Of a stretch of 64,000 nucleotides of DNA, positions 1 to 64,000 are shown one piece after another. The notes under the pieces were generated by a model, which had not been told where the DNA came from, did no database searches, and was given only the letters and a program-made list of their open reading frames with translations. The stretch lies in sequence record OR437326.1; one strand, written 5' to 3'. The position numbers were made by a program, and so were the translations under genes. Each line of letters opens with the position of its first letter. The stretch's first letter is position 1. The DNA comes from Escherichia phage iGC_PHA_EC001.

Positions 1-330
1 ACCTTCGTTATCCAACATTTCAGCACAATGGTTAAAGAACTTAATGGCAAGACTAGCATTTTTTCCAAACGGAGGATTACCGACAAAAGCAGTTACACTA
101 CCAACAGACTCAACAGATTGAGCTAAAAAATCTGCCTCAATACAATCTTCAAACTTAGGGTCAATATCAAAAGAAGTTATGTTTTTAAAACAAGAAGAGA
201 AAGCCCCTTCTCCCGCAGATGGTTCTACGTAGTTAGCTTCCTCTCCAAAAATTTCTTTGATCTTATCACATAAGAACCCCGCATAAGCGGGGTTAGTGTA
301 ATATTGATCAAGTGTGTTCAACTTGCTCAA
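1..330 (-). CDS. N6-adenine DNA methyltransferase, gamma class (M.TaqI-like), N-terminal part; gene continues beyond left window edge
   Basis: Own minus-strand translation (not in ORF track): ..LDQYYTNPAYAGF..VEPSAGEGAF..SFDIDPKF..FVGNPPFGKN; motif I (EPSAGxGxF) followed by NPPF motif IV; putative TTG start 328-330 after RBS aggagg. Confidence 0.6.
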   Translation of the reverse strand, partial: MSKLNTLDQYYTNPAYAGFLCDKIKEIFGEEANYVEPSAGEGAFSSCFKNITSFDIDPKFEDCIEADFLAQSVESVGSVTAFVGNPPFGKNASLAIKFFNHCAEMLDNEG

Positions 331-339
331 TAGTCCTCC

Positions 340-771
340 TTAGTTGTTAGCGAACTCAATAGTGAGGTCAACTTTACCATCGTCAGAAATAACCATGTTT
401 TTGGTATTTTTAAAGATGATATCTACTTTACCTTCACTTACACGACAGAATGCAACACCATCTGCAACTTTATCGATATAATATTTGTAAGAAAGAATAC
501 CCACTTTACTACGACCAGCACCTTTTGTGAAAGAAGGGTTTACATCGAAACGGAAACCTTTAGAAGAAACAACACGGTAAGAACGTCCAGTTGGAAGATG
601 TTCAATAACAGAGACATTATTCTCAACAACTTTTACAGCAAACTCTTCAGGATGATCCTCAACAATCACATGTGGGATGGCAAATGCCAACGCTTGTTTG
701 TGTTTAATAACACCAGCACCCAGAGCACCAGCAGCTTTAACTTTTGCATTCAGATCGATTGTCATACGCAT
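340..771 (-). CDS. hypothetical protein (143 aa)
   Basis: ORF-track ORF, co-oriented in tight array; no motif recognised. Confidence 0.55.
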   Translation of the reverse strand: MRMTIDLNAKVKAAGALGAGVIKHKQALAFAIPHVIVEDHPEEFAVKVVENNVSVIEHLPTGRSYRVVSSKGFRFDVNPSFTKGAGRSKVGILSYKYYIDKVADGVAFCRVSEGKVDIIFKNTKNMVISDDGKVDLTIEFANN

Positions 772-848
772 TTTTACTTCTCCTCTTGTTTGGTTGATGA
801 GACAAGTATAAGTCCCTTCCGTAAAGTTGTCAACAGGTATTTTTAATA

Positions 849-866
849 AAAGGGCCGAAGCCCTTA
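849..866 (-). terminator. terminator hairpin after primase-helicase gene
   Basis: aagggc-cgaa-gccctt followed on minus strand by ttttatt. Confidence 0.55.
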
Positions 867-2642
867 ATAGTTGCTATCCGTAGGCAAATTAGCAGGATTG
901 TTGAAATACTGCTCTTTGTCATGCAGAGTTGCAGTTCTAATGTCATAGTAAAACTGCCCTGCCGGACCAGTTTCCGAGAACTCACGGTTTTTTAGGATAA
1001 AGCAATGAGTCGTATTGCGTTCTACAGGGTCTTCAGCGGCTTTATCTCGTTCCAAAGCTAAGGTAATACCAGCACCTTTAGCCAAGAAACTACTACCCAT
1101 TGCATCGTCCTCTGTTAAGTGTTCATTGCCACCATTAGCCGATTTCTTAACGTGCGAGATGACGATAATAGTTATAGCATACTCTTTCATGATGCGCTTC
1201 AACCATGTTGCTAACTCTTCCTGGGCTTGAACATCCATACCAGAAAGCAAATCAGAATAAGGGTCGATAACAAGAATTGTTACTCCAAAATAGATGATCA
1301 TCTCCAAAACTTTTTCTTTGATAGACTCCACATCTGCTCCACGATCATCACACACATAAAAACGTGGTGATCCATCTTCTCTTTCGTAAAAATCTAGGAT
1401 TTTTTCTTTATTCTCTTCCAAGATTTGAAATTTCTCTTCCGGTGTTTTCCTGTGTAGAGGAATATGCAGGAACGAGGACAACAGGTTACGAGAATATTTC
1501 TTATAAGTTGCTTCCAAGGACAGAATACCTAGGGTATGTTCTGGGTGCGCAACAATAATATGTTTGGTGATCTCGTTCACCATCAAAGTTTTACCGATAC
1601 TGGTCTTTGCCAGGATGACTGTAATCTCTTCCTCTACTAAACCACCACCCAGCATATTTGCAGCAACACGCATAAAAGGAGGCAAGGTAATCATCTTGGA
1701 TTCCAAGCATTCTAATGCAGCTTCATACAAGACATTAGAAGCATAAACACCTGCTGGGGTGTATAGACGAGCACTCCAAAAAGCTTTTACGAAATCTTTT
1801 GCACGACCTTCTTCCAGATACTGATTGGCATCCTTAAGATCCATCTGCATACGGTAGACTTTGTTACGAGGTAGCACCTTAACAATATTTTCAAATGCCT
1901 CATTACCTGCTTTGTCATTATCCATGCAAACAATAATCTTCTTAAATTTTTCAAAGAAAGGATATTGTGCCTGAACTTGTTTATACATACTGGTTTCACC
2001 AGTTGTGCCACTAACTACTGCTGGAAGTTCATATTTGTTGTCCAAGTTTTCAGACAGCATTTGATAAGCTGCCAGAGCATCGTGTTCACCACCTGTAATT
2101 ACCACAGTATGAGAACGGTCTGCAAAACGAATTTGTCCAAAAAGATCTACATCTTTACCTACTTGACCAATAGGTTTACTGAAATCTTTAGGATGAATAC
2201 GACGCTTAAAACCAACCAATTCTTTACCGATGGTAGTTGGATATAAACAACTTTCTACTACCATCTGATCCCCTTCCTGACGGTATTCATAACGCACACC
2301 ATAGAAAGATGAAACTTTTTCTTTAATGCCTCGATAACCACGTGGGTTGGTTGATGTTTCTTGAACAATTTTACGATGAATCTGTTTATTAAATTCCGAA
2401 CCCACAATCTCCTCCTCTTCTTCTAAAACTTCACCATTTTCTCGTAACCATTCTACGCTAGGAATAGTGTATTCACACGCAAAGCACTTAGCACCTTTAT
2501 GCTCTCCATTAGAATCTAATCCATAAACCATCAGGTTATTACGAGAGCGATCCTTGCCATTTTTCATGCAGCGCGGACAACCTGTATGCCCTTCCTTGCT
2601 AAGATCAACATCAAATCCATATTTAGTTATAATGTGCGACAC
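864..2642 (-). CDS. DNA primase-helicase (zinc finger + TOPRIM + DnaB-like helicase; T7 gp4-like architecture)
   Basis: N-terminal CPRC..CFAC zinc-binding motif, TOPRIM signatures VVITGGEHDALAAYQ and IVCMDNDKAG, P-loop ILAKTSIGKT and Walker B ILVIDPYSDL. Confidence 0.85.
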   Translation of the reverse strand: MSHIITKYGFDVDLSKEGHTGCPRCMKNGKDRSRNNLMVYGLDSNGEHKGAKCFACEYTIPSVEWLRENGEVLEEEEEIVGSEFNKQIHRKIVQETSTNPRGYRGIKEKVSSFYGVRYEYRQEGDQMVVESCLYPTTIGKELVGFKRRIHPKDFSKPIGQVGKDVDLFGQIRFADRSHTVVITGGEHDALAAYQMLSENLDNKYELPAVVSGTTGETSMYKQVQAQYPFFEKFKKIIVCMDNDKAGNEAFENIVKVLPRNKVYRMQMDLKDANQYLEEGRAKDFVKAFWSARLYTPAGVYASNVLYEAALECLESKMITLPPFMRVAANMLGGGLVEEEITVILAKTSIGKTLMVNEITKHIIVAHPEHTLGILSLEATYKKYSRNLLSSFLHIPLHRKTPEEKFQILEENKEKILDFYEREDGSPRFYVCDDRGADVESIKEKVLEMIIYFGVTILVIDPYSDLLSGMDVQAQEELATWLKRIMKEYAITIIVISHVKKSANGGNEHLTEDDAMGSSFLAKGAGITLALERDKAAEDPVERNTTHCFILKNREFSETGPAGQFYYDIRTATLHDKEQYFNNPANLPTDSNY

Positions 2643-2654
2643 TTTGTTCTCCTG

Positions 2655-2933
2655 TTAAAATGGTTCGTTAGTCTCCATCATATATTCTGCTTCTAGTTCT
2701 TCCATATGCTTTCTAAATTGGAAAGCAATTTCTGCTACAGTTACATTTAAATCTTTTTCAAAAACTTCTGTAGAGCCTTCATAAAAACGAATACCGTCAA
2801 TTAAAAGCCCTCCGTGGTAATCCCAATCACTTTCACGAGAAAGCGGGTTAGGCTCTTCATAATAGTAATCCACCTCCACAACTAAGGCTTTCCCGTTACG
2901 AGTGGTGTATTCAAAATCAAAAGTGTTAATCAT
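2655..2933 (-). CDS. hypothetical protein (92 aa)
   Basis: ORF in gene array, stop/start abutting neighbours. Confidence 0.5.
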   Translation of the reverse strand: MINTFDFEYTTRNGKALVVEVDYYYEEPNPLSRESDWDYHGGLLIDGIRFYEGSTEVFEKDLNVTVAEIAFQFRKHMEELEAEYMMETNEPF

Positions 2934-3877
2934 TATAGCTCCTCAAATAAAAGTCTACGACGCTCATTCAACACATCAATGTGATAATGAGTCCTGACAT
3001 ACTTAGCTAATGCTAATCCTTTCTCCATGCAAACATCGGGAGCACTTAATAAGTATTCCGTAATATCTTTCCACTCGGAAGGTGTTTCAGCAAAGAATAA
3101 CAAATCTTTAAACTCTTGTGGATGATAATTCTCACGAGGAGAACAGATCAAAGGTAAACCCTTAGCACCTGCCTCAAGAATTTTAAGATTGCTTTTTGCA
3201 TTATTAAACACGTTATCAATCAATGGCGCAAGACTGATTTGATGACCATCGTAAGATTCCATGTAGTTGGCATATGGTCTTACACCTTCATAAACACAAG
3301 TTGGTGCTACATTTTCTCTGATCACAGACCATTCACGACTACTTAAAACTTCAGAATCCCTACGAAAACCACATATTGTAAGATCTTTACCAAAATCGGG
3401 CAAGATAGCCAAATCTTGTTTATGTGTTTCACTTCCAGCCCAGACTAATGGAGTTTTGGAGTAGCGATCACGGGTCAACACAAATTGACCTTCATCGTAA
3501 GGAAGTCCATTAGGGATTATGTGCACATTATCATTGTATTGTGAAAGTTCAACTTGCAAAGCAGGTGTCGTAGTTGTAACAAGATCGCTGTGCTCTAAAA
3601 ACCATTTTAAATGTTCACGAATACCTGATTCAAAAATACCTTCTAGCATGTGTCCTTTTGGAATAACTAAAGAGTCATCCAAATCCATAACCATTTTAAA
3701 ACCTAGGTTTTTAAGGGCTAAAAAGCCCTCTTTACCTTTTGTTGGCACCCCGTTAAAAACGAAAACGTTGTGTTTAGGTTGTGAAGAGAACTGCCTTGAG
3801 TAAGGCAGCACTACCCTATGGAAATCGCAGACACTATAATTGATTCCGTTACGATTGTCAAGAATTATTTGTCCCAT
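2933..3877 (-). CDS. putative GT-B fold glycosyltransferase (paralog 1)
   Basis: Clear paralog of 3885..4871 (shared CDYHR, VWAG, NxKSNLKILEAGAKG(L/I)P); C-terminal KILEAGAKGLPLI resembles GT1/GT4 family motif. Confidence 0.5.
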   Translation of the reverse strand: MGQIILDNRNGINYSVCDFHRVVLPYSRQFSSQPKHNVFVFNGVPTKGKEGFLALKNLGFKMVMDLDDSLVIPKGHMLEGIFESGIREHLKWFLEHSDLVTTTTPALQVELSQYNDNVHIIPNGLPYDEGQFVLTRDRYSKTPLVWAGSETHKQDLAILPDFGKDLTICGFRRDSEVLSSREWSVIRENVAPTCVYEGVRPYANYMESYDGHQISLAPLIDNVFNNAKSNLKILEAGAKGLPLICSPRENYHPQEFKDLLFFAETPSEWKDITEYLLSAPDVCMEKGLALAKYVRTHYHIDVLNERRRLLFEEL

Positions 3878-3884
3878 ACTTCAC

Positions 3885-4871
3885 CTACAAACTTTCAATA
3901 ACCTGGCGTCGCAACTCGTTTGCATCTGCCAGATTATAATGTGTTCGAACATGTTCAGCCAAGAACAAGCCACGATCTTCCCGATAGTTTGGATTGCGAA
4001 GAAGCTTAACAATTTCGTAATGCCATTCTGCTTTATTCTCTGCGTAAGCAACAGCGCGAGCATCTACAGGGTTAAAATAAGGTAATACCTTAGAACAAAC
4101 AATTGGAATACCTTTTGCTCCAGCTTCCAGGATTTTGAGATTACTTTTACAATTATTAAAATCGTTATCTACCAAAGGAGCTATAGCAATAGCATGACTT
4201 TCGTAAACACTCATGTAATTATCTAAATCTTTTACAGCGGCTTTATATTTGGCATTTGGTAAATTTCTGCGAATCTTAATCCACTCTTGTCCCGTGATGC
4301 TTTGTGATGCTTCATATCCCGCAATAGTAAGAAGTTCATCATCGAAAGTATTAGAGACTAATCGTAAATCTGGTTCGTGACTAGCACCGCCAGCCCATAC
4401 AACAGGGGTACCGGATGAACGATCATTTGACAAAGTGAATTGTCCGCTATCAAAAGGAAGTGCATTTCGGATCACAACGACATTTCTATTTAAGTGACGG
4501 ATCTTATATGCCAAATATTCTGTAGTCACAATAACCACATCAGCAAGCTTAACCATAGCTACAATAGCATGAGTGTTTGACTCGTATAGACTTGCTAAAT
4601 AATGCTCTGGATTAAGTTGGTAAAAATCATCTAAATCTACAACAACCTTAACACCTTGACGTTTCAAAGATAAAACGTATTCTGCACCTTTAGAGTGGAT
4701 ACGGTTAAACACAACAATATCTTTCTTAGGTTGAAAATTATTGTTGTTAAATGGCATAACAATACGATGATAGTCACAACCGCTATGAGGTTTTGCATCA
4801 ATTTTTAGTTTAGACCATTTTTTATTTGACATGTGCCAGTGCCTCCTCATAGGAAATTCGGATTTTCCCAT
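3885..4871 (-). CDS. putative GT-B fold glycosyltransferase (paralog 2)
   Basis: Paralog of 2933..3877; start uncertain (Met1 at 4871 or Met14 at 4832, both with upstream RBS-like sequence). Confidence 0.5.
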   Translation of the reverse strand: MGKSEFPMRRHWHMSNKKWSKLKIDAKPHSGCDYHRIVMPFNNNNFQPKKDIVVFNRIHSKGAEYVLSLKRQGVKVVVDLDDFYQLNPEHYLASLYESNTHAIVAMVKLADVVIVTTEYLAYKIRHLNRNVVVIRNALPFDSGQFTLSNDRSSGTPVVWAGGASHEPDLRLVSNTFDDELLTIAGYEASQSITGQEWIKIRRNLPNAKYKAAVKDLDNYMSVYESHAIAIAPLVDNDFNNCKSNLKILEAGAKGIPIVCSKVLPYFNPVDARAVAYAENKAEWHYEIVKLLRNPNYREDRGLFLAEHVRTHYNLADANELRRQVIESL

Positions 4872-5505
4872 TTTTAATATCCTCTAAAGATGCTTTATAT
4901 TCTTCCCAGTTAATCCCGATAGCAGCTTCTTTCTCTTCTTTTGTCAGATTAGCAAAAGGCATAGGGTTGTTTCCAAAAACATCGTCTGGGTGGATATAAG
5001 CCATGATACGAAGTGGACAAGGTGTTGCCTGAATACCATGATTCAAACCAGCAGCTTGCAAACGGTGTCCCCATTCAGCATCTTCAAAACCATAGCCGTG
5101 AGTGTAAGGACGGAAATAACCCATCTTCTCAACAACGGCACGAGAATACATTGCAAATTGACACATTGCAAGTTCCCAGAGAATAACTTCTCCTTTGCTT
5201 CCAACAACTTTATCTTTGAAATACTCCGGCATACCAAAGAAATCCCATCCTCCAGAGACAGCTTGATCTACAAAGTATGTTTCCCATCCCTCCATGACTG
5301 GGTAGCAATCGTCGTCAAAAATAAACCAATAATCATAACCTTCTTCATAAAACTGGTGCATAAGTTCATTCCTGGCATAAGCTACACCTTTACGATCTGG
5401 ATCGTTGAATACTCGAAAATCTGCACGTGGATCTGTTACAAGGTAGTCTTTAAGTGGACGGACACCTACAGTGATAACACCCACTCCAATTTTAATATTT
5501 TCCAT
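4822..5505 (-). CDS. glycosyltransferase family 2-like (GT-A fold)
   Basis: DYWFIFDDDCYP (DxD-type motif) and HGYGFEDAEWGHR motif typical of GT-A galactosyl/glucosyltransferases. Confidence 0.6.
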   Translation of the reverse strand: MENIKIGVGVITVGVRPLKDYLVTDPRADFRVFNDPDRKGVAYARNELMHQFYEEGYDYWFIFDDDCYPVMEGWETYFVDQAVSGGWDFFGMPEYFKDKVVGSKGEVILWELAMCQFAMYSRAVVEKMGYFRPYTHGYGFEDAEWGHRLQAAGLNHGIQATPCPLRIMAYIHPDDVFGNNPMPFANLTKEEKEAAIGINWEEYKASLEDIKNGKIRISYEEALAHVK

Positions 5506-5513
5506 TTTCTCTC

Positions 5514-6077
5514 CTAAATAGTTTTACTGTGATCATGACAGTGTAATAAATGATGTATAGACCGTTGAGGATTTGTTTGACCTAATCTGTAAATGTGAAA
5601 CAGATACATTCCCCGCATCAATCCTAACCTCTTTCCTTTTTCATGTAAAGTGCGAGAGAAAATTAAGTCGAATTGGATAGATTTTTCTTCGAAAGGAATT
5701 TCATTCCACAATGATTTTCTAAAAAGCAAGAAGAAACCTGCCAGAGGTGTTCCGAAAGGAACTTCTTCAACACTCACTTTATGATATTCTCTTGCAATCT
5801 TAGCATATTCTATATGGTTTAGAATATCTGGATCATCATTAATTTGGTTAGAGAAAAGCTGATAACCACTGCCTAACCTGTTACAAGTTGCACCTATTAC
5901 ATCAAAAGGCGGGTTTGACATAACAAGCTCTTCAAGCATAGATGGTTGATCAGGTAGGAGGAACATTGTATCGGTATCTCTTAAACACACCCAACTATCA
6001 TCTGGAAGAACGGCAATGGCTTCATTGATAGCCTTGCCGATATTTCCTGTCAGATAGGGAGTAATATAATAAATCAT
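5514..6077 (-). CDS. putative nucleotide-sugar glycosyltransferase (GT-A-like)
   Basis: N-terminal YYITPY..N.G..NEAI..D.W..LRDTDTMF pattern reminiscent of GT-A Rossmann-like start; weak. Confidence 0.4.
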   Translation of the reverse strand: MIYYITPYLTGNIGKAINEAIAVLPDDSWVCLRDTDTMFLLPDQPSMLEELVMSNPPFDVIGATCNRLGSGYQLFSNQINDDPDILNHIEYAKIAREYHKVSVEEVPFGTPLAGFFLLFRKSLWNEIPFEEKSIQFDLIFSRTLHEKGKRLGLMRGMYLFHIYRLGQTNPQRSIHHLLHCHDHSKTI

Positions 6078-6094
6078 TCTCCCCCTCCGTTATA

Positions 6095-6286
6095 TTAACT
6101 GTCAGCTACAATCCCACGTTTAATCATTTCTTGTTGAATCTGGATCACACGATCTCGTGCTTCCATATATTCTTTAAAAGATTCTTGGAGATGGTCACGG
6201 GCTACGTCCCGTAGTTTAATCAGTTTGTCGTTTGTCACTTCTTGAAGAGAGATCTCGCCAGTTTCATTGGTCCCAAGCGTTTTCAT
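6095..6286 (-). CDS. hypothetical protein (63 aa)
   Basis: Small ORF in array. Confidence 0.4.
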   Translation of the reverse strand: MKTLGTNETGEISLQEVTNDKLIKLRDVARDHLQESFKEYMEARDRVIQIQQEMIKRGIVADS

Positions 6287-6542
6287 TTACAACCTCCTTA
6301 ATAGCTACTGCACAGTTCTTACAAATACATTGACCTTTGTTCTTAGAAATTTCAATGTAAGGTTCATTTTCGTTTTCTCCGCGTCGTGAGTCGTATATTA
6401 CTGTATTGAAGCAGACAACGCAAATGTTTTTAATAACGACATATTTTTGCACTTTCTGTTTAGTGCGAAAATTGACTTCAATGACTTCTCCCATCAATGA
6501 ATCTCCCCTAAAATGTTGTTTTGAGACATTACTGCGGAGCAT
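6264..6542 (-). CDS. hypothetical Cys-rich protein (92 aa)
   Basis: CVVC..CICKNC spacing suggests zinc ribbon. Confidence 0.45.
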   Translation of the reverse strand: MLRSNVSKQHFRGDSLMGEVIEVNFRTKQKVQKYVVIKNICVVCFNTVIYDSRRGENENEPYIEISKNKGQCICKNCAVAIKEVVNENAWDQ

Positions 6543-6778
6543 TCTACAGCATCATGAGTCCTTGCAAAACGCTCCCACAACACAGCATCTACTTTAAGAA
6601 CCATACAAGGATAAATACTGTCGTTGATCATATCAATGCTATATTTATCTACATCCTTTTCATCTTCCATAAACAAAGTAGCGTATGCTTCTAAATGCTT
6701 ACGGGTGTAGTATACATCCTCTTCAGTAAGACCGACAACCAGGTAACTTGCTACAACAACAGTATTATCTTCTTGCAT
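6494..6778 (-). CDS. hypothetical protein (94 aa from refined start)
   Basis: ORF-track ORF 6494..6841 trimmed to Met22 (MQEDNTVV) which has RBS aaggggag and abuts the upstream stop. Confidence 0.45.
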   Translation of the reverse strand: MQEDNTVVVASYLVVGLTEEDVYYTRKHLEAYATLFMEDEKDVDKYSIDMINDSIYPCMVLKVDAVLWERFARTHDAVECSAVMSQNNILGEIH

Positions 6779-6779
6779 T

Positions 6780-7301
6780 TTAACTCCCCTTTGGTAGATA
6801 GAAACCATGCACTTTATCTCGATAAACAAGACGCATATCACGTTCCCAGTGTGTCCTTATATTCCGTTTCTTGAAGTATAGAGCACCTTTAGTAACATCT
6901 AAAACAGACCGCAATTCAGGAAAATGTTTCTCTAAATAAAGTAAACGCTCCGCTATTGCTTTTGCTTCCTGCCACTTATCTTTCTCTGTTACGTTAAAAG
7001 TTTTCGCATATGAGAATTGTCCTTTCTGGAACAAGACTCCTCTGACTGTGTTAGGGAAGTAGGTATCATTTCTTCTGTTGATTACCACATTCCCAACGGC
7101 ATTCATTCCTTTTTTACCCAGACCGCGACCTTCTGCGTAAATTGCACAAGCTAATAGAATTTTATCATTATATTGCTTTGTACATTTGTGAACTACTTTA
7201 GCGGTTTTTACGTTTGCAGCTTCGGCTTTCGCCACAACAGGTGTAAATGTAAAAGCAGTTAAGGATAGTAACGCAACTGTTACAAAGTTTTTTATCAGCA
7301 A
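6780..7301 (-). CDS. SleB/CwlJ-like cell wall hydrolase with signal peptide
   Basis: N-terminal hydrophobic leader ending AKA; LLACAIYAEGRG and GNVVINRRN match the Hydrolase_2 (SleB) family pattern; TTG start after RBS aaggagg. Confidence 0.7.
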   Translation of the reverse strand: MLIKNFVTVALLSLTAFTFTPVVAKAEAANVKTAKVVHKCTKQYNDKILLACAIYAEGRGLGKKGMNAVGNVVINRRNDTYFPNTVRGVLFQKGQFSYAKTFNVTEKDKWQEAKAIAERLLYLEKHFPELRSVLDVTKGALYFKKRNIRTHWERDMRLVYRDKVHGFYLPKGS

Positions 7302-7324
7302 ATTTTGCCTCCTTTTTAAGTTAA

Positions 7325-7362
7325 CGAATTTCTAGTATAACACGATAGAGGCTTTATTGCAA
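7325..7362 (-). promoter_or_regulatory. sigma70-like promoter for the SleB-like gene
   Basis: Minus strand ttgcaa-N17-tatact upstream of RBS aaggagg. Confidence 0.45.
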
Positions 7363-7382
7363 GAGGGGGATTTCTCCCCCTC
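7363..7382 (-). terminator. hairpin terminator after the TerD gene
   Basis: gaggggga-tttc-tccccctc hairpin just downstream of the TerD stop. Confidence 0.5.
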
Positions 7383-7400
7383 AAAATCATTTGTTAATTA

Positions 7401-8003
7401 TTATGGACATTCATACCATTCTTTTTTACCACCGAAGGCCATCACCACATCACAAATATCCAGACCAGCTTTACCTACACCATATGCTTTCAGCTTCCAT
7501 TCCCCATCTTCACGAACCAAGGAAGCCACGTGGCAGATTGTGTTGCCAGCTACTTCAGGAGCCAGGAAGTCAAAATCCAGAATTTCCACATTGCGCTCGG
7601 AGTCGAAGATTTTAAGCATACCTTCAGAAGCATGACCAAAACGTTTCAGACCTGTATCATCATCAATGGTCAGAACAAAGGCAATCTCTTGTGCATCAGG
7701 AGAGATTTTAGCCAGAGTAATATCAATCTGCTCCATGCTGCCAGTTCCATCACGAACATCGTCACCAGCGAAGGTAGAACGTTCAGGATCAAACTTGTTA
7801 GCATAGCAAACCAGATGACGTGCAGACAGCATTTCAGGATTACCAGCGGCATTGTGACGACAAACCAGTGCACTTACATCCAGATCCAGTTTAGAATCAG
7901 ATTTCCAAGAGAATTCCAGGCGCAGTTCTTTCAGAGCCGGAGCAACTTTCTTCAGGGAAATTTTTTCGCTAGAGCCTTTTTTCAGGGAAATTTTATCAGT
8001 CAT
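7401..8003 (-). CDS. TerD-domain protein (tellurite-resistance TerD family)
   Basis: Aligns along its length with E. coli TerD as recalled: DLDVSAL, FAGDDVRDGTGSMEQIDI (Ca-binding GDN..GDGDDE region), FVLTIDD, EDGEWKLKAYGVGK. Confidence 0.9.
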   Translation of the reverse strand: MTDKISLKKGSSEKISLKKVAPALKELRLEFSWKSDSKLDLDVSALVCRHNAAGNPEMLSARHLVCYANKFDPERSTFAGDDVRDGTGSMEQIDITLAKISPDAQEIAFVLTIDDDTGLKRFGHASEGMLKIFDSERNVEILDFDFLAPEVAGNTICHVASLVREDGEWKLKAYGVGKAGLDICDVVMAFGGKKEWYECP

Positions 8004-8018
8004 CTTTTGTCTCCTCTA

Positions 8019-8288
8019 TTATTTAAGTGTAATACCAGTTACAGTCAATTCTACTTCCAAAAGCTTAGATGTGTTTTGGATTGATACTAATTGTGCATGA
8101 TGGTTTAGTTCTACAGCAGAATAATCATTTTCCCCATCATCTACTTTTAAATAAACAATGATTTCACTAAGGTCTAAACCATTTTCGTCAAATGCATTTT
8201 CATAGACGAAAGTATCTCCTACATCCAAATCTTTAATGGTAAGGCATCGTTTATTTACTTTTTGCTCATCAATTTCGAAGTTTAACAC
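8019..8288 (-). CDS. hypothetical protein, small paralog family (copy preceding TerD)
   Basis: Paralog of 9310..9588 (shared DLDVG.TF.Y, GLD, V.L.VT.ITLK). Confidence 0.55.
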   Translation of the reverse strand: MLNFEIDEQKVNKRCLTIKDLDVGDTFVYENAFDENGLDLSEIIVYLKVDDGENDYSAVELNHHAQLVSIQNTSKLLEVELTVTGITLK

Positions 8289-8517
8289 TTCTTCCTCCTA
8301 ATGTTATCTCCGGTTTGTATATACGAAGAATTATAGCATTTTCATTTTCTTTGTCAACCCATTCTTCATAATCGGGCCATACATGAATCTCTACTCTACT
8401 TACAATATCTTCCATTCGCACAGTCCCAATGAAATACTCTTTGAGACTGCGCATAATGAAAGCTTCTCTCTCGCGCCAATAATTTTCTATGACTTGAGAG
8501 GCAAGCTCGTCGATCAT
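8269..8517 (-). CDS. hypothetical protein (82 aa)
   Basis: ORF in operon between vWA and TerD genes. Confidence 0.45.
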   Translation of the reverse strand: MIDELASQVIENYWREREAFIMRSLKEYFIGTVRMEDIVSRVEIHVWPDYEEWVDKENENAIILRIYKPEITLGGRSVKLRN

Positions 8518-9308
8518 TTTTTAGCACCCACTTTAACAACCCACTCTCCGAACTCTTCAGATAAGAGTTTGTCATAAAGCTCTGAATCTGTCAAGTCTAA
8601 ATCTTTAATGCCAATAAAACCAACATTATCATAAGCATTTGCCAGTTCTTTCAGGAAGCCAAACTTCTCATTACCAACGCCAACCATGAACCAATAAATA
8701 GGTTTATTCTTATTCTCTTCGATAAGACGACGAACAGCACTAGGATCACCATTCTCACCATCCGTCTGGAAGAATACAACACTAGGGGTAACGTCAGCAC
8801 CTGGTTCAGATACAGCTACAACTTTTTCACGCTCTACAGACACTGTTTCAGTTTTACCAAGCAGACGATTAAAGAAGCCTTTCTTTGGAGCCTCCTCTTG
8901 TACCACTTGTTTAGTGGTAATATATTTAGTAACAGTGCCAAAATACTCATCGTAGATATCCGCCATTACAGGGGCGTAATTTGTTCCACCTCCGATACGA
9001 ACATTACGCATACATTTACCAACATAGTCATCGTAAACATCTGCTGTTGCTGGAGTAAGCTCTTGGGAACTCGTATTGAAGGCCCACATATCAATTTGTT
9101 GATTATCGTCGAACAGCATACCAAAAGGAAGCAGTTTACCTACAAAATCACTCACTACCCCACTAGAATATAGACCATGCATACTACCAGAAATATCTAG
9201 AGCACATGCTACACGAAGAACAATCTTACCTTCATTCAGGTTCTTATTCTTTTTCAGAGAGAAAGCAAGGTTTTCTTGACGTTTTTTCAGGCTGATTTTC
9301 TCGGACAT
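8514..9308 (-). CDS. von Willebrand factor A (vWA) domain protein with TerD-like N-terminus (TerY/TerF-like)
   Basis: MIDAS motif DISGSM; N-terminal KISLKK..FSLKK repeats like the TerD N-terminus. Confidence 0.7.
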   Translation of the reverse strand: MSEKISLKKRQENLAFSLKKNKNLNEGKIVLRVACALDISGSMHGLYSSGVVSDFVGKLLPFGMLFDDNQQIDMWAFNTSSQELTPATADVYDDYVGKCMRNVRIGGGTNYAPVMADIYDEYFGTVTKYITTKQVVQEEAPKKGFFNRLLGKTETVSVEREKVVAVSEPGADVTPSVVFFQTDGENGDPSAVRRLIEENKNKPIYWFMVGVGNEKFGFLKELANAYDNVGFIGIKDLDLTDSELYDKLLSEEFGEWVVKVGAKK

Positions 9309-9309
9309 A

Positions 9310-9588
9310 TTATTTCTCCTTTTTAAGTGTAATATTGGTAACTTCTAAATCTACTTCCACCATATTTGTATCTGGTGGGATGCAATGAGTATAGCCTCGT
9401 TGTGCTAGTGATCCATTAATACAAATCGCACTGTTTGTGGAATTTTTAATGAACACCAAGTTACGGTAGGTATCCAACCCTGCGTCTTCATAGGCATCAT
9501 AATACATGAATGTTGCCCCTACGTCAAGATCTTCGAAAGCAATAGGTAAATCTTGACTTTTTTCTTCTTGAATATTGAATCTAAACAC
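9310..9588 (-). CDS. hypothetical protein, small paralog family (copy preceding vWA gene)
   Basis: ORF-track ORF 9310..9654 trimmed to in-frame GTG with RBS gaggagg; paralog of 8019..8288. Confidence 0.5.
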   Translation of the reverse strand: MFRFNIQEEKSQDLPIAFEDLDVGATFMYYDAYEDAGLDTYRNLVFIKNSTNSAICINGSLAQRGYTHCIPPDTNMVEVDLEVTNITLKKEK

Positions 9589-10144
9589 GCATACCTCCTC
9601 TACCAATTTTGAAGCCCAAATCGTAAGCTTCCTTAGTGATCTTTTGTAACTCACTTATAGGAAGTGTTACAAGAGGATCATCTTCTTCAATTTCCATCTT
9701 GTCATCTTCTGTTTCAATGAGAGTATTATGCACTTTGTGATAAGGGTTGTCAACACGTTTAAACTTATTCTTTTCTGTGCTGAAAAAACAATCTGGATCT
9801 TCTTCACCATCACCCCAACCTTGGTTAGGATCTCCGTCAGATTGTTCTGTAGGGATTTCACCTGTAAAGTACTCTTCCAGCACCATAGCGATACCGTCCC
9901 TTGGATTTGAGGAATGCATCAAATCACAAACCTTACTCCAATCCATAGCCCATTCAAATCGTTCACGAACGCCGTTTTCATCCTCCTTTCCAGAGAAAAC
10001 ACAACCATAACTATCATAGTTGCCATACATCTCTTCAATAACAACACCGTCCTTCAAAAGAAAAAGATAACAAGGTGATCCGTCGAAAGAAGTAGAAAGG
10101 GCAGCTTTGCCCGATTCTTTGCACAAAAAGCTAAAACAACCCAT
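9581..10144 (-). CDS. hypothetical protein (187 aa), acidic
   Basis: ORF in operon. Confidence 0.5.
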   Translation of the reverse strand: MGCFSFLCKESGKAALSTSFDGSPCYLFLLKDGVVIEEMYGNYDSYGCVFSGKEDENGVRERFEWAMDWSKVCDLMHSSNPRDGIAMVLEEYFTGEIPTEQSDGDPNQGWGDGEEDPDCFFSTEKNKFKRVDNPYHKVHNTLIETEDDKMEIEEDDPLVTLPISELQKITKEAYDLGFKIGRGGMRV

Positions 10145-10347
10145 TACAAACCCTCCTTCAGATTATCAAGAGCTATAGTGGTTTCACAAGAGTCTCCATA
10201 AGTTTTATGATGTTCCAGAAAAGCTTCGGGTCCACCCCAGTCATTATCTTGCGTATTCCAGCCATCAATAAAAGCATCTTCAATGATTGTGATCAGTTCT
10301 TGTCGGGTTAACTGGATAATATTAGGATCGTTATCGTAGTTAAACAT
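10144..10347 (-). CDS. hypothetical protein (67 aa)
   Basis: ORF in operon, start overlaps upstream stop. Confidence 0.45.
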   Translation of the reverse strand: MFNYDNDPNIIQLTRQELITIIEDAFIDGWNTQDNDWGGPEAFLEHHKTYGDSCETTIALDNLKEGL

Positions 10348-10513
10348 CTTCTTCCTCCTCTAAAATATGGAACCCGTAATTACAATAATCCTGAAAGGTT
10401 TCGTGCGCAAGATCTTCTATATCCTCTTGAGACATATCATCTTCAATTTCGATATCCACAACCTCATTGCATCCACACCAAGCAGTTTCAATATTCACTC
10501 GTAATATTTTCAT
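10340..10513 (-). CDS. hypothetical small protein (57 aa)
   Basis: Own translation MKILRVNIETAWCGCNEVVD..; TAATG coupling to upstream gene and ATG overlap with downstream gene. Confidence 0.4.
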   Translation of the reverse strand: MKILRVNIETAWCGCNEVVDIEIEDDMSQEDIEDLAHETFQDYCNYGFHILEEEEDV

Positions 10514-10713
10514 TACTCCTCCTCCTCCTCATTGAAGTCAATATCTGCAATGAGTTCGAATTTACGGAAGTTACGACAACCTTCATAAATATAACAATCA
10601 CGACAAACTGCTAGAACACTTGGGGGATATATACCTCCCATCGGTGCGAATCGTTTTTCGTCATCATAACGGACACCAATGTCTTCATCAATTATATAGA
10701 TACGGATTCTCAT
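10513..10713 (-). CDS. hypothetical protein (66 aa)
   Basis: ORF in operon. Confidence 0.45.
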   Translation of the reverse strand: MRIRIYIIDEDIGVRYDDEKRFAPMGGIYPPSVLAVCRDCYIYEGCRNFRKFELIADIDFNEEEEE

Positions 10714-11822
10714 TTACCAAGCCCTCGTTTCACAGCAGCTACCATCCCGTCTTCCAGAGATTGAACTTCATTAATATAATCAACACGAGCAGCACGGGCT
10801 TCCGTATTGATGCGGTTAGTTTCTTCCAACATCTTAACCAAGTTTTCCTGATCGTGACGCAGAGTTTCAATATCCAACACTTGACGGTTAGCCAGTGCTG
10901 CTGCTTCGATCTGATTCTGTGTGGCAAGATCGCTACCCAGTTTAATTGCTAGGTTAAATTCATCAAGAACGTTATTCTGCGTCTCTGCTGCTTTCATTTG
11001 ACGTAAGCTCTCGATATACATTGAGAAGTTAGCAGAGTAAGCAGGAATAACATTATTTACTATGTTACGCGCAGATCGCATTAAGCTTGCAGAAACTTTT
11101 TGCATACCTTGTACACGCGGTCCCATTTGGACACACAGTAGGCGCAATGCTTTTAAATCTGCAATACGAATCTCCAGAAGATCCAAAGTATCTCGGATCA
11201 CTTGTCGCTGTTCTACTGCATCTTCTGGAAGAGCAGCCAAAGCTTGTTCTTCTTTTTCATAGGTTGCTGTTAGAAGCTGCATATCTCGGTTCAAACTTGC
11301 AGCATATTGTCCAATAGCTTGATGTAGCTTTTCAAGATATACCAAGGAATCTTCTTCTTTGCGAATATCCATTTGAAGGTTCTTTACCAACTCTTCAATA
11401 CGGTTATTAACATTATCAAACTCCCCAAACAGGTCTTCTTTCATACCCATAACTTTTTTAATGAGTTTAGTAATACCCTTGCTTTGTTTAATAGAGTTTG
11501 GATCAAGTTGTTTTGCCTGTTTAATCAAAGCTGTGAGTCGTTCACTCATCTGATCGCCTTGATTACTACGTTGATGTTTTAATACCTCGGCATTCAAGGA
11601 GCGCAAGGTTGTTCCTGCCTCTGCCCCAATCTCTTCGATCTCTTGTCGGGTCATAGAAGGCAAAACTGGAACTTCTTGCGGTGCCGCTGGTGCATAAACA
11701 GGACTGGCATCTAACACGCTTGGAGCGAATACAGATTTACTTGCATCTGTTGTTGCAGCAAATACGCTCATTTCAGGCTTCTTCTGACCACCAGTAGCTG
11801 CTTTTAAAAATGGACTTGTCAT
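10710..11822 (-). CDS. TelA-like toxic anion resistance family protein
   Basis: About 370 aa coiled-coil protein; N-terminal region (..KHQRSNQGDQMSERLTALIKQAKQLDPN) matches my recollection of the TelA N-terminal signature (D.GE....LT.L....K...P); size and architecture fit the TelA/KlaA family. Confidence 0.6.
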   Translation of the reverse strand: MTSPFLKAATGGQKKPEMSVFAATTDASKSVFAPSVLDASPVYAPAAPQEVPVLPSMTRQEIEEIGAEAGTTLRSLNAEVLKHQRSNQGDQMSERLTALIKQAKQLDPNSIKQSKGITKLIKKVMGMKEDLFGEFDNVNNRIEELVKNLQMDIRKEEDSLVYLEKLHQAIGQYAASLNRDMQLLTATYEKEEQALAALPEDAVEQRQVIRDTLDLLEIRIADLKALRLLCVQMGPRVQGMQKVSASLMRSARNIVNNVIPAYSANFSMYIESLRQMKAAETQNNVLDEFNLAIKLGSDLATQNQIEAAALANRQVLDIETLRHDQENLVKMLEETNRINTEARAARVDYINEVQSLEDGMVAAVKRGLGK

Positions 11823-12409
11823 TCTTCATTCTCCTCTTCTGCATCTCTTATATATGGTGAAACACCGTACTCTTTAGCTACTTTAACCCAATCGTCCCAT
11901 TTATACAACCATAATTTTCCTTCGGTCCCTTCTTTATCTGATTTCAACCACATATTAGGTTGCTTACCTGGGTACATGCGATTAGGTTTACGATTATAAC
12001 CTCTAACACATCTTGTCGCAAACCTATCTACCAGAACAAGAACATATTTATACTCGTGGTTCAACGGCTCTTTGGAAGTGGCTTTAGGATTAGCCCCTAA
12101 TTCTGCTGCCAGTTTTTGCCAATGAGCACCGTGCCTACTAAACTTACCCATACAACCATCAATAGCATGAGCAATTTCGTGCTTCATTGTATCCACGATC
12201 ATATCTCTTGTGGAGTTCTTATGCAAGTGCCAATTTACAACAACAATTTTATCTCGGTAGTTGCACCAACCGAAAGAGTTATTCACTTTGTTTCTAACAC
12301 AAGCTTTATATCCTGCTTCACGTAACATGTTGTAGTAAACAGGAAAATCTTCTTTTATTTCCTGCATCACTTCCCACCACAAGAGTTGCAAGTCTCTCTC
12401 GGTATGCAT
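11819..12409 (-). CDS. SprT-like zinc metalloprotease domain protein
   Basis: HEIAHAIDG (HExxH) within a SprT-like context (TMKHEIAHA..G..SRHGAHW). Confidence 0.6.
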   Translation of the reverse strand: MHTERDLQLLWWEVMQEIKEDFPVYYNMLREAGYKACVRNKVNNSFGWCNYRDKIVVVNWHLHKNSTRDMIVDTMKHEIAHAIDGCMGKFSRHGAHWQKLAAELGANPKATSKEPLNHEYKYVLVLVDRFATRCVRGYNRKPNRMYPGKQPNMWLKSDKEGTEGKLWLYKWDDWVKVAKEYGVSPYIRDAEEENEE

Positions 12410-12412
12410 AAC

Positions 12413-13006
12413 TTACACCTTAAAAGCGAAATGCGTGGTCGTGGCTTCAAAATCAGGGCCAGATAAACTTGCACTGAAATCTGAAATATTTGTAATTAAA
12501 AAGCTTTTATGCATACCTAACACAGCCACGCTTTCAATATCTTCTACTAACATTTCAATCATGTTAGAAACATGGCTGAACGTATAGTTTTGTTTTTTGA
12601 TGGTGTAGAAAGAAAGACTCCCACCTGCTGTATAAGATACCTCTTCAAAATCTTTAATCGTATATTGTGTGCCATCAGTAAAGAAAATGGTAGCTTTATT
12701 AGTAGCACGTTTCTTGTTTTTTGGTCCTTTTTTACGTTTACTGCGAGTAGGCAAACCGTTTGGAAATACTGTAGCTACAAATTCTTCAGGAGAAACCTCC
12801 TTACCGAAATCATAACCGTAAGAAACAGCGTCTATAAACTCGTCGTCTTCATTTTTAAAATAATGGAAATAGGGCCAATTTGAGAGATTATCGAGCATCT
12901 TATGCTCATCCACAGCAGAGAACGTATCCCTCAAAGCGCGTGTGATTTGCAAAGCATTAGGCAAACTTTTAACACCTGTAATGGAAGTACGAATAGAAAT
13001 TGTCAT
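12413..13006 (-). CDS. hypothetical protein (197 aa)
   Basis: ORF in operon. Confidence 0.5.
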   Translation of the reverse strand: MTISIRTSITGVKSLPNALQITRALRDTFSAVDEHKMLDNLSNWPYFHYFKNEDDEFIDAVSYGYDFGKEVSPEEFVATVFPNGLPTRSKRKKGPKNKKRATNKATIFFTDGTQYTIKDFEEVSYTAGGSLSFYTIKKQNYTFSHVSNMIEMLVEDIESVAVLGMHKSFLITNISDFSASLSGPDFEATTTHFAFKV

Positions 13007-13020
13007 TGTTTTTCTCCTTA

Positions 13021-13458
13021 TTAACGTCGCTTGCTACGAGATGAACTCTTTTTACTTAAAGGGCTATTGTAAGATTTGCGAGTTGTATAGCTACTATTTG
13101 TTTTAAAAGTTTGTCTCGGCTTTTCATAAGTTTTTATCTCTTGTTTAGGCTTACCATAAAAATTAGTTTTCGGTTTAGGTGTATTATAATGCTTATTAAT
13201 AATCGTTCTGTTATCGTTATAATCCCCACTGTTACGATTACTACCACCACTCATCATATGCCCTAACAACATACCTGTAGCAAACTCACCAACACCGCTA
13301 CTACTAGAACCGCCACCATTGTTGATAATAGTTGTATCTCCGTCAGATCCTTGTTGAGCGTATTGTTGAGGAGGTTGTTGGTATTGTGCAGGATTTGTTT
13401 CATCCTCGCAAGCTGTTAAAAAGATACAACCAATTAAAATCAGGGCTAGTTTTTTCAT
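13021..13458 (-). CDS. putative lipoprotein, Gly/Ser-rich with basic C-terminus
   Basis: ORF-track ORF trimmed to Met26: MKKLALILIGCIFLTAC = signal peptide plus lipobox (LTAC); RBS gaggaaag upstream. Confidence 0.55.
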   Translation of the reverse strand: MKKLALILIGCIFLTACEDETNPAQYQQPPQQYAQQGSDGDTTIINNGGGSSSSGVGEFATGMLLGHMMSGGSNRNSGDYNDNRTIINKHYNTPKPKTNFYGKPKQEIKTYEKPRQTFKTNSSYTTRKSYNSPLSKKSSSRSKRR

Positions 13459-13645
13459 ATTTGCTTTCCTCATTTTGACTATTAATACATCTGTGTTTGA
13501 AATCTCCAGAGAAGCAATAAAGTTGCTCTCCATCTCGGTATAAACTCACTTTACTGCCGTTGATTACGCTTGTCAATACAAAAATTACAACAAACAACCC
13601 TATTGCAAAACAAATATTTTCAAACACAATCAACAAGTATTTCAT
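13400..13645 (-). CDS. possible small membrane protein (overlaps lipoprotein gene start)
   Basis: Hydrophobic N-terminus; overlap makes it doubtful. Confidence 0.25.
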   Translation of the reverse strand: MKYLLIVFENICFAIGLFVVIFVLTSVINGSKVSLYRDGEQLYCFSGDFKHRCINSQNEESKYEKTSPDFNWLYLFNSLRG

Positions 13646-13992
13646 TTTAAAAATACCTCATCATCAGTTTCATTATCCCAGAAGAACAAATCCCAACCAT
13701 TCGGATCATTCCATTTGGCTGCTGGAGAAGTCCATATTTGTTCGATATCAATATTCAAAACTTCACCGTTTCGTTTTGAAACAGCTTTAGTTAATTCCCA
13801 ACGAGATACAGGCTCTACTTCCCCTGAACCACTCCCACAACAAGCTACCACGTTAGGAGGCAAATTAATTGGATCTTTGGTCACGATCATAACGCTTACC
13901 CCAGGGTAAACTTTTGAAAGATAATCTAAAACGTAATCCACATCACCAGATAAATCCCAAACAAGTTCTTGAATTTCATCAAAATTATTCAT
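13642..13992 (-). CDS. hypothetical protein (116 aa)
   Basis: ORF-track ORF. Confidence 0.5.
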   Translation of the reverse strand: MNNFDEIQELVWDLSGDVDYVLDYLSKVYPGVSVMIVTKDPINLPPNVVACCGSGSGEVEPVSRWELTKAVSKRNGEVLNIDIEQIWTSPAAKWNDPNGWDLFFWDNETDDEVFLK

Positions 13993-14008
13993 AAGTCTCT
14001 CCTATAAA

Positions 14009-14026
14009 ATAGCCTCCCGAAGGAGG
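14009..14026 (-). terminator. hairpin terminator after the TerC gene
   Basis: agcctcc-cgaa-ggaggct hairpin, T-rich on minus strand. Confidence 0.5.
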
Positions 14027-14034
14027 CTCATCTA

Positions 14035-15009
14035 TTAAACAGCAGCTTCTTCTTTTTCAGGGAAGATAAAGCTTGCAATAACACCAAGAGCTAATGTGCC
14101 TAGAACAATCATCAGACTTACGTTAGGGGAAATATCATGCGGGAGGAATGACCACTTGGCATGAAGTGTTTCACCGAACGGGTGATACATAAGTTTAGCA
14201 CCGACAAATACCAGAACCACAGCAACAGCTTTCTCTAAGTGAACCAGATATTTCACAGCCACACTTAACACAAAGAAAAGTGCACGTAAACCAAGAACAG
14301 CCATCAGCATTGCAGAATAAACTAGCAGAGGTTCTTGTGTCACACCGATCACAGCCGGAACTGAATCAAAAGAGAAGACAATATCTGTAAGCTCAATAAC
14401 AAACACACAAAGAAGAGCAGGAGTTGCATATTTAATACCATTCTTAATGGTGATGAACTTTTCACCATCCAGTGCATTGTGCACAGGCAGAACTTTACCT
14501 ACTAAACGAACAGCCCAATGCTTAGAGTAATCAATATCCTCTTCTTCGTCACCACCTTTGATGATAGCCACGGCAGACCAAGCTACAATCAAACCGAACA
14601 ACACTTGGACCGACCAATGAAGGTTAAACAAAGCGGTCCCTGCTGCAACAAAAATACCTCGGAAGACAATGGCTCCTGCAATTCCCCAAAGTAAAATCTT
14701 ATGTTGGAGATGTGTGCTCTTAATTCCAAAGCTTGCAAAAATTGCCATGAACACCATCAGGTTATCTACAGAAAGACTCTTTTCCAACACATAGCCACTT
14801 AGGAAAAGCGCGGCAAACTCTTTACCATGTTCTACCCAAATGAATGCGTAATATCCTAAAGCTAAAGCAATCCAAAAAACAGACCAAAGCAAAGCAGATT
14901 TAATTCCAATTTCTTTATTCTCTTTATGACCAAAGAAATCAATACCAATAGACAATGCTAAAATACCAACTAAAACAACTACATCAATAATGGGGAAACC
15001 GAGTTGCAT
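14035..15009 (-). CDS. TerC-family integral membrane protein
   Basis: Multi-pass hydrophobic protein with the family signature EKSLSVDN. Confidence 0.8.
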   Translation of the reverse strand: MQLGFPIIDVVVLVGILALSIGIDFFGHKENKEIGIKSALLWSVFWIALALGYYAFIWVEHGKEFAALFLSGYVLEKSLSVDNLMVFMAIFASFGIKSTHLQHKILLWGIAGAIVFRGIFVAAGTALFNLHWSVQVLFGLIVAWSAVAIIKGGDEEEDIDYSKHWAVRLVGKVLPVHNALDGEKFITIKNGIKYATPALLCVFVIELTDIVFSFDSVPAVIGVTQEPLLVYSAMLMAVLGLRALFFVLSVAVKYLVHLEKAVAVVLVFVGAKLMYHPFGETLHAKWSFLPHDISPNVSLMIVLGTLALGVIASFIFPEKEEAAV

Positions 15010-15026
15010 TCTTTTCTCCTCTCTTT

Positions 15027-15085
15027 GCGGGGAACTATTCCCCGCTTCATGTGATATATCTTACTCTTTTTAAGAACTATGTCAA
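15027..15085 (-). promoter_or_regulatory. early-type promoter plus 5-prime stem-loop cassette (minus-strand copy) driving TerC gene
   Basis: Minus strand: ttgaca-N16-taagat, then gcggggaatagttccccgc hairpin, RBS agagaggag, ATG; same architecture as the 18 plus-strand cassettes. Confidence 0.6.
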
Positions 15086-15088
15086 CAC

Positions 15089-15310
15089 TTATTTTGTTGA
15101 ATGAGAGGAAAAGATTCCTCGTAATACAGCCAGAATAAACGAAACACAAACCACGGTCCAGAAGGTTACTGGGACAGTGATATCTGCATGACCCATAACT
15201 TCAGCAACATAGTTGTAAGCCAGCAACAGTAACCAAGCTGGAATCAAACTAAGCATAAAAGCAATAACAAAAAAGCTTACCACTGCAACAATACCTGCAA
15301 AAACACCCAT
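15089..15310 (-). CDS. small hydrophobic membrane protein (73 aa)
   Basis: Two predicted TM helices. Confidence 0.45.
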   Translation of the reverse strand: MGVFAGIVAVVSFFVIAFMLSLIPAWLLLLAYNYVAEVMGHADITVPVTFWTVVCVSFILAVLRGIFSSHSTK

Positions 15311-15322
15311 ACTAATCTCCTC

Positions 15323-15796
15323 TTAAAGTTTATAAATAGTCACATCGTGACCTGTTTTTACTAAAGTTTCTTCAATCATCACTTGGATGATAGCCCAATT
15401 ACCTCCAGCATATCCAGCGCCAATCATAGGTAAGCCGATCTTACATTTTTGGTCACGGAGAAGCAAATCATTAGCCATAGCTATTAGTGCATCATAAAGT
15501 GCATCATAGTCCAACTGACGACCTTTAGCATTGTATCCGTAACGGTATTGCCCGTATAGATTATATACCAAAGGGTCTGATTGTTCGTCTGGCACCCCTA
15601 AACTAAAACAACCTAGTTTACTTTGATCACCAGCCATTGTGTCTAAGTCTGCTGCATATGCGTAAGGAAATGCTCGTTTGATTTGTGGGGCAATACCTGC
15701 CCCCATATTACACATACAATTGCAACAATGAGCAATAACAGTTACTTCACCTGCTTTAGCGGCATCAATAAGATTACCTGTTTTAATTTTAAGCAT
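15323..15796 (-). CDS. macro domain (ADP-ribose binding/processing) protein
   Basis: Trimmed to Met36 with RBS aaggag; VIAHCCNCMCNMGAGIA and IGLPMIGAGYAGG resemble macro-domain motifs. Confidence 0.55.
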   Translation of the reverse strand: MLKIKTGNLIDAAKAGEVTVIAHCCNCMCNMGAGIAPQIKRAFPYAYAADLDTMAGDQSKLGCFSLGVPDEQSDPLVYNLYGQYRYGYNAKGRQLDYDALYDALIAMANDLLLRDQKCKIGLPMIGAGYAGGNWAIIQVMIEETLVKTGHDVTIYKL

Positions 15797-15809
15797 TTTT
15801 AGCTCCTTA

Positions 15810-16637
15810 TTACAGAATGTGTTGTTTTGTGTAACGATCCAAGAATTCAAAGTTTTCAGCATACTTTGAAATTCGGTTGTAACCTTCTCCCAAGCATCCA
15901 AAGAAAAGTTGCTCTACATAGTAATGTGGCAATTGGCTAAGAATGATTTTGAAGTCTTCATGATTTTGGCCCATAAGATACTTAATAGGACGAACAAGAC
16001 ACTGTGCATCACGTTCTTCATTAATCATTTTAACAAACGCTTCTGGTGTATTAATGTAGTTAAAATTCAGTTTAGCTTCGGTATCTGCTTGATTACCTTC
16101 GTATTTTGCAAAATACAGGAAGTAAACATCATTTTTAACTTGATTTTCATCAAGGATCTCAATCAGTTTGTCTTCATGCGTTCCAGTGATATTTACATCA
16201 TCAATGAATACAAGCTTCTTATCACCCCAGAATTCTTTGTTGCAGTAGAATGTATCCCCATCAATAAGTTTCTTACGACTAGCTTTATCCAAGAAACCAT
16301 AATCGTTGATATAGCTAACTTTACGATGAATAATGTCCAGTTCTGCTGAACGACCTTGATCATATTGTGATTGCAACATATTAAAGTAATTAATAAAATG
16401 ATCTGTCATCATTGTTGCAGCATTATGCACATGGTTATAAGGAGAAGGAATGATAACAAATTGTTCCCCAATATGTTTCATTGCCACTTGAGCAAAAAAC
16501 TGAAGTGCCAATTCTTTACCCATACGACGCGCAGCTTGGTTACTACCAAATTTCAATTTTGAATAATCTTGGATATCAAAAGTAGCAGTTTCCAGGTCAT
16601 CAAATTTATTTGCAAAAATTTGAGTTTGATTACGCAT
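15810..16637 (-). CDS. phosphoribosyltransferase (type I PRTase fold) domain protein
   Basis: PRPP-binding motif KKLVFIDDVNITGTH. Confidence 0.6.
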   Translation of the reverse strand: MRNQTQIFANKFDDLETATFDIQDYSKLKFGSNQAARRMGKELALQFFAQVAMKHIGEQFVIIPSPYNHVHNAATMMTDHFINYFNMLQSQYDQGRSAELDIIHRKVSYINDYGFLDKASRKKLIDGDTFYCNKEFWGDKKLVFIDDVNITGTHEDKLIEILDENQVKNDVYFLYFAKYEGNQADTEAKLNFNYINTPEAFVKMINEERDAQCLVRPIKYLMGQNHEDFKIILSQLPHYYVEQLFFGCLGEGYNRISKYAENFEFLDRYTKQHIL

Positions 16638-17286
16638 TTACAATTTCTCCTCTTTTAAGTTTCTCTAGTAAGTCGTTAGGGTTCTTAATATGACAGAAGT
16701 TAAATCCTAAGTCAACACATTTTCCATCATATTCTTCACTATCGCCTACGTGCAACACTTCGTGCCCTAACAGAGGGATCGGAGAATACGTGAGCGTGCG
16801 AGCAAAGAATCGCGGATCTGGTTTACAAAGTAAAGCTTCATCCGAGAAATGGGTGAACTCAAAACAATTCCAACTATCAAACTTACAAGCACGACGCAGG
16901 ATATCCCCTGATATGAAGTTGGTATTGCTCTTAATACTCAAATCATAACGCCCCGAAAGATACAGCAAGTACATCGGCAGATCCACGGCTACGTGTGGTG
17001 GAAACTTAAGGAACCACTGTTCACACTCGAAACGAAGCTTTGCAGACTTCCAAGGCGTTATCCCAAGTTCAGAACCAAGTCTTTCCCAGGCATATGCTGC
17101 ACACTCGGCTTTGCCTTGAAGTGCTGCATTATCCAGTTCCTTTTTGATCTTTTTATAAGCTGCTCTTGCTTCCACTTCCGTAATATCTCCATATTTTGCG
17201 ATAGTCCAGGCTCGCATGTCTGCATAATTGGAGTTTGCTGTGATCAGTGTGTTCCATACATCAAAAGAGATATGTTTAATAGTCAT
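16630..17286 (-). CDS. HAD-superfamily hydrolase (subfamily IA-like)
   Basis: Motif I FDVWNTL, motif III-like KPDPRFF, motif IV HVGDS. Confidence 0.6.
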   Translation of the reverse strand: MTIKHISFDVWNTLITANSNYADMRAWTIAKYGDITEVEARAAYKKIKKELDNAALQGKAECAAYAWERLGSELGITPWKSAKLRFECEQWFLKFPPHVAVDLPMYLLYLSGRYDLSIKSNTNFISGDILRRACKFDSWNCFEFTHFSDEALLCKPDPRFFARTLTYSPIPLLGHEVLHVGDSEEYDGKCVDLGFNFCHIKNPNDLLEKLKRGEIVNA

Positions 17287-17287
17287 A

Positions 17288-17893
17288 TTAAGCCCACCAT
17301 GCGTCTAAGTTAAGATTACTGTCCACTACCACTTGTTCTATGTGGTAGCCTTTTATCTGTATCCCACTGTTCAAGAGCATATCATACGCTTCATTGAAAC
17401 GCAACTTATCTTCTGCGGAATATAAGCGAGCATTATAAAATCGGTAATCAACTTCTTCAGCATTAGAAGAAATACGGAAGAAGTTTGTTTCTACTTCGGG
17501 ATCACTTGCTGAAGTCTTAATGTGAACTTCTCCGTAATTTTCTTTACTTAGATCCATGAAAAGAACACAGGCAACATGTTTAAACATTCGTTCCAGTTTG
17601 TAACGAACAACATTGAAACCTGCATTCTCAAGTTTTTCTACACACTGCAACATTAAAGTAGTGTCGAGATCGCTTTGATACTTTGTTAACATACGATCAC
17701 GTTGAGACTTTGTATCCCGATGTAAATCAATTGTTGTGCATTTGGCACCAATAATCTTAGCTGCTTTCATCAACTCTTCAGAACTAACGTTAGATAAAGT
17801 AAGATGAAAATGGGCTTTCCACACTTTTTTAGCAGGGACACCAAAAGATTTATCCCCACTATTCGGCATGTTGACTACTACACTATGTTGCAT
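17288..17893 (-). CDS. hypothetical protein (201 aa)
   Basis: One HxTx motif (HLTL) reminiscent of 2H phosphoesterases but the second motif is not evident; unassigned. Confidence 0.45.
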   Translation of the reverse strand: MQHSVVVNMPNSGDKSFGVPAKKVWKAHFHLTLSNVSSEELMKAAKIIGAKCTTIDLHRDTKSQRDRMLTKYQSDLDTTLMLQCVEKLENAGFNVVRYKLERMFKHVACVLFMDLSKENYGEVHIKTSASDPEVETNFFRISSNAEEVDYRFYNARLYSAEDKLRFNEAYDMLLNSGIQIKGYHIEQVVVDSNLNLDAWWA

Positions 17894-17908
17894 TACTTAT
17901 CTCCTCAC

Positions 17909-18133
17909 TTAAAATGGAAGTCTTTGAAGTTCATCTCCTCCGATATCAAGTAATTTAGCAACATCTCGATCAGAAAGCAACTCTTTTCTTTGTAAAATAT
18001 CCACAAGGGTTGCAAGAATGTCCTTAACGTCCCGATCACTGTTCTTCAAAAGTTCTCCTGCCGTCCCTACTCTATCTCCTACAGCAAAATATGTAACCAT
18101 GAAACCTCCTAAGTTAATCTGATTGCCAACCAC
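17909..18133 (-). CDS. hypothetical protein (74 aa)
   Basis: ORF between HAD cluster and nrdG. Confidence 0.4.
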   Translation of the reverse strand: MVGNQINLGGFMVTYFAVGDRVGTAGELLKNSDRDVKDILATLVDILQRKELLSDRDVAKLLDIGGDELQRLPF

Positions 18134-18584
18134 TTGCCGTTTTGGTCCATAATCTTTGATTATCTGACCCTCTGAAAGGTTTTGTAGTTGGATTGTTTAT
18201 TTCATACTTTCCGTCTACAATAATGTCAACAAGATTTTTAATATACAAAGGCACTTCCTCAAAAGTATATCCTGTATACACCATTATATCTTTGCTTGAC
18301 CCATAAACGTCTCTAACCTTTTCTATAAGGTTTTTAACATTGTAAATATTCTGCGGATCTAATGGCTCTCCTCCTAAAATTGTTAAACCTTTTACAAACG
18401 GTCTTGACAAATCTTTTAAAACTTGCTCTACATTTTCGTGAGTGAACGGTTTCCCATAAGAATAAGACCAGGCTTTTTGGTTAAAACAGCCACGACAACC
18501 GTGGCTACAACCACTAACCCAGAGGGAGCACCTAACTCCCTCACCATTAATAAGATCTACAGGTTCATATCCTGCAAAATTCAA
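18114..18584 (-). CDS. nrdG: anaerobic ribonucleotide reductase activating protein (radical SAM)
   Basis: CSHGCRGC cluster (CxxxCxxC), 156 aa, similar to T4 NrdG as recalled; directly downstream of nrdD. Confidence 0.85.
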   Translation of the reverse strand: MNFAGYEPVDLINGEGVRCSLWVSGCSHGCRGCFNQKAWSYSYGKPFTHENVEQVLKDLSRPFVKGLTILGGEPLDPQNIYNVKNLIEKVRDVYGSSKDIMVYTGYTFEEVPLYIKNLVDIIVDGKYEINNPTTKPFRGSDNQRLWTKTASGWQSD

Positions 18585-20395
18585 AAATGTTTCTCCCTTT
18601 GCAAAACTTCCTGCATTTTACCTTTGTTGTAAGGGCGTGAATTAGGGGCAGAAAGATACCCTGACACACGTCTAACTACAGAAATAGTTTCTTCTTCATG
18701 GTTGCCACAATCAGGACACTCAAACCCTTTAGCCGTTGCCTTAAATTCTCCATGAAAACCACACTTAAAGCATTGATCCACGGGCTGATTAATACCAAAA
18801 TAGTGAATATGTTCATAAGCGTAGTCTACTAAAGTCTCCAAAGCTTCTAAGTTATTCTTTAAGTTTGGTGTTTCGACATAACTTATGTTACCACCATTAC
18901 TAATCTGTGCAAAACCTGCTTCATAATCCCATTTTTCAAAAGGATTTGTTACCAACCACACAGGTTGATGAAAAGAGTTAGTAAGATAGTCTCTTTCTAC
19001 CAAACCTGGGTATTTTTCATTTAAAGCTGTTGCAAACTTATAGCACAAAGATTCTGCTGGAGTTCCATAGAGACTAAACGCCAAATTAGATCGTTCTTTA
19101 AACACAGCACACACATCTTTCATATGTTGCAGAATGCTTTTACCAAGTTCCTTTTTATCTTTTTCTTCTGGATAAAGGATTTCCAAAGCTTCGGCAAGAC
19201 CTACATAACCAATACTAATAGAAGCATAACCACCTTCAAACAAAACACCAATTTCATCATTGGCATTTAAACGCGCTAAAGCCCCTTCCATGAAAAGAAT
19301 AGGGTTTTCAGATGCTTTGGTATGTCTGATACGGTTTACACGTAGCATGTGAGCATCGTAGGCTATCTCCATATGTTTATTAAGAAGATCGGTGAAAGAT
19401 TCTCCTTTACTTCTCGCTTCCGCAGCGATCAGAGGTAAGTTGATAGAAACTACTCCAAGGTTGAATCGTCCATCGTATTTTTCTCCTTGTTCGGTGGCAT
19501 AGTACGACAAAAAGGAACGACAACCCATACTCGTAACAGTACCATCTGCTGATCCCGTAACTTCTTTGTTCAAAGGAACAGAAATAAAATCTGGATAAAT
19601 ACGATCAGCACAACATGCCAAAGCTTGTTGCTTAAGGTCATAGTTAGGATCACTAGGTTTCATGTTAACACCTTCTTGTAAAAAGAAAATAACTTTAGGG
19701 AATACAGGCGTTACATGATCTTTGCCTAGACCGTTACTATGCACTTTAAGATAGTTAGCTGTAATCATTCTGCCAAAAACAGAGGTATCCAGACCCATAC
19801 TGATTGTAATAAAAGGAGATTGTCCATTAACACTCATTAAAGTATTAACCTGATACAAGAGAGTTTGCATAGCATCATATACATCTTGTTCGGTCATTTC
19901 CAGGGCTTCTTTCCTTGCATAACAACCGTAGCGACGTTTGGTTATCTCCATGTTTTTAAGGAAACTAGCTTCAACATAAGGACTAAGACCTTTATCAATG
20001 TGCGCACACGTCTGACCTCCATACTGACTGGAGGCAACAGCTTGGATGATTTGAGTTAGCACTGTGGTAGCTACTCCAATAGATTTTGGTTTTTCTATCT
20101 GTGCGGCTCCGATCTTAAAACCATTCTCTAACATATCTTGATAATTAACAAGACAACAGTTTGTAAGAGGAGAGAGTAGATAATCCAAGTCGTGAATATG
20201 TCCAAAACCTTCTGTATGCCACTCTGACAAGTTTTTTGGCAGTATCTGTGTCATTGCCATATGTTTGCTTAAAATCCCCGCCAAGAGATCCCTATGCGTG
20301 TTAACGAGGTGGGAAGGTTTGTTTGCATTCTCTCTAGTGTATGTTTCTGAAGTGCGATCTAAAAAAGAAAAAACATCTTGGTACAAATCTTTCAT
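18581..20395 (-). CDS. nrdD: anaerobic ribonucleoside-triphosphate reductase (T4-type, about 604 aa)
   Basis: Strong resemblance to T4 NrdD as recalled (NCCLV..MLENGFK.G.AQIE.PKSIGVAT; C-terminal Cys cluster and glycyl-radical motif RRVSGYL). Confidence 0.9.
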   Translation of the reverse strand: MKDLYQDVFSFLDRTSETYTRENANKPSHLVNTHRDLLAGILSKHMAMTQILPKNLSEWHTEGFGHIHDLDYLLSPLTNCCLVNYQDMLENGFKIGAAQIEKPKSIGVATTVLTQIIQAVASSQYGGQTCAHIDKGLSPYVEASFLKNMEITKRRYGCYARKEALEMTEQDVYDAMQTLLYQVNTLMSVNGQSPFITISMGLDTSVFGRMITANYLKVHSNGLGKDHVTPVFPKVIFFLQEGVNMKPSDPNYDLKQQALACCADRIYPDFISVPLNKEVTGSADGTVTSMGCRSFLSYYATEQGEKYDGRFNLGVVSINLPLIAAEARSKGESFTDLLNKHMEIAYDAHMLRVNRIRHTKASENPILFMEGALARLNANDEIGVLFEGGYASISIGYVGLAEALEILYPEEKDKKELGKSILQHMKDVCAVFKERSNLAFSLYGTPAESLCYKFATALNEKYPGLVERDYLTNSFHQPVWLVTNPFEKWDYEAGFAQISNGGNISYVETPNLKNNLEALETLVDYAYEHIHYFGINQPVDQCFKCGFHGEFKATAKGFECPDCGNHEEETISVVRRVSGYLSAPNSRPYNKGKMQEVLQREKHF

Positions 20396-20495
20396 TATTA
20401 ATCCTTATTTTGTGAGTAGAACTATTATTCTACCTCTTCCAACCGAAAAAAGCTTTGAGGAAAATCAAAAAAGGCGCAAAGTGCGCCTTTAAGTT

Positions 20496-21914
20496 TTATT
20501 GTTTGGAGAGGAATTGTCTTCCCATGATCTTACCGTTCTTTACAGCGGTCCCATCGTGTCCATTATAATCCCAAGTTCCATCAATGTTACGCAAGAAGCT
20601 ATCACGAACAGTGTAGGCTTTACCGTTCTCTACTTTACTTTCTTCAACAATAATCGCCATAACAAGCTTATTTTCAATTTCGGTAGTAACCGATTCTTTA
20701 ATACCCTCTGTAACTTCACGATCATATTGGATATAAACTCGCTCCTCGGTCACTTGCACGTCTACCACATTTTTAAATGTGTATGTCTGCTGTGTAGTGT
20801 AAAGGACACGAACAACACTCTTCTTACCTACTGGCGGCTTCTTACGAGGCTTACGGTAACGTGGTTTAGGGTTGTTAGTTGGAAGCCAACCAACAATATC
20901 CCGCTCATATCCAACATGACCCCAAGTGAAATGCGTAGCCGATCCACTATCCGTAGTTCCGTCACGAAAGAGAACTTCTACGTGACCACCACAAGGGCGG
21001 TGTCCACCATTATTATAGTTGTATTTTGCCGTGCGCGGGAGAATGAAGTATTCTTTAATCGCCCACTCTTCCAGATTGTCGATATTCCAAGTGAATACTG
21101 TTCCCTTAGCAACATCTGTTTGACCATTGTTGAAGCGAACCTGCACGAAATCTTCTGAAGGCATAACACCTGTGTTCGGCAGATATTCAAATGCAGTATC
21201 TTCCGCTACAAACTGTTCTTCCTCTTGCTCCTCAATACTTGGCACAGGCGCAGCTTCATCGTATTTCGCAGCAAACATATTTTTAAATTCTTGGGCCGTG
21301 ACTTGTACAAGGCCGCGATCACCAGTAGCAGCAGAGTGTGGGCGTGGTAAATCCCCAACTTCAATATGCATTGCATCTAAACCTGCTTGACGATCAAAGA
21401 AGATAACCTTGCGGAATTGTTTATCTTTATATTGTGGCAGTTCATACATACTTGGGTCGATTGTCTTCAAACGTTCAGCATCTTCTGGCTTCCAGAAGCT
21501 TTTACCTGTTGCAAATCTAAAGTCTACCAGTAGTTTAACAACATCTCCTAATGATAAACTATCTGCATCTACGAAAACGTCTTCGATTCCCAATAACCCT
21601 GATTTCTTAAGAATCAGATCTAACATGTAACCTCCTGTGGTTTGTTCTGCGTCTGGATAACGATCAACACTGGTGCTGGTTACACCGTTTATTTCACCAG
21701 TGGAGGCATTGTAGGAAATATATGGGAAGGTCATATCGTTCATTGCAAAATCACCTGAACAGGTTGGATCATCTTCTCCCTCCCAGCCATACACCTTCAC
21801 AATACCTTCACACAATTTGTCATACACACCAGCGCGACGTGCTGCTTCAGCAACTTCCTGTTTACGGGCAAATTTATTAATCATGATTCCTCCTGTTAAT
21901 TGCCATAGATGCAC
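20496..21914 (-). CDS. hypothetical protein (472 aa)
   Basis: Long ORF; start may be Met11 (MINKFARKQ); no confident motif. Confidence 0.55.
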   Translation of the reverse strand: MHLWQLTGGIMINKFARKQEVAEAARRAGVYDKLCEGIVKVYGWEGEDDPTCSGDFAMNDMTFPYISYNASTGEINGVTSTSVDRYPDAEQTTGGYMLDLILKKSGLLGIEDVFVDADSLSLGDVVKLLVDFRFATGKSFWKPEDAERLKTIDPSMYELPQYKDKQFRKVIFFDRQAGLDAMHIEVGDLPRPHSAATGDRGLVQVTAQEFKNMFAAKYDEAAPVPSIEEQEEEQFVAEDTAFEYLPNTGVMPSEDFVQVRFNNGQTDVAKGTVFTWNIDNLEEWAIKEYFILPRTAKYNYNNGGHRPCGGHVEVLFRDGTTDSGSATHFTWGHVGYERDIVGWLPTNNPKPRYRKPRKKPPVGKKSVVRVLYTTQQTYTFKNVVDVQVTEERVYIQYDREVTEGIKESVTTEIENKLVMAIIVEESKVENGKAYTVRDSFLRNIDGTWDYNGHDGTAVKNGKIMGRQFLSKQ

Positions 21915-22434
21915 GAGGTTCGGCTATGGCTGTTGCATAAATATATGGATGACCTTGTGGGGACAATCTTGTTCCGAATGACCCTAATTCTAAACCATTC
22001 ATGTCTTCCACGTCAAGCCCTATTTCTGTTTCTACAATTCTTGTTTGGACTTTGTAGTAGGTCCAGAAGAAGTATCGCATTTCTTCGGCATACTCTTTCA
22101 CTTCACCAAAGCTGGGATAGAACTCAATCAACTCCAGCTTCAAGAAGATGTTGAAGTGAGAATCATCCAACACTTCCTCTGTGCGGTAACATGGTGTCAG
22201 GGCCATGTAGGGATGACCAGCGATAAACTCGTAGCCATCCTTTTCCATTTGCAAGAATGATTGCTCGGCACTGGCAACATAAAACTTCCCATTAGGATGC
22301 CCCAAAGGAGCATCTTCTTTGCCAGGTGGCAGTGTGAATGCCAAAATATCTGCATCCACTAAATAAGGAACATCTAACATTTCAGCAAAGCGTCCATAAC
22401 TCTGGATGGCTTCGGCAATCACACCTGTGTTCAT
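21877..22434 (-). CDS. hypothetical protein (185 aa)
   Basis: ORF-track ORF. Confidence 0.5.
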   Translation of the reverse strand: MNTGVIAEAIQSYGRFAEMLDVPYLVDADILAFTLPPGKEDAPLGHPNGKFYVASAEQSFLQMEKDGYEFIAGHPYMALTPCYRTEEVLDDSHFNIFLKLELIEFYPSFGEVKEYAEEMRYFFWTYYKVQTRIVETEIGLDVEDMNGLELGSFGTRLSPQGHPYIYATAIAEPRASMAINRRNHD

Positions 22435-22682
22435 GACCTTCCTCCTGTGCGAAACGCACGTTTAGTAATGCTGGACATAATGATTAAATCTTGTAAAGTC
22501 ATATCTGGGAACTGTTGTTCTAAAACTCCCTCAACAGCACCTATAATATCTGATAATTCAACAAGTTGCATTATTTTGCAATCCTGTTCAACAGCATCAA
22601 AAAGTTCTTCTACTTCCTCTTTAATCTTTTCTATGCTGCCATAAGGTTGTTTCTTAATGTCTGTTATGTGATACCCCGCCAT
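22431..22682 (-). CDS. possible MazG-like nucleotide pyrophosphohydrolase domain protein (83 aa)
   Basis: EKIKEEVEELFDAVE..ELSDIIGAVEGVL resembles the EExxE..D helical motif of MazG/HisE-like enzymes; weak. Confidence 0.4.
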   Translation of the reverse strand: MAGYHITDIKKQPYGSIEKIKEEVEELFDAVEQDCKIMQLVELSDIIGAVEGVLEQQFPDMTLQDLIIMSSITKRAFRTGGRS

Positions 22683-24275
22683 TTAACGATCCTCTCTGAT
22701 TTGATTAATCTTACGAGCAAGGGCAGCTATAAGCTTATCTTCTTCGGATACAGGAGCCGTGCTCTTACCTAAACGATGCATGTCTAGAATCTCTTGAACA
22801 GTCCGGTTCCATTGTAGACATTTAATACAACGTGTATGTGCAACATACAGAAGGTTTCGTTCTGATTCTTCAAGACCTACCCACTCACCCTTCTTATCAT
22901 AATTAGAAGGAAAGTCATTTGCAACAATAACCTGATCCCACTCCAAACCTTTTGATTTGTGGGCTGTAGTTAAAGTAACTTTAGCCGTTGGAGAGTTACG
23001 GTGCATACGTAAAGTATATGCAATATTATTAGCTTTACCAGAAACAACAATGTTTAAAAGTCGTTTTGCATCAGGATCTGATTCTGCACACTCTACAAAT
23101 TCTTCCCAAGAAGTGTAAGGGAGAACTGTCTCATGCTTAACTTTGTCCAAATCACCTCTACGTAAAGCATTAACACTATCAACCATAGAAATGAAATCTT
23201 TGGTATCTACGTTAATAATAATCTCTTCTCCGTTAGCGATTCGGTCCATAGCTTCGAGCAACAGAGTCAAATTCTTACGGAAAATAATGGTGTAAGGTTT
23301 ACTATAATCTACCACATCAGAATGAAAACTTCCAGTGACAGTATCATAACCTTTGCCTACCAGCGGATGCTTCAGAGGTGAACGATCAGAAAGGATCGCA
23401 TTAGCAATTTCCGCAACTTTAGGACCAAAGCGAAAACAAGCTGTCAGAGGCAACTCAACCCCATATGTAGCCGTTTGCTTCATCATGTTCTGGCTTCCAC
23501 GGAACTGATAAATACTCTGAAATTCATCACCCACAACAACAATACGTTTAGCCGATTTAGCATTGCGAAGGATAGACAGGAATGCAGGGTTAACATCCTG
23601 GAATTCATCTCCGAAAATAATATCATATCCTAAGTCTTCTTTGCTCAATTCAAATAGTTTCACATAGGTGTCATGAGTCATAATTGTTTCTGATTTAGGA
23701 TCAATACGCTCACGCCAAAGTTGCTTCGCATATTTAACAACTTCGTTAATAAGTTTTTGTTCGTTGATGTTTTTACGTTTTAGGTCTGACATGTGCACTT
23801 TAGGAAAATGTTTATGTCCAATATGTTCATCGTCAGAAAACTCATATTTAGCTAAAGTTTGTTTTACCATTAACCCGATCATTGCACGAGTCAGTAGCAC
23901 TTTACCATTCTTATCGATCAAGTTCTGAATCTTGAATTTCTTGGCAATCTCACTACCAGTTCCAGCTACGTTAACATATTGACCTTCTGGACGAGATAAT
24001 TTGTGTCGAAGGTTTTGTGGAAGACGCTGGTAACAGATTGAATGTAGCGTTCGGCACATAACGTTAGGCGGCATTTTACGCCGAGCTTCCTCTGCCATAC
24101 TTTTGTTAAACGCCAAGTATAGAATACTATCATTTGTGCCATTAGCCAACATATACAGTGTTGACGTTTTACCTGATCCAGATTTAGCTTGAATTGTAAC
24201 GAAACGATTTTCTTTATACCCGCTTTCAATAGCGTATTGTTCCTCGGTAGGTGTAAAACTCAATTGTGTAGACAC
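22683..24275 (-). CDS. SF1 DNA helicase (Dda/RecD/UvrD-like)
   Basis: Walker A AKSGSGKTST, IIFGDEFQD, VVVGDEFQSIYQFRG, LTTAHKSKGLEWDQVIV. Confidence 0.75.
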   Translation of the reverse strand: MSTQLSFTPTEEQYAIESGYKENRFVTIQAKSGSGKTSTLYMLANGTNDSILYLAFNKSMAEEARRKMPPNVMCRTLHSICYQRLPQNLRHKLSRPEGQYVNVAGTGSEIAKKFKIQNLIDKNGKVLLTRAMIGLMVKQTLAKYEFSDDEHIGHKHFPKVHMSDLKRKNINEQKLINEVVKYAKQLWRERIDPKSETIMTHDTYVKLFELSKEDLGYDIIFGDEFQDVNPAFLSILRNAKSAKRIVVVGDEFQSIYQFRGSQNMMKQTATYGVELPLTACFRFGPKVAEIANAILSDRSPLKHPLVGKGYDTVTGSFHSDVVDYSKPYTIIFRKNLTLLLEAMDRIANGEEIIINVDTKDFISMVDSVNALRRGDLDKVKHETVLPYTSWEEFVECAESDPDAKRLLNIVVSGKANNIAYTLRMHRNSPTAKVTLTTAHKSKGLEWDQVIVANDFPSNYDKKGEWVGLEESERNLLYVAHTRCIKCLQWNRTVQEILDMHRLGKSTAPVSEEDKLIAALARKINQIREDR

Positions 24276-24289
24276 GTATTTCTCCTCTC

Positions 24290-24805
24290 TTAATAAAAAC
24301 TCTTGACAATCCTCATCATTTCCTTAGCTCTGCTGGCATAAGGTTCTTTTAGATTAGGTGGCAAATGTGCATTAATGTACCCCATTTGTTTTTCCCATGT
24401 CCACTTATCTTTAAATCTTGGCATGGTGTCTCCTGCTAAACTGTTTTCTTTTCGTGTTTGAATAATCCAATTACATGGAAAATGCACACCACCTTTACGG
24501 AAAGGAATATAATGTCCCAATGTGAATGCCTTATTGTTCTTTAAACGTCCAGCTAAATTAAGATTAACAATAAGACTACGAAACACGTAGTATTGATAAA
24601 GATTGTCAACAGTATATACAGAGTAGTATGCTCTAAGTGCATTATCTCGACTAAGATTACCAACATCCAAACTACACCAGTTTAAATTACTTGGATCGTA
24701 GTTGTGATTATCAATCCATTCTTCTCTTTCCTCAAATTCTGCATTAACAGCAGACTGCCCTGCTGTAGATACAAAAAGAGAATTTGCATCAAAGAACATA
24801 CTCAC
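24290..24805 (-). CDS. hypothetical protein (171 aa)
   Basis: ORF-track ORF. Confidence 0.5.
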   Translation of the reverse strand: MSMFFDANSLFVSTAGQSAVNAEFEEREEWIDNHNYDPSNLNWCSLDVGNLSRDNALRAYYSVYTVDNLYQYYVFRSLIVNLNLAGRLKNNKAFTLGHYIPFRKGGVHFPCNWIIQTRKENSLAGDTMPRFKDKWTWEKQMGYINAHLPPNLKEPYASRAKEMMRIVKSFY

Positions 24806-24812
24806 TCCCCCT

Positions 24813-25166
24813 TTAGTTTACATCGTTTAGAGCATTACCAATCTTTAAGATAATAACATCATTAAGAGCTTCTTCTCCATTAAGGCCAGAGAAAGCAGGA
24901 GTAACGAAAGTTACCATATAATAATGGTCTTCTTGTAGAATTGCGATAACGCCGTCTAGTTTAACATCTCCTGTGAAACGAAAAACTTTCAACTTTTGTT
25001 CTAAAGGAAGATCTCCTTCAACATTTAAAACCATATCTCCGACACCAAACTTTTCTGCCCCGATGTAGATGTAAGCTTGGTCCTCTTTTTTATGATAATA
25101 CAATGTTGCTTGTTTGTCTTGTAGTGTTGTGATACCAAACACATCTACATCAATAATATTTTTCAA
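24813..25166 (-). CDS. hypothetical protein (117 aa)
   Basis: ORF-track ORF. Confidence 0.5.
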   Translation of the reverse strand: MKNIIDVDVFGITTLQDKQATLYYHKKEDQAYIYIGAEKFGVGDMVLNVEGDLPLEQKLKVFRFTGDVKLDGVIAILQEDHYYMVTFVTPAFSGLNGEEALNDVIILKIGNALNDVN

Positions 25167-25178
25167 AAAATTCTCCTC

Positions 25179-25721
25179 TTATTTTGTGTTGACCTTATTT
25201 CGCATTAACCTGTGGGATACAGAGTTGCGAGATCTGTTTAGAACCTTACCAATCCCTGCATGACTATACCCTTCACTATTTAACTTTTCAAGAATCTGGT
25301 CTTCTTCCTCTGTCCAGTAGCGGCGTTTAGCTTGTCTATCATCCACACCATACATGATAGGTTGCTTTACATCCATCACTTTTAGCAATCTGACAGCCTC
25401 TTCCGCTTTCTCTTTTTTGAAACGGAGATAAGGGATTAAATTCTCAAGCAATCTTATCACACTTTCTCTGCTGCTAACATTGATATTATACATCAAATTA
25501 TCATATTTTTCAGCCCAAGCTACGCGCGATGTGAAAGAGACAGTATATCCATAACTTTCCAACTCTTTAGCCAAATCGGTCATTTCTTCTGCCGATCTCT
25601 CGTGTTGTGTAAGGTTTACTGTGTAGGAGTCTGAAGTCTCCCTGTTTCTGCTTATAATAGATCCATCACAATCTATGCAACCTGCGTAGTAAGCATAAAA
25701 CAGTTGTTCTTTTATGTCCAC
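25179..25721 (-). CDS. LAGLIDADG-like homing-endonuclease-type protein with C-terminal Myb/HTH-like DNA-binding region
   Basis: N-terminal FYAYYAGCIDCDGSIIS matches LAGLIDADG motif (LAGFVDGDGSI); C-terminal WTEEEDQILEKL..G..IGKVLNRSRNSVSHRL resembles Myb/SANT-type HTH. Confidence 0.5.
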   Translation of the reverse strand: MDIKEQLFYAYYAGCIDCDGSIISRNRETSDSYTVNLTQHERSAEEMTDLAKELESYGYTVSFTSRVAWAEKYDNLMYNINVSSRESVIRLLENLIPYLRFKKEKAEEAVRLLKVMDVKQPIMYGVDDRQAKRRYWTEEEDQILEKLNSEGYSHAGIGKVLNRSRNSVSHRLMRNKVNTK

Positions 25722-25725
25722 AATA

Positions 25726-26088
25726 TTAACCTAAACACATACGTGCGATCAGACCATGGATGAGCTTATCTGCTTCTTCACGATCATAGTCGGTATCTTC
25801 TATACCACCATCTTCGTCACGATAAACTTTACCTTCCAGGTACCCAGCATCGATCAAACCAATAATCAAATCGAACTGCCAGCAAGAGTTACCGAAAGGG
25901 CGTTTTCCACTGAAGCTATCTTCTTCTTCCCAAAGCGTAGAGAGCAGTCGTCTGAAATATTCACGCACAGTAACAGTGCCAAGATCATCGTCTTCAAAAA
26001 CAACATCTAAAGCATCTGGTTCAGCTTTCTCTACAACAGGCACATAACGTTGACCATTAATAACAACATCTACGATTGTTTCTCTCAT
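25726..26088 (-). CDS. hypothetical protein (120 aa)
   Basis: ORF-track ORF. Confidence 0.5.
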   Translation of the reverse strand: MRETIVDVVINGQRYVPVVEKAEPDALDVVFEDDDLGTVTVREYFRRLLSTLWEEEDSFSGKRPFGNSCWQFDLIIGLIDAGYLEGKVYRDEDGGIEDTDYDREEADKLIHGLIARMCLG

Positions 26089-26447
26089 TTTTCCTCCTTT
26101 TTGTATTCAATGAACATATCTGCATAGTAAGCTTTACGTTCTTCAAATTTAGCAGGGTTTACCACAATGAACAACACCTTTCTGTTGTCTTGTGGTTCTT
26201 TGACTGTAATATATAAATCTTTTGTGCAATAGAAACCTGTGGCTTTGTAAGCGTCACCCCAATTATCCACTCCACGATCTATACGATCAAACTTGCAGTT
26301 ATACTTTTTATCATCCACTTGGTAGACAGCCTCCCCACCATACCAAGTGAAGAATTGGCTACCTTCCACCCCAATCTTGAAACCATCACGGGCGGCTGTA
26401 GCATTGGTGGCAATCATCAACATCATGACACAAGGTAGCCTTTTCAT
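26085..26447 (-). CDS. secreted protein with signal peptide (120 aa)
   Basis: MKRLPCVMMLMIATNATAA leader. Confidence 0.5.
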   Translation of the reverse strand: MKRLPCVMMLMIATNATAARDGFKIGVEGSQFFTWYGGEAVYQVDDKKYNCKFDRIDRGVDNWGDAYKATGFYCTKDLYITVKEPQDNRKVLFIVVNPAKFEERKAYYADMFIEYKKEEK

Positions 26448-26753
26448 TTAGAATTCCTCTTCAGTCTTCTGTCGGTTTTTGAAGAATACTACGTCATATA
26501 CCTCTCCGTAACCATCATTTACACAGAACATAATAAAACGATCATCTTCTGCTGTTGGTGCGCGATGTTCAAGTTCAAAACTTTCAATAAAACCGCGTGA
26601 ATTTACGTAGTAGATTTCATCCTCGCCAGAGAACATCCAATCCCTGTCTATCAGATAGAAAGCTAAACTCACAGGCGACAACTCATCCTTCACAGAATCA
26701 TTGTACAGCATGTGGGCTGCAACTGCCAAGCTTAAAGTCGGGTTATACAACAT
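26448..26753 (-). CDS. hypothetical protein, tandem paralog a
   Basis: Paralog of 26753..27061 (E.E.R.P..EDD/E.FIM(F/Y).VN.G.GE...VVF.K). Confidence 0.5.
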   Translation of the reverse strand: MLYNPTLSLAVAAHMLYNDSVKDELSPVSLAFYLIDRDWMFSGEDEIYYVNSRGFIESFELEHRAPTAEDDRFIMFCVNDGYGEVYDVVFFKNRQKTEEEF

Positions 26754-27061
26754 TACACCTCCTCGTCAGACTCATCTGCTTTAGAGAATACAACATTAAA
26801 CGTTTCACCGCAACCATTATTTACGAAATACATGATAAAGTTTTCATCTTCGTCTACAGGGCCACGGTATTCCAGTTCGTAGCTATACAGAGAACTATCG
26901 CTTGTGGCTCCCTGCGGATACCAGAAATAGATCTCATCGAAAGATTTAACCCACTTCAAACCTGTACGATCCTCAAACACTAATGAGGAAGGATTGTCAG
27001 CATCTTTGACAGCTTCTTCATAATCTTGGTGGAACTTGACTGCTGTTGATAATGTGCTCAT
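26753..27061 (-). CDS. hypothetical protein, tandem paralog b
   Basis: ORF-track ORF trimmed to Met14 with RBS gaggagg. Confidence 0.5.
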   Translation of the reverse strand: MSTLSTAVKFHQDYEEAVKDADNPSSLVFEDRTGLKWVKSFDEIYFWYPQGATSDSSLYSYELEYRGPVDEDENFIMYFVNNGCGETFNVVFSKADESDEEV

Positions 27062-27234
27062 TATGCCTCCTCGTAATGTTTGCAAACAACGTGTCTCCAC
27101 GTCTTCTTATAATGTTCTCGCTTCGTCATAGCTTCTTGATAAGAGGGAATACGCTGTAACAGAAGTCTCCATTCACAATCTACGCCCATACGTCCGTACA
27201 AAGCATAACGAACATTGTTTTTCTTGTCTTGCAT
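27061..27234 (-). CDS. hypothetical small protein (57 aa)
   Basis: Own translation MQDKKNNVRYALYGRMGVDCEW..; RBS ggaggg; TAATG coupling to downstream gene. Confidence 0.35.
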   Translation of the reverse strand: MQDKKNNVRYALYGRMGVDCEWRLLLQRIPSYQEAMTKREHYKKTWRHVVCKHYEEA

Positions 27235-27253
27235 ACTCCCTCCGATCAGTTAA

Positions 27254-27451
27254 TTAAACTTTTCCCCAAGTACCAAAAGCACAGGAAGGGTAGATTCCAA
27301 CTTGAGGGTTTCCGTTATCATCTTTGAAAGTAAAACTGTTATTGTCTTTATCAAGAACTGTAGAATAAATCTTACCAACAGTAACGCAGTTGGAAGCTTG
27401 ACCCAGTTCAGTGAGAGTAAGACATTTCATTTTCTGTTTCTTTGTAGCCAT
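27254..27451 (-). CDS. hypothetical protein (65 aa)
   Basis: ORF-track ORF. Confidence 0.4.
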   Translation of the reverse strand: MATKKQKMKCLTLTELGQASNCVTVGKIYSTVLDKDNNSFTFKDDNGNPQVGIYPSCAFGTWGKV

Positions 27452-27533
27452 TTATAAAATCTCCTTAGTAAGTGAATCTTTATTCTACACAAAGAGCTTT
27501 GCACATGTCAAGTAACTCTTTGTCAGATTAGTC

Positions 27534-27803
27534 TTAATGATTAGTGATGTTGATGACAATCTTAGTTTCAACCTTAGCCCAACAGTAATCTGCTTCATTA
27601 AAACGACTAGTCACAATGTATTCTCCTGCACGAGAACCTGTTAAGCACACTGCACCTGTATCTGTAGCTAAGTAGTAGTCCCGTTCTTGTTCACTTACTT
27701 CTGAATCGTAGTAGTAGAAAACAGACATAGGTTCAATTTCAGATAAACGGTATAACTTTGGAACAGGGGATTTCTCGATAAACTCAACAGAAGTTTTACT
27801 CAT
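27534..27803 (-). CDS. hypothetical protein (89 aa)
   Basis: ORF-track ORF. Confidence 0.45.
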   Translation of the reverse strand: MSKTSVEFIEKSPVPKLYRLSEIEPMSVFYYYDSEVSEQERDYYLATDTGAVCLTGSRAGEYIVTSRFNEADYCWAKVETKIVINITNH

Positions 27804-28036
27804 TTGTTTTCTCCTAGATCTAAACTAATTAAGAAGTCACGAAGGATGATCATTTGTTCTGTAGACAATGATAATACACCTTCTCCATAAATATCACCAG
27901 ACCATTCGGTAGTTAGATCTAGTGTACCAGTACCAGGAAACCAATCAATAGTGATCTGATTACCATTAGAGTCAGGTAGTATTTCACTGACTAACATAAC
28001 ACACTCTCCTATTATTGTTCTTGATCTTACGATCAT
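27800..28036 (-). CDS. hypothetical protein (78 aa)
   Basis: ORF-track ORF. Confidence 0.45.
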   Translation of the reverse strand: MIVRSRTIIGECVMLVSEILPDSNGNQITIDWFPGTGTLDLTTEWSGDIYGEGVLSLSTEQMIILRDFLISLDLGENK

Positions 28037-28111
28037 CTACCGATAAGAACAAGTACTTAAATCTCTGTTCTTCGAACATCTAACGATAGAGATTAATCTA
28101 TTACATAATCT

Positions 28112-28172
28112 ATACTCGCTATCGCTCGACCCTTCGGGGTTAGGGTAGCATATTTTTTGAAAAAAGTCAACA
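28112..28172. repeat. about 60-bp repeated intergenic element, copy 1
   Basis: ctatactcgctatcgctcg..ttagggtagcatattttttgaaaaaagtcaa; second copy at 60237..60293 differs only in a short central segment. Confidence 0.6.
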
Positions 28173-28523
28173 CTTATTTTTGGTAAGTAGATAAATCAAT
28201 TGTTCACCTGCTTCTGGTGCATATAGTGCTTTAGTATCGAAGTCAAAGAAGTGAGTGACTCCTGTTACTTTGGATGCATGAATAGATGATCGTGCAAGCT
28301 TAAGCAGATTATCCATTTCCGCAATCTTTGCACGAAATACTGCACGTGTAGCGTCAAAAGCTGCATGTGGCATGTATTTACGATTTAGACTACTACGTTT
28401 AAATTTACGATAGTCTGCAATGATCCTGTTACGTTCTTTGTTCAAGTGCTTTACCAGTGCAGTATATACATGTGGTTCTTTGTTAGCCATTGTTAATCTC
28501 CTCTTCATATGTTGGTAGTGCAT
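28167..28523 (-). CDS. hypothetical protein (118 aa)
   Basis: ORF-track ORF. Confidence 0.5.
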   Translation of the reverse strand: MHYQHMKRRLTMANKEPHVYTALVKHLNKERNRIIADYRKFKRSSLNRKYMPHAAFDATRAVFRAKIAEMDNLLKLARSSIHASKVTGVTHFFDFDTKALYAPEAGEQLIYLLTKNKC

Positions 28524-28695
28524 GGTATGCGATCACAGGTGCCAAGTCAAAATAAAAATGACCATTGATAACAGCTATCGTGCCATTGCGTGTTTTGTTA
28601 ACTTCACAGAATCCCTTCTTGCCGTTTGCCATGATTACAAGCCACTCTCCGATAGGAACATCCTCGGTACCAGATACTTTAATCCATCCAATCAC
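28483..28695 (-). CDS. hypothetical protein (70 aa)
   Basis: ORF-track ORF; overlaps neighbour. Confidence 0.4.
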   Translation of the reverse strand: MIGWIKVSGTEDVPIGEWLVIMANGKKGFCEVNKTRNGTIAVINGHFYFDLAPVIAYHALPTYEEEINNG

Positions 28696-28952
28696 TTTAC
28701 TTCCCCTTTGTAATCGGACACTATACCAGGTCTTACTTTTGCCTTAAGATGTTTCAACTCTGCCATAGGAGTTGCCACTTGTATAAGGTTAATAATTTCA
28801 ACCTCGTAGATAGTATACTCATAACCCGCATACTTCCCGATGGAATGCAGGTATTTGATAGCATGTTCAGGTGAATCTGCTTCAACATACCCCAAATCTT
28901 TTGTAGTGCGGCCTTCACAGTCGCCTTCTGTAGTTACGTGATAAAGTGTCAT
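28692..28952 (-). CDS. hypothetical protein (86 aa)
   Basis: ORF-track ORF. Confidence 0.45.
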   Translation of the reverse strand: MTLYHVTTEGDCEGRTTKDLGYVEADSPEHAIKYLHSIGKYAGYEYTIYEVEIINLIQVATPMAELKHLKAKVRPGIVSDYKGEVK

Positions 28953-29098
28953 AAAACCTCCTCATAGTAAGGTAAAGCCTTGATCAATTGTTCTGAAGCA
29001 CCATTCTCTATCCATGTAGCCCCGTTGTCAAGAGAAACATACCCTTTCTTATCGATAAATTTACGAAGACAACCAGTGAACTTGTTTTTGTAGATCAT
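28949..29098 (-). CDS. hypothetical small protein (49 aa)
   Basis: Own translation MIYKNKFTGCLRKFIDKKGYVSLDNGATWIENGASEQLIKALPYYEEVL; ATGA overlaps at both ends. Confidence 0.35.
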   Translation of the reverse strand: MIYKNKFTGCLRKFIDKKGYVSLDNGATWIENGASEQLIKALPYYEEVL

Positions 29099-29538
29099 TT
29101 CTTCTTTCCTTTCTTTAATTTGTTGTGACCTTTACCCTTATAAAGCTTGTGATTACGAGCAGACGGGTTATTTTGGTTCTCCAGTCGGCTAACAGGTGTA
29201 TTCCAAAGGTTTCCTGCTACAAAAGATGCTGCCACAAGTTCTTCCAGGTATACAAAATCCAAAGCAGGTATCTTTGTTTCCCTAACCTCGCGTTCTACAT
29301 TAGACAACACGCCTTCTTCCTTACTGTCTTCTTTTTCAATTACAGACCAACCCTCTTCCTGCCAAGCTTCCCCTCTGAACCAAGTTTCCATGTTATAACC
29401 TTGTTCGTCGAGAATAACACCATCTCGCATCTCAAACCATTCGCCACCACAAAAATGGCGGTGCTCAACACGTCTACCTTCCTTCATTGCTTCTTTAGCT
29501 TCGGGCCAAGTCAGTTTGATGTTTTGGATGTTTTGCAT
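29095..29538 (-). CDS. hypothetical protein (147 aa), first gene of leftward block
   Basis: ORF-track ORF; Lys-rich C-terminus. Confidence 0.5.
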   Translation of the reverse strand: MQNIQNIKLTWPEAKEAMKEGRRVEHRHFCGGEWFEMRDGVILDEQGYNMETWFRGEAWQEEGWSVIEKEDSKEEGVLSNVEREVRETKIPALDFVYLEELVAASFVAGNLWNTPVSRLENQNNPSARNHKLYKGKGHNKLKKGKKK

Positions 29539-29652
29539 TTGTTTTCTCCTTTTGTTTGGTAGTAGTTGATCTTAACAAGATTAAAAAGTATGTCAATACT
29601 TGATCTGAAATTATTTTCAGGTATCATATATGAACATTAACAAGAGAGGTAG
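29539..29652. promoter_or_regulatory. divergent (strand-switch) control region
   Basis: Only gap between leftward and rightward gene blocks; AT-rich with ttgatc/ttaaca and tatcat hexamers on both strands. Confidence 0.4.
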
Positions 29653-29946
29653 ATGATGAACATTACTTTAGCAACTAAGAATATTTCTGAAACAATTAAC
29701 GGTTTTGGTGTGATTGTAGCCTTGCACGGTAACAATGAGAAATGGTTGGCTTCTTTTGAAGAGGATCGTCAGCACAACATCATTTTAGATGCTCCTATAA
29801 AAGTTATGCATATTGTTGGTGAAAGCAAAGTGCTCACTTCCTCCCGTTCAAAGGAACAAATTACAAACGAATTAGTAAAACTGCTTGACAATGTTCTTAA
29901 CATGTTTGATAATGCACCCATCGACACAAAACGTGTCTTAATGTGA
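29653..29946 (+). CDS. hypothetical protein (97 aa)
   Basis: ORF with RBS agaggtag. Confidence 0.5.
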   Translation: MMNITLATKNISETINGFGVIVALHGNNEKWLASFEEDRQHNIILDAPIKVMHIVGESKVLTSSRSKEQITNELVKLLDNVLNMFDNAPIDTKRVLM

Positions 29947-29958
29947 AAGGAGAACAAA

Positions 29959-30246
29959 ATGTACTATTCACAAGACGAAGTAGCAAACATTAAACTGGCA
30001 GTGGGAGATCTTATTGTGTCACCTAACTACTATTGGGATAACAGAGATTTGGTTGAAGTAGTAACCTATGTTGGAGTTGAAGGTATTGTGCTCTACACAC
30101 TAGGTGGAGGTGTTGTTGGGGAAATGGAACGTTATACGACAACGAAGAAACTGGTAAGCTCTTATCACATGTTTTTACACCAAGGTTCGGAAGAGTATAC
30201 AGCTTTCTTGTTGAAATTAGATGCAGATCGGGAGAAGGCACGATGA
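29959..30246 (+). CDS. hypothetical protein (95 aa)
   Basis: RBS aaggagaac. Confidence 0.5.
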   Translation: MYYSQDEVANIKLAVGDLIVSPNYYWDNRDLVEVVTYVGVEGIVLYTLGGGVVGEMERYTTTKKLVSSYHMFLHQGSEEYTAFLLKLDADREKAR

Positions 30247-30599
30247 AAATTGTACACGATGAAATTCAAATAGAAGAAAGTGACCTGATGGATTTGGATG
30301 CAGTTTTGGGGAAGGTAATCTATGCAGGAATTAAAGCCTTCCGTGAGAAGGCAAACAATAGCACGTTTGTCATGATCCCCACTAAACTGATGCGTGTTTT
30401 GTATCCAAATAGAAGTGCGCCGTATACAGATGAAGAAGAGGAGACAGGTAGAAGAGAGTGGTTAAATATTTTAGAAAAGATGGAGAATGCTTTTATTGAT
30501 AGTGGTAATCCAGAAATCGTGTATGCTGAAGATCAAAGGAAGGCACGATTAGAGGGCCGTCTTTTATTCGCTAGTTATTTTGATAATCTTTGGAGCTAA
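30243..30599 (+). CDS. hypothetical protein (118 aa)
   Basis: ORF-track ORF. Confidence 0.5.
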   Translation: MKIVHDEIQIEESDLMDLDAVLGKVIYAGIKAFREKANNSTFVMIPTKLMRVLYPNRSAPYTDEEEETGRREWLNILEKMENAFIDSGNPEIVYAEDQRKARLEGRLLFASYFDNLWS

Positions 30600-30601
30600 A
30601 T

Positions 30602-30778
30602 ATGTCTGAATTCTTCACAATGGCTTTCTTAGGGATCTATCTGATTATTAGTGCTGTTGGCTTAATCATGTCTCTAATAGAGGAAATGGGAATTAAGTGG
30701 AATTGTGTATTCGGTATAGCTCTTATGCTCACTCCGGTTTGGATCTACATCTGCAAAGCAGTTGAACTAATTGGTTAA
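30602..30778 (+). CDS. small membrane protein
   Basis: Trimmed to MSEFF; two hydrophobic segments. Confidence 0.45.
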   Translation: MSEFFTMAFLGIYLIISAVGLIMSLIEEMGIKWNCVFGIALMLTPVWIYICKAVELIG

Positions 30779-30789
30779 TATGGGGTAAT

Positions 30790-31041
30790 ATGATTCAGTT
30801 CCAAAAAGGTCAAAAGATGACGGTATACGACGCAAAAGATATGGAATTTGCACTTGAACTTCTCGAAGATGCAGGTTTTGTGTGGATCAACGGCGGAGAG
30901 AAGCCTACGGCTTGGCTTCCACATGAAAAAGTAGTCAACCACACCTTTCCTGACAGTATCAACTGGCATTCTGATGGTAAGATTTGCCGTGGAAGTTACC
31001 CAACAGGTGTCGAGTGGACCATTAAATTAGGAGGGCTTTAA
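30790..31041 (+). CDS. hypothetical protein (83 aa)
   Basis: ORF-track ORF. Confidence 0.45.
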   Translation: MIQFQKGQKMTVYDAKDMEFALELLEDAGFVWINGGEKPTAWLPHEKVVNHTFPDSINWHSDGKICRGSYPTGVEWTIKLGGL

Positions 31042-31042
31042 T

Positions 31043-31381
31043 ATGTTTAGTAAAGAGATGAGAGACGTAATTGCCACTCTGGTAGTTGATCATGGTGTTG
31101 AAGTTGAGCGTCACGTTTGGAAAGATGAGCCTCCTTTCTTTGATTTGGCATCACGGGCTAAAAGTCACATGTATCTCCTTGAAGATGATAAGGATTTTAT
31201 TCTGCGTATGCGTTATGATCGAGAGTTTAGAATTCCTCTTGACACAGATCCTGATGATGTAGTATTGTGGTTGGCAGAGCATTTCGCATTTAACGCTCTA
31301 CATGGAAGAAGTTTTGGTAATGAACGTTGGGATACCATTTGTCGTAAACATAATATTGAACCAGAATACGGGAGTATGTAA
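31043..31381 (+). CDS. hypothetical protein (112 aa)
   Basis: ORF-track ORF. Confidence 0.5.
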   Translation: MFSKEMRDVIATLVVDHGVEVERHVWKDEPPFFDLASRAKSHMYLLEDDKDFILRMRYDREFRIPLDTDPDDVVLWLAEHFAFNALHGRSFGNERWDTICRKHNIEPEYGSM

Positions 31382-31632
31382 TGTTAAGCGTTAAGCCTAA
31401 GATGATCAGTGAAGACCAGAAAGATTTCATTTACAAGTGTGGACGAATCTGGAGAGAGTATACCAAGGGTAACGAGGTCGTGGTGGTTACTGAACACCAG
31501 ATTGAAATCTCTGATCTTTTCGGTGATTATTTGCAAGTGATCAAATTAGGCATTGACAGAGGTTTGGTGCAGGTGTTAACATTATCCCAAGTTGAAGCAG
31601 AACACTTAGACAAAATCATTGTCGAGTTCTAA
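31381..31632 (+). CDS. hypothetical protein (83 aa)
   Basis: ORF-track ORF. Confidence 0.45.
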   Translation: MLSVKPKMISEDQKDFIYKCGRIWREYTKGNEVVVVTEHQIEISDLFGDYLQVIKLGIDRGLVQVLTLSQVEAEHLDKIIVEF

Positions 31633-31645
31633 GAGGAGAAAGAAT

Positions 31646-31810
31646 ATGATCTCTTTAGAATCAATAGCTTTTAAGAAAGGGTATACCGCAGGGTTCAAGT
31701 TTGGTATGTTTAATAAAGTAAATCCATACTGTCCAATGACACACAAAAAGGAATTCGAAGAATGGGAAGATGGATTTTCTAAAGGCTACCAGGCAAAGGG
31801 TTGGTTGTAA
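31646..31810 (+). CDS. hypothetical small protein (54 aa)
   Basis: Trimmed to Met10 with RBS aggagaaag. Confidence 0.4.
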   Translation: MISLESIAFKKGYTAGFKFGMFNKVNPYCPMTHKKEFEEWEDGFSKGYQAKGWL

Positions 31811-31819
31811 GGAGAGAAT

Positions 31820-31984
31820 ATGATTTTAAACTTCATCATCAACTTGTGTTTGACATTGGGACTACTCTGTGCAATAGTATCCCCTCTGGTTGGTGAATAT
31901 TGTTCTGAACTGGCGATGTTTATAGTTCTTGGTGCAGCTATTGCTAATATGTTTGTCGCTGCGATTTGTATGTTGTGGGAATAG
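31820..31984 (+). CDS. small membrane protein (54 aa)
   Basis: Own translation MILNFIINLCLTLGLLCAIVSPLVGEYCSELAMFIVLGAAIANMFVAAICMLWE; RBS aaggagag. Confidence 0.4.
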   Translation: MILNFIINLCLTLGLLCAIVSPLVGEYCSELAMFIVLGAAIANMFVAAICMLWE

Positions 31985-31995
31985 GAGGGAAGTTT

Positions 31996-32325
31996 ATGAA
32001 AAAATTAATCTTAGCCACATTGCTGGCTACCGTAAGCTTCACCACTTACGCTCAAAAATTTGTAGCAGTTAAAACGGATATTGGTAAAGATGTTGTGATC
32101 ACAGGCAACAAATTTTACTATACCCCTGGAAATGGTGTTCTAGAAGAGTGCCAAGATGTTGAGGCATATACAGGAAAAGAAGATAACACGGAACGTCCTT
32201 TTTATTCGATTATAGCTACTTGCAAAAATGAAATAGTAGCTATTAAACAATACAAAGATGCCCCTGGAGGAGAGTACTTATTAATCAAGAATATTAAGAG
32301 TGAAAAACTACAAAGTTTACAGTAA
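31996..32325 (+). CDS. secreted protein with signal peptide
   Basis: Trimmed to MKKLILATLLATVSFTTYA (signal peptide), RBS aggaggg. Confidence 0.5.
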   Translation: MKKLILATLLATVSFTTYAQKFVAVKTDIGKDVVITGNKFYYTPGNGVLEECQDVEAYTGKEDNTERPFYSIIATCKNEIVAIKQYKDAPGGEYLLIKNIKSEKLQSLQ

Positions 32326-32350
32326 TTATTTTAAAAGGAGAAACGTTCTA

Positions 32351-33490
32351 ATGAAATACACTATTTTTGGAGATGTGGCTGTTGTAAATAAGGAATATGG
32401 TGTTGAAGCTAATAAACTTCCTGCTGGAGTTTGGGTTGTCAACTGCGATCCGCACGGTAACTACTCTTTAGTGCGTGGCGAAAGTTTCTCTCTTCCGAAC
32501 ACTCTTTATGGGGAAACTAAAGACCGCGCCGCACATGTTATTAAAACATTTGCTCGTCGTAGTAAAGAAGGTAAAAATACTGGGGTGTTACTGACAGGAA
32601 CAAAGGGCAGTGGTAAGACGATGTTAGCTAAACTGATTAGCATGTCCCTAATGTCCACAGAAGGTTTAGGTATTCCAACCATTTTGGTGACACAGCCTTA
32701 CACAGATGCTGGATTCTTAGAATTTATGAGTAAAATTACAGATCGTGCTGTTGTTTTATTTGACGAGTTTGATAAAGTGTACGCTAAGAAAGAAGATCAG
32801 GAAGCACTGTTGACCTTGTTGGATGGAACAGGAAGTGGAAATAAACTTTACATCCTCACTAAAAATAGTGGCTATATCTCGGAATATTTTGTAAACCGTC
32901 CTAGTCGTATCTACTACAGTTTCAATTACGATAAACTGTCTAGTGAAACTATGTTAGATTACTTGGATAAGAACTTGGTAAATAAAAAGCACGTAGATAA
33001 CTTCCAACGTTTATGGGATGTTAGCACAGAGTTGTCTTTCGATGTTATTCAAGGCATTGTAGAAGAATTGAATTTCTATCCAAAAATGACTTTTAAAGAA
33101 TGTCTTGAAATGATGGGTATTTCTTTAGGGAACGATGCTAAATGGAATGTGGCTTCTATCGTAGCTAATGGCAAAACCTTGAAGGTGAATTGGATCAATA
33201 ACTGGCACGACTTCACCCCTACTAAGTTTTTGTCGGGTGCTTGTTCCCTGAACATCTATCTACAAAGTTTGAAAGATGATGAAGTGGAAGCAATAGAAAC
33301 CAACAGTTATGTTATCCTGGATGAAGATGGTGATCCACATATTGATCTATGTGCAACGGCGGATGGTCTAACTTGCGATCTGATTGAAGGTGGTAAGATT
33401 CTTGTGATGAGCACTACACCAGGAAACACTCTGCGAGTGGTGCTGGAGCCTGTAACACAACGTTCCACCACACTTGGTAGCGTGTTCTAA
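32351..33490 (+). CDS. P-loop ATPase (AAA-like)
   Basis: Walker A GTKGSGKT, Walker B VVLFDEFD; trimmed to MKYTIFG with RBS aaaggag. Confidence 0.6.
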   Translation: MKYTIFGDVAVVNKEYGVEANKLPAGVWVVNCDPHGNYSLVRGESFSLPNTLYGETKDRAAHVIKTFARRSKEGKNTGVLLTGTKGSGKTMLAKLISMSLMSTEGLGIPTILVTQPYTDAGFLEFMSKITDRAVVLFDEFDKVYAKKEDQEALLTLLDGTGSGNKLYILTKNSGYISEYFVNRPSRIYYSFNYDKLSSETMLDYLDKNLVNKKHVDNFQRLWDVSTELSFDVIQGIVEELNFYPKMTFKECLEMMGISLGNDAKWNVASIVANGKTLKVNWINNWHDFTPTKFLSGACSLNIYLQSLKDDEVEAIETNSYVILDEDGDPHIDLCATADGLTCDLIEGGKILVMSTTPGNTLRVVLEPVTQRSTTLGSVF

Positions 33491-33494
33491 TAAA

Positions 33495-33519
33495 GATGCC
33501 CCGCAAGGGGCATTTCTTA
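33495..33519 (+). terminator. rho-independent terminator
   Basis: gatgccccgcaaggggcat hairpin followed by ttcttat. Confidence 0.55.
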
Positions 33520-33531
33520 TAGGATGAAATC

Positions 33532-34740
33532 ATGAGTAAAGCTAAAAGTTGGGAAGAATATAAAGCAGAATGCGAGATCATAGCTCTCTCTAAAGGATAT
33601 AAAATTTTAGGCCATAAAGAATGGAAAGGGTGTGAGACTAAACTCCTGATAGAATGTCCTGTGCACGGTGTATGGGATACTTGTAAAATATCTAACTTTA
33701 AAAGTGGGAAGTCTTGCCCTTCTTGTGGTGAATTAACAAAAAGGGAGAAGAGAACGAAGAGCAGAGAGGACCAAGAGAAAGAGTGTGAAGAAGAAGCGTT
33801 AAAAAGAGGTTGGCGCTTCTTGGGTATCTATGGAGAATGGCTGAAAGCTAAAAAGACACGAGTAATCTTACGTTGTGATAGGGGTCACGAGTTTAACACA
33901 TCTACCATAGACAACTTTAAGAATAATAAACAAGGTTGTCCAGTTTGTCGTTTAGAGGATATAGGTAAACACAATAAGCTTTCAGACGATCAGCACATAC
34001 AAGATTTCATGAGTACGGGTGTGTTTCCCGAAGGCACTACCTTCACTAATACAGGGGAAAAAGCTGGGAGGAGCGAAATACTTTGGAGTGTATTTTGCCC
34101 TATCTGTGCTATAGATGAGTTTTCCAAAGCTGGGGTAGGAACGGGATATTTTATCGGTAGAGGTAGTTCATTAAAACAGGGTATGCGCCCTTGTCGTTGT
34201 TCTGCCAGTTACAAATATTCTGAAGAAGAGATGACATTTAGAGCAAAAAGTGACGTAGAACGTAGAGGGTACGTGTGGTTGGGGTGGATCGGGAAAGCTT
34301 CTATACTTGGGGATTTTGAATATGGTTGCAAGGATCATGGGAAACATGTGTGTAGTGCTAACAATTGGTTAAATAAGGGGTGTGGTTGCCCTGGTTGTGC
34401 AGGTATGAATCAACAACAAGCCTACATTAATTATATTTACGATGAGCAAGATATTATCTGTGCACTGAAGTTTGGTATTGCTAATAATAGTAATCGCCGT
34501 ATCAAAGAACAAAATAGTCGTAATGTGTTTACTATGAAACAGAGCCAAGTGTGGCACTTCCCTACTGTGAAGCAATGCAAAGATGCAGAAAAGCGTTGTA
34601 AGCGTGTCCTTCACACGGAAGCAGTGAGCAAATATTCTATGCCAGATGGCTACACAGAGACAGTGGAGTTATCTTGCATGGCATCAATACAAAATATTTA
34701 TAAACTTTATGGTGGAACATTACAGGAGGAAACATGTTAG
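33532..34740 (+). CDS. Cys-rich protein with four tandem zinc-ribbon-like modules and a C-terminal GIY-YIG/T5orf172-like region
   Basis: Repeated about 60-aa module ..G(Y/W)..LG...W......L.C..GH.......NFK..K..CP.C; C-terminus YINYIYDEQD..ALKFGIANN. Confidence 0.45.
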   Translation: MSKAKSWEEYKAECEIIALSKGYKILGHKEWKGCETKLLIECPVHGVWDTCKISNFKSGKSCPSCGELTKREKRTKSREDQEKECEEEALKRGWRFLGIYGEWLKAKKTRVILRCDRGHEFNTSTIDNFKNNKQGCPVCRLEDIGKHNKLSDDQHIQDFMSTGVFPEGTTFTNTGEKAGRSEILWSVFCPICAIDEFSKAGVGTGYFIGRGSSLKQGMRPCRCSASYKYSEEEMTFRAKSDVERRGYVWLGWIGKASILGDFEYGCKDHGKHVCSANNWLNKGCGCPGCAGMNQQQAYINYIYDEQDIICALKFGIANNSNRRIKEQNSRNVFTMKQSQVWHFPTVKQCKDAEKRCKRVLHTEAVSKYSMPDGYTETVELSCMASIQNIYKLYGGTLQEETC

Positions 34741-35099
34741 TTGACGTTCAAATTATGCGCAACGAAAGAATGGACTTCTTTGAAGCAGTAGAGAAACATC
34801 TGATCAGATGGGACTATGAATTTGTTCCTGCTGGATGTGGACCAGTAGAGCATTTAGCGGAAGACGACGATGTATACATGATCATTCGTCAAGTGTACCA
34901 GACAGACCAGTGTGAAGAAACTCCCGAACTAATTTTGTTTGAGTGCAAAGATCTTGCAAAATATTTTGACTATGGCGGAAAAGAGGGTCATAATCTCTCC
35001 AGATACAATAAACGTCTACTTATCTTAGACTACATGCGGAACAACAAACACAAACTCATCGACGCAGACGCAGTTTATGGCTACTGGTGGATGGACTAA
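34734..35099 (+). CDS. hypothetical protein (121 aa)
   Basis: ORF-track ORF. Confidence 0.5.
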   Translation: MLVDVQIMRNERMDFFEAVEKHLIRWDYEFVPAGCGPVEHLAEDDDVYMIIRQVYQTDQCEETPELILFECKDLAKYFDYGGKEGHNLSRYNKRLLILDYMRNNKHKLIDADAVYGYWWMD

Positions 35100-35112
35100 C
35101 AAAGGAGAAACT

Positions 35113-35292
35113 ATGGCACGTTTAGCAGATCATGAAATCTTTAAACCTATTCTGAACCACTATGATGAACTTAAAGCAGTGTTGGATTGTTATAAAGAGG
35201 ATGAAGAACGCTTGGAAGTCAATCTTAAGATAGTTCTGATGAAAGCTTTTCAAGACGGGCAAGCTAAAGTCTTAGAAGGTATGAAAAAATGA
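35113..35292 (+). CDS. hypothetical protein (59 aa)
   Basis: Trimmed to MARLADHEIF with RBS aaaggag. Confidence 0.4.
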   Translation: MARLADHEIFKPILNHYDELKAVLDCYKEDEERLEVNLKIVLMKAFQDGQAKVLEGMKK

Positions 35293-35831
35293 GAATAACT
35301 GACGAATATGTATTCTTCTTTTCACATAAAGATGTTTTTAGTAATTGGTATATTGCACCCTTTACAGAAACCGAACCAGGTTACAATCAGACATTTAATT
35401 GTGTCGAACAATACATGATGTGGCGTAAAGCTTTGCTTTTTAATGACCACAACACTGCACAGGCTATTCTGACTCATAGTTTGATACGGAAAGATGAGAA
35501 GATCCAAGCTTATTACAAACGTATGGGTAGGGCAGTGTCGGATTTTGATAACAATATGTGGGAAGAGAACCGTGAGCGTATTGTTATGCGAGGTTTATGC
35601 TTGAAATATGTACAGAATCCAGATTTGTATGCAGACTTACACCTTTACCAATACAAAACGTTTGTTGAAGCAAGCCCCTACGATAAGGTTTACGGAATTG
35701 GAATGGGGATGTATGAACCAGGGGTGCTAAACCCTGCCACCTGGAAAGGACAGAATCTTTTAGGCAAATATCATAATAAACTGATCGAAATACTTTTCCC
35801 AGACAAAATACCGCAAAGACGATATTTGTGA
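35289..35831 (+). CDS. NADAR-domain protein (YbiA/DUF1768-like N-glycosidase family)
   Basis: FSNWYIAPF, EQYMMWRKALLF, MGRAVSDFD..W, LKYVQNPDL, VEASPYDKVYGIGMG match the YbiA/NADAR family pattern as recalled. Confidence 0.7.
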   Translation: MRITDEYVFFFSHKDVFSNWYIAPFTETEPGYNQTFNCVEQYMMWRKALLFNDHNTAQAILTHSLIRKDEKIQAYYKRMGRAVSDFDNNMWEENRERIVMRGLCLKYVQNPDLYADLHLYQYKTFVEASPYDKVYGIGMGMYEPGVLNPATWKGQNLLGKYHNKLIEILFPDKIPQRRYL

Positions 35832-35886
35832 TATTTTAACTTTTTTCATTTTTAGAACAAAGGTGTCACTTTGTAGCACAGAAATA

Positions 35887-35925
35887 AGGCTCCTACAGCA
35901 CCGTAGAGAGCCTGTTATTTTGTCC
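35887..35925 (+). terminator. rho-independent terminator after NADAR gene
   Basis: ggctcctac-agcacc-gtagagagcc hairpin followed by tgttattttg. Confidence 0.5.
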
Positions 35926-36071
35926 TATACAAACCCTTGTCTTTTTCAGTTTGCATCACTAGGATTCGATCTGAGTGGGTTCCTGAAGGTCTGCCAATAA
36001 GATTAAAGGTTATCTCAAACTCCCATTACCTATTATCTCAAAAATCCCTCAAATTATTTAAACTTTTTAAG

Positions 36072-36260
36072 AATTTACAAAAGTGAAAGTTGAAAACCAA
36101 AATTTAAAGTTTAGGAAAATTATCTTAAAATGTCAGATACAAAACAAAACTCAAAAGTCAAGGAAAATTTTAAAAATTTTGCGCGCCCACAGTATTTAAA
36201 GTTTTTTTGCTTTTACAAAAATGAAAGTACAAAAGCAAAATTTAAAGTTTACAAAAATTT
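36072..36260. repeat. two imperfect direct repeats (about 45 bp) in AT-rich noncoding DNA
   Basis: ttacaaaagtgaaagttgaaaaccaaaatttaaagtttaggaaaatt (about 36072-36121) and ttacaaaaatgaaagtacaaaagcaaaatttaaagtttacaaaaatt (about 36211-36260). Confidence 0.55.
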
Positions 36261-36298
36261 ATGCAGATGGGAATGAGAAGAGTTCTCATATGGAAATG

Positions 36299-36322
36299 CA
36301 AATGATAATGATTCGCATTTAG
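36299..36322. promoter_or_regulatory. Fur-box-like palindromic motif, copy L1
   Basis: aatgataatgattcgcatttag; compare E. coli Fur box consensus gataatgataatcattatc. Confidence 0.35.
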
Positions 36323-36357
36323 GTTTATAAATGAGATTGATTCTTATTTGATAAGGT

Positions 36358-36388
36358 AAATGATAATCATTCTCATTTAGAGAATGAC
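36358..36388. promoter_or_regulatory. Fur-box-like palindromic motif, copy L2
   Basis: aaatgataatcattctcatttagagaatgac; near-perfect dyad. Confidence 0.4.
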
Positions 36389-36636
36389 GCGCAGGGGCGG
36401 TGTTTGTCTCGCGCTCCCGTGTCCCCTCGCCATGTAATAAGAATAACAGATCCAGCCAGGAAAGCAAGCGATTATTTTATCTTTACATTTCTTTACAAAT
36501 ATATAGCGCCCAGCCTACCGGCGATCAACCTTCCAACCAGTGCCCCTGGTATGTTAGCCCCGCCTTTACGCCGTGGGGTGGCGCTTCCTCTTCTGTATGT
36601 AAAACAGTATAAGCCCGATCCCTGGGCTTGTCAAGA

Positions 36637-36903
36637 TTATTTTTTGTTTTCTTGCCAGGTCAGGACACCTAGCCAAAAATGAATATCACCTTTTCCCCAA
36701 TGTGGTATATTGCTTTCTTTCCCACCTTCACGCGCCCAGGTAAAACCGCCCGTGTAACTTTGTAATTGATAACTATCCTCGACCTTATAATCTGATAGGT
36801 TGAGAACGGTTTCAACCTTTAAGCCCGTTGCGCTTGCTACCTGGTGCACCGTGCCGCCTTGCCAGCCCAATGAGTGCATAAGATGTAATGTAGTATTTGT
36901 CAT
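36637..36903 (-). CDS. hypothetical protein (88 aa) on opposite strand within GC-rich island
   Basis: Only sizeable ORF in the GC-rich segment 36390-37000; codon composition unlike flanking genes. Confidence 0.35.
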   Translation of the reverse strand: MTNTTLHLMHSLGWQGGTVHQVASATGLKVETVLNLSDYKVEDSYQLQSYTGGFTWAREGGKESNIPHWGKGDIHFWLGVLTWQENKK

Positions 36904-37012
36904 GGTGTCGCCCTTTCTTTGTTGTGCGCCCTGGTTGGCGCGGTAGAAAGATGATAGCCCTTTCCTTTATATATAGCAAGCAAAAAGAAAATAAAAAAGA
37001 TTGAAAAAGTGG

Positions 37013-37070
37013 TTGACGTTCGCCAGGTGGCGGCATAATATTTACCACGTAGCGCGGCAATGGTGCCGCT
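37013..37070 (+). promoter_or_regulatory. early promoter plus 5-prime stem-loop cassette 1
   Basis: ttgacg-N17-cataat then gcggcaatggtgccgc hairpin; RBS; ATG 37091. Confidence 0.6.
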
Positions 37071-37090
37071 CACTATTTGGAGTTAAGATC

Positions 37091-37288
37091 ATGGCAACAT
37101 TGCACATTGTGGCGAAAGCTGGACAAATCAACGTAATAGTAAACGGTTTTACTGAGTTCAGTCATCCCCAGGATGATCATGAAACGGTTTTATCTTTCAT
37201 TGATTCCCTGTTAGAAATGGGAGTCATTACAGAAGACCAGCACGCTACAAAATGCAAGCGCGTTAATCAAATTGCAGGGATAGAATAA
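37091..37288 (+). CDS. hypothetical protein (65 aa)
   Basis: Trimmed to MATLHIV downstream of cassette 1. Confidence 0.5.
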   Translation: MATLHIVAKAGQINVIVNGFTEFSHPQDDHETVLSFIDSLLEMGVITEDQHATKCKRVNQIAGIE

Positions 37289-37294
37289 AAAGTA

Positions 37295-37353
37295 TTGACA
37301 ACAAACAACAACCTGATAAGATGTATCACATAGGGCGGGAAGTGGTTTCCCGC
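37295..37353 (+). promoter_or_regulatory. early promoter plus 5-prime stem-loop cassette 2
   Basis: ttgaca..ctgataagatgtatcacata gggcgggaagtggtttcccgc; ATG 37379. Confidence 0.6.
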
Positions 37354-37378
37354 TCGTAACAGAAGAGAGATTATCATC

Positions 37379-37651
37379 ATGGCATCATATAGCGCAACAA
37401 TGATCGTAGCTGGCACAACTGGTAAACCTATGAGCGGTGTCGGATCTTTCGCTAATATCAATATTGACGGGCGTTTATCCCTGGACGCAGCGATTGCCAT
37501 TGCACGGGAAACATTTAAGAAAGAATGTAATTTCAACAAGCAAGATTATCTCGGTTTCGCTATTGAAAAAACCGCGCGCTTTGTTGATTATAAAAGCCCG
37601 AAAATGGTTGATACTACACTAAAAGCGCAAGATGTAGCGTTTTTGCTTTAA
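37379..37651 (+). CDS. hypothetical protein (90 aa)
   Basis: Follows cassette 2 with RBS agagagatt. Confidence 0.55.
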   Translation: MASYSATMIVAGTTGKPMSGVGSFANINIDGRLSLDAAIAIARETFKKECNFNKQDYLGFAIEKTARFVDYKSPKMVDTTLKAQDVAFLL

Positions 37652-37654
37652 GGC

Positions 37655-37710
37655 TTGACATTAACGAATAATTTGTTAATATGTTACATAAAGCGGGAAT
37701 AGTTCCCGCT
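37655..37710 (+). promoter_or_regulatory. early promoter plus 5-prime stem-loop cassette 3
   Basis: ttgaca-N17-taatat, gcgggaatagttcccgc; ATG 37728. Confidence 0.6.
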
Positions 37711-37727
37711 ATTTGTAAGGTGGTAGA

Positions 37728-37985
37728 ATGTTTTACATCAAATTAAAAGGTCACGTGATCGCGTTCAAAGATAACGCTTTTTACAGATTAGCAAAATATG
37801 CGTTAATACATCCCCACTATGTTTATATAAGGGGGCGTGACGAAATAAATATCTTTGATCAAACAACATGCGAAAACATCGAGATCCGCAAGGTTGGCGT
37901 ACGTGATTATCGTACATCTTTCTACCCTTGCAAGGATTCAGCAAGTCTTTTTAAGGTATGTCAATTGTTGAAAAAAGGTGGTTAA
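37728..37985 (+). CDS. hypothetical protein (85 aa)
   Basis: Follows cassette 3. Confidence 0.55.
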   Translation: MFYIKLKGHVIAFKDNAFYRLAKYALIHPHYVYIRGRDEINIFDQTTCENIEIRKVGVRDYRTSFYPCKDSASLFKVCQLLKKGG

Positions 37986-37986
37986 T

Positions 37987-38544
37987 ATGGGCCGCGAATA
38001 TGTGATCCAGTCTTGGGTAAAACATGAAGCAGATGATCCGCGCATCATTCCCGATCATCTTATCGATGAATCCACGGGATATAGCGGTGAGCAAATAGGT
38101 AACAGATTAGCACGTAGTAACGGCAACATAAAAGCGCGTTATGTGCGCCCTGGCTGGCTGGCAAATGGTAACGCTGATTTATCCAGTGCGGAAGATGCGA
38201 GCGACGGCGCGAAAGATAATCCTTTGTACAAAATTGATCCGGCTTTTCGTGTCCTGGATGAATACCCCAGCAAGATAGCGGCGCTTGATGAAGCATTGGA
38301 AAGTAAGCGCATCTCCTGGACCGCTTACAACATGGCAAAAAACGTACTTGATGGTAAATTGATTCAAGCTGAAAGAAAATTAGCCAAAATTGCAGCCATA
38401 GCCCAGGAGGAAGACGAGGAGACAACGGAAGAGGAAGAGTACGAAGAGATCCCGCCGTTGTTGTGTGTTGATGCTTTTCCTGATTATCAGCCGACAGAGG
38501 AAGAAAAAAGGATCGCACTAGAAAACTTTGAAAATAGTCTTTGA
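37987..38544 (+). CDS. hypothetical protein with acidic C-terminus
   Basis: Trimmed to MGREYVIQ (RBS aaaggtgg). Confidence 0.5.
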   Translation: MGREYVIQSWVKHEADDPRIIPDHLIDESTGYSGEQIGNRLARSNGNIKARYVRPGWLANGNADLSSAEDASDGAKDNPLYKIDPAFRVLDEYPSKIAALDEALESKRISWTAYNMAKNVLDGKLIQAERKLAKIAAIAQEEDEETTEEEEYEEIPPLLCVDAFPDYQPTEEEKRIALENFENSL

Positions 38545-38599
38545 CATATCGCCGCCACTGGCATAATATTTACCACGTAGGGCGGCAATGGTGCCGCTC
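38541..38599 (+). promoter_or_regulatory. early promoter plus 5-prime stem-loop cassette 4
   Basis: ttgaca-N17-cataat, gggcggcaatggtgccgctc. Confidence 0.6.
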
Positions 38600-38626
38600 A
38601 TAGTGAAATTATGCAAGAGGTTTACA

Positions 38627-38722
38627 ATGATTGATAAAGAAAATAGCTTGACGGTTGGAACGATTAACGCTATCATTCTTGCCGTTCCATTTTGGATTGT
38701 ATTAGCGGCTATTATTTTCTAA
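38627..38722 (+). CDS. small membrane peptide (31 aa)
   Basis: Own translation MIDKENSLTVGTINAIILAVPFWIVLAAIIF after cassette 4. Confidence 0.35.
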   Translation: MIDKENSLTVGTINAIILAVPFWIVLAAIIF

Positions 38723-38731
38723 AAAATATTC

Positions 38732-38792
38732 TTGACAACGTTTTTTAATCTGATAAGATGTATCACATAGGGCGGCGGAATACTTCCCCGCC
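38732..38792 (+). promoter_or_regulatory. early promoter plus 5-prime stem-loop cassette 5
   Basis: ttgaca..ctgataagatgtatcacata gggcggcggaatacttccccgcc; ATG 38814. Confidence 0.6.
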
Positions 38793-38813
38793 AAAACAAA
38801 AAAGGGTAACACA

Positions 38814-39176
38814 ATGAGCAAGCAAATCAATACTATCATGTTTAATCTGGTATCTTTCCGCGATGATATGAAAAATTTACCACGTGAAACGGTTGATATT
38901 CATGTTTCAGCTTATCGCGCCCTTATTGATATGTTACCGCTAAAACGTGATCAACATGCCGCTAATATGATGCTTAATGCTATGCTTAAAAAGATGATTC
39001 AAACGGATCTTACTCTGGCGTATGAGTATCAAGGGCGCTTATATGCTACTTACAACAAAGCGGTACCTGGTCTGGGAAGTACCGAAGAGTTGCACGGCTT
39101 AAACCTGGATCAAAACACTTGGGATAGTATGCGCCGCGTTATGGTATGGGCCGAAAGCGGTAAAATTTACGAATAA
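38814..39176 (+). CDS. hypothetical protein (120 aa)
   Basis: Follows cassette 5. Confidence 0.55.
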   Translation: MSKQINTIMFNLVSFRDDMKNLPRETVDIHVSAYRALIDMLPLKRDQHAANMMLNAMLKKMIQTDLTLAYEYQGRLYATYNKAVPGLGSTEELHGLNLDQNTWDSMRRVMVWAESGKIYE

Positions 39177-39182
39177 AAACGG

Positions 39183-39240
39183 TTGACACTGTTTAAAATT
39201 CTGGTATAGTTTATCACGTAGGGCGGCAATGGTGCCGCCA
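39183..39240 (+). promoter_or_regulatory. early promoter plus 5-prime stem-loop cassette 6
   Basis: ttgaca-N17-tatagt, gggcggcaatggtgccgcc. Confidence 0.6.
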
Positions 39241-39259
39241 ATAATGAAAGGTTAACATC

Positions 39260-39439
39260 ATGGCTATCATTGCAAAAACTGAGATTATAGGTTTAGATCC
39301 GATCCTCCTGGCTTATGAGGAAACTTTAAAAATGTATGTAGTGACCTATGGTGATTATGTGCGTGAATACGAATACATTGATCTTGCTTTCGAATGTTAC
39401 ATTCGCCAGGTCAATAAAGCCTATAACGATTATCGTTAA
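39260..39439 (+). CDS. hypothetical protein (59 aa)
   Basis: Own translation MAIIAKTEIIGLDPILLAYEETLKMYVV.. after cassette 6. Confidence 0.5.
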   Translation: MAIIAKTEIIGLDPILLAYEETLKMYVVTYGDYVREYEYIDLAFECYIRQVNKAYNDYR

Positions 39440-39450
39440 AAGTTTTAGTC

Positions 39451-39487
39451 TTATACTATTGACAATGAGTGATAGTATAAGCATAAT
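39451..39487 (+). promoter_or_regulatory. sigma70-like promoter with flanking 9-bp inverted repeat (operator-like), no stem-loop
   Basis: TTATACTAT-ttgacaatgagtg-ATAGTATAA then cataat; upstream of gene 39535. Confidence 0.45.
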
Positions 39488-39534
39488 AACTTTTATCGGG
39501 AATACTCCTAACTAATCAAAAGAGATTAAAGACT

Positions 39535-39900
39535 ATGGCTAAAAATATCAATGTTTCTGCTTATGCTACCCTGGCTAACACTGCTAAAATTGAACTATCC
39601 AGCATTGAAGCGGTACATATTAGCGCCCGTCGCTGGTTTCAAAAGTCTTATGGTAATACTTATTTCTCTTTGATGGTTGACGTTGAGATCGGCGGTAAAC
39701 TGATCGAAGTGGTTAACGTTCCGTTTCAATATGGCTATGGGGATCATTTTGATACCGTCGCCCTAGAAGAGTTTAGCAAGGTTATCAACCTGGAAGGTAA
39801 AGAGTTTTCAAATTATGCCTACCTTTCCCGTTTTTGCCGTGACAATGGGATCACTGTATACAGTCATGCGAGCGATGTAAAACGTAAAAAAGATTTATAA
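39535..39900 (+). CDS. hypothetical protein (121 aa)
   Basis: ORF-track ORF, RBS aaagag. Confidence 0.55.
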   Translation: MAKNINVSAYATLANTAKIELSSIEAVHISARRWFQKSYGNTYFSLMVDVEIGGKLIEVVNVPFQYGYGDHFDTVALEEFSKVINLEGKEFSNYAYLSRFCRDNGITVYSHASDVKRKKDL

Positions 39901-39905
39901 AAAGC

Positions 39906-39965
39906 ATTGACAGCACGAATAAAAAGAGTAAACTGTATTACATAGAGAGCGGGAACACTTCCCGC
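39906..39965 (+). promoter_or_regulatory. early promoter plus 5-prime stem-loop cassette 7
   Basis: ttgaca..gtaaactgtattacata, gcgggaacacttcccgc; ATG 39990. Confidence 0.6.
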
Positions 39966-39989
39966 CTCACTGAAAAAGAGAGAAAAATC

Positions 39990-40229
39990 ATGGCTAAATC
40001 TAAAATGTACAACGGTCACAAAAACAAAACTCATTGGAATGTAAGCCTTTGGATTAATAACGATGAATCGTTATACCGGTTGGCCCAAGATTTTATTAAC
40101 GCTAATGCTAATCGTAATGATGCGGCGCGGGATATGATGCTTTTTCTGGAACAAACTGGACAAGATAAAACGCCAGACGGTTTCAAATATAGCACTACTG
40201 CGATCCGTGCCGCGATGGTTGGAATGTAA
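39990..40229 (+). CDS. hypothetical protein (79 aa)
   Basis: Follows cassette 7. Confidence 0.55.
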   Translation: MAKSKMYNGHKNKTHWNVSLWINNDESLYRLAQDFINANANRNDAARDMMLFLEQTGQDKTPDGFKYSTTAIRAAMVGM

Positions 40230-40238
40230 TAAAAACAG

Positions 40239-40298
40239 TTGACAACGTTTAAAATTAGTGTAAGATGTATCACATAGGGCGGGAAGTGGTTTCCCGCC
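40239..40298 (+). promoter_or_regulatory. early promoter plus 5-prime stem-loop cassette 8
   Basis: ttgaca..gtaagatgtatcacata gggcgggaagtggtttcccgcc; ATG 40320. Confidence 0.6.
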
Positions 40299-40319
40299 AA
40301 AACAGAGAGATTAAAGATT

Positions 40320-40547
40320 ATGGCTATCAATATTGTTCGCGTATCCGGCACCGTTGGCACTTCCCAGGTTATTGCAGTTGTAACAAACAAAAAGATTAAT
40401 GATGTATGTGAGATCTTGAATAAGTGGGCTATTGCTAATTTTGGGGAATATGCAAGCGTCGAGTACATCGAATCCTACCAGGTGCCAACCATCAGCCTAA
40501 CCGATCTCAACGTTGATCGCCTGTTATGCCTGGATGAATTGATCTGA
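40320..40547 (+). CDS. hypothetical protein (75 aa)
   Basis: Follows cassette 8. Confidence 0.55.
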   Translation: MAINIVRVSGTVGTSQVIAVVTNKKINDVCEILNKWAIANFGEYASVEYIESYQVPTISLTDLNVDRLLCLDELI

Positions 40548-40556
40548 AAAAGATTG

Positions 40557-40614
40557 TTGACACCGGAAAGAAAAAGAGTAAACTGTATTACGTAGGGCGG
40601 CAATGGTGCCGCTC
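40557..40614 (+). promoter_or_regulatory. early promoter plus 5-prime stem-loop cassette 9
   Basis: ttgaca..gtaaactgtattacgta gggcggcaatggtgccgctc; ATG 40638. Confidence 0.6.
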
Positions 40615-40637
40615 ACAACAAAAGAGAGATTATTACG

Positions 40638-40850
40638 ATGGCTAATATCCGCACACTGTTAAAAAATGCAAGTCAAGTTTTATTTTCTGATCACGATCAT
40701 TTTAATAAAGATATTACAGGCGTGAAGAATATCAAAGATGTAAAAAGTGTTATGGGTATATATTGCAATGTTAAACGTGTTGGAACTTTCGGTGATAAAG
40801 TATTGTACCAATCAGGGGATTACAATTTTACTTTGACAATTATTTCATAA
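40638..40850 (+). CDS. hypothetical protein (70 aa)
   Basis: Follows cassette 9. Confidence 0.55.
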   Translation: MANIRTLLKNASQVLFSDHDHFNKDITGVKNIKDVKSVMGIYCNVKRVGTFGDKVLYQSGDYNFTLTIIS

Positions 40851-40856
40851 AACCGC

Positions 40857-40918
40857 TTGCAATCTTAATAAAATAAAGTAAACTGTATTACATCAAGGCG
40901 GCGGAATGGTCCACCGCC
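40857..40918 (+). promoter_or_regulatory. early promoter plus 5-prime stem-loop cassette 10
   Basis: ttgcaa..gtaaactgtattacatca ggcggcggaatggtccaccgcc; ATG 40943. Confidence 0.55.
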
Positions 40919-40942
40919 TAACAAAGAGAAGAGGAAAATATC

Positions 40943-41164
40943 ATGATCACTTTCGCTATTGTCGCCGTTGTCGCTGGTCAGGTTTACGTAAACGATACAT
41001 TCACCACAGAAGACAAGGCCGCAGGAGACATAACCGCCGTTTACAACGAGTGCAAGGCAGTAGAAAGGATGTTAGCGCCTTGTATGTTAATGAGTGAACG
41101 CCAGGACGGGATAACAGTGTTTACTAACATTGAAACAGGGTACCAAATGGTAGTAACAAAATAA
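40943..41164 (+). CDS. hypothetical protein (73 aa)
   Basis: Follows cassette 10. Confidence 0.55.
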   Translation: MITFAIVAVVAGQVYVNDTFTTEDKAAGDITAVYNECKAVERMLAPCMLMSERQDGITVFTNIETGYQMVVTK

Positions 41165-41167
41165 AGC

Positions 41168-41224
41168 TTGACACGGATTTAATTTTCAGTAAACTGTTAC
41201 ACGTAGGGCGGGAATAGTTCCCGC
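41168..41224 (+). promoter_or_regulatory. early promoter plus 5-prime stem-loop cassette 11
   Basis: ttgaca..gtaaactgttacacgta gggcgggaatagttcccgc; ATG 41243. Confidence 0.6.
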
Positions 41225-41242
41225 TAAAAAGAGAGAAAGACC

Positions 41243-41596
41243 ATGAAAGCACAAAATGCAATTAAAGAGTACATCCTTGCCGCTATCGATTTTAATGATT
41301 ACGGTATTACAACCGAAAAAGAGAAGATCGCGGAATTGATGCGCCGTTTTAATTCCGAGTACTGGTACCCTGATAATCAATCACGTTTTAATTATAGTAT
41401 TGTTAAAGCACTTGCATCATGGTTACAAGGCTTGCCATCAGATATTAACATAGCTTTCGAATATTGGGAAATTGATCGTTTGTTAACATCCTGGGGATAC
41501 ATTAAAGAGAATAGCAGCGATGATAAAATCCAACGAGAAAGGGAAAATTATTGGCTTTATATTGCAGGCGTGATCCTTGCTTGCTCTTATGAATGA
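41243..41596 (+). CDS. hypothetical protein (117 aa)
   Basis: Follows cassette 11. Confidence 0.55.
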   Translation: MKAQNAIKEYILAAIDFNDYGITTEKEKIAELMRRFNSEYWYPDNQSRFNYSIVKALASWLQGLPSDINIAFEYWEIDRLLTSWGYIKENSSDDKIQRERENYWLYIAGVILACSYE

Positions 41597-41602
41597 TAAA
41601 CC

Positions 41603-41657
41603 TTGACAATTTTACAAAACAGTTTAAATTAATAATATAGCGGCAATGGTGCCGCTC
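41603..41657 (+). promoter_or_regulatory. early promoter plus 5-prime stem-loop cassette 12
   Basis: ttgaca-N17-taatat, gcggcaatggtgccgctc; ATG 41676. Confidence 0.55.
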
Positions 41658-41675
41658 ATATAAAGAGGAAACAAA

Positions 41676-41822
41676 ATGAATACATCTAATCGCGCAGAAA
41701 AAATTCAATCTTCCAAGATCCGCAAGGCCTGGAACGAGGAAGTGATCCGCAAAGGCGACAAGCGTAATAAAACAAAGCGCGGGAAGAGTGACAAATATAA
41801 TTGGATGGATTTAGAGGATTAA
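41676..41822 (+). CDS. small basic protein (48 aa)
   Basis: Own translation MNTSNRAEKIQSSKIRKAWNEEVIRKGDKRNKTKRGKSDKYNWMDLED after cassette 12. Confidence 0.45.
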   Translation: MNTSNRAEKIQSSKIRKAWNEEVIRKGDKRNKTKRGKSDKYNWMDLED

Positions 41823-41829
41823 CATAACA

Positions 41830-41858
41830 AGGGCGCACCAAGCGCCCTTTCTTTTTAC
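41830..41858 (+). terminator. rho-independent terminator (repeated hairpin family, copy 1)
   Basis: agggcgcaccaagcgccct followed by ttctttttac. Confidence 0.65.
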
Positions 41859-41877
41859 ATGTAGAGGATAAACAAAA

Positions 41878-42063
41878 ATGACTTTAAACGAGCTTAAAAC
41901 AGCCTACAACGCAACATTAAAAATAGCCGTGCGTTACCGTGACGAATACGGTTTTATTGCGCAGGGCGTTATCCTGGGCTTTTCTGACGATGGTTTGATC
42001 TATGTTGATGCACATCACAACAAGGTTAAACCGGAAAACGTTATCAGTATAAAATATCTTTAA
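41878..42063 (+). CDS. hypothetical protein (61 aa)
   Basis: ORF-track ORF, RBS agaggataa. Confidence 0.45.
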   Translation: MTLNELKTAYNATLKIAVRYRDEYGFIAQGVILGFSDDGLIYVDAHHNKVKPENVISIKYL

Positions 42064-42068
42064 AAGTG

Positions 42069-42128
42069 GTTGACACCATAACCGGACCTGTTAAACTGTA
42101 TTACATCAGGCGGGGAATAGTTCCCACC
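42069..42128 (+). promoter_or_regulatory. early promoter plus 5-prime stem-loop cassette 13
   Basis: ttgaca..gttaaactgtattacatca ggcggggaatagttcccacc; ATG 42148. Confidence 0.55.
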
Positions 42129-42147
42129 ATACAAAAAGGTAAATATT

Positions 42148-42354
42148 ATGATCACCGCAAAACAAGAAAAAATCATTATCGACGTTGCAGCCGTAGCCGC
42201 TATTGCTATTATCGGTACCTACTATGACACCGCGCGTCCTTCCTCCTTGCATGAGATCGCCGCCGTTGCATCAGTTGGCGTACTGTTTTACGTTGGTAAA
42301 CGCTATTTATCACCAATGATTAACAAGCTGACACCGTGGAAAAATAAAGGTTGA
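42148..42354 (+). CDS. small membrane protein (68 aa)
   Basis: Hydrophobic segment AAVAAIAIIGTYY; follows cassette 13. Confidence 0.5.
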   Translation: MITAKQEKIIIDVAAVAAIAIIGTYYDTARPSSLHEIAAVASVGVLFYVGKRYLSPMINKLTPWKNKG

Positions 42355-42405
42355 TCCTGTTTTATATTGTGTTATAGTTATCGTGTAGGGCGGCAATGGT
42401 GCCGC
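42351..42405 (+). promoter_or_regulatory. early promoter plus 5-prime stem-loop cassette 14
   Basis: ttgatc..ttatagttatcgtgta gggcggcaatggtgccgc; ATG 42426. Confidence 0.5.
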
Positions 42406-42425
42406 GCCCCTTTGAGGATGCAATC

Positions 42426-42710
42426 ATGAGTAAAGCTAACACCGTGCTAATGTTTTCCCTGATTAATGATCCCGCTTACTTGTCCAACATGACGCAGGAG
42501 GGTAACACATTAACGGCAACATTCACCAATAAGCTTGACCGAGTGATCATCATCTCACTGAAAACAGTTAGTAAAGGCTTTTACTCGTTAGCTTATCATT
42601 GGATCACTGATACCGATGAGACAAGCCAGGACTATAGCGCCCCTTTCCCTGAATCAATGGCACGGGAGATCATCGCCGCCGTTGTAAATGATGGTTTGTT
42701 TACTGGATAA
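42426..42710 (+). CDS. hypothetical protein (94 aa)
   Basis: Trimmed to MSKANTVLMF after cassette 14. Confidence 0.5.
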   Translation: MSKANTVLMFSLINDPAYLSNMTQEGNTLTATFTNKLDRVIIISLKTVSKGFYSLAYHWITDTDETSQDYSAPFPESMAREIIAAVVNDGLFTG

Positions 42711-42728
42711 AATAATTCAGAAAAAGGC

Positions 42729-42785
42729 TTGCAATCATTTTGGGATAATGTATATTTAATGCATAGGGCGGCGGGAATAGTTCCC
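42729..42785 (+). promoter_or_regulatory. early promoter plus 5-prime stem-loop cassette 15
   Basis: ttgcaa-N17-tatatt..gcata gggcggcgggaatagttccc; ATG 42809. Confidence 0.5.
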
Positions 42786-42808
42786 AAAGCAAACGAGAGG
42801 ATTACACG

Positions 42809-42928
42809 ATGAGCAAGTACACAGTAGAATACACGGTAGAGAATCCGGCAGTATCCGAAGGTAAAAAGATGACATTTGCCATCAGTATAATCGCTTTCGT
42901 TGTCACTATCTTATCAATCATCTTATAA
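42809..42928 (+). CDS. small membrane peptide (39 aa)
   Basis: Own translation MSKYTVEYTVENPAVSEGKKMTFAISIIAFVVTILSIIL. Confidence 0.4.
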   Translation: MSKYTVEYTVENPAVSEGKKMTFAISIIAFVVTILSIIL

Positions 42929-42938
42929 GGTGCACACC

Positions 42939-43100
42939 ATGAAAACAACAGATATTATCAAAGAGATCGCCCTTGCCGCTGACGTTGAGATCGAGGAAGT
43001 GATCGCGCTCAATCTTACAGAAAACGATCTGCGCAACTATGAAGCGGAAAGCGTGAAAGCAAGTGGCGCGGTCCTGGCATATAATCCGGCTAACAAATAG
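42939..43100 (+). CDS. hypothetical protein (53 aa)
   Basis: Trimmed to MKTTDIIKEIA. Confidence 0.4.
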   Translation: MKTTDIIKEIALAADVEIEEVIALNLTENDLRNYEAESVKASGAVLAYNPANK

Positions 43101-43101
43101 T

Positions 43102-43159
43102 TTGACAAGCTGAATCAACCTGATAAGATGTATCACATAGGGGCGACAAGCGCCCCGCC
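43102..43159 (+). promoter_or_regulatory. early promoter plus 5-prime stem-loop cassette 16
   Basis: ttgaca..ctgataagatgtatcacata ggggcgacaagcgccccgcc; ATG 43181. Confidence 0.6.
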
Positions 43160-43180
43160 TAACAGAAGAGAGAAAAAATC

Positions 43181-43459
43181 ATGACCATCGTTAAATTAAC
43201 AACCGAAGAAATGAAAACAATGTTAACCACTAATTTACAAAATTGGAAAATTGGTGTTGACGTTGAAACAGTGTGCAAGTTGAACGACAAACTAACACCG
43301 GACGACATTGAAACGATCATCCGTGCAGATTTCTATGATGCTTTATACGATGATTCCACAGTCCTTGAAACGATGTTGGATAACGCTTGGATCAATCCCG
43401 ATTTGGCGGCTTATGGTCATCTTGCCTTTGAAGCCATCCATAATGTTTATAATCGTTAA
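43181..43459 (+). CDS. hypothetical protein (92 aa)
   Basis: Follows cassette 16. Confidence 0.55.
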   Translation: MTIVKLTTEEMKTMLTTNLQNWKIGVDVETVCKLNDKLTPDDIETIIRADFYDALYDDSTVLETMLDNAWINPDLAAYGHLAFEAIHNVYNR

Positions 43460-43469
43460 GGGGGATAAC

Positions 43470-43580
43470 ATGAATCCGAAAGATATGCAAGCATGGAAAG
43501 GGTACGACGATCTAAGCGCCTTGCGCAATAAGTCAAGCCGTAACCTTAGACGGTTGGAAGCAAAGAAAAAGAAAAAATAG
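43470..43580 (+). CDS. small basic protein (36 aa)
   Basis: MNPKDMQAWKGYDDLSALRNKSSRNLRRLEAKKKKK with RBS aagggggat. Confidence 0.4.
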   Translation: MNPKDMQAWKGYDDLSALRNKSSRNLRRLEAKKKKK

Positions 43581-43581
43581 T

Positions 43582-43640
43582 TTGACAAGTCCGCCTAGTC
43601 TGATAATATGTATCTTGTAGGGCGGCAATGGTGCCGCTCA
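43582..43640 (+). promoter_or_regulatory. early promoter plus 5-prime stem-loop cassette 17
   Basis: ttgaca..ctgataatatgtatcttgta gggcggcaatggtgccgctc; ATG 43659. Confidence 0.6.
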
Positions 43641-43658
43641 CAAGAAGAGAGAAAAATC

Positions 43659-43943
43659 ATGAAAATAACAAAAAGCCTAACTAATTATGCAGCACGTCGC
43701 GGATTATGTTTAACCGTTGAAAACTTAGGGAAAGAAGACTTTTTGTGTTTTTGGGAGCTTGAAAATGATTGCGAGTGGATGTTTTCTTATTCTATCTGCG
43801 AAGATCAAAACGGTTGTTTGTTAACCTGGCGCGGTAATATCTATTTACCGGAAGAAATCAAAGAGGAACTACCAGGCACGATCATGACTGAGAAACAGCT
43901 TAAGGAAGTGATCAATTTTGTAGGGCAAAACATTAAAAAATAA
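43659..43943 (+). CDS. hypothetical protein (94 aa)
   Basis: Trimmed to MKITKSLTNY after cassette 17. Confidence 0.55.
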   Translation: MKITKSLTNYAARRGLCLTVENLGKEDFLCFWELENDCEWMFSYSICEDQNGCLLTWRGNIYLPEEIKEELPGTIMTEKQLKEVINFVGQNIKK

Positions 43944-43947
43944 TAAT

Positions 43948-44011
43948 TTGACAGTAGGCAAACAACGTAGTAAAGTTTATTACATAGAGCGGCGGAATGG
44001 TCCACCGCTCA
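43948..44011 (+). promoter_or_regulatory. early promoter plus 5-prime stem-loop cassette 18
   Basis: ttgaca..gtaaagtttattacata gagcggcggaatggtccaccgctc; cassette ATG at 44031 opens only an 11-codon frame. Confidence 0.55.
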
Positions 44012-44050
44012 CAACAGAAGAGAAACAAATCATGATCCCGACTATGTTTT

Positions 44051-44362
44051 ATGTATCGCGCAAAGGTTAATCTCGTTGGTTATCTGACAGATGAAACTAT
44101 CCGTAAAAATTGGCGTAATGCTGATTTACTGGCTTGCTTATTGATTAATAGTGTCGCTGATGCTTTCCAGTGTGAAACAGCCGAGAGCCTGGAGGCAAAC
44201 TTGTTCGACAATATGGATCAAGCCATTGAAACCTATATTCAATCAAATTTAGATAGCTGGAACAGTAAAACATGGCCTGACAGCTTACGCGATACAACTG
44301 ATCAACTGATCCGCCTTGCCCTGATGGTTGAACGCGATAACGTTTACAACCGCACAAAGTAA
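44051..44362 (+). CDS. hypothetical protein (103 aa); start ambiguous (possible frameshift relative to cassette ATG at 44031)
   Basis: ORF-track ORF; the RBS-positioned ATG at 44031 is in another frame. Confidence 0.45.
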   Translation: MYRAKVNLVGYLTDETIRKNWRNADLLACLLINSVADAFQCETAESLEANLFDNMDQAIETYIQSNLDSWNSKTWPDSLRDTTDQLIRLALMVERDNVYNRTK

Positions 44363-44371
44363 GATTGTACA

Positions 44372-44395
44372 AGGGGCGCACTAAGCGCCCTTTAA
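44372..44395 (+). terminator. terminator hairpin (repeated family, copy 2)
   Basis: aggggcgcactaagcgccctt then tt. Confidence 0.55.
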
Positions 44396-44421
44396 CGTAA
44401 AGAAATGTAAATAATGCGCTA

Positions 44422-44457
44422 TCCCCTATTGACAGGGGATCGGCGTTATATTATATT
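44422..44457 (+). promoter_or_regulatory. sigma70-like promoter with palindrome over -35
   Basis: tcccctaTTGACAgggga-..-tatatt; precedes gene 44503. Confidence 0.45.
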
Positions 44458-44502
44458 TAACTCACTGGCAGCAAACAACGAAACGAAACAAAGGACAACA
44501 CC

Positions 44503-44922
44503 ATGAACATTAAATCAAATAATCCAGCTTACTCCTTCGATAACGCTTTTTGTCACGGTAGCGCCGCCAAAGGCTTCGAAATCGATGGTAAATTGGTTAT
44601 CGTGAACGTTGACGGGGAAGAGGTTGCAGTGTATCCGGTAAACGATGTTAAAAGCCGTTTACAATGCCGCATGGATGTTACCGCATATCAGCTTGATCCG
44701 GTCCGTGTAGTTGCCCTGGTATTAGAGGAAGAGATCAAAGCAATGCATCATAGCAATAAGTTTATTGGTGACGCGCAGGACAATATGAACGTTTGCCGCC
44801 ATAAAGTTAATGAAGCCTTGAAAGAATGCGGTTTTAAGGATCTGATGATCAAACGTGATGAAAAATTCCGCTTTCGTAATGACCTGGCAAACCGGATCTA
44901 CTCAATCTATGAAGCGTTATAA
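44503..44922 (+). CDS. hypothetical protein (139 aa)
   Basis: ORF-track ORF. Confidence 0.55.
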   Translation: MNIKSNNPAYSFDNAFCHGSAAKGFEIDGKLVIVNVDGEEVAVYPVNDVKSRLQCRMDVTAYQLDPVRVVALVLEEEIKAMHHSNKFIGDAQDNMNVCRHKVNEALKECGFKDLMIKRDEKFRFRNDLANRIYSIYEAL

Positions 44923-44935
44923 TTGACAACAAAAC

Positions 44936-44965
44936 AAGGGGCGCACTAAGCGCCCTTTCTTTTTG
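44936..44965 (+). terminator. rho-independent terminator (repeated family, copy 3)
   Basis: aaggggcgcactaagcgccctt followed by tctttttg. Confidence 0.65.
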
Positions 44966-45926
44966 CCTGAATAATGTTGATAGATTCCGCCTATGGAAAA
45001 CAGACACAGAACAAAACTGAATAAATAGCGGTATCAAGCTAATCAACCATTAAACGAATAACCATACCTCCCAGGGTAACAGGCTGTTAGAGAGCCATTT
45101 ATAGCGGTTAAAATCGATCAACAACCAACAACAAACCATCAAAAACACCCTTTTACCTCCTTTCTAGTGCAATGATAACCATTATCATCTATCCATGTTT
45201 ATCTATGCAATATAAGTGCATAACTATAATGTTGATAATAGTTCGCAACAACTAACTAACCAACAACCTAAAACAATAAGCAAACTAATCATAATCAAAG
45301 GAATAATAGCAAGATGATTGATAACGACAAACAATCAAACCATGATGAATACTAAGCAAGATAACGATAACACGACAAAACAACCAACTAACGAACAATA
45401 ACAAACGAAACCATTAAAATAATAACTATTAGCAAAATAGTGCCTGAATGAAATCATTACAAAACGAATCATTCCCAGGATCATCATTAGCACGCTATGC
45501 CGGACACATAGCGAGCTAATAATAAGCCAACTACACCCCAACAATCATAACCATCGGTGATGGTTATTTCTTGTTACTGCGTAGCTTGCAATAATTGCAA
45601 GCGTAATGACGCTTACACTTATTGCGCTGGCTTATTATTAGCATTATATGTAATTACCAAGATCATAACATTAGCGCAATAACAATAATCATTGTAGTAA
45701 TTACAAGATGAAATCATTAGCAAGATGAATAATTGCACGTAGCAACATGAGCGAATAGCGACAGGTTGCATAGTGTGCACATAGTGTATAAACATACAGG
45801 AAAATAAAGGCTAATCTTTTGGGGGCGAATACTATCGCGTAGCGATATGTTGAGCATCTTCTCTTAAACGTAAATAAAATCAGAAAATTCTTGATTTATT
45901 TTAGTTTTTATGTTAATAAACGTTTA

Positions 45927-45948
45927 AATAATAATCATTCTCATATAA
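45927..45948. promoter_or_regulatory. Fur-box-like palindromic motif, copy R1
   Basis: aataataatcattctcatataa. Confidence 0.3.
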
Positions 45949-46105
45949 ATAATAGTCTGCTTGTCATGAGCGGGATCAGTTGACAATGTTCCGTCATATG
46001 ATGAGGTTGCCAAACCATTGATAAATAAGTGTTTGTGTGATTTATAATCAAGTGGCCCACCTTGTCGCTACGTTGGCATGAGCCTTGCATAAGTCATTGA
46101 ATACG

Positions 46106-46127
46106 AATGATAATTATTCTCATTCGC
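46106..46127. promoter_or_regulatory. Fur-box-like palindromic motif, copy R2
   Basis: aatgataattattctcattcgc. Confidence 0.35.
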
Positions 46128-46466
46128 ATGATATTTGGGAATTGTCGCTGCGTGGACCTGACGGCCCGAAAATTCGCGTTAAGCACTTCTTACGTATGCG
46201 CCATGATTTTTTGCCATATGATATTGATTCTATTAGATATTCTTGCCATGATTGCCATGAAACAGGGTGTGTCGAAATAATCTCTCCCCGTAGATATTTT
46301 GGGTTACTTTTTATACAAGAGTGGGGTGTCAAAAATAATCGGTATATATGGGATAATTGATAGGAATCCCCTATGATAATTCTATTGTAATTCCCTAAGA
46401 TCGATCGTATGATGTTGGTGATTGATGATTGCCATGAAAGATGGCTAACGATGAGAGGAGATTATC

Positions 46467-46871
46467 ATGCAAGAGAGTAAAAATGTTCCGTTGAGTAGTG
46501 CAGAATTGATTCGATTCTACAAAGCATGGATGGCTGATCACTTCAGCATGGATCGCACGAAGAATGGTCTGTGCACTTGTCTTGTAAATTTCCTAGCCTC
46601 AACACTACAACCTGAAAACCCGACAGAGGATCAATGGATAACCTACTTAAAGATACGTAATAAGATTGTAAGAGAGATGAAATCTCAATTTCTTTGTGCT
46701 AACCTGTCTTATGTCTTTCCATTTAATATGGGCTTCCAAGATTATGAAAATGAAGTCAAACACAAAAGGTGTCATGAAAACCAACTACGTGTGCAATGGG
46801 TTAAGGACAGAATTGAAGATTGTTTGAATAATTATGAGGATGTGTTATGCGAACAAAACAAATCTCGTTAA
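46467..46871 (+). CDS. paralog family A member 1 (FY..W..../GLC/CHxN/WVKD signature)
   Basis: LIRFYKAWMADHF..NGLCTCL..PFN..CHENQLRVQWVKDRIEDC. Confidence 0.6.
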   Translation: MQESKNVPLSSAELIRFYKAWMADHFSMDRTKNGLCTCLVNFLASTLQPENPTEDQWITYLKIRNKIVREMKSQFLCANLSYVFPFNMGFQDYENEVKHKRCHENQLRVQWVKDRIEDCLNNYEDVLCEQNKSR

Positions 46872-47212
46872 GTAGTACAATGTTGTTGATGTTTTATAAA
46901 AGGTGGTTGGAAGGAGATACTTCCCTTAATCGCACAGAGCACGGGTTGTGTTTATGTATTAATCATTTTGTGCGAAGTCATTATGCAAAGGATGTGCATA
47001 GTCCCAGATGGTATGATGACATGGCGAACAGCTTGGTATATGAAATGCGCAAGCAATTTGAAGAAGCTGGTCTTTGTGCTATTAATCCATTTAACAAAGA
47101 ATATGCAGATTACTTCTTTGAAGTTGAGAACAAAATGTGTCATCTGAATCCGCTTCGCATTCAGTGGGTGAAAGATCGCATTGAAGATGCAAATAATGCT
47201 TGCATTGAATAA
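46847..47212 (+). CDS. paralog family A member 2
   Basis: MFYKRWLEGD..HGLCLCI..NPFN..CHLNPLRIQWVKDRIED. Confidence 0.6.
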   Translation: MRTKQISLSSTMLLMFYKRWLEGDTSLNRTEHGLCLCINHFVRSHYAKDVHSPRWYDDMANSLVYEMRKQFEEAGLCAINPFNKEYADYFFEVENKMCHLNPLRIQWVKDRIEDANNACIE

Positions 47213-47262
47213 AGATGTTTGTATAATGGATGACATAACAGATAGCCAATGAGGAGATTGAA

Positions 47263-47472
47263 ATGTCAAATATGAAAACTGTATCCTTGTATTTAGCTAA
47301 CACGGATCGTGTGCACACCCTTGCTAATGCAAGTCGTGTACTCGTGCAGTTCCGAAACTTTGCACCGTCCGTTGTGACAGGCAGTGAAACGTGTGTTATC
47401 GATTTCATTAACGAATACTTCCGAGGGAATCCGGTTAGTCGTTACTTTATTAAGGGTCTGAAGGATGCATAA
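47263..47472 (+). CDS. hypothetical protein (69 aa)
   Basis: ORF-track ORF, RBS gaggag. Confidence 0.5.
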   Translation: MSNMKTVSLYLANTDRVHTLANASRVLVQFRNFAPSVVTGSETCVIDFINEYFRGNPVSRYFIKGLKDA

Positions 47473-47473
47473 T

Positions 47474-47695
47474 ATGAAACGCATGAAAATTCGTATTGAG
47501 AATGATGGTGGTTATAAAGGATTGGCACATGCAAAATTTCCACTTGTGCTGGAAGCTACTGTGGAATACAGTGGGCTTGCGCATGTGCGATTCTCGAAGA
47601 TGATGGAAGTGCAGGAATGGTTTTGGGACGAGATAGATGCACGAGAAGGGGAAGATTATGTTTTCTTTCCTCATGAATATAACATTATCTATTAA
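47474..47695 (+). CDS. hypothetical protein, paralog pair B (copy 1)
   Basis: Trimmed to MKRMKIRIEN; paralog of 51415..51636 (MKIR(I/V)..FP/IPFV(L/V)EA..W..E...DYVFF..E.N). Confidence 0.5.
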   Translation: MKRMKIRIENDGGYKGLAHAKFPLVLEATVEYSGLAHVRFSKMMEVQEWFWDEIDAREGEDYVFFPHEYNIIY

Positions 47696-47707
47696 AGGTT
47701 GTGTGCA

Positions 47708-47947
47708 ATGATCACACCACAACAGAATGAAGCAGCAATGGATCTTCTTGATAGTTTGTATTTCGATAATTGGTACTCTGAATGTGAATGGATGAATATG
47801 CAAACTCTGAAAGAGAAGACAGAAGCGTTGATTACAGTAGATCAATTTCTTGCAGAGACGGAAAGAATGAATTATGATATGGCATCTCGCGCACGACGCG
47901 TTTCCATTTTCAATAAAATGTTAGCATTATGGGGAGGTAGAAAATGA
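47708..47947 (+). CDS. hypothetical protein (79 aa)
   Basis: Trimmed to MITPQQNE. Confidence 0.45.
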   Translation: MITPQQNEAAMDLLDSLYFDNWYSECEWMNMQTLKEKTEALITVDQFLAETERMNYDMASRARRVSIFNKMLALWGGRK

Positions 47948-48405
47948 GACAATTCACTATACTGGCAGCTTATGTGCAATGTGTTCACGATTATGTTAGT
48001 GCTCATACAGGTTTGCTGGAAGTTAATAGTAAAATTGAAGGCAATATGGGTACTGTCTGTGTGCAACATACTTTATCCAATGTGCCGTTTAAAGTGTTCA
48101 CTGTTGTAGCTGCCGATTACAATCGTGTAGATGTGCGTTTCTTGGATCATAATTTTCGTAACGCACTAGATAATATCGAAGATTATCTTCCCGTGAAACC
48201 TTTGTCATTTCCACCGAGTCGTGCAAATAATGTAGTGACAAACCTTAATGAAAGGAATGTGGCTATGCATAAAAAAGTCCGTCAACTGAAAACACTGATG
48301 GAAATGCAAGAAGAGATTGAAAAAGAACTGAAAGAAGATTTTGGTATGCTTCCAAAAGACGCTTTGAAATGGTATGATGAACTAGGAGGAGAAAGTTATG
48401 AATAA
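47944..48405 (+). CDS. hypothetical protein (153 aa)
   Basis: ORF-track ORF. Confidence 0.5.
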   Translation: MRQFTILAAYVQCVHDYVSAHTGLLEVNSKIEGNMGTVCVQHTLSNVPFKVFTVVAADYNRVDVRFLDHNFRNALDNIEDYLPVKPLSFPPSRANNVVTNLNERNVAMHKKVRQLKTLMEMQEEIEKELKEDFGMLPKDALKWYDELGGESYE

Positions 48406-48592
48406 AGGAACTACTGTATATTTAGTAACAAAGAATACCCCAGGCTGGAGCCAATGCAGCACTGTCCCTTACAAGATCTGTGCAACATTAGAACTAGCAC
48501 AACGTGCAGAAGCAGAAGTGGATGCCATGCAATACAGCTATGGTGAGATCATTCCTTTTACTCTTGAACAAGAAGGAGCACATCATGTTTAA
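48398..48592 (+). CDS. hypothetical protein (64 aa), related to C-terminal half of MFK family
   Basis: TTVYLVTKN..CSTVPYKICATLELAQRAEAE resembles C-terminal module of 48585..49040 and 49046..49504. Confidence 0.45.
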   Translation: MNKGTTVYLVTKNTPGWSQCSTVPYKICATLELAQRAEAEVDAMQYSYGEIIPFTLEQEGAHHV

Positions 48593-49040
48593 AGTAGGGT
48601 TTACTTATAAATTCAAAAGCGTTGCTGACCAAGGAGATATGGCAACACATGGCAAAGCAAATATTGCTGTTTGCCAAGCGATTGGAAACGAAGTTTTCAA
48701 AGTTATGAATACAGATGATAAGTATGGGCATGTTCTTGAGTTTTATATCAATGGTACCCTCTATACAGCAGGTGTTACCCCAGGGTTTAATTCGTATACT
48801 TATTTGATTGATAACGAAGAATTTAAATATTTTGAAGAAGTAAAGGAGGAAACAATGGGTAAAGCAGAACCACAGTGGCACGTTGTGATCGTAGAATCAG
48901 AGTGTGTAGATGTTTGTTCTAGTTTTGAAAAAGCTTCTGAAGTCGCTACAAAAGCTAAGAAGGCTTATCCGTCTTCGACGGTTGAGATTTACGCTCGTGT
49001 TGCAGTAGCAAACACCACAACCACTATTGATAAGGAGTAA
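48585..49040 (+). CDS. MFK-family protein (tandem paralog 1 of 3)
   Basis: Trimmed to MFKVGFTYKF (RBS agaaggag). Confidence 0.55.
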   Translation: MFKVGFTYKFKSVADQGDMATHGKANIAVCQAIGNEVFKVMNTDDKYGHVLEFYINGTLYTAGVTPGFNSYTYLIDNEEFKYFEEVKEETMGKAEPQWHVVIVESECVDVCSSFEKASEVATKAKKAYPSSTVEIYARVAVANTTTTIDKE

Positions 49041-49045
49041 AGCCA

Positions 49046-49504
49046 ATGTTCAAAGAAGGTCATGTCTACCGTTTCCAGGATGAAGATTATATGCGACTAT
49101 ATTCTACCTTTGATAACAGTATTGCTGCTATCATTGGAGAGAATTTTTTCGAGGTGTTGAGCACTGATGCAAATGGTAATATCTTGTCAATGGTTGTAAT
49201 AGGTATGAGAGACGGTATTATCACTGCTGGTGACGGGGATCGTTACATAATCAATTCTGCTCATATAGATTATTTTGTTGACGGTGGTATTCGCGGTGGT
49301 CGTGGAAAACCCCAAGAAGAACCTGTTGATACAACAAAAGAAGAGTGGTATGTTGTAATGACTGATGACACCTGTATTTCTGGATTTGAAAGTTATGAAG
49401 AAGCTTTGAAAGAAGCAGCAGAGCATAAAATGGCTAATCCTACAGAAGAGGTTGAAGTTTATAAACGTTTGGTTGTTGCTACCATCGGCGTATCTTTTGT
49501 TTAA
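49046..49504 (+). CDS. MFK-family protein (tandem paralog 2 of 3)
   Basis: MFKEGHVYRF..; C-terminal EWYVVMTDDTCISGFESYEEALKEA matches paralog 1. Confidence 0.55.
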   Translation: MFKEGHVYRFQDEDYMRLYSTFDNSIAAIIGENFFEVLSTDANGNILSMVVIGMRDGIITAGDGDRYIINSAHIDYFVDGGIRGGRGKPQEEPVDTTKEEWYVVMTDDTCISGFESYEEALKEAAEHKMANPTEEVEVYKRLVVATIGVSFV

Positions 49505-49516
49505 AAGGGGAATGTT

Positions 49517-49954
49517 ATGTTTAAAGTTAATGCTGTTTACTGTTTCAAAACTAAAGCTGCCCGTGAAGCTTTCTCTATGATCTCTGATGAAAATTTCAAA
49601 ATGGCAGCTTTGATTGAAGGGTCTTGTTTCCGCGTCGAAGATGTTAGTGAATCAGGCTCTGTTTGCTCATTGACTTTATTGGACAGCGGGGATATTATTG
49701 AAGCTGGACAGTATCCGTTCAGAAGTTGGGGGATGTTGTTAGCTCGCGGAGAGCGTAACTTTTTTATGTGCGTGTCTGCGGGGGAAGTTGTGAAAGAAAC
49801 TAAGGATGTTTCTGTTTACAATTCTGAATTTATAAGTTATAGTGAGTATCAACATCTGGAAGGCATTGTTGGTCACTTGTTATCTCTGATTGACATTGAA
49901 TGTGACCTGCCTGAATCATTGAAAGAAGAGTTGAAAGCATTAGATCTGTTATAA
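49517..49954 (+). CDS. MFK-family protein (tandem paralog 3 of 3)
   Basis: MFKVNAVYCF.. N-terminal signature. Confidence 0.5.
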   Translation: MFKVNAVYCFKTKAAREAFSMISDENFKMAALIEGSCFRVEDVSESGSVCSLTLLDSGDIIEAGQYPFRSWGMLLARGERNFFMCVSAGEVVKETKDVSVYNSEFISYSEYQHLEGIVGHLLSLIDIECDLPESLKEELKALDLL

Positions 49955-49981
49955 TGTTTCGCACAACGAAAGGAGAATAAG

Positions 49982-50281
49982 ATGAATCTGACCGAACAGT
50001 TACGCCGTATTGCAAAAGAAGCTTCCTTCAACTTCCCTGTTGAAGAAGTGATCGAGACATGCTTTGCTGAAGCACGAGCGGGAAACTCTTCAAGAAATTT
50101 CACGCCATCTGATTTTGGTCTGAATAATTCTCCCACCCACCCAGAGCAGATCTACAATCAGGTGAAGTGGATGGATGAAGCAGTAGCAATTCTTCGTGAG
50201 CGTGGGCTTATTGTTTATAAAGAAATGGATCTGAACGGGGCATACGAGTGGATCACTATTGATTGGTCCGAGGTGAAATGA
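49982..50281 (+). CDS. hypothetical protein (99 aa)
   Basis: ORF-track ORF. Confidence 0.5.
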   Translation: MNLTEQLRRIAKEASFNFPVEEVIETCFAEARAGNSSRNFTPSDFGLNNSPTHPEQIYNQVKWMDEAVAILRERGLIVYKEMDLNGAYEWITIDWSEVK

Positions 50282-50514
50282 TGAAAGGTAACAAGATGAA
50301 AGTTAATCAAGTGCCTAGCGCATACACTTTGTGGCTTGCGCGAGCGTTACACCAGACGATCAAAGACCCTAAGAAGCCAATGAAGAGTGGGAAGAAGTTT
50401 ATGTCTAAGGGCAAAACAACTTTTGGCTTCACTCGTATGTCTGTTAAGATGAAAAGGTTGGGGTACAAGCCAAACTACGCTCGTTACCCTTCCGAATACA
50501 ACTGGTTTGACTAA
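50278..50514 (+). CDS. hypothetical basic protein (78 aa)
   Basis: ATGA-coupled start; K-rich. Confidence 0.45.
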   Translation: MMKGNKMKVNQVPSAYTLWLARALHQTIKDPKKPMKSGKKFMSKGKTTFGFTRMSVKMKRLGYKPNYARYPSEYNWFD

Positions 50515-50527
50515 AAGGAGAAAGACT

Positions 50528-50704
50528 ATGGCTACTTTTCAACAACTGAAAGATGTTTCACGTTTAGTAAGAAAAATCCGAGAAGCAGACGCTGCTGTGC
50601 GGAATGCATTAACGCCAGCAGAGCGTGAAGATCTTGAAGAGGAGGTGAAAACAGCCGAGAATGCTTTTGCTGTGTATCTTTCAACACTGTATACAGGAGG
50701 TTAA
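50528..50704 (+). CDS. hypothetical protein (58 aa)
   Basis: Trimmed to MATFQQLKD with RBS aaaggagaaag. Confidence 0.45.
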   Translation: MATFQQLKDVSRLVRKIREADAAVRNALTPAEREDLEEEVKTAENAFAVYLSTLYTGG

Positions 50705-51019
50705 ATGTCAGAAGAACTTAAAGAATTTTATCAGGCATATCATAACTGGCTGTTAGCTGGTGCTCCAGATAATAATCCTTTCTGGCATGATAAAGGATTA
50801 TGTAGTTGCCTCTACCTTTGGACTGGAGGTTATGATGATCTAAATTATGAAATGCAAATGCAATTCCGTGAGGCAGGATTGTCTGAAGAATACCCGTTTG
50901 ATGAAGGAGACTGGTTTAAATATGATTTTGCACAAAGAAACGGGCTATTGCATTTGAATGCTGCCCGTATAAAATGGGTAAAAGACCATGCTACACAGGA
51001 GGATGTGCAATGCCAATAG
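50705..51019 (+). CDS. paralog family A member 3
   Basis: EFYQAYHNWLLAGAPDNNPF..KGLCSCL..YPFDEG..LHLNAARIKWVKDH. Confidence 0.6.
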   Translation: MSEELKEFYQAYHNWLLAGAPDNNPFWHDKGLCSCLYLWTGGYDDLNYEMQMQFREAGLSEEYPFDEGDWFKYDFAQRNGLLHLNAARIKWVKDHATQEDVQCQ

Positions 51020-51210
51020 TGTTTAGTTTCTTAGTAATTGTTATGATTGTTCTTTTCGCGGCATGGCTTTGGGATTTTGACCCAGGAGCAGCGCAGCAAA
51101 GAGCTACAGACTGGAAAGAACAATGTATTGTGCTCAAACATGAACGAAATGCGGAGAAATTTCTTGACCTAGAGTGTGATCGCCTTGTAAGATACAAGCA
51201 AGATAAATAA
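51010..51210 (+). CDS. small membrane protein (66 aa)
   Basis: Trimmed to MPIVFSFLVIVMIVLFAAWLW (TM helix), RBS aggagg. Confidence 0.45.
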   Translation: MPIVFSFLVIVMIVLFAAWLWDFDPGAAQQRATDWKEQCIVLKHERNAEKFLDLECDRLVRYKQDK

Positions 51211-51212
51211 CC

Positions 51213-51413
51213 TTGAGGTGCAAAATGGTAATTGAGATTAAACTTGAATATGCTGGGGCTGTTGCCCTGATCGCACAAATGTTGGGAGCAAAGATTGAAG
51301 AAGTGTGTATCAATGCCTGGAGTGTAGAGATTAATGTTCCTATGGATAACATTGCTAATCGCTTGCTGGTAGCAGAGTGTGAACGCACCAACATAATCTA
51401 CAAAGGAGCATAA
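51213..51413 (+). CDS. hypothetical protein (66 aa)
   Basis: ORF-track ORF. Confidence 0.45.
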   Translation: MRCKMVIEIKLEYAGAVALIAQMLGAKIEEVCINAWSVEINVPMDNIANRLLVAECERTNIIYKGA

Positions 51414-51414
51414 T

Positions 51415-51636
51415 ATGAAAATTAGAGTTTGTGATGTATTGGGTTATGTTGGTTTTGAGAATGTTCAGATTCCTTTTGTTGTTGAAGCACATCTTGTTAG
51501 CGATGACATGACAACATTCTTTGTTACGATAGAAGAAATGTCCAAAGTTGAGGGATGGGAGTGGTTTGAAGAAGATGTTTGGGAAGGTTGTGATTACGTA
51601 TTTTTCTCTGATGAAGTGAATGTTCTTTCGGAGTAG
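51415..51636 (+). CDS. hypothetical protein, paralog pair B (copy 2)
   Basis: Paralog of 47474..47695. Confidence 0.5.
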   Translation: MKIRVCDVLGYVGFENVQIPFVVEAHLVSDDMTTFFVTIEEMSKVEGWEWFEEDVWEGCDYVFFSDEVNVLSE

Positions 51637-51638
51637 GT

Positions 51639-51845
51639 ATGTCTCGTTTTACAAAAGCAGTGTCCATATGTAAGAAACAGTATGAAAGTGATTACGGAAT
51701 ATTTAATATTCCAGTGGATCATACGAAGTATTGTTCATGTGGTGGCAGAATGAAGAAAACAGTGATTTATGCGGATAGTGGAGACGAACTTGTTCCGGTT
51801 ATGGTTTGCAAAGCTTGTCATTCTGTTAAAACATTAAAAGCGTAA
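51639..51845 (+). CDS. hypothetical Cys-rich protein (68 aa)
   Basis: C..C....CSCGG..and CKACH pairs suggest zinc ribbon. Confidence 0.45.
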   Translation: MSRFTKAVSICKKQYESDYGIFNIPVDHTKYCSCGGRMKKTVIYADSGDELVPVMVCKACHSVKTLKA

Positions 51846-51849
51846 GGAG

Positions 51850-51915
51850 TCGGGACACCCGACGATTGGAGCTAAAAATTTTGCGTACAACCCTTTCCGC
51901 CCAACAGGGGCGCGT
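51850..51915 (+). other. structured GC-rich leader/terminator region
   Basis: gtcgggacacccgac hairpin and cgcccaacaggggcg hairpin between genes. Confidence 0.3.
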
Positions 51916-51940
51916 CGGGTAAATAAAGAGGAGAGTTTAT

Positions 51941-52339
51941 ATGAAAAAGATCATCGTAGGTTTCTTGTTACTCATTGCATCACTTGGAACAGCAAATGCG
52001 TCTCAAGTTTATGAGTGTGTGTCAGATGTGGTTGTTAAAAATCTGAAAGGTGAAGTGATTTCTGGTCCTAAGAAAATGGCTTCTGTTGTCATTAATAAAG
52101 ATAACTCCTTTATCCTTAAAAATTCAGGTGGTGCTTTGATGAGTGGCATTCTGCAATACACAGGAGAAAAAAGTAAAGATGGTAGTGCTATGTATGGTTC
52201 ACAACAATTTATTGGCACTACTGAAGTTGTGATGATGCGCACAGAGTATCGAGACACTTTGGCTTGGTTTGCATTTCTAAAAAATGATAAAACAATAACG
52301 AATGTTCTTACTCTAGAAGCTGATTGTACGCAACGATAA
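51941..52339 (+). CDS. secreted protein with signal peptide (132 aa)
   Basis: MKKIIVGFLLLIASLGTANA leader. Confidence 0.55.
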   Translation: MKKIIVGFLLLIASLGTANASQVYECVSDVVVKNLKGEVISGPKKMASVVINKDNSFILKNSGGALMSGILQYTGEKSKDGSAMYGSQQFIGTTEVVMMRTEYRDTLAWFAFLKNDKTITNVLTLEADCTQR

Positions 52340-52348
52340 GGGGGATTT

Positions 52349-52804
52349 ATGACTAAAATGAGACATTACGCTGTAAACTGCAACGATGCTTGGTGTTTGT
52401 GTCCTGATGATCCGACAGAAGGCACATTTGTAAGATATGAGGATTATAAAGAGTTATCGGATGCTGTGATCGCATTGTTAACTGATATCCGTTCACGTTA
52501 TCCAGGACAAGATTTCACTTGCCCTCACATCAAACTTCTTGCCCTTCTGGTAGAAGGGGAGGAACAAGTGGAAGATGGCTTCAAGCGTGTAGAGTATCAA
52601 GGTGAAACTTTAGAGGTTCCTGAATTTGTTAATTATATTGCAACAGATTCGAATGGCGAGCGTTATGGTTACAGTCATAAACCGGAGATTCCAGATTTCG
52701 CTTATGCGTGGCGTATTCCTTATCAAGTTTTTAATGCTGCGGATTACTGGTATTTAGGAGAAGGAGATAGCCGTAATTGGCGTGACTCCTTGGCTCAGGT
52801 TTAA
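52349..52804 (+). CDS. hypothetical protein (151 aa)
   Basis: ORF-track ORF. Confidence 0.5.
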   Translation: MTKMRHYAVNCNDAWCLCPDDPTEGTFVRYEDYKELSDAVIALLTDIRSRYPGQDFTCPHIKLLALLVEGEEQVEDGFKRVEYQGETLEVPEFVNYIATDSNGERYGYSHKPEIPDFAYAWRIPYQVFNAADYWYLGEGDSRNWRDSLAQV

Positions 52805-52808
52805 TACT

Positions 52809-53072
52809 ATGAAAGAAACATTACCAGCAGCCTACCGTCTGAATGATGAACGTATTTGGGAGTGGACCGACGTTTCTTGTTTTTACCCTGAAATAGTTCA
52901 ATATTGGCGAGCGAAAGGGTGTGTTGTAGTTATCAACCCTTGTGGACCAGTAGATGAAGATTGCTTGTATCTCGATGGAAAGTGGCACAGTTATTGTCGC
53001 TGGCCTTTTGAGTGGATGTGTAAAGAAGATCTACCAGAGAGTTGGGAGTATCCAAAAGCAAATAGGAGATAA
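52809..53072 (+). CDS. hypothetical protein (87 aa)
   Basis: Trimmed to MKETLPAAY; start uncertain. Confidence 0.4.
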   Translation: MKETLPAAYRLNDERIWEWTDVSCFYPEIVQYWRAKGCVVVINPCGPVDEDCLYLDGKWHSYCRWPFEWMCKEDLPESWEYPKANRR

Positions 53073-53073
53073 T

Positions 53074-53436
53074 ATGTCTAAAGATTTTGTTGAAGTATTT
53101 GTCAAAGATGAAGAAACTGGTTTAGGCACGGGTTTCATTTGTGAAGAAACTTTTAAGCGTGAACAAGAAAAAGCTATTCTTATGCACCGCTATGATCATG
53201 CACTAGAACAATGGAAAAATGCAGAACAAAAATGCAAAAACCTTTACGCAGAAAATAGAAAACTACAAGATCAAATGGAGTTGTTAGCTATCAGTTTACG
53301 ATCTCTCATTTTGGCTGTAGAAGATGGCTTTAAAAATCCAGATGGTTTTCCTGTGAGCGATATTGAACATGATTTGTATCTTGCTCGTGGTGCTTACTTC
53401 TATGTTAAACAGAAGTGTGTAGAAGGAGAGAAGTGA
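53074..53436 (+). CDS. hypothetical coiled-coil protein (120 aa)
   Basis: Trimmed to MSKDFVEVF with RBS aggagat. Confidence 0.5.
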   Translation: MSKDFVEVFVKDEETGLGTGFICEETFKREQEKAILMHRYDHALEQWKNAEQKCKNLYAENRKLQDQMELLAISLRSLILAVEDGFKNPDGFPVSDIEHDLYLARGAYFYVKQKCVEGEK

Positions 53437-53633
53437 TGGAAGAAAAACTGGAACGTATTATCGAGTTAGCCATGTCTATTGGCTACGACGATTGTTTTCT
53501 CCAAACTATTGGAGAAACACAGAACGATTACGACTCTTGGGTGAAAGAGTTGGAAGAACTCAAAACTTCCTTGATTGCTGACTTTGCTGAAGCAGAGGAT
53601 AAAGCAGATCGTTACAACCATCTGTGTCGATAA
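53436..53633 (+). CDS. hypothetical protein (65 aa)
   Basis: Trimmed to MEEKLERIIEL, RBS gaaggagag. Confidence 0.45.
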   Translation: MEEKLERIIELAMSIGYDDCFLQTIGETQNDYDSWVKELEELKTSLIADFAEAEDKADRYNHLCR

Positions 53634-53636
53634 GCC

Positions 53637-53666
53637 TTGACATTTATTTTATGTATGGTGTACATT
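53637..53666 (+). promoter_or_regulatory. sigma70-like promoter
   Basis: ttgaca-N18-tacatt upstream of gene 53692. Confidence 0.4.
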
Positions 53667-53691
53667 ATCAACGTGAGCAAGGTGGTGTAAT

Positions 53692-53964
53692 ATGAATAAA
53701 GATCGGTTTCTTTCTTTAGTCGCGGAAGCGCCTTTTGATGTTCTTGGGGTGAGATTATGGAAAGACAGAAACTATGGGTTAGATGTTCAAACATACTCTC
53801 TTTGGTTGGTTGGGGAGCACAGCTTAGATGAAAGCTTGTGCATGGGTAGGGATTCTCGTTCCCTCTGTTTAAAGTTCAGAAGCTTAGAACGCGCAAACAA
53901 AGAGCAAGAAAAACTAACGAGGTGGCTAAATGAAAACAAGCGCAAGGTTGATGGAGTTTTATAA
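53692..53964 (+). CDS. hypothetical protein (90 aa)
   Basis: ORF-track ORF. Confidence 0.5.
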   Translation: MNKDRFLSLVAEAPFDVLGVRLWKDRNYGLDVQTYSLWLVGEHSLDESLCMGRDSRSLCLKFRSLERANKEQEKLTRWLNENKRKVDGVL

Positions 53965-54256
53965 AATTTATCTAGCATGGATTGATGTTGGTGCTCCTGA
54001 TGGTAAACCTTTTCGGCGGGATTGCGGTTTGTGTGCCAACTTATTCGACTATGTGCACGCGGATGGCTACAATCCCCTTATAACAACCTTGTCAGATGAA
54101 ATGCACGCACAGTTTTACCACAAAGGGTTGAGTCAAGAATTACCCTTCAATGAGAACTACGATGCATATGTCTTAGAATCAGATGCAGAGGTATGTCACC
54201 TGAATGTGGACAGGATTAATTGGGTAAGAGATTGTATTGCAGAGGAGGATGAATAA
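53930..54256 (+). CDS. paralog family A member 4
   Basis: EFYKIYLAWIDVGAPDGKPF..CGLCANL..LPFNEN..CHLNVDRINWVRD. Confidence 0.6.
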   Translation: MKTSARLMEFYKIYLAWIDVGAPDGKPFRRDCGLCANLFDYVHADGYNPLITTLSDEMHAQFYHKGLSQELPFNENYDAYVLESDAEVCHLNVDRINWVRDCIAEEDE

Positions 54257-54426
54257 TGTCGGATTATAACTGGTATGAACTTGAGGCTGTTTGTCAGTTT
54301 TATGACTCAATAGTTCTGCGTGATCCAATCTGTCAAGAATTGAGTCGCCGTGCAAGTGCATTGGCAATCCGTGTTAAAATAAACGGTTGGAACGCAGATT
54401 TGGAAAAGAGTTGGAATTTCTCTTAG
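54256..54426 (+). CDS. hypothetical small protein (56 aa)
   Basis: Own translation MSDYNWYELEAVCQFYDSIVLRDPICQELSRR..; TAATG coupling. Confidence 0.4.
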   Translation: MSDYNWYELEAVCQFYDSIVLRDPICQELSRRASALAIRVKINGWNADLEKSWNFS

Positions 54427-54478
54427 AAAACACGCGGGTCTTCCGCAAAGTGTTCCCTGAATGGTTTGAGATGGAAGA

Positions 54479-54697
54479 ATGATCATGTGGATTGTGCGTC
54501 TTAAGTATGATGGCAAGTTTCCGTGGGAGAAAGATGTTTGTGCTTGTGATTCGGCAGCACATGCCAAAGCAGCGGGTCAGGCAGTAGTTGACATGTATAA
54601 CAACACTTCCGTTGATCCAGAAATGGCAGGTGTTACAATGAGCATGTTCACTTACTATTCTTTTGAGGTTTACTATCATGAAGGAGAGTGGAAATGA
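54479..54697 (+). CDS. hypothetical protein (72 aa)
   Basis: ORF-track ORF. Confidence 0.45.
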   Translation: MIMWIVRLKYDGKFPWEKDVCACDSAAHAKAAGQAVVDMYNNTSVDPEMAGVTMSMFTYYSFEVYYHEGEWK

Positions 54698-55014
54698 GCG
54701 AAGAACTATTAACATTTTACCGCACGTATTTGGCATGGTTGGAAGCTGGTGCTCCTGAAGGCGAACCGTTCACCCGTTGCACAGGTTTGTGCTCGAACCT
54801 CTATGATTTTTACGATATGGGTGAAAGCGAACGATACGAACCCGTACTGGATGAAATGCATGAACAGTTCTACCACAAAGATTTGGTTATGGTGTTGCCT
54901 TTCAACAGTAATTTTGGAAAGTACACCTTAGAAGCGGAAAAAAGCCGTTGTCATTTGAATGTGGATCGTGTGAACTGGGTAAAAGAACGTGTAGCAGAAG
55001 AAATAAATAGTTGA
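54694..55014 (+). CDS. paralog family A member 5
   Basis: Trimmed to MSEELLTFYRTYLAWLEAGAPEGEPF..TGLCSNL..LPFNSN..CHLNVDRVNWVKE. Confidence 0.6.
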   Translation: MSEELLTFYRTYLAWLEAGAPEGEPFTRCTGLCSNLYDFYDMGESERYEPVLDEMHEQFYHKDLVMVLPFNSNFGKYTLEAEKSRCHLNVDRVNWVKERVAEEINS

Positions 55015-55039
55015 CAGAAGGATCTGTCTTTGTCATAAT
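55011..55039 (+). promoter_or_regulatory. sigma70-like promoter with palindrome over -35
   Basis: ttGACAGAaggaTCTGTCtttgt cataat. Confidence 0.45.
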
Positions 55040-55068
55040 CATCTCATCGAAACAAAGAGGAGAAAATC

Positions 55069-55482
55069 ATGAAAAAGTTTATTTGCACCCGTTCCACTAA
55101 CAGTGATATCCTTGTAGGTAAGGTTATCAAAGGAGAACTCTTCCATGCAAACGGTAAGAAATATATTCTGCTGAAAGATTCTTTCAACGGGGAATATCCG
55201 CGCTGCACTTTCTTCAATTACAACACTCCATTTGCTTTAGAAGGAGATGCTTGGGACTGGGCTGAACTCAATCCTTGTTGTGAAGAAGAAGAATCTATGT
55301 TCTCAGGTTTAAACGTTTACCGTGTAGATTACACCATGTGCGGAGCGGAACATTCTGTTCGCGTAGAAGCCGAATCCAAGCTACAAGCACCTTTCAAGGC
55401 GGGATTGACTTTGGGTCATTGTTTGGCAAACATTGAAGATGTTGTGATCCAAAGAGTTGTTTTAGAGAAAGAGGCTATTTGA
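55069..55482 (+). CDS. hypothetical protein (137 aa)
   Basis: ORF-track ORF, RBS aagaggag. Confidence 0.55.
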   Translation: MKKFICTRSTNSDILVGKVIKGELFHANGKKYILLKDSFNGEYPRCTFFNYNTPFALEGDAWDWAELNPCCEEEESMFSGLNVYRVDYTMCGAEHSVRVEAESKLQAPFKAGLTLGHCLANIEDVVIQRVVLEKEAI

Positions 55483-55507
55483 CAGAAAACGGTGCAATAT
55501 TTAAAAT
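55479..55507 (+). promoter_or_regulatory. sigma70-like promoter
   Basis: ttgaca-N17-taaaat. Confidence 0.45.
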
Positions 55508-55535
55508 ATAAAGATTAACCACAAAAGGAGAGAAA

Positions 55536-55835
55536 ATGCAAGTTGAAGACCTGATCCAGATTCTGAATAAAGCCAAAGAGAAGGGTGCTATCAAAGACTG
55601 GAAACGTGAAACGAGTGAAGACCTATCTCACTGTTGCCGAGAATTTTACATCGAAGGTATTGCTGACGATCATTATATTATCGAATGGTATATCAACTTA
55701 ATGACTCTTAAGCACGGTTCGTTTGAGATTTGGTTTGATGACATTGATGTAAATGGTTTTCATCCTGGCTATAAAATCGCTATGCAGTTGTCTTATCGTA
55801 GAGAAGTTGTAGCACATTTGGGTTTACATAACTAA
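55536..55835 (+). CDS. hypothetical protein (99 aa)
   Basis: ORF-track ORF, RBS aaaggagag. Confidence 0.55.
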   Translation: MQVEDLIQILNKAKEKGAIKDWKRETSEDLSHCCREFYIEGIADDHYIIEWYINLMTLKHGSFEIWFDDIDVNGFHPGYKIAMQLSYRREVVAHLGLHN

Positions 55836-55845
55836 GGAGAAAAGA

Positions 55846-56169
55846 ATGGAAGCAGTTGTTAACGAAGCTATTATGAACTTATCCTTCTTGTTAGCTGGTT
55901 TAGGAGGTGTTCTCATAGGTTTGGCTCTTATCTGGTGTATTCGTCGATTAATCGGGTACCGACAAAAAGGTGTTTCATGTTTTGTATCTTACAATTTTAC
56001 AACTGCTTACAGCAATGAAGTTGGATCTGGTAATGCTCAAGCATTTTTACCAACATATCCTCCTACGGTGGAGGATATTCGAAACTTGGAAGTAGAACTT
56101 ATGGGACTAGGTGATAACTATACATCTCTAGTTATTCAAAATATTTTTCGACTAAAACAGGAGGCGTGA
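55846..56169 (+). CDS. membrane protein (107 aa)
   Basis: TM helix LSFLLAGLGGVLIGLALIWCI. Confidence 0.5.
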   Translation: MEAVVNEAIMNLSFLLAGLGGVLIGLALIWCIRRLIGYRQKGVSCFVSYNFTTAYSNEVGSGNAQAFLPTYPPTVEDIRNLEVELMGLGDNYTSLVIQNIFRLKQEA

Positions 56170-56382
56170 ATGAAGGTACATTACCCTCATCCCTTTGATC
56201 CTAAAAACAAAGCCGTAATTCTTCGTCAGTGGCAACGGATTTGTCGTACTAAATGTCCAATCAATAGCCCACACAATGTAGACAAGGACTATCTTGGGAC
56301 ATTTGTTGAATACACTTACATAGACAAAAACAAGCGTAAACAACATGTCGAGGAATACTGCTTAAGAGTAGAATGGCTGTAA
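56170..56382 (+). CDS. hypothetical protein (70 aa)
   Basis: ORF-track ORF. Confidence 0.45.
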   Translation: MKVHYPHPFDPKNKAVILRQWQRICRTKCPINSPHNVDKDYLGTFVEYTYIDKNKRKQHVEEYCLRVEWL

Positions 56383-56394
56383 ATAATAAATACC

Positions 56395-56423
56395 TTGACA
56401 AGTGTTTATTCGTTTTGTAAAGT
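56395..56423 (+). promoter_or_regulatory. sigma70-like promoter
   Basis: ttgaca-N17-taaagt upstream of recombinase gene. Confidence 0.4.
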
Positions 56424-56452
56424 GAGAATACAGCAATAGTTTAGGAGTGGTT

Positions 56453-57124
56453 ATGAAAAAGTTTGTTGTTTACAGTCGTCTTTCTAAACAGAAAAAAGGT
56501 GAGGCACAATATGGTATGGAGAGCCAAGAGAATGATATCCGTTACTTCTTAGACTCTGTGCCTGATGCGGAAGTTATTGGTCAATTTTCTGAATACTATT
56601 CGGGTAAGGGCGATTGGAAGCAACGTAAGGAACTGGTTAAAGCGGTTGAAATGTGTAAAGCTACCGGAGCAACTTTATTGGTAGCTAAAGTTGACCGCTT
56701 GGGTCGTAACAACGCCTCCGTAGCAACTCTTCTAGAAATGATCGATGTTAAGATAGCCATCATGCCAGACGCAGATAAAATGGTTATACAGCTTCTGTCT
56801 GTTCTGGCTGAACAAGAAGTTAGAGGTATTGCTGATCGTATTAAAAAGGGTCTTGCTGTAGCAAAAAGCAAAGGTGTTTTATTAGGCAGTGCTAATCCTA
56901 AAACTGCCGCTGCACGTAGAAAAGGAAAAATGGAATACAACTCTGTTAAAGCAGACGCTTTTGCAGAGACATTCCGTGAACGCTTGGAGATCCTTAGAGA
57001 TTTAAATACACCTTACAAAACTATTGCTGAAAAATTCAATAGTAAGAAAATAGCAACAGCACGTGGTGGTAAATGGGATGCTAAAACTGTTTCTCGTTTG
57101 TGTGCCAGACTGAACATTAAATAG
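56453..57124 (+). CDS. serine recombinase (resolvase/invertase family)
   Basis: Trimmed to MKKFVVYSRLSKQ; catalytic-domain motifs YSRLS..Q....GMESQ and TLLVAKVDRLGRN; C-terminal HTH-like region. Confidence 0.75.
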   Translation: MKKFVVYSRLSKQKKGEAQYGMESQENDIRYFLDSVPDAEVIGQFSEYYSGKGDWKQRKELVKAVEMCKATGATLLVAKVDRLGRNNASVATLLEMIDVKIAIMPDADKMVIQLLSVLAEQEVRGIADRIKKGLAVAKSKGVLLGSANPKTAAARRKGKMEYNSVKADAFAETFRERLEILRDLNTPYKTIAEKFNSKKIATARGGKWDAKTVSRLCARLNIK

Positions 57125-57132
57125 GAGAGGAT

Positions 57133-57555
57133 ATGAAACAAGAAAATGAATCTGTAGATCACTTAATCATGCTGTCAGCCCTTTTTGCCGGATGGGACGT
57201 ATTTTTTGAAAATTTGTTCAATTCTGCTACAGATGGTTCCGATTTTATGCGCCAGTTTAAACGACGAACTGTTGAGGACTATGCTTTCTATTCAGGTCTG
57301 ATTGAAAAAGGTTACGAAGATACAAATACAACACTCACCATTAAAGTTTTAGATGTGATGTTTAGTGTTATAGATGCTATCGACGAAAGTCTTCCGATCC
57401 TAGACAATTGTAATACGAAAGCCTATGTTTACAAAATAGCTCGTGCTTATGTGTCTGCAAACAGTTGTCTTCTTTCCACCCAGATTGCCGTGAACAATCT
57501 TGCCAACTTGTTCGATGAAGGAGAAACTTTTTATGACAATCGATTTGAAGTGTAA
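57133..57555 (+). CDS. hypothetical protein (140 aa)
   Basis: ORF-track ORF. Confidence 0.5.
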   Translation: MKQENESVDHLIMLSALFAGWDVFFENLFNSATDGSDFMRQFKRRTVEDYAFYSGLIEKGYEDTNTTLTIKVLDVMFSVIDAIDESLPILDNCNTKAYVYKIARAYVSANSCLLSTQIAVNNLANLFDEGETFYDNRFEV

Positions 57556-57898
57556 GAGGATTCTTTTAGATTTCTATAATAATTGGTTAGAACACCTCCG
57601 TCTCTTTCCAAGAGAAAGTGGTTACGCTGATGTTGGCTTATGCCGAGGTCTACGTATGTATATAAGTGATGAATTTCGGGCTGAGCATTCTTTAGCATAT
57701 TCTGTTTATGGTATGCAATTAGCCAGTTTTGAAAACGCTGGCTTAGATACAACTTTCCCATTTAACACAGCAAAATCTTTTGAGCAAGAGTGTAAGGAAA
57801 AACGTTGCATGTTTAATGAAAAACGTGTACAGTGGGTTAAGGATCAAGTTAAACAACTGGAACAAGAGTTGGATTTCTTCTATGATGAGGCAGAATAA
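57533..57898 (+). CDS. paralog family A member 6
   Basis: Trimmed to MTIDLKCKRILLDFYNNWL..VGLCRGL..FPFN..CMFNEKRVQWVKDQ. Confidence 0.55.
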   Translation: MTIDLKCKRILLDFYNNWLEHLRLFPRESGYADVGLCRGLRMYISDEFRAEHSLAYSVYGMQLASFENAGLDTTFPFNTAKSFEQECKEKRCMFNEKRVQWVKDQVKQLEQELDFFYDEAE

Positions 57899-58170
57899 TG
57901 GATAGACAAACCTTAAAAACAATGGCAGATGCCACTAATTCCCCATACTTTGAAAAAGTAAGTAAATTGGTAGCTCAAGCCGCAGAGGAAGGATATTATA
58001 ACATAAACATCCACAACCCAAGTCTTATACTAGAAATGCCAGGTGATAAGAAGATACAAGAGAGTATCTGTGAAGGTATTGTTAGTTACTGGCGCGAGCG
58101 TGGGTGTGGTGCAAACATGGCTTTAGACAGTGCAAACGTTGTAAGATATATAAATATTTCTTGGGGGTGA
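57898..58170 (+). CDS. hypothetical protein (90 aa)
   Basis: ORF-track ORF. Confidence 0.5.
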   Translation: MDRQTLKTMADATNSPYFEKVSKLVAQAAEEGYYNINIHNPSLILEMPGDKKIQESICEGIVSYWRERGCGANMALDSANVVRYINISWG

Positions 58171-58211
58171 TTTTATGATTCAATGCACTCATATCCAAAT
58201 TACTTGGAGAG

Positions 58212-58787
58212 ATGAACTTTACCATTTGGGGGCAATTTACTGTAGGGGAAACATACCCTATCATTAAACATAATCCTAACATCGCAAACTTTGACAGGAT
58301 GGTTCTTGTTGAGGACGATCTGGGTCAAACTTATTCTTTAGATCTAAAATATCCGTTTTCTTACGGCTACGATTGGATCGTTACTTTTGAAGACGTGGAG
58401 GAAAATAAAACAATGAACGAAAAAAATTCTTGGTATTATCGTTGTGAACTGCCGCCAGTAGGTGAAAAGGTTATCTTTGTTCCTGATTTGGAAAGATATT
58501 CTTGGGAAAGTTCTTATTCTGTTCCTAAAGAAGGCACCGAAGTTGAAGTTATTGCACATCGCACAACTTCGCATGGTAACGATGTAGCAGTTGTTTTCTG
58601 GGATGATGAAGGCGCTGCTTGTGCAGGTGGCTTTGTTGCAGGTAATTTTGAACCCCTGCCAGATCCTTTGAAGGAGGCAATTTTAGGCGTAGCTTCTTTT
58701 GGACTCTCTTACACATCTGCACAAGAGATCGTGGAAGGTATTTTAAACGGTACCGTTCCAAACGAAATTTTTAAACAGATTAAATAA
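58212..58787 (+). CDS. hypothetical protein (191 aa); start uncertain
   Basis: ORF-track ORF; well-placed RBS precedes an out-of-frame ATG at about 58175. Confidence 0.5.
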   Translation: MNFTIWGQFTVGETYPIIKHNPNIANFDRMVLVEDDLGQTYSLDLKYPFSYGYDWIVTFEDVEENKTMNEKNSWYYRCELPPVGEKVIFVPDLERYSWESSYSVPKEGTEVEVIAHRTTSHGNDVAVVFWDDEGAACAGGFVAGNFEPLPDPLKEAILGVASFGLSYTSAQEIVEGILNGTVPNEIFKQIK

Positions 58788-58793
58788 TAGTTG

Positions 58794-58815
58794 CACCCCG
58801 TTCTGCGGGGTGTTA
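58794..58815 (+). terminator. terminator hairpin
   Basis: caccccg-ttct-gcggggtg then ttattg. Confidence 0.5.
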
Positions 58816-58838
58816 TTGTATATGTAAAGGAGGCGCTA

Positions 58839-59177
58839 ATGTATTACACTGAAGACTACATACTGTATAACTTTTTTAAAGGTTGGTTGAAATGGGCGGA
58901 ACAAGCTCCTGTCGGAGATTGTGTTTTTCCTTGGGATTCTCGTCAAGGTTTGTGTCGTTGTTTGGAAGATTGGCTTATAACCACAAACTACAATTCAGAA
59001 ACTAAGAAATCTACATCAAACAGATTAAAAATGTTATTTGAAGAAGATGGTTTAGATCCAATTTATCCTTTCGGTGAGGAAAGTTTCCACAATGGTCTTT
59101 TCCTTGGCACTCAACATTATGATAAAGATCGCGTAGATTGGGTAAAAGAAAAGGTAGCACAGTATGAATGGGGTTAA
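58839..59177 (+). CDS. paralog family A member 7
   Basis: Trimmed to MYYTEDYILYNFFKGWLKWAE..QGLCRCL..YPFGEE..DKDRVDWVKE, RBS aaaggagg. Confidence 0.55.
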   Translation: MYYTEDYILYNFFKGWLKWAEQAPVGDCVFPWDSRQGLCRCLEDWLITTNYNSETKKSTSNRLKMLFEEDGLDPIYPFGEESFHNGLFLGTQHYDKDRVDWVKEKVAQYEWG

Positions 59178-59367
59178 GAATTATCACCGCTGGTTAGAAA
59201 GCTATCTTAAGAAATGTGAACTTGGCGTTCCAGGTTATACTTACGACACGGACGAGATCCTTGATGAAATGGAAGTTTGGTTTAAAGAGCCTCGTGAACT
59301 ATTGGAAAACATTCTAATGGCTTGGGATGGTACGGCACAAAGCATTGAAGGAGGTAGAAATGAGTAA
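59164..59367 (+). CDS. hypothetical protein (67 aa)
   Basis: ORF-track ORF. Confidence 0.45.
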   Translation: MNGVKNYHRWLESYLKKCELGVPGYTYDTDEILDEMEVWFKEPRELLENILMAWDGTAQSIEGGRNE

Positions 59368-59494
59368 GAAATTGTTTAATATTCGTGAGAACCGTGATGG
59401 ATCGTTCTCTGTAGTCAATGAGTTTAACGTTTCGGTTGGGACTTTTATTACTAAACGTCAAGCAGAACAAGTAAGAGATACTTTAAACAAGTAA
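59360..59494 (+). CDS. hypothetical small protein (44 aa)
   Basis: Own translation MSKKLFNIRENRDGSFSVVNEFNVSVGTFITKRQAEQVRDTLNK; strong RBS gaaggaggt. Confidence 0.45.
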   Translation: MSKKLFNIRENRDGSFSVVNEFNVSVGTFITKRQAEQVRDTLNK

Positions 59495-59511
59495 ATTTTT
59501 AAGGGGGACTT

Positions 59512-59931
59512 ATGTTAGGTAAGATCAAAGCCTTTTTCAAACGTATCATCGAAGGAAGTCCAACAGAAGGTGCATTAGGAAGATCTCTAACAGGAGAACC
59601 ACTTGCCATAATTTCTATCAGTCGGCATGGGGGGTATTCCATTCGACAAACACCTTTAGGTATAAAAGGTAGTATGCTTTCTTGGACAATATCTCAAGTT
59701 GGTGATAACAGACTTGCAGCTATAGCATTGCTTCGTGGGGAGTATGACTATTGTTTATCAGCATCTTGTAAAAAGCACCTCATAGAGCACATTAAAGACA
59801 GAGTAGAAAGAGAAGGCGGATACTTCTTCGAAACTAAGAGAAACGAACAAGGAACTCTTGACTTCACTAAGGTTTACTGGGACAATCATACTCGTCAAAC
59901 TGTTGAACAACTTCTGGAGGAAAGATGTTAA
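59512..59931 (+). CDS. hypothetical protein (139 aa)
   Basis: ORF-track ORF, RBS aagggggac. Confidence 0.55.
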   Translation: MLGKIKAFFKRIIEGSPTEGALGRSLTGEPLAIISISRHGGYSIRQTPLGIKGSMLSWTISQVGDNRLAAIALLRGEYDYCLSASCKKHLIEHIKDRVEREGGYFFETKRNEQGTLDFTKVYWDNHTRQTVEQLLEERC

Positions 59932-60134
59932 AAGCTTTTGCTATATACTCTACTGTAGGATTCTTTTATTGGATTATAGTTATTGTCGGATGTTGGTTAG
60001 GTTCTTCTGTTGTGATGGGAGAATGGTTAACATACAATGTATTTGAATGGGATGTAGTTTGTAGATCATTACTTGTTATATGGACTGCTATTGTTTGTTG
60101 GATAACTGTTAGTCTAACATTAGATCTATATTGA
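59925..60134 (+). CDS. small membrane protein (69 aa)
   Basis: Two hydrophobic segments. Confidence 0.45.
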   Translation: MLKAFAIYSTVGFFYWIIVIVGCWLGSSVVMGEWLTYNVFEWDVVCRSLLVIWTAIVCWITVSLTLDLY

Positions 60135-60236
60135 TTAATAGATGGTAGATAGATGATCATAGTTTATCTACCTTCACTTACGTTTCATACCTCACTATCG
60201 TGAGTAACATGAAACATTATTATATAGAAATCTACT

Positions 60237-60293
60237 ACTCGCTATCGCTCGTAAACATATGTTTAGGGTACCATATTTTTTTGAAAAAGTCAA
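60237..60293. repeat. about 60-bp repeated intergenic element, copy 2
   Basis: ctactactcgctatcgctcg..tttagggtaccatatttttttgaaaaagtcaa; see copy 1 at 28112..28172. Confidence 0.6.
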
Positions 60294-60303
60294 TGCTGAC
60301 TCA

Positions 60304-60390
60304 CCTATCAATTATCCGTTTAAGATAAGTCTTACCTATCAATCTAACTCTTAACTAGTATTGCACCTATAGTAAGACTATTCCTATAGT
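60304..60390. repeat. short direct repeats (iteron-like) in intergenic region
   Basis: cctatcaat twice and cctatagt twice within about 90 bp. Confidence 0.35.
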
Positions 60391-60427
60391 TATTAACCCT
60401 CTTCTTCTGTAGAATGTAATTAGATCC

Positions 60428-60456
60428 TTGACAAACTCACAAAGCTTGTGTTACAT
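60428..60456 (+). promoter_or_regulatory. sigma70-like promoter
   Basis: ttgaca-N17-ttacat upstream of gene 60495. Confidence 0.45.
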
Positions 60457-60494
60457 TGTGTCTCACAGGTGAATAATACCGAACAGGAGGAAGA

Positions 60495-60710
60495 ATGAGT
60501 TCCAATTTTCTATACAAAGCAAAAGATTCACGAGATGGAGAGAACCATTGGTGGTTGATCACAGCAGATGGTGTTATCATCCTACCGTGGGACGGAGAGA
60601 CGAAAGTTCAAATACTAGAGAAAGTAAAAGGTGTTAGTTTTAATGTTAGTCATGACATAACAACTTTCAAAGCTTTTGCTATGAATCCTAGTCTTGTTGC
60701 TGAATGGTAA
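60495..60710 (+). CDS. hypothetical protein (71 aa)
   Basis: RBS aggagg; C-terminal VAEW shared with next gene. Confidence 0.5.
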   Translation: MSSNFLYKAKDSRDGENHWWLITADGVIILPWDGETKVQILEKVKGVSFNVSHDITTFKAFAMNPSLVAEW

Positions 60711-60723
60711 TCCAGGAGAAAAT

Positions 60724-60942
60724 ATGACTAAAATGTATGCAGCCGTTGATAAGCTGGATGGGTCTGATTCTGTTTTTATTTTGAATAAAATGGGTGTCTT
60801 AGTTTATGCCCGAACTTCTCAAAACATAGAACACCAAGTGGAAGCAGCACAAATTTTAGAGCAAATAACCCCTCCATACCTATACTCAAATGTTGAGCGT
60901 TTTAACGATGCACTTGGTTTGACGTTAATAGCGGAATGGTAA
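60724..60942 (+). CDS. hypothetical protein (72 aa)
   Basis: Trimmed to MTKMYAAV; C-terminal IAEW. Confidence 0.5.
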   Translation: MTKMYAAVDKLDGSDSVFILNKMGVLVYARTSQNIEHQVEAAQILEQITPPYLYSNVERFNDALGLTLIAEW

Positions 60943-60944
60943 TA

Positions 60945-61142
60945 ATGGCGAAAATGTTGGAAATTGATAATGTCGTAACAATCACTACGTCCATGCCTTG
61001 TCCTCCTATGCCTTGTCCCTATTGTGGTGGTGCAGGATATGTTATGGCGGATGTAGGTCAAATTTACGAGTGTAACCCGTGCAAAACCACAGGTTATATC
61101 CAAATAGAATCAGAGGAGAAACACTATGAGCCAAAACGCTAA
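60945..61142 (+). CDS. hypothetical Cys-rich protein (65 aa)
   Basis: CPPMPCPYCGG..CNPCK suggests zinc ribbon. Confidence 0.45.
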   Translation: MAKMLEIDNVVTITTSMPCPPMPCPYCGGAGYVMADVGQIYECNPCKTTGYIQIESEEKHYEPKR

Positions 61143-61575
61143 AGAAAAAGAAGTAATCACGGTAATCCGTCAGATGGAAGGTGCCGAAAACAATGCTTTT
61201 GTTACTAAGATTCTTCTTAATATCTTTGAAGATGTTATTTTAAACAATCCTGGTCATAAAGATTATCAGTATGATGTTATGATGGGTGCTTTGCTTGAAA
61301 TTAACAAAAACACTTTTGCTGAATATGAGCAACACATGCTTTTACCAGAGGAAGATCAGGATTATTTGTTATCTGGTGCTTTAAGTGCACAAGAAAATTT
61401 CTACCACGTTCTTAATATGGCTTATGCAGATGAACTTGCTGTTTCCCTTGAAGAGCGGATTCAAATGGTTCGTGACGTAATGAATGAACAAATCCAAGAA
61501 GTTGAAGATCTGGTAGCAGAGCCTTTAGCAGAAATTCGTGCAGCTATTGAAAAACAAAAAGGAACTCAATCATGA
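61126..61575 (+). CDS. hypothetical protein (149 aa)
   Basis: ORF-track ORF. Confidence 0.5.
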   Translation: MSQNAKEKEVITVIRQMEGAENNAFVTKILLNIFEDVILNNPGHKDYQYDVMMGALLEINKNTFAEYEQHMLLPEEDQDYLLSGALSAQENFYHVLNMAYADELAVSLEERIQMVRDVMNEQIQEVEDLVAEPLAEIRAAIEKQKGTQS

Positions 61576-61739
61576 TGCAAGTAGGTGATGTGGTTTGTCT
61601 TAAAGGTGCAAACAAACAAATGACAGTAATAGAAAGTTATGGTGAATCTTGTAAAGTAACTTGGTTCGATGAAAACGGGGAATTGCAACACGCCATACTC
61701 GATCAAAAAGCTTTGAGGAAGGTTGAAGAAAAAGAATGA
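61572..61739 (+). CDS. small protein (55 aa), YodC/DUF2158-like
   Basis: Own translation MMQVGDVVCLKGANKQMTVIESYGE.. resembles the small GD.V.LKSGGP.MTV family; ATGA coupling both ends. Confidence 0.45.
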   Translation: MMQVGDVVCLKGANKQMTVIESYGESCKVTWFDENGELQHAILDQKALRKVEEKE

Positions 61740-61999
61740 GCCATCCGTCAATATTTTTCTGTTTTGTAGATCTTGAAAACGAGTCTTTAATCGTTGATAG
61801 TGAGGGTTACTTCACTTATTGGGAATCCGAGCACGAAACTATAAGTGTAGTGAAAGAAATTATGCAAACCAATCCAAACCTACCAGCGCATAAGTACGGT
61901 ATTGCAAAAGTGTTTGTTACTAAAACAGAGTACACAAAAGAGCGAAGCACTTTGTACCATAATATTGAAGTGATTCACTATTTCAAAGATGTTATTTAG
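61736..61999 (+). CDS. hypothetical protein (87 aa)
   Basis: ORF-track ORF. Confidence 0.5.
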   Translation: MSHPSIFFCFVDLENESLIVDSEGYFTYWESEHETISVVKEIMQTNPNLPAHKYGIAKVFVTKTEYTKERSTLYHNIEVIHYFKDVI

Positions 62000-62007
62000 G
62001 AGGTTAT

Positions 62008-62616
62008 ATGGAAGAGAAGATTTGGGATGGTAAAGATCCTTTAGAAGTTGGACACGTAGCGCGTGTCAAAAAATCTACTACAGGTCCTGGTTTTTCTGGT
62101 TTGTATCATATACCAGAAGAAGGTCAGCACGTTACAATTTTGGCTCGTGACAAACAAAACGGAGCAACGCCTGTGTGGATTGTTCGTTGGTATGACAAAG
62201 ATCTTAACATTTGCTTGTCACCTATTATGGCTCATTTGCTGGAAGCCCCTTGCTCTGAAGAAGCTCTAATTTTTGTTTCGGCTTTTCAGAAAGCCACAGG
62301 TTTAACATTAGATGCAAAAGATGTGCAAAAAGCATTTGACATTATTCAGGAAGACAACGATACTACATCTAACGACGAACTGGTTGAAGTTACAATCTTA
62401 TCTTCAGCAGATATCCGAGAGATTGATAATTGTGATTTTCCAATCACATTTAAAATGTCGCAGAAAGACATACAGTCATCTGGAAGTTGTTTTGGTATAC
62501 CTCGTTGGTTTTTTGATTCTATCAAAAATTCTACTACAGAGGGATCAGACTATGATCAAGATGACATGCTTTGGTTCTTAAAAAACCGAGAGATTGTTCT
62601 CTCACCACTTAAATAA
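62008..62616 (+). CDS. hypothetical protein (202 aa)
   Basis: RBS ttaggaggtt. Confidence 0.55.
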   Translation: MEEKIWDGKDPLEVGHVARVKKSTTGPGFSGLYHIPEEGQHVTILARDKQNGATPVWIVRWYDKDLNICLSPIMAHLLEAPCSEEALIFVSAFQKATGLTLDAKDVQKAFDIIQEDNDTTSNDELVEVTILSSADIREIDNCDFPITFKMSQKDIQSSGSCFGIPRWFFDSIKNSTTEGSDYDQDDMLWFLKNREIVLSPLK

Positions 62617-62625
62617 GGAGAAATA

Positions 62626-62727
62626 ATGGTTTCATTTATCGTAGGTGTAGTTGTAGGCTATCTTATTAACAAATATCAAGACGTTATCACGGCAAAAGTA
62701 AAAGACATTTTAGACTCATCTAAATAA
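62626..62727 (+). CDS. small membrane peptide (33 aa)
   Basis: Own translation MVSFIVGVVVGYLINKYQDVITAKVKDILDSSK; RBS aaggagaa. Confidence 0.4.
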   Translation: MVSFIVGVVVGYLINKYQDVITAKVKDILDSSK

Positions 62728-62739
62728 TCTATCAAAGCT

Positions 62740-62765
62740 GCATCTTCAATAGGTGCAGCCTTTTA
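62740..62765 (+). terminator. possible terminator hairpin
   Basis: gctgca-tcttcaatagg-tgcagc then ctttt. Confidence 0.35.
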
Positions 62766-62779
62766 AAAGGAGATATGGC

Positions 62780-62953
62780 ATGACTAAACGCACTGATTTT
62801 AAATGTATGCATTGTGGGAAATCTTTTGGGGATCATCAAGCTCGCACATTCAACTGTCCACGTAAAGGTCGCGGAAATTTTAAAGGTTTTAATCCCGCAC
62901 ATGTTTATTCTCCAGATTACGATAAGCCAGAAGAAGAAAAATTTGTTATTTAA
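62780..62953 (+). CDS. small zinc-ribbon-like protein (57 aa)
   Basis: Trimmed to MTKRTDFKCMHCGK..FNCPRKG; RBS aaaggagat. Confidence 0.45.
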   Translation: MTKRTDFKCMHCGKSFGDHQARTFNCPRKGRGNFKGFNPAHVYSPDYDKPEEEKFVI

Positions 62954-62965
62954 TAAGGAGGTCAT

Positions 62966-63247
62966 ATGGAACTCGTTCAAGAATTGTATAATGCTTTAGG
63001 AGCAAAAGGAAAAGATTGGCCCGAACATGCGCTTATTGCTATAAGAGACTCCGATGGTGAGATTAAGTTTTCAAGTGTAAGTAAAGAGCACATCGTAGAA
63101 ACAAAACTGGGTATTTACATGCGTGGAACTTATTGCTTATTCAACACCAGAATGGTAGAAGCTCCTGTTATTGAAGATGGAACAAAAGATTGCCCCACAA
63201 TCGTAACAAAAGCTGAATATGAGAAGTTTTTCTACGCTAAGGCTTGA
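62966..63247 (+). CDS. hypothetical protein (93 aa)
   Basis: RBS ataaggaggt. Confidence 0.55.
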   Translation: MELVQELYNALGAKGKDWPEHALIAIRDSDGEIKFSSVSKEHIVETKLGIYMRGTYCLFNTRMVEAPVIEDGTKDCPTIVTKAEYEKFFYAKA

Positions 63248-63290
63248 CACAGAAACAATACTATAGGATAGTGATCCTATCGTAGCAATA

Positions 63291-63313
63291 GAACCCGCTT
63301 CGGCGGGTTTTTC
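63291..63313 (+). terminator. terminator-like hairpin flanked by direct repeat gtagcaatag
   Basis: aacccgc-ttcg-gcgggtt followed by tttc; preceded by ttgaca and palindrome taggatagtgatccta. Confidence 0.5.
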
Positions 63314-63337
63314 ATATCTGTAGCAATAGGAGGTCGT

Positions 63338-63568
63338 GTGTTAAATAAAATCGAAGAAGGTTGTATGGCATTTTTGGTAGATAACCCGTTTCTCTTTATG
63401 GTTAAGGTCCATGTAGGAGAGTATTTAGGTTATGACGAATGGGATTGTATTATCAATAGTGAAATGCACCACTACCAACCAACAATACTTAAGACGGATC
63501 AAATGGCGCGTATTACAGTAGAGGATGAATTGATCATTGAGTTATACGAGAGAGCACTACACAAGTAA
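63338..63568 (+). CDS. hypothetical protein (76 aa), GTG start
   Basis: RBS aggagg 4 nt upstream of GTG. Confidence 0.45.
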   Translation: MLNKIEEGCMAFLVDNPFLFMVKVHVGEYLGYDEWDCIINSEMHHYQPTILKTDQMARITVEDELIIELYERALHK

Positions 63569-63610
63569 GCTAGAACCCACCTAAATCGAACAGAGACGCT
63601 CTAAAATAGA

Positions 63611-63640
63611 AAAGGCACCCACTTGGGTGCCTTTGTTTTA
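63611..63640. terminator. bidirectional rho-independent terminator between convergent genes
   Basis: aaaa-ggcaccc-actt-gggtgcc-tttgtttta. Confidence 0.7.
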
Positions 63641-63910
63641 TTCTTCGTTAGATTGCGTTTCAGACGCGTTAAATTCGGTTTCAGTACAACTTGCTAGGTA
63701 ACTTATATTTTGCATCACTACAACTACAGGTGTTTGAAGTTTATCTTCTAGCCCAGCAGCCACTTGAGCCAAAGCATTATCAATATTCGATTTCCTAACA
63801 CCTGTTCCATGTCCTGTTGCCAAGTAAAGATTACCTTCCCCTTTTTGTGTAGCATTGGCAAAGTAGTAAACGTAATGTGCAAGGTAGTAATCACGGATTT
63901 CTTCAGTCAT
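63638..63910 (-). CDS. hypothetical protein (90 aa)
   Basis: ORF-track ORF with RBS aggaga; convergent to rightward block. Confidence 0.5.
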   Translation of the reverse strand: MTEEIRDYYLAHYVYYFANATQKGEGNLYLATGHGTGVRKSNIDNALAQVAAGLEDKLQTPVVVVMQNISYLASCTETEFNASETQSNEE

Positions 63911-63928
63911 TTTATTCTCCTAATAAGA

Positions 63929-63946
63929 AAGGGGCCGAAGCCCCTT
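63929..63946 (-). other. hairpin between two leftward genes
   Basis: aaggggc-cgaa-gcccctt; same cgaa-loop hairpin type as at 849-866. Confidence 0.35.
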
Positions 63947-63953
63947 GAGTGGT

Positions 63954-64000
63954 TTATTTGTTTAAGTGGTCTTCGACCATTTTAATAAAACCTTCATTGC
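63954..64000 (-). CDS. C-terminal end of a leftward gene that starts beyond the right window edge
   Basis: In-frame open sequence ending with TAA at 63954-63956 (..AMKVLLKWSKTT). Confidence 0.3.
   Translation of the reverse strand, partial: NEGFIKMVEDHLNK

Follow-up and report, generated by a model that had tools for sequence, protein, structure and literature searches.

The rightward early genes of phAPEC8-type phages are interrupted by an island of ~1.1 kb, one half of which is unusually rich in GC. What this DNA is and what it might do was addressed in a 64,000-nt stretch of the Escherichia phage iGC_PHA_EC001 genome (OR437326.1), hereafter referred to as the window. The original prediction, made from the sequence of the window, described positions 36390-37000 as far richer in GC than the surrounding DNA, with a single 88-aa open reading frame on the opposite strand. 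Both descriptions were borne out. The GC content of 36390-37000 is 46.8%, compared with 39.0% for the window on average (sd 2.3%, 611-bp windows; z = 3.35), a value reached by only 0.13% of 611-bp windows, and the highest-GC 250 bp in the 64 kb (36388-36637, 51.6% GC) were found inside the patch. The largest 250-bp GC step in the window leads from AT-rich DNA at 36040-36270 (23.4% GC) into the GC-rich patch on its right. The GC-rich run quoted in the prediction, gcgcaggggcggtgtttgtctcgcgctcccgtgtcccctcgcc, was located at 36390-36432.

Comparison with related phages indicates that the GC-rich stretch is most likely one half of an island (~35.9-37.0 kb) that is ancient and has been inherited vertically. 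The island occupies the same position between the same neighbors in ~140 records of Stephanstirmvirinae (phAPEC8/phi92-type phages); it is present and syntenic in all relatives examined, and its distribution is not patchy. The non-coding part, 36359-36600, is the only DNA of the region that blastn still detects in Vequintavirinae (rV5, GAP31, SSE121, Mydo and PBES02). A metagenome pattern scan was too permissive as such and gave, once filtered, divergent homologues of use. The patch is best seen as a control region long conserved in phAPEC8/rV5-type coliphages; an origin as foreign DNA is not supported. The features recognized in and beside it are the following (no strand is given for DNA elements).

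36050-36259: AT-rich tract, 23% GC, holding shorter repeats as well as a pair of 72-nt direct repeats at 36050-36121 and 36188-36259
36272-36377: four Fur-type palindromes starting at 36272, 36301, 36330 and 36359, with an exact start-to-start spacing of 29 bp
36380-36385, + strand: -10-like hexamer GAGAAT, uncertain candidate for the -10 element of a Fur-occluded rightward promoter with +1 near 36389
36388-36433: GC-richest segment, 71.7% GC, between the palindrome array and the P2 start
36440-36467, - strand: predicted promoter P2, -35 TTGCTT (36467->36462), 16-nt spacer, -10 TATTCT (36445->36440), predicted start at an A at ~36433
36482-36496, - strand: direct repeat GTAAAGAAATGTAAA, an exact match to the CpxR consensus GTAAA-N5-GTAAA, just upstream of P2
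36497-36604, + strand: predicted RNA element of ~110 nt, nearly invariant, matched by covariance model R1
36515-36532, + strand: predicted 18-nt single-stranded stretch CTACCGGCGATCAACCTT of the RNA element
36534-36553, + strand: hairpin H1, with covariation
36554-36583, + strand: G·U-containing predicted terminator stem H3/H2 of the RNA element
36584-36597, + strand: pyrimidine/U-rich tail after the terminator stem
36606-36634, - strand: predicted promoter P1, TTGACA-17-TATACT, 11/12 matches, predicted start at ~36599
36637-36903, - strand: orf88, encoding an 88-aa protein (phrog_19316) with no function assigned
36951-36979, - strand: candidate orf88 promoter TTGCTA-17-TATCAT, 9/12 matches, a consensus match only

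The opposite-strand frame, orf88, is a real small protein-coding gene, as judged by its conserved frame, its homologues and a foldable predicted product. Homologues were found in 151 phage records and fall into 21 protein clusters, the family core being free of gaps. An AlphaFold model of the protein is all-helical with a pLDDT of 95; searches yielded no Pfam hit and no structural match to a known fold. The gene is not shared with Vequintavirinae, and identity in orf88 falls to only 73% in phages with 99% identity in their non-coding DNA. Its candidate promoter points away from the rightward promoter at 37013.

On the + strand, frames of 70 and 92 aa (36400-36682) were considered and rejected: 1-nt indels disrupt them even in relatives with 98-99% identity, and the region is therefore non-coding. 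What is conserved here instead appears to be an RNA. In an alignment of the core, 93.2% of cells can pair on the + strand compared to 78.1% on the - strand and 38-45% in slid controls, these counts being biased towards structure since the alignment (A3) was fitted to the model. Six pairs of the element are changed on both sides. In hairpin H1 this applies to five of nine pairs, pair 39-67, for example, being A-U in 28 of the sequences and G-C in another 17, while the terminator stem varies between U·G and C-G and between G·U and A-U or G-C. Because the core is mostly invariant, most pairs, including the whole of a proposed antiterminator helix, carry no covariation information. Just before the stem, ~60 nt show almost no variation in two subfamilies. 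The stem is followed by a U-rich tail in every lineage, with differing sequence; in the window the tail (CUUCCUCUUCUGU) is only moderately U-rich and is U-poor for an intrinsic terminator. A terminator scan picked out 36569-36583 (+) of the window and, in GAP31, 1697-1720, and the arrangement of a stem and then a U-rich tract marks 36554-36597 (+) as a predicted Rho-independent terminator.

The original prediction had also noted hairpin-forming segments and had proposed a structured RNA element as one explanation of the patch. Comparative data uphold one hairpin and the terminator stem further to the right, and the idea of an RNA element holds for 36497-36604. It does not extend to the quoted run at 36390-36432: RNAalifold returned no consensus secondary structure for 36388-36433 on either strand, though motifs such as CGGTGWTTGTCTC are conserved there. 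Nor did single-sequence folding lend support. The stability of the core fold did not differ from that of shuffled sequence on either strand (z ~0), and folding of 281-nt windows gave no significant gain in stability over shuffles for either strand (z -1.5 and -1.7). The covariance-model scan suggested earlier matched no Rfam family at gathering score over the 64 kb and gave only chance hits at E up to 10 over 35800-37100; ARAGORN found no tRNA or tmRNA, and no paralogues of the core were seen elsewhere in the window. The predicted RNA element is thus absent from Rfam and undescribed, and its sequence is better conserved than the neighboring genes across two subfamilies. It is not universal, since rV5 lacks the core and carries a second "box + GC-rich" module in its place.

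Two predicted promoters directed leftward flank the core. In each of the 29 relatives with the core, P1 reaches 9-12 of 12 matches, and P2 has 7-9 of 12 in 27 relatives. In both, the hexamers are conserved at 16-18 nt spacing while the spacer sequence drifts, which is why they are predicted to be sigma-70 promoters; promoter scans of GAP31 and L155 recovered both. The predicted P1 start directly abuts the + strand terminator tail, and the GC-rich P1 spacer doubles as the orf88 terminator hairpin (36629->36611). A leaderless AUG at the P2 start was considered and rejected, as it is absent where the + strand reads CGCTATG. The CpxR consensus upstream of P2 has a second exact match at 44397, also just upstream of a promoter; two matches in the window compare with 0.44 expected, and 9 of 100 shuffles reach this number. 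The distance from the GTAAA repeat to the P2 -35 element is 4 or 13-14 nt depending on the lineage, approximately one helical turn apart, and the most divergent lineages keep only one GTAAA. A role of the repeat as an UP element would be equally possible as one as a CpxR box.

The canonical Fur box is a 19-bp GATAATGATAATCATTATC or, in its 7-1-7 form, TGATAATnATTATCA. The proximal palindrome of the array (36361-36375, TGATAATCATTCTCA) has one mismatch to the latter and the box at 36303-36317 has two, the array as a whole consisting of two strong and two weak boxes. Sites with no more than one mismatch to TGATAATnATTATCA number three in the window, compared to 0.09 expected, and those with no more than two mismatches number seven, compared to 0.97. 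All three best sites fall in the two large non-coding regions, which account for 3.5% of the window. Nearly every relative keeps the proximal box, and in L009 it matches the consensus perfectly. Over 47 sites in relatives, the variable positions are 4 and 12, symmetric about the center, as expected if the site is bound by a dimer. Like the canonical box, the extended phage sequence AATGATAATCATTCTCATT is palindromic; unlike it, the phage consensus favors C at position 12, with G common at position 4 (TGAGAATCATTCTCA), and the predicted boxes form an array phased at 29 bp. Taken by their sequence, the palindromes match the Fur-operator consensus far beyond chance and are predicted host Fur sites.

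Boxes occur at the same locus in two subfamilies of Enterobacteriaceae phages as well as in an Enterovibrio phage. The product of orf88 was considered as the palindrome-binding protein and rejected, since rV5-like and T5-like phages have the palindromes and no orf88 homologue; the presence of the same palindromes in T5-like phages argues for a host factor over a phage factor. In one lineage the GAATGACGGGCAGG junction is kept and a different repeat set replaces the boxes, as expected of exchangeable operators.

A promoter that such operators might control is less distinct. An nnRAAT motif, then 3 nt, then CGSGCA is conserved in all lineages. In Vequintavirinae the counterpart is TTGAAT-18-CAGAAT, a weak promoter with 8/12 matches whose spacer is filled by the predicted Fur box. 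In the window no -35 element is recognizable and the promoter scan reported no + strand promoter around 36380-36385; several lineages read CTGAAT or CGGAAT at -10, so that the critical A at -11 is missing. With a rightward promoter this weak, the + strand RNA might begin at a more distal upstream site or arise by read-through of the operon upstream. A 17-aa mini-ORF from the ATG at 36384 was rejected, as its start codon is not conserved, being ATA in SSE121 and rV5-like phages.

A search of the literature found no report of transcripts or of Fur binding at the locus. The reading that we favor, at a probability of roughly 0.45, is that of a Fur-gated rightward non-coding RNA with a ryhB-like layout, opposed by constitutive antisense promoters; in it Fur binding, the rightward promoter, every transcript end and the biological output are putative. 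Host Fur-Fe2+ would sit on the four phased operators and silence rightward transcription from the array or just upstream of it, with GAGAAT as the -10 element and +1 near 36389. When iron is scarce, Fur would leave and a non-coding RNA of ~200 nt would be made, whose 3' domain (36497-36597) would comprise the invariant 18-nt single-stranded stretch, the hairpin and the intrinsic terminator. The first 9 nt of the 18-mer could alternatively pair with the terminator 3' arm, in which case read-through may itself be regulated. The two leftward promoters, presumably constitutive, would fire head-on, P1 from right beside the terminator and P2 from ~45 nt away from the putative rightward start, and their transcripts would cross the Fur array into the AT-rich repeats. 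A Fur-gated + strand RNA opposed in this manner would make the locus a convergent-transcription switch set by the iron status of the host, and this layout suggests that the phage reads that status.

Three known systems offer partial precedents. In E. coli ryhB, a Fur box lies over the promoter spacer and -10 element, as may be the case here, and the transcript starts with GCG within a few bases of the box, in the same order of box, -10 and +1 as predicted for the phage; a GC-rich 5' segment, an A/U-rich middle and a terminal intrinsic terminator would also be common to the two. There is, however, no sequence homology, and the Rfam RyhB model does not match the phage locus. The predicted phage RNA is ~200 nt long compared to 90 for RyhB, and it would be made at a locus of a virulent phage with much weaker promoter hexamers and two opposing antisense promoters. 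Complementarity of the + strand RNA to RyhB was also considered and dropped, as by eye it is not conserved between lineages. The pR/pL promoters of coliphage 186 form a face-to-face switch, and cis-antisense RNA pairs are known; they share with the phage locus convergent promoters and overlapping transcripts (predicted here), one of them under a (here putative) repressor. Unlike the lysis/lysogeny choice of temperate 186, which uses a phage repressor, the locus belongs to a virulent phage and its presumed repressor is a host metal sensor. Finally, as in terminator/antiterminator attenuators, a conserved upstream strand, CUACCGGCG, is complementary to the terminator 3' arm and loop, with 94-99% of cells pairable in 45 sequences. 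In contrast to these attenuators, its invariant columns give no covariation, no Rfam family matches, and no ligand or factor is assigned here.

The leftward promoters can also be read as part of a transcription-activated origin of replication, in which tandem promoters send G-rich transcripts into AT-rich iteron-like repeats, the RNA opening the duplex or acting as a primer for DNA synthesis, in the manner of the T7 primary origin or of T4 oriF/oriG, and the boxes being accessory protein sites. We consider this unlikely, but it accounts for several observations. Two or three conserved leftward promoters (P1 and P2, joined by P3 in Vequintavirinae) are aimed at the 23%-GC tract, which contains no credible small ORF and resembles a region of iterons or of DNA unwinding; direct repeats are present here in every clade, iteron-like and differing in sequence from clade to clade. 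GC skew of the + strand is negative across 36400-36800, so that leftward transcripts would be G-rich. The rV5 genome paper could not locate an origin and drew a "non-coding" block without explanation (PMC3606486). While an AT-rich tract with iteron-like repeats beside promoters was thus found, initiator sites, an initiator gene and a skew switch were not: there are no DnaA boxes within 35.8-36.7 kb, GC skew has no inflection at the locus, its minimum near 29-30 kb merely following gene orientation, and no initiator gene was identified, orf88 being absent from Vequintavirinae. An origin would also leave unexplained the + strand-specific G·U pattern and the U-rich tail of the core.

Slightly less likely in our view is a plain boundary between convergent units. 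The core would then be a terminator that keeps rightward read-through from running into orf88, with P1, P2 and the palindromes either incidental or there for some phage protein. The terminator-like stem does stand head-to-head with the orf88 terminator hairpin, and no convincing dedicated + strand promoter was found. A plain terminator, however, needs no such conservation as that of the near-invariant stretch upstream of the stem next to an orf88 of only 73% identity, and this reading does not account for promoter hexamers kept over divergent spacers or for the excess of Fur consensus matches.

A little more doubtful still is an element acting at the DNA level, in which Fur on the phased palindromes would form a nucleoprotein structure, either a counterpart of T5 iss or a Fur sink that relieves repression of the host iron regulon while phage DNA builds up, with the RNA signals secondary. 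A sink is quantitatively doubtful, given an abundant regulator and a handful of sites per genome. The comparison with T5 is closer. In T5-like phages the same palindromes (AAATGAGAATCATTCTCATTT and similar, 83-85% identity over ~55 bp) fill the 1.7-kb non-coding iss/Repeat Region 3, which carries palC-palJ in T5 (Davison, bioRxiv 10.1101/866236); in both cases the phage is virulent and enterobacterial, and the palindromes sit in extended non-coding DNA. The other strong boxes of the window are in the non-coding DNA where the 342-bp BME3 terminal repeat maps, and the locus is ~10 kb from this putative end, comparable to the iss distance in T5. On the other hand, only two strong and two weak boxes are present; the paired DnaA boxes and DRD repeats of T5 (10.1101/866236) are absent; the T5 region lies inside a 10-kb terminal repeat, whereas here the terminal repeat maps ~10 kb away (~12 kb in BME3); and two-step injection is not known for these myoviruses. 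The conserved core, which T5 lacks, and the promoters would remain without explanation.

The other proposal of the original prediction, horizontally acquired foreign DNA, is very improbable: it draws on the atypical composition and on the GC step, and is contradicted by the distribution among relatives, the non-coding part being the most deeply conserved DNA of a region syntenic in all of them, with no mobility genes in the island and, in a search of 5,426 E. coli genomes that admitted hits at E up to 10, no similarity to island or core.

The preferred reading, a Fur-gated RNA opposed by antisense promoters, can be extended to Fur as a general host factor recruited by lytic phages, the locus combining an iron-sensing RNA switch with an iss-like DNA landmark. 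We put this forward as a speculation that is probably wrong as a whole. Predicted Fur arrays would lie in the main non-coding control regions of at least three virulent lineages, having been found in phAPEC8/phi92-like, rV5-like and T5-like phages and an Enterovibrio phage, both beside the terminal repeat and ~10 kb inside. Fur may then be the host protein that acts on the T5 injection-stop palindromes, and for these long-puzzling sites it is a concrete candidate. Even if the locus is an origin or a terminator zone, it explains the "non-coding" block on the rV5 map. If Fur does bind, strictly lytic coliphages of interest for therapy (relatives of phAPEC8, phi92, rV5 and PVP-SE1) would be wired into the host iron regulon; since gut, urine and blood are iron-limited, phage expression and efficacy could vary with iron in a way that laboratory media mask.

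The original prediction described a GC-rich island with a single minus-strand ORF, and both features were recovered: GC content is 46.8% at 36390-37000 vs 39.0% for the window (sliding-window z 3.35, a level reached by 0.13% of windows), the GC-rich run it quoted lies at 36390-36432, and the 88-aa ORF, hereafter orf88, occupies 36637-36903. The highest GC content of any 250 bp in the 64 kb (51.6%) is found at 36388-36637; a 23%-GC tract precedes it, which makes this the largest compositional step of the window. Phapecoctavirus genomes (DIJ07P2, SKA64, nepoznato, ESCO13 and phAPEC8 relatives; Stephanstirmvirinae) share 94-98% identity with this region. Where relatives are annotated, every gene of the interval is a "hypothetical protein", and ~750 bp carry no gene. 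The flanking small genes are on the plus strand, each preceded by its own sigma-70-type promoter and a stem-loop, in agreement with the proposed location in a rightward early region. An early intergenic cassette of ~60-95 bp recurs at 37285, 38747, 40261, 40584, 43116, 43600 and 43961; it joins a sigma-70 promoter to a GC stem-loop and a "agaagagagattat" ribosome-binding site, and recalls the PeSL (promoter-stem-loop) cassettes known from T4-type phages. The product of the gene adjoining the non-coding region on the left (35289-35831, plus strand) contains a NADAR domain (E 1e-35); the annotation in relatives is YbiA-like N-glycosidase. The sole inflection of GC skew in the window, a cumulative minimum at 29000-30500, falls together with the change from leftward to rightward genes.

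The suggestion that the island is horizontally acquired is not supported: it is syntenic in ~140 phage records, its non-coding part is conserved into Vequintavirinae, and a similarity search of E. coli genomes revealed no island-like sequence. In a sensitive blastn search (query 36040-36640), 36359-36600 retained 70-77% identity in Vequintavirinae (GAP31, SSE121, Mydo, KB57, PBES02 and Certrevirus; in rV5 for 36359-36477 only). Annotation of this counterpart is almost always absent, and the rV5 genome map shows an unexplained "non-coding" box (PMC3606486). Between the window and phage ASO2A the non-coding stretch 36300-36660 is 99.4% identical, compared to 73% for the adjoining orf88 protein; constraint is, therefore, strongest on the non-coding DNA. 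The orf88 gene itself is conserved in 151 phage records (21 protein clusters), all of which, a few outliers apart, belong to this phage group. It has no Pfam domain, its PHROG match is a family of unknown function, and its confident five-helix AlphaFold model (pLDDT 95) has no significant structural neighbours. An unrelated minus-strand ORF of 61-63 aa takes its position in Vequintavirinae. Several records bearing the name "Campylobacter phage" (B15, A110a, A12a, C7 and others) share 90-94% identity with these coliphages; E. coli phages present in preparations of Campylobacter phages, or wrong labels, are the probable cause.

The anatomy of the locus was read from an alignment of 30 sequences, afterwards enlarged to 45 distinct sequences.

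Features of the non-coding region (window positions)
36050-36259: AT-rich tract with 72-nt direct repeats
36272, 36301, 36330 and 36359: four palindromes at an exact 29-bp spacing
36380-36385: GAGAAT of the conserved junction "nnRAAT + 3 nt + CGSGCA"
36388-36433: 72%-GC segment; motifs such as CGGTGWTTGTCTC are retained
36467->36462 (-35) and 36445->36440 (-10), minus strand: predicted promoter P2, hexamers conserved
36482-36496, minus strand: GTAAAGAAATGTAAA, directly upstream of P2, an exact CpxR-type GTAAA-N5-GTAAA
36497-36604, plus strand: core element, ~55 invariant columns
36515-36532, plus strand: invariant 18-mer CUACCGGCGAUCAACCUU, preceding hairpin H1
36634->36606, minus strand: predicted promoter P1, TTGACA-17-TATACT; its GC-rich spacer is also the orf88 terminator hairpin

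Coding is excluded for the core by 1-nt indels in one loop among closely related phages, and we infer a plus-strand RNA element. In a plain MAFFT alignment, columns 39 and 61 always pair, as G-C (12 sequences) or as A-U (11). Divergent homologues, taken from IMG/VR and metagenomes, were aligned to the core by a covariance model. In that alignment both sides are changed in 5 of the 9 pairs of H1 (36534-36553; variants ACCAG/CTGGT, CATCCC/GGGTATG, GCAGCCC/GGGCCTGC and CATGC/GCTATG). In the distal stem (36554-36583) one pair alternates between C-G and A-U, and four others between U·G and C-G or between G·U and G-C/A-U. Overall, 93.2% of cells pair, compared to 38-45% with partners slid, and the covariation score was reached by 0 of 500 shuffles; these figures lean towards structure because the alignment was fitted to the model. 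In a minus-strand reading pairing drops to 78.1%, since the invariant G·U pairs become A·C. Thermodynamic stability of the core is not unusual. The expectation of a structured RNA is thus partly borne out, for the core with its covarying H1 but not for the quoted GC-rich run, as no consensus fold was found on either strand of 36388-36433; a search of Rfam matched no family to the core.

The distal stem is followed in every lineage by a U-rich tail of varying sequence (UUUCCUCUUCUGU, UUUUCUCUUCUGU, UUGCCUUACUU, UUUUGUUACUGU, UUUUACUCUCUUUAUU), and an independent scan called a plus-strand terminator there in both the window and GAP31. Judged by these features, a plus-strand transcript very probably ends at ~36584-36597. 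The first nine bases of the 18-mer are complementary to the terminator loop and 3′ arm (CGCC...GGUGG; 94-99% of cells pairable) and may form an antiterminator helix; the columns concerned are invariant.

Palindrome 36359 (AATGATAATCATTCTCATT) includes TGATAATCATTCTCA, one mismatch from the 7-1-7 consensus TGATAATnATTATCA of the host iron regulator Fur; palindrome 36301 has two mismatches. In the whole window, 3 sites lie within one mismatch of this consensus (0.09 expected) and 7 within two (0.97 expected); the best three all fall in the two large non-coding regions. The proximal box is almost invariant among relatives, varying at symmetric positions 4 and 12 alone, and one metagenomic relative matches the consensus perfectly. 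Direct repeats of other clades occupy the same place as those at 36050-36259 with different sequence. In a divergent lineage of IMG/VR contigs (L158, L162, L166) the Fur boxes are replaced by another repeat family (GTGATAGTTTC / AACTATTAATCAC / GTTACTATC), and the "CTGAATGACGGGCAGGGG" junction, P1/P2 and the core RNA are all retained, a pattern that suits exchangeable operators before a fixed start site. Phages of rV5 type, such as JES2013 (1470-1760), lack the core RNA and carry in its place a second tandem module of Fur box and GC-rich segment, likewise followed by a leftward TTGACA promoter. In Vibrio phage 1.101.O (an Enterovibrio phage; 2780-3030, minus strand), a homologue of orf88 with 37% identity is accompanied by the Fur box TGATAATGATTCTCA and the adjacent GC-rich module; the core RNA is absent. 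The second large non-coding region of the window (44960-46460; 1.5 kb, 35.5% GC, odd caacaa/aacaac tracts) has Fur-type boxes at 45173 (TGATAACCATTATCA), 45929 and 46108 (TGATAATTATTCTCA). The 342-bp direct terminal repeat of the related phage BME3 aligns to ~46089-46190; the physical genome end is, therefore, probably in this region, ~10 kb right of the island.

The same Fur-type palindromes also occur in T5-like phages, where they lie in a 1.7-kb non-coding part of the terminal repeat, the injection-stop region (iss, or Repeat Region 3). In HASG4 (2040-2560) this region is crowded with them (TGAGAATCATTCTCA, TGCGAATCATTATCA) and adjoins DnaA boxes. Davison (10.1101/866236) listed the palindromes as palC-palJ, with the binding protein not named; the T5 literature searched contained no mention of Fur, nor was a paper found linking Fur with these phages. 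Since no orf88 homologue was found in T5-like or rV5-like phages, the common denominator would be a host protein, for which Fur is the obvious candidate from the sequence.

In the conserved candidate for a plus-strand promoter, TTGAAT-18-CAGAAT, the proximal Fur box lies within the spacer, and the putative +1 is the "GCG/GGG" opening the GC-rich segment. The order of elements is that of the promoter of ryhB, a host Fur-repressed small RNA gene (in E. coli MG1655, TTGGACA...GCGAATGAGAATGATTATTATTGtctc, then +1 GCGATCAGG). The candidate hexamers are weak: the window has no -35, and CTGAAT/CGGAAT variants lack A at -11. Alternatively, the RNA may begin at weak promoters within the AT-rich repeats, or be read-through of the upstream operon. 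On the minus strand, P1 is matched at 9-12 of 12 positions in 29/29 core-bearing relatives, with divergent spacers. The P2 hexamers are retained (TATTCT/TATTAT/TATATT/TACTAT; TTGnnn) with a spacer wholly different between clades, and P2 likely starts at a conserved "CAT" (36434-36432). Depending on lineage, GTAAAGAAATGTAAA stands 4 nt or 13-14 nt from the P2 -35, a difference of about one helical turn. The second GTAAA repeat is gone in the most divergent lineages, so that reading GTAAAGAAATGTAAA as an UP element is equally possible. A second exact copy (44397-44411, plus strand) lies 17 nt upstream of a strong TTGACA-17-TATATT promoter preceding ORF 44503-44922, an arrangement identical to that at P2.

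The best-supported reading, at somewhat under even odds (about 0.45), is a rightward non-coding RNA gated by Fur, with constitutive antisense promoters firing against it; this reading makes use of every conserved part, and the host offers a direct precedent. Next comes its strongest rival, a transcription-activated origin in which tandem leftward promoters point at lineage-specific AT-rich repeats; the architecture is the one positive marker of an origin, as DnaA boxes and a skew change are absent from the locus. Possibly the Fur array acts at the DNA level, as a decoy or a landmark like T5 iss; a plain convergent terminator is also possible. Known kinds of element already include Fur boxes, Fur-repressed small RNAs and antisense promoter pairs. 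In the sources searched, the core RNA element appears undescribed, as does the predicted use of host Fur operators by strictly lytic phages from several families in their non-coding control regions.

Follow-up and report, generated by a model that had tools for sequence, protein, structure and literature searches.

A repeated promoter-hairpin cassette precedes small genes of a phAPEC8-like phage and is a candidate modular early-gene expression unit

An array of cassettes among small genes

The window analysed here, a 64,000-nucleotide segment of a Phapecoctavirus genome with 98% identity to phage tuntematon, holds 19 plus-strand copies of a promoter-hairpin cassette between 37013 and 44031, and one further copy on the minus strand at a TerC gene. 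Each plus-strand cassette is given below with its hairpin and the gene or genes behind it, the first coordinate being the start of its -35 element.

The array opens with cassette 1 (37013..37090; -35 TTGACG at 37013, -10 TAATAT at 37036-37041, hairpin core GCGGCAATGGTGCCGC at 37054-37069) and its gene of 65 aa (37091-37288), followed by cassette 2 (37295..37378; TTGACA, TG-extended -10 TAAGAT at 37317-37322, hairpin GGGCGGGAAGTGGTTTCCCGCTC at 37333-37355, z = -2.8) with a 90-aa gene (37379-37651). Two genes stand behind cassette 3 (37655..37727; hairpin AGCGGGAATAGTTCCCGCT, 37692-37710), namely 37728-37985 (85 aa) and the coupled 37987-38544 (185 aa). Cassettes 4 (38541..38626; GGGCGGCAATGGTGCCGCTC, 38580-38599), 5 (38732..38813; GGCGGCGGAATACTTCCCCGCC with one bulged C, 38771-38792) and 6 (39183..39259; GGCGGCAATGGTGCCGCC, 39222-39239) precede genes of 31 (38627-38722), 120 (38814-39176) and 59 aa (39260-39439), respectively. 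Cassette 7 (39459..39534; HMM E = 0.0015) is degenerate, with TTGACA-N17-CATAAT and a 4-bp hairpin remnant, GGGAATACTCCT (39498-39509), ahead of a gene of 121 aa (39535-39900). The next three, cassettes 8 (39907..39989; GAGAGCGGGAACACTTCCCGCCTC, 39945-39968), 9 (40239..40319; GGCGGGAAGTGGTTTCCCGCC, 40278-40298) and 10 (40557..40637; GTAGGGCGGCAATGGTGCCGCTCAC, 40592-40616, z = -3.5), lead into genes of 79 aa (39990-40229, DUF7249), 75 aa (40320-40547) and 70 aa (40638-40850).

Cassette 11 (40857..40942; -35 TTGCAA, z = -3.6), whose hairpin AGGCGGCGGAATGGTCCACCGCCT (40896-40919) has a 1x1 internal loop, precedes 40943-41164 (73 aa); cassettes 12 (41168..41242; GGCGGGAATAGTTCCCGCT, 41207-41225) and 13 (41603..41675; AGCGGCAATGGTGCCGCT, 41639-41656) precede 41243-41596 (117 aa) and 41676-41822 (48 aa). 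A canonical intrinsic terminator within the array, AAGGGCGCACCAAGCGCCCTT then TCTTTTT (41829..41857, plus strand), is followed by a gene with no cassette, 41878-42063. Cassette 14 (42070..42147) carries an imperfect hairpin, GGCGGGGAATAGTTCCCACC (42109-42128), whose pairing is restored in relatives by one or two additional C, and its gene spans 42148-42354 (68 aa). The -35 of cassette 15 (42351..42425; TTGATC, TG-extended -10 TATAGT, hairpin GGGCGGCAATGGTGCCGCGCC at 42388-42408) overlaps the stop codon of the upstream gene; 42426-42710 (94 aa) follows. Two genes each lie behind cassette 16 (42729..42808; -35 TTGCAA, weak imperfect hairpin with core GGGAATAGTTCCC at 42768-42790), at 42809-42928 (39 aa) and 42939-43100 (53 aa), and behind cassette 17 (43102..43180; a hairpin of different type, GGGGCGACAAGCGCCCC, at 43140-43156, z = -3.1), at 43181-43459 (92 aa) and 43470-43580 (36 aa). 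Cassette 18 (43582..43658), again with GTAGGGCGGCAATGGTGCCGCTCAC (43617-43641), precedes 43659-43943 (94 aa), whilst cassette 19 (43948..44031; GAGCGGCGGAATGGTCCACCGCTC, 43987-44010) is followed by a 12-codon ORF remnant (44032-44070), the product of a 3.1-kb deletion at 44058-44067. A second canonical intrinsic terminator, AAGGGGCGCACTAAGCGCCCTTT then CTTTTTG (44936..44966, plus strand), closes the early block.

The lone minus-strand cassette (15010..15085; -35 TTGACA at 15085-15080, -10 TAAGAT at 15063-15058, hairpin GCGGGGAATAGTTCCCCGC at 15045-15027, z = -4.1) leads into the ATG at 15009 of a 324-aa TerC-family gene (15009-14035; Pfam TerC, E = 3e-40), just as an earlier note on this DNA had it. 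That note had counted 18 cassettes at 37.0-44.0 kb; the array is there, with 19 plus-strand copies. It also stated that nearly every gene is preceded by the unit; five ORFs follow another gene without a cassette of their own (starts 37987, 41878, 42939, 43470 and 44051).

A pattern scan, of the kind that the note proposed, was run on both strands of the window. It allowed TTGACA no more than one mismatch and a spacer of 16-18 nt before TAnnnT, and it asked for a hairpin that starts 6-16 nt after the -10 and has 5 bp or more, four or more of them GC. It returned 15 strict copies, 14 on the plus strand and one on the minus strand, against chance expectations of 0.46 +/- 0.75 (dinucleotide shuffles of the whole window, both strands) and 0.03 (shuffles of the array region itself). 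A profile HMM made from the copies recovered the same 20 and no others in the 64 kb at E <= 1. The array is thus confirmed at these coordinates, and it is not random.

Organisation of the unit

Each unit runs from an A-rich tract, which holds the stop codon of the preceding gene, through TTGACA, a spacer of 16-17 nt, a TAAnnT -10 element, YAC-R-TAG, the GC hairpin and a leader to the ATG. The spacer had been put at 17 bp; most copies have 16 nt. Of the 20 window copies, 16 have TTGACA itself, as do 102 of the 125 unique copies compared among relatives; an extended TG occurs at the -10 in 36% of copies, a purine at position 8 after the -10 in 87%, and a C just before it in 76%. The purine-rich leader, 15-27 nt from hairpin end to ATG, carries a Shine-Dalgarno (SD) sequence, giving a predicted UTR of 38-51 nt.

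The A-rich tract is UP-like, and the near-consensus sigma70 promoter would be read by unmodified host RNA polymerase and would therefore presumably be early; the phAPEC8 record labels the matching sites as host-dependent promoters. Spacing alone predicts the transcript start, at the conserved purine that stands 8 nt past the -10. Each unit of ~85 bp would then supply everything that one small gene needs, and we lean, by a modest margin over doubt, towards reading it as a modular early-gene expression cassette of this phAPEC8-like phage (Stephanstirmvirinae), an explanation that takes in both the hairpin role and the recombination considered below.

Position and possible role of the hairpin

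In all 20 copies the hairpin starts 8-14 nt past the -10, which puts it at a predicted +1 to +6 of the cassette's transcript, with 0-5 unpaired 5' nucleotides (median 3). Stems are GC-rich and of 6-10 bp, save the 4 bp of cassette 39459; UTR fold z-scores lie between -2.8 and -4.1, the leader staying unpaired. The uniform hairpin architecture described earlier holds across the array, but not at 39459, with its degenerate 4 bp, nor at 42070 and 42729, which are imperfect. No hairpin of the cassette family was found without a promoter.

The most likely role of the hairpin would be that of a 5'-terminal mRNA stabiliser or insulator. Protection of mRNA by a 5' hairpin is an established principle (PMC3997798), and T7 gene 10 offers a phage 5' stem-loop (Mertens 1996, as cited in PMC6146998). 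Acting at the RNA level from 0-5 nt behind the predicted 5' end, the base-paired terminus would be less accessible to RppH and to the 5' sensor of RNase E, and would give all transcripts one 5' context, whichever gene comes next; an unstructured leader with the Shine-Dalgarno sequence follows the hairpin. The 5' stem-loops of ompA and papA and the leader hairpin of T7 gene 10 act in this manner. Shared RNA-level control of the early transcripts, as the earlier note proposed, would be plausible if transcripts start where predicted. A start 1-2 nt further upstream than predicted would make the single-stranded 5' tail 4-7 nt, a length that Emory et al. in 1992 are said to have found too long for protection.

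Could the hairpins instead attenuate or terminate upstream transcription, limiting the build-up of read-through along 19 tandem promoters? The cassette alone separates the genes, so upstream transcripts must cross the next hairpin, and the PeSL stem-loop of RB49 cut lacZ expression like a strong terminator (PMC2839356). However, each of the 20 hairpins follows the -10 of its own cassette, and an efficient terminator there would also cut short that cassette's transcript near +25; the 8 nt 3' of the stem hold 0-2 T in most copies and form an A-rich tract instead, whereas the phage's canonical terminators at 41829 and 44936 carry T-runs. We regard termination as unlikely, although it is the likeliest of the rivals.

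Conservation of the hairpin

At least five upper-stem types occur, each complementary (CA/UG, GAA/UUC, GAAR/UUUC, GGA/UCC and GGGGCG/CGCCCC), and cognate arms fold at -13.0 kcal/mol versus -9.6 kcal/mol for swapped arms. The covariance check that had been called for gave a divided answer: the upper 2-4 pairs show compensatory change, but the lower stem, GGGCGG/CCGCYC, is conserved in sequence, as are the TAG ahead of the stem and the loop motif AAUGG/AAUAG. With covariation limited to those upper pairs, a protein site, or simply recent gene conversion, could explain some of the conservation. A strand-asymmetry test, a weak one, favoured the sense hairpin in 44 variants and the antisense one in 21, with no difference in 16; for the GGA/UCC type the antisense strand is the more stable.

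A protein site could lie in the DNA, the inverted repeat being a double-stranded operator at +4 to +25 through which a phage or host repressor would jointly silence the early promoters. Such a location is typical for an operator, and the GGGCGG/CCGCYC half-sites, the TAG and AATGG in the loop are conserved across the 125 unique copies. The spacing from GGGCGG to CCGCYC ranges from 8 to 12 nt, however, and so misfits a rigid dimeric DNA site; the inner stem shows compensatory changes; and neither the GGGGCGACAAGCGCCCC type nor the Vequintavirus stems have a half-site, yet they keep the same offset. An operator seems to us a little less probable than termination.

Alternatively, the RNA hairpin might be the site for a phage-encoded RNA-binding factor, whether antiterminator, translational regulator or endoribonuclease, which would make the early transcripts a regulon. 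Paralogues keep both the lower stem and the A-AUGG/AAUAG-U motif of the loop, as do Phapecoctavirus and Justusliebigvirus, and the function of many neighbouring genes is unknown. Against this, loop length and sequence differ between copies (UAG, AUGG, GUGGU, ACAAG, UAC), and we found no boxA-like element beside the hairpins, no Rfam match for the hairpin and no candidate protein. We hold such a factor to be improbable, slightly more so than an operator.

Finally, the hairpin may have no function of its own, travelling as a passenger of a repeat spread by duplication and gene conversion, with selection on promoter and SD only. Gene conversion among the cassettes is indeed frequent, and roughly half of the corresponding promoters in Vequintavirus naswa have no hairpin, which is why we consider it dispensable for expression; these promoters and copy 39459 presumably work without one. 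But V. naswa also has unrelated stems, GGGGCAACAAGCCCC and GGGCAAAAGTGCCC, at the same offset, so that a fixed position is found in two phage subfamilies; complementarity is retained in at least five stem sequences; and point changes among orthologs fall mostly in loops or preserve pairing (A-U to G-U, a restoring C insertion). Of the readings weighed here, a mere passenger strikes us as the most doubtful.

Recombination among cassettes

The cassettes form dispersed direct repeats that are identical over blocks of 12-20 nt at the -10/discriminator, in the hairpin loop and in the leader. Through homologous recombination, units exchange promoter halves, hairpins and leaders, and whole genes are deleted or inserted whilst expression would stay intact. 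Natural recombinants show this: ESCO25, in which three genes are missing, has a chimeric cassette with the promoter of 39907 and the hairpin of 40857; ukendt and SKA64 have one at a one-gene deletion; and in phAPEC8 the hairpin GAGCGGCGGAATGG|TTTCCCGCTC is a hybrid whose crossover point falls within the loop. Identical hairpins are found with different promoter halves, and one orthologous gene may have 3-5 hairpin types among different phages. Since hairpin types differ before one gene across phages, and chimeras sit at deletions, the cassettes do recombine.

The cassette-mediated shuffling proposed earlier is in this sense supported by the chimeras of ESCO25, ukendt and SKA64 and by up to five hairpin types per gene, but it does not account for all of the plasticity, several indels having arisen without cassettes. 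The junctions of two indels in the array fall outside cassette homology, one at microhomology within coding sequence and one at a stop codon; the promoter-plus-gene module 43100-43460 is missing in two relatives, with a junction lying exactly at a stop codon. A cassette-free gene array at 46.4-53.5 kb is as fragmented and mosaic among relatives as the cassette array, and by this sequence comparison cassettes are not required for plasticity.

Relation to known systems

The closest known kind is the PeSL of the T4-type phages RB49/phi1, PST/T4 and nt-1/KVP40 (Arbiol et al. 2010, PMC2839356; Comeau et al. 2014, PMC4122927). Both are intergenic repeats of ~50-100 bp clustered between small ORFans, both combine an AT-rich tract, in which the stop codon of the upstream gene lies, with an early promoter of sigma70 consensus, a G/C stem-loop, and SD with ATG, and in both the units cross over with one another and leave chimeras at indels, the exchanges including one inside the hairpin loop. 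The resemblance noted earlier thus extends to these elements, but not to hairpin position or a U-tract: PeSL stem-loops are found in five positions, mostly ahead of the promoter, between its -35 and -10, or overlapping these, and they were shown to terminate transcription, whereas the cassette hairpin always stands 8-14 nt downstream of the -10, has no U-tract, and is therefore predicted to form the 5' end of the mRNA that its cassette produces. The lineage, too, is Stephanstirmvirinae/Vequintavirinae rather than T4-like, and blastn found no sequence similarity between cassettes and PeSLs.

For the hairpin itself, the 5' UTR stem-loop stabilisers of ompA and papA (Emory, Bouvet, Arnold, Bricker and Belasco, as cited in PMC3997798) and that of T7 gene 10 are comparable: a short stable hairpin a few nucleotides from the 5' end (here predicted), an unstructured leader and a strong SD, with an effect expected to depend on structure and not on sequence. 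Those leaders are single and experimentally tested, whereas here a mobile unit carries the design in about 20 copies, and its role is inferred.

The same sites are marked in the phAPEC8 GenBank record (NC_020079) as 'host dependent promoter determined with MEME' and 'promoter determined with PHIRE', the MEME feature spanning the -35 to the -10 and the PHIRE 20-mer, gtagggcggcaatggtgccg, being the hairpin itself. The record names the hairpin repeat as a second, phage-specific promoter, not a 5'-UTR stem-loop, and draws no link between the repeats and recombination. Both cassette halves thus already bear the label 'promoters'.

Morons of lambdoid phages are promoter-gene-terminator units inserted between genes. 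Like the cassettes, they are self-contained expression modules gained and lost among close relatives, for which 43100-43460 is an example here; morons, however, are mutually unrelated in sequence and bring their own terminator, whereas the cassettes share a common repeat and mostly have none.

A repeated promoter and hairpin unit precedes the small early genes

The cassette is real: direct reading of the sequence, together with alignment of the units, places 19 plus-strand copies of a repeated unit of ~85 bp within 37013-44031, and a lone minus-strand copy at 15085-15010, in front of the TerC gene. Each combines a sigma70-type promoter, a GC-rich hairpin and a leader with a Shine-Dalgarno (SD) sequence. 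The earlier note had counted 18 cassettes in the array; the array stands, with 19 as its plus-strand count, and the further copy proposed to drive TerC is indeed present. The pattern scan called for in that note was run with strict criteria (up to one mismatch in TTGACA; a spacer of 16-18 nt; TAnnnT; and, starting 6-16 nt past the -10, a hairpin with no fewer than 5 bp, 4 or more of them GC pairs), and returned 14 plus-strand cassettes and the minus-strand one. These 15 strict matches compare with a chance expectation of 0.46 ± 0.75 in dinucleotide shuffles of the whole window, and of 0.03 in shuffles of the array region. The five copies that the scan missed have either a weaker -35 (TTGCAA, TTGATC) or an imperfect stem. 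Trained on all 20, a profile HMM returns exactly these copies in the 64-kb window at E ≤ 1, and zero copies in the remaining 96 kb of the genome of Escherichia phage tuntematon; the cassette is thus limited to a single early array and the copy at TerC. Hairpins of this family were never found without a promoter in front. Fourteen cassettes precede one gene each and the others two genes, while five ORFs have no cassette of their own.

By megablast, the stretch 37000-44100 matches 213 phage records, the best being tuntematon (Phapecoctavirus, Stephanstirmvirinae; 98.3% identity, in three pieces over 10.7 kb of its genome), and these relatives place the window in the ~150-kb genome of a virulent myovirus of the phAPEC8 type. 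The genes of the array are small; the ten array proteins tested all match PHROGs without assigned function, and one array protein matches DUF7249. The gene behind the minus-strand copy (14035-15009, minus strand) encodes a TerC-family membrane protein, and the 64-kb window contains no tRNAs. The surroundings of TerC (13000-16400) are 99.5% identical to "Acinetobacter" phage vB_AbaM_ABPW7 and 91.6% identical to tuntematon; that the closest relative is ABPW7 here but tuntematon at 37000-44100 points to large-scale mosaicism among Phapecoctavirus genomes. Records named as "Campylobacter phage" (B15, C3, A140), "Acinetobacter phage" (ABPW7), "Klebsiella phage" (ZCKP1) and "Pseudomonas phage" (PsgM04F) share 84-99% identity with coliphages of the genus, and their host labels look doubtful.

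Promoter and leader anatomy

The 30 nt upstream of the -35 are A-rich, and the stop codon of the preceding gene (TAA, TAG or TGA) lies 1-12 nt before the -35, which reads TTGACA without a mismatch in 16 of the 20 copies of the window; of 125 unique copies taken from relatives, 102 match it perfectly. The proposed 17-bp spacer does occur, but the usual length is 16 nt (79%). The -10 takes the forms TAAGAT, TAAACT, TAATAT and TATAGT (TAAnnT type), with an extended TG in 36%, and is separated from the hairpin by a conserved stretch, (G/T)TA(T/C)(C/T)AC-R-TAG. In 87% of copies a purine occupies the 8th position past the -10, and in 76% a C precedes this position. A pyrimidine at -1 and a purine at +1 form the usual sigma70 start-site context, and because this context is found here at the usual distance, we predict that transcription starts at this purine. 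Such a start would leave 0-5 unpaired 5' nucleotides (median 3) before the hairpin and give a 5' UTR of 38-51 nt, in which the 15-27 nt between the end of the hairpin and the ATG are purine-rich, predicted to be unpaired, and carry an SD of the AGAGAG or GAGG type. A literature search found no transcriptome or start-site study of Stephanstirmvirinae or Vequintavirinae.

A hairpin fixed in position, with a variable upper stem

The hairpin starts 8-14 nt downstream of the -10 in all 20 window copies, and 19 of them have a GC-rich stem of 5-10 bp, closed by a loop of 3-5 nt of varied sequence. In the folds of six representative UTRs, whose z-scores relative to dinucleotide shuffles are -2.8 to -4.1, the hairpin dominates and the leader is open. 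To what extent is it the structure, rather than the sequence, that is maintained? A set of 213 cassettes was assembled from the window, phAPEC8, phi92, IMG/VR contigs and seven Phapecoctavirus arrays, and contains 65 distinct hairpin cores. Since stems and loops differ in length, MAFFT and RNAalifold recovered no more than 4 consensus pairs from the 20 cassettes; an arm-swap test and per-sequence folds were used in their place. The upper stem exists in at least five versions, each complementary to itself: CA/UG, GAA/UUC, GAAR/UUUC, GGA/UCC, which has a 1x1 mismatch beneath, and GGGGCG/CGCCCC, which is a separate type. Hairpins with their own arms reach a mean of -13.0 kcal/mol, versus -9.6 kcal/mol when the right arm is taken from another variant. 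Point changes among orthologous copies fall mainly in the loop, or else keep the pairing (e.g. A-U to G-U), and an inserted C in relatives restores a pair in the hairpin of the cassette at 42070. The lower stem, GGGCGG/CCGCYC, is conserved in sequence across the collected cassettes; for this reason, maintenance of structure rather than sequence holds only for the upper stem. The earlier note described varying stem and loop sequences in a fixed architecture; the variation of the stem lies in its upper part.

Other identities for the element were considered. The gap between its conserved outer halves varies from 8 to 12 nt, which fits poorly with a rigid dimeric DNA-binding site but easily with a folded hairpin. 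Comparison of the two strands is not decisive on strand specificity, the sense hairpin being the more stable one in 44 variants and the less stable one in 21, with 16 ties. Rfam gives no match at gathering score in the whole window, and a single chance-level hit (E = 0.44) in 36.5-45.0 kb. A lambdoid nut site consists of a boxA-like element and a 5-bp hairpin with a GNRA-like pentaloop; this identity was rejected, as no boxA-like match lies adjacent to any cassette, the loops are of 3-5 nt and varied, and the stems are of 6-10 bp.

The common loop AATGG holds an ATG, at which ORF lists and some GenBank records start genes (38588 and 42396; examples are 42396-42710 and tuntematon gp030), so that the proteins are extended into the cassette. 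The SD-proximal ATGs at 38627 and 42426 are more likely to be the gene starts.

The hairpins are probably not just terminators

Could these hairpins act only as terminators of the upstream genes, the possibility that the earlier note had set against its own reading? The terminator scan finds only two strong plus-strand sites in the array, intrinsic terminators at 41829-41849, followed by TCTTTTT, and at 44936-44958, followed by CTTTTTG. Cassette hairpins are built differently: the first 8 nt past the stem contain 0-2 T in 16 of the 20, and the tract beyond is A-rich. They were thus rejected as Rho-independent terminators, which have a hairpin directly followed by a U-run, and the missing U-tract argues against intrinsic termination. 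Moreover, all of them lie past their own promoter, where efficient termination would abort their own transcript at about +25. Given both the lack of a T-run and this position, we do not think that the hairpins are solely terminators of upstream genes, although they may partially attenuate read-through transcripts.

The homologous early array of Vequintavirus naswa (12500-23000 of its genome) offers a comparison beyond the subfamily. There too, sigma70-consensus promoters precede most small genes; ~8 of ~20 are followed by a hairpin, always 10-12 nt past the -10, while ~10 have none and run directly into a purine-rich leader. The naswa stems are partly unrelated to those of the window (GGGGCAACAAGCCCC, GGGCAAAAGTGCCC, GGGAAAACTTCCC). 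Hairpin position is therefore conserved across two subfamilies whilst the sequence drifts, but, as the naswa array shows, a promoter can exist without the hairpin.

Cassettes as crossover points

BLAST of 36.0-47.0 kb against seven related arrays located a small number of breakpoints, and the junctions were then read directly. ESCO25 lacks the three genes of 39990-40850, and the joint is one chimeric cassette: the promoter of the cassette at 39907 forms its left half, the hairpin and leader of the cassette at 40857 form its right half, and the crossover lies in the shared GTAAACTGTATTACAT. Both ukendt and SKA64 lack the gene 39260-39439 and the degenerate cassette at 39459; their joint consists of the promoter of the cassette at 39183, another hairpin type and the next gene, with the switch at CATCATGGCTAT. 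The window itself lacks two tuntematon genes (gp037 and gp036), through a crossover in the ~20 nt of leader, ATG and first codons, GAAAAYATCATGATYACTTT. A module made of the cassette at 43102 and the gene 43181-43459 is absent from two relatives, with a junction exactly at the stop codon and a right side without a cassette.

Orthologous genes tell a similar story. The gene starting at 37379 has five hairpin types across phages behind an almost identical promoter, that at 40320 has four, and that at 44032 has three; one hairpin is also found behind different promoter halves. In phAPEC8, the gene corresponding to 40320 carries a hybrid hairpin, GAGCGGCGGAATGG|TTTCCCGCTC, with arms from two types and the switch inside the loop. 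The three parts (promoter half, hairpin, leader) are thus reassorted, and this takes recombination or gene conversion among cassettes.

Not every rearrangement passes through a cassette, however. Compared with all seven relatives, the window has lost 3.1 kb with nine small genes (tuntematon gp024-gp016), via a 10-bp microhomology, GCGCAAAGGT, inside two coding sequences (junction 44058-44067), and this deletion is unconnected with the cassettes. The loss left a 12-codon remnant (44032-44070), which the cassette at 43948 now precedes, and truncated the gene after the junction N-terminally; it can be read from an out-of-frame ATG at 44051 (103 aa; region to 44362). Nor are cassettes needed for mosaicism: the cassette-free polycistronic array at 46.4-53.5 kb is equally fragmented among relatives (3-7 BLAST pieces, 81-100% coverage), and the idea that cassettes make their array more plastic than its surroundings was rejected on this ground. 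The conserved surroundings of TerC, which hold one cassette, are colinear in 64 of the 72 records. The shuffling of early genes by cassettes, as first proposed, is thus borne out by the chimeras and swapped hairpin types, with the qualification that an array without cassettes is just as mosaic; as we read the junctions, cassettes serve as crossover points and not as the sole source of plasticity. The small plus-strand genes of 46400-64000 have zero cassettes, and are arranged in operon style, tight or overlapping.

Comparison with the PeSLs of T4-type phages

The resemblance to the mobile cassettes of T4-type phages, the promoter-early stem-loops or PeSLs (Arbiol et al. 2010, PMC2839356; Comeau et al. 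2014, PMC4122927), holds in composition, genomic setting and evolutionary behaviour. Like PeSLs, the window cassettes have a near-consensus sigma70 promoter (TTGACA-N17-TATAAT-like), an AT-rich tract with the preceding stop codon, an SD and ATG at the 3' end and, in 19 of 20, a G/C-rich stem-loop inside the unit; they are also clustered among small ORFans in a plastic region, with chimeric units at indels between close relatives. Even the crossover within the loop of the phAPEC8 hybrid hairpin has its counterpart, in an RB49 mini-circle (Arbiol et al.).

The likeness fails on hairpin position, lineage, sequence and the U-tract. The stem-loops of RB49 PeSLs occupy five variable sites, mostly in or before the promoter, and those of PST and nt-1 lie just upstream, whereas the cassette hairpins have one fixed position in the predicted 5' UTR; the sole comparable RB49 layout is the rarest subclass, "downstream of the -10". 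Unlike PeSLs, the cassette hairpins have no U-tract. PeSLs belong to T4-like myoviruses and the cassettes to Phapecoctavirus, and terminator activity and mini-circles have been demonstrated for the former. No sequence similarity to PeSLs was detected by a "distant" blastn search and an IMG/VR scan, with the RB49 PeSLs compared by description: blastn with one cassette gave 150 records, and the 60 listed, ranging from the best to the weakest, are all 131-161 kb rV5/phAPEC8/phi92-like phages, and the scan for the promoter plus half-hairpin pattern gave ~5 contigs, every one from the same phage group. Upstream of tuntematon gp036, a gene absent from the window, an inverted repeat (ATAGCGCC/GGCGCTAT) spans the -10 of a TTGACT-N17-TATAAT promoter (tuntematon 5612-5650), a layout that resembles the commonest RB49 PeSL subclass, unlike the window cassettes.

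Our literature search found no description of PeSLs in rV5-, phi92- or phAPEC8-like phages. The rV5 paper gives 33 promoters and leaves hairpins unmentioned, and the repeat was previously annotated, as promoters, in the GenBank record of phAPEC8: the -35/-10 part as a host-dependent promoter (MEME), and the hairpin, the 20-mer gtagggcggcaatggtgccg, as a putative promoter (PHIRE). The cassette anatomy explains such mis-annotation by PHIRE and gene callers, i.e. hairpins called promoters and ORFs begun at the loop ATG. On present comparisons, we regard the units as PeSL-like cassettes in another phage group, distinguished by a constant hairpin in the predicted 5' UTR and by clear natural recombinants. 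If this is true, plug-and-play cassettes of the PeSL style are not peculiar to T4-like phages but would be a recurring way for large virulent phages to express and exchange small accessory genes, with a hairpin at the 5' end of each early mRNA as an added design principle.

Proposed function and implications

Sequence and comparison show the repeat with its fixed geometry, the kept complementarity of the hairpin and the chimeric cassettes. From established knowledge, we propose that the promoters would be read by the host sigma70 holoenzyme, and hence early, that transcription would begin at the conserved purine 8 nt past the -10, and that the hairpin at the 5' end would protect the mRNA. Perhaps the uniform hairpin and open purine-rich leader also insulate the SD from whichever coding sequence recombines in, which would suit a unit exchanged between genes. 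Emory et al. reportedly found that the ompA hairpin needs to be 2-4 nt or less from the 5' end; the predicted tail of 0-5 nt is compatible with this distance, and borderline for some copies. RppH requires a single-stranded 5' end, as does the 5' sensor of RNase E (PMC3997798), which explains the long-known stabilisation by 5' secondary structure (Emory 1992, Bouvet 1992, Arnold 1998 and Bricker 1999, as cited there), and the T7 gene-10 leader, too, is cited as starting with a 5' stem-loop (Mertens 1996, in PMC6146998). The proposed RNA-level function is the weakest link of this scheme. Alternatively, though we consider this improbable, the hairpin's conserved lower stem and A-AUGG-U loop might be recognised by a dedicated phage factor, either an RNA-binding regulator that treats the early transcripts as one regulon or a recombination protein. 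An active role for a recombination protein has been speculated for PeSLs (Arbiol et al., PMC2839356); if true here, cassette exchange would be active, site-directed gene shuffling, and not a by-product of general homologous recombination.

The natural chimeras show crossovers at homology blocks of 12-20 nt, and cassettes mark predictable deletion and insertion sites for the engineering of such phages or their passage for therapy. They also represent compact, ready-made parts for E. coli, comprising a promoter, a putative 5' stabiliser and an RBS.

Sequences flanking the array

A Fur-box-like palindrome, GATAATNATTCTCAT, has 10 matches with at most 2 mismatches, against 1.25 expected, and these cluster in two non-coding stretches flanking the cassette array (36304-36376, 45172-45188, 45930-45944 and 46107-46123). 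At 36300-36381 they form a 29-bp tandem repeat of 2.8 copies. The palindrome could be a host Fur site, a phage operator, or iterons of an origin or terminus. Between the terminator at 44936 and the gene at 46467, ~1.5 kb (44960-46460) lack a convincing ORF and are AC-rich and of low complexity (caaccaacaacaaacc...). The GenBank records of many relatives (ESCO5, ESCO37, dw-ec, BI-EHEC, ABPW7) begin 300-760 bp before window position 46400, and this stretch probably contains the physical genome end or a terminal repeat.
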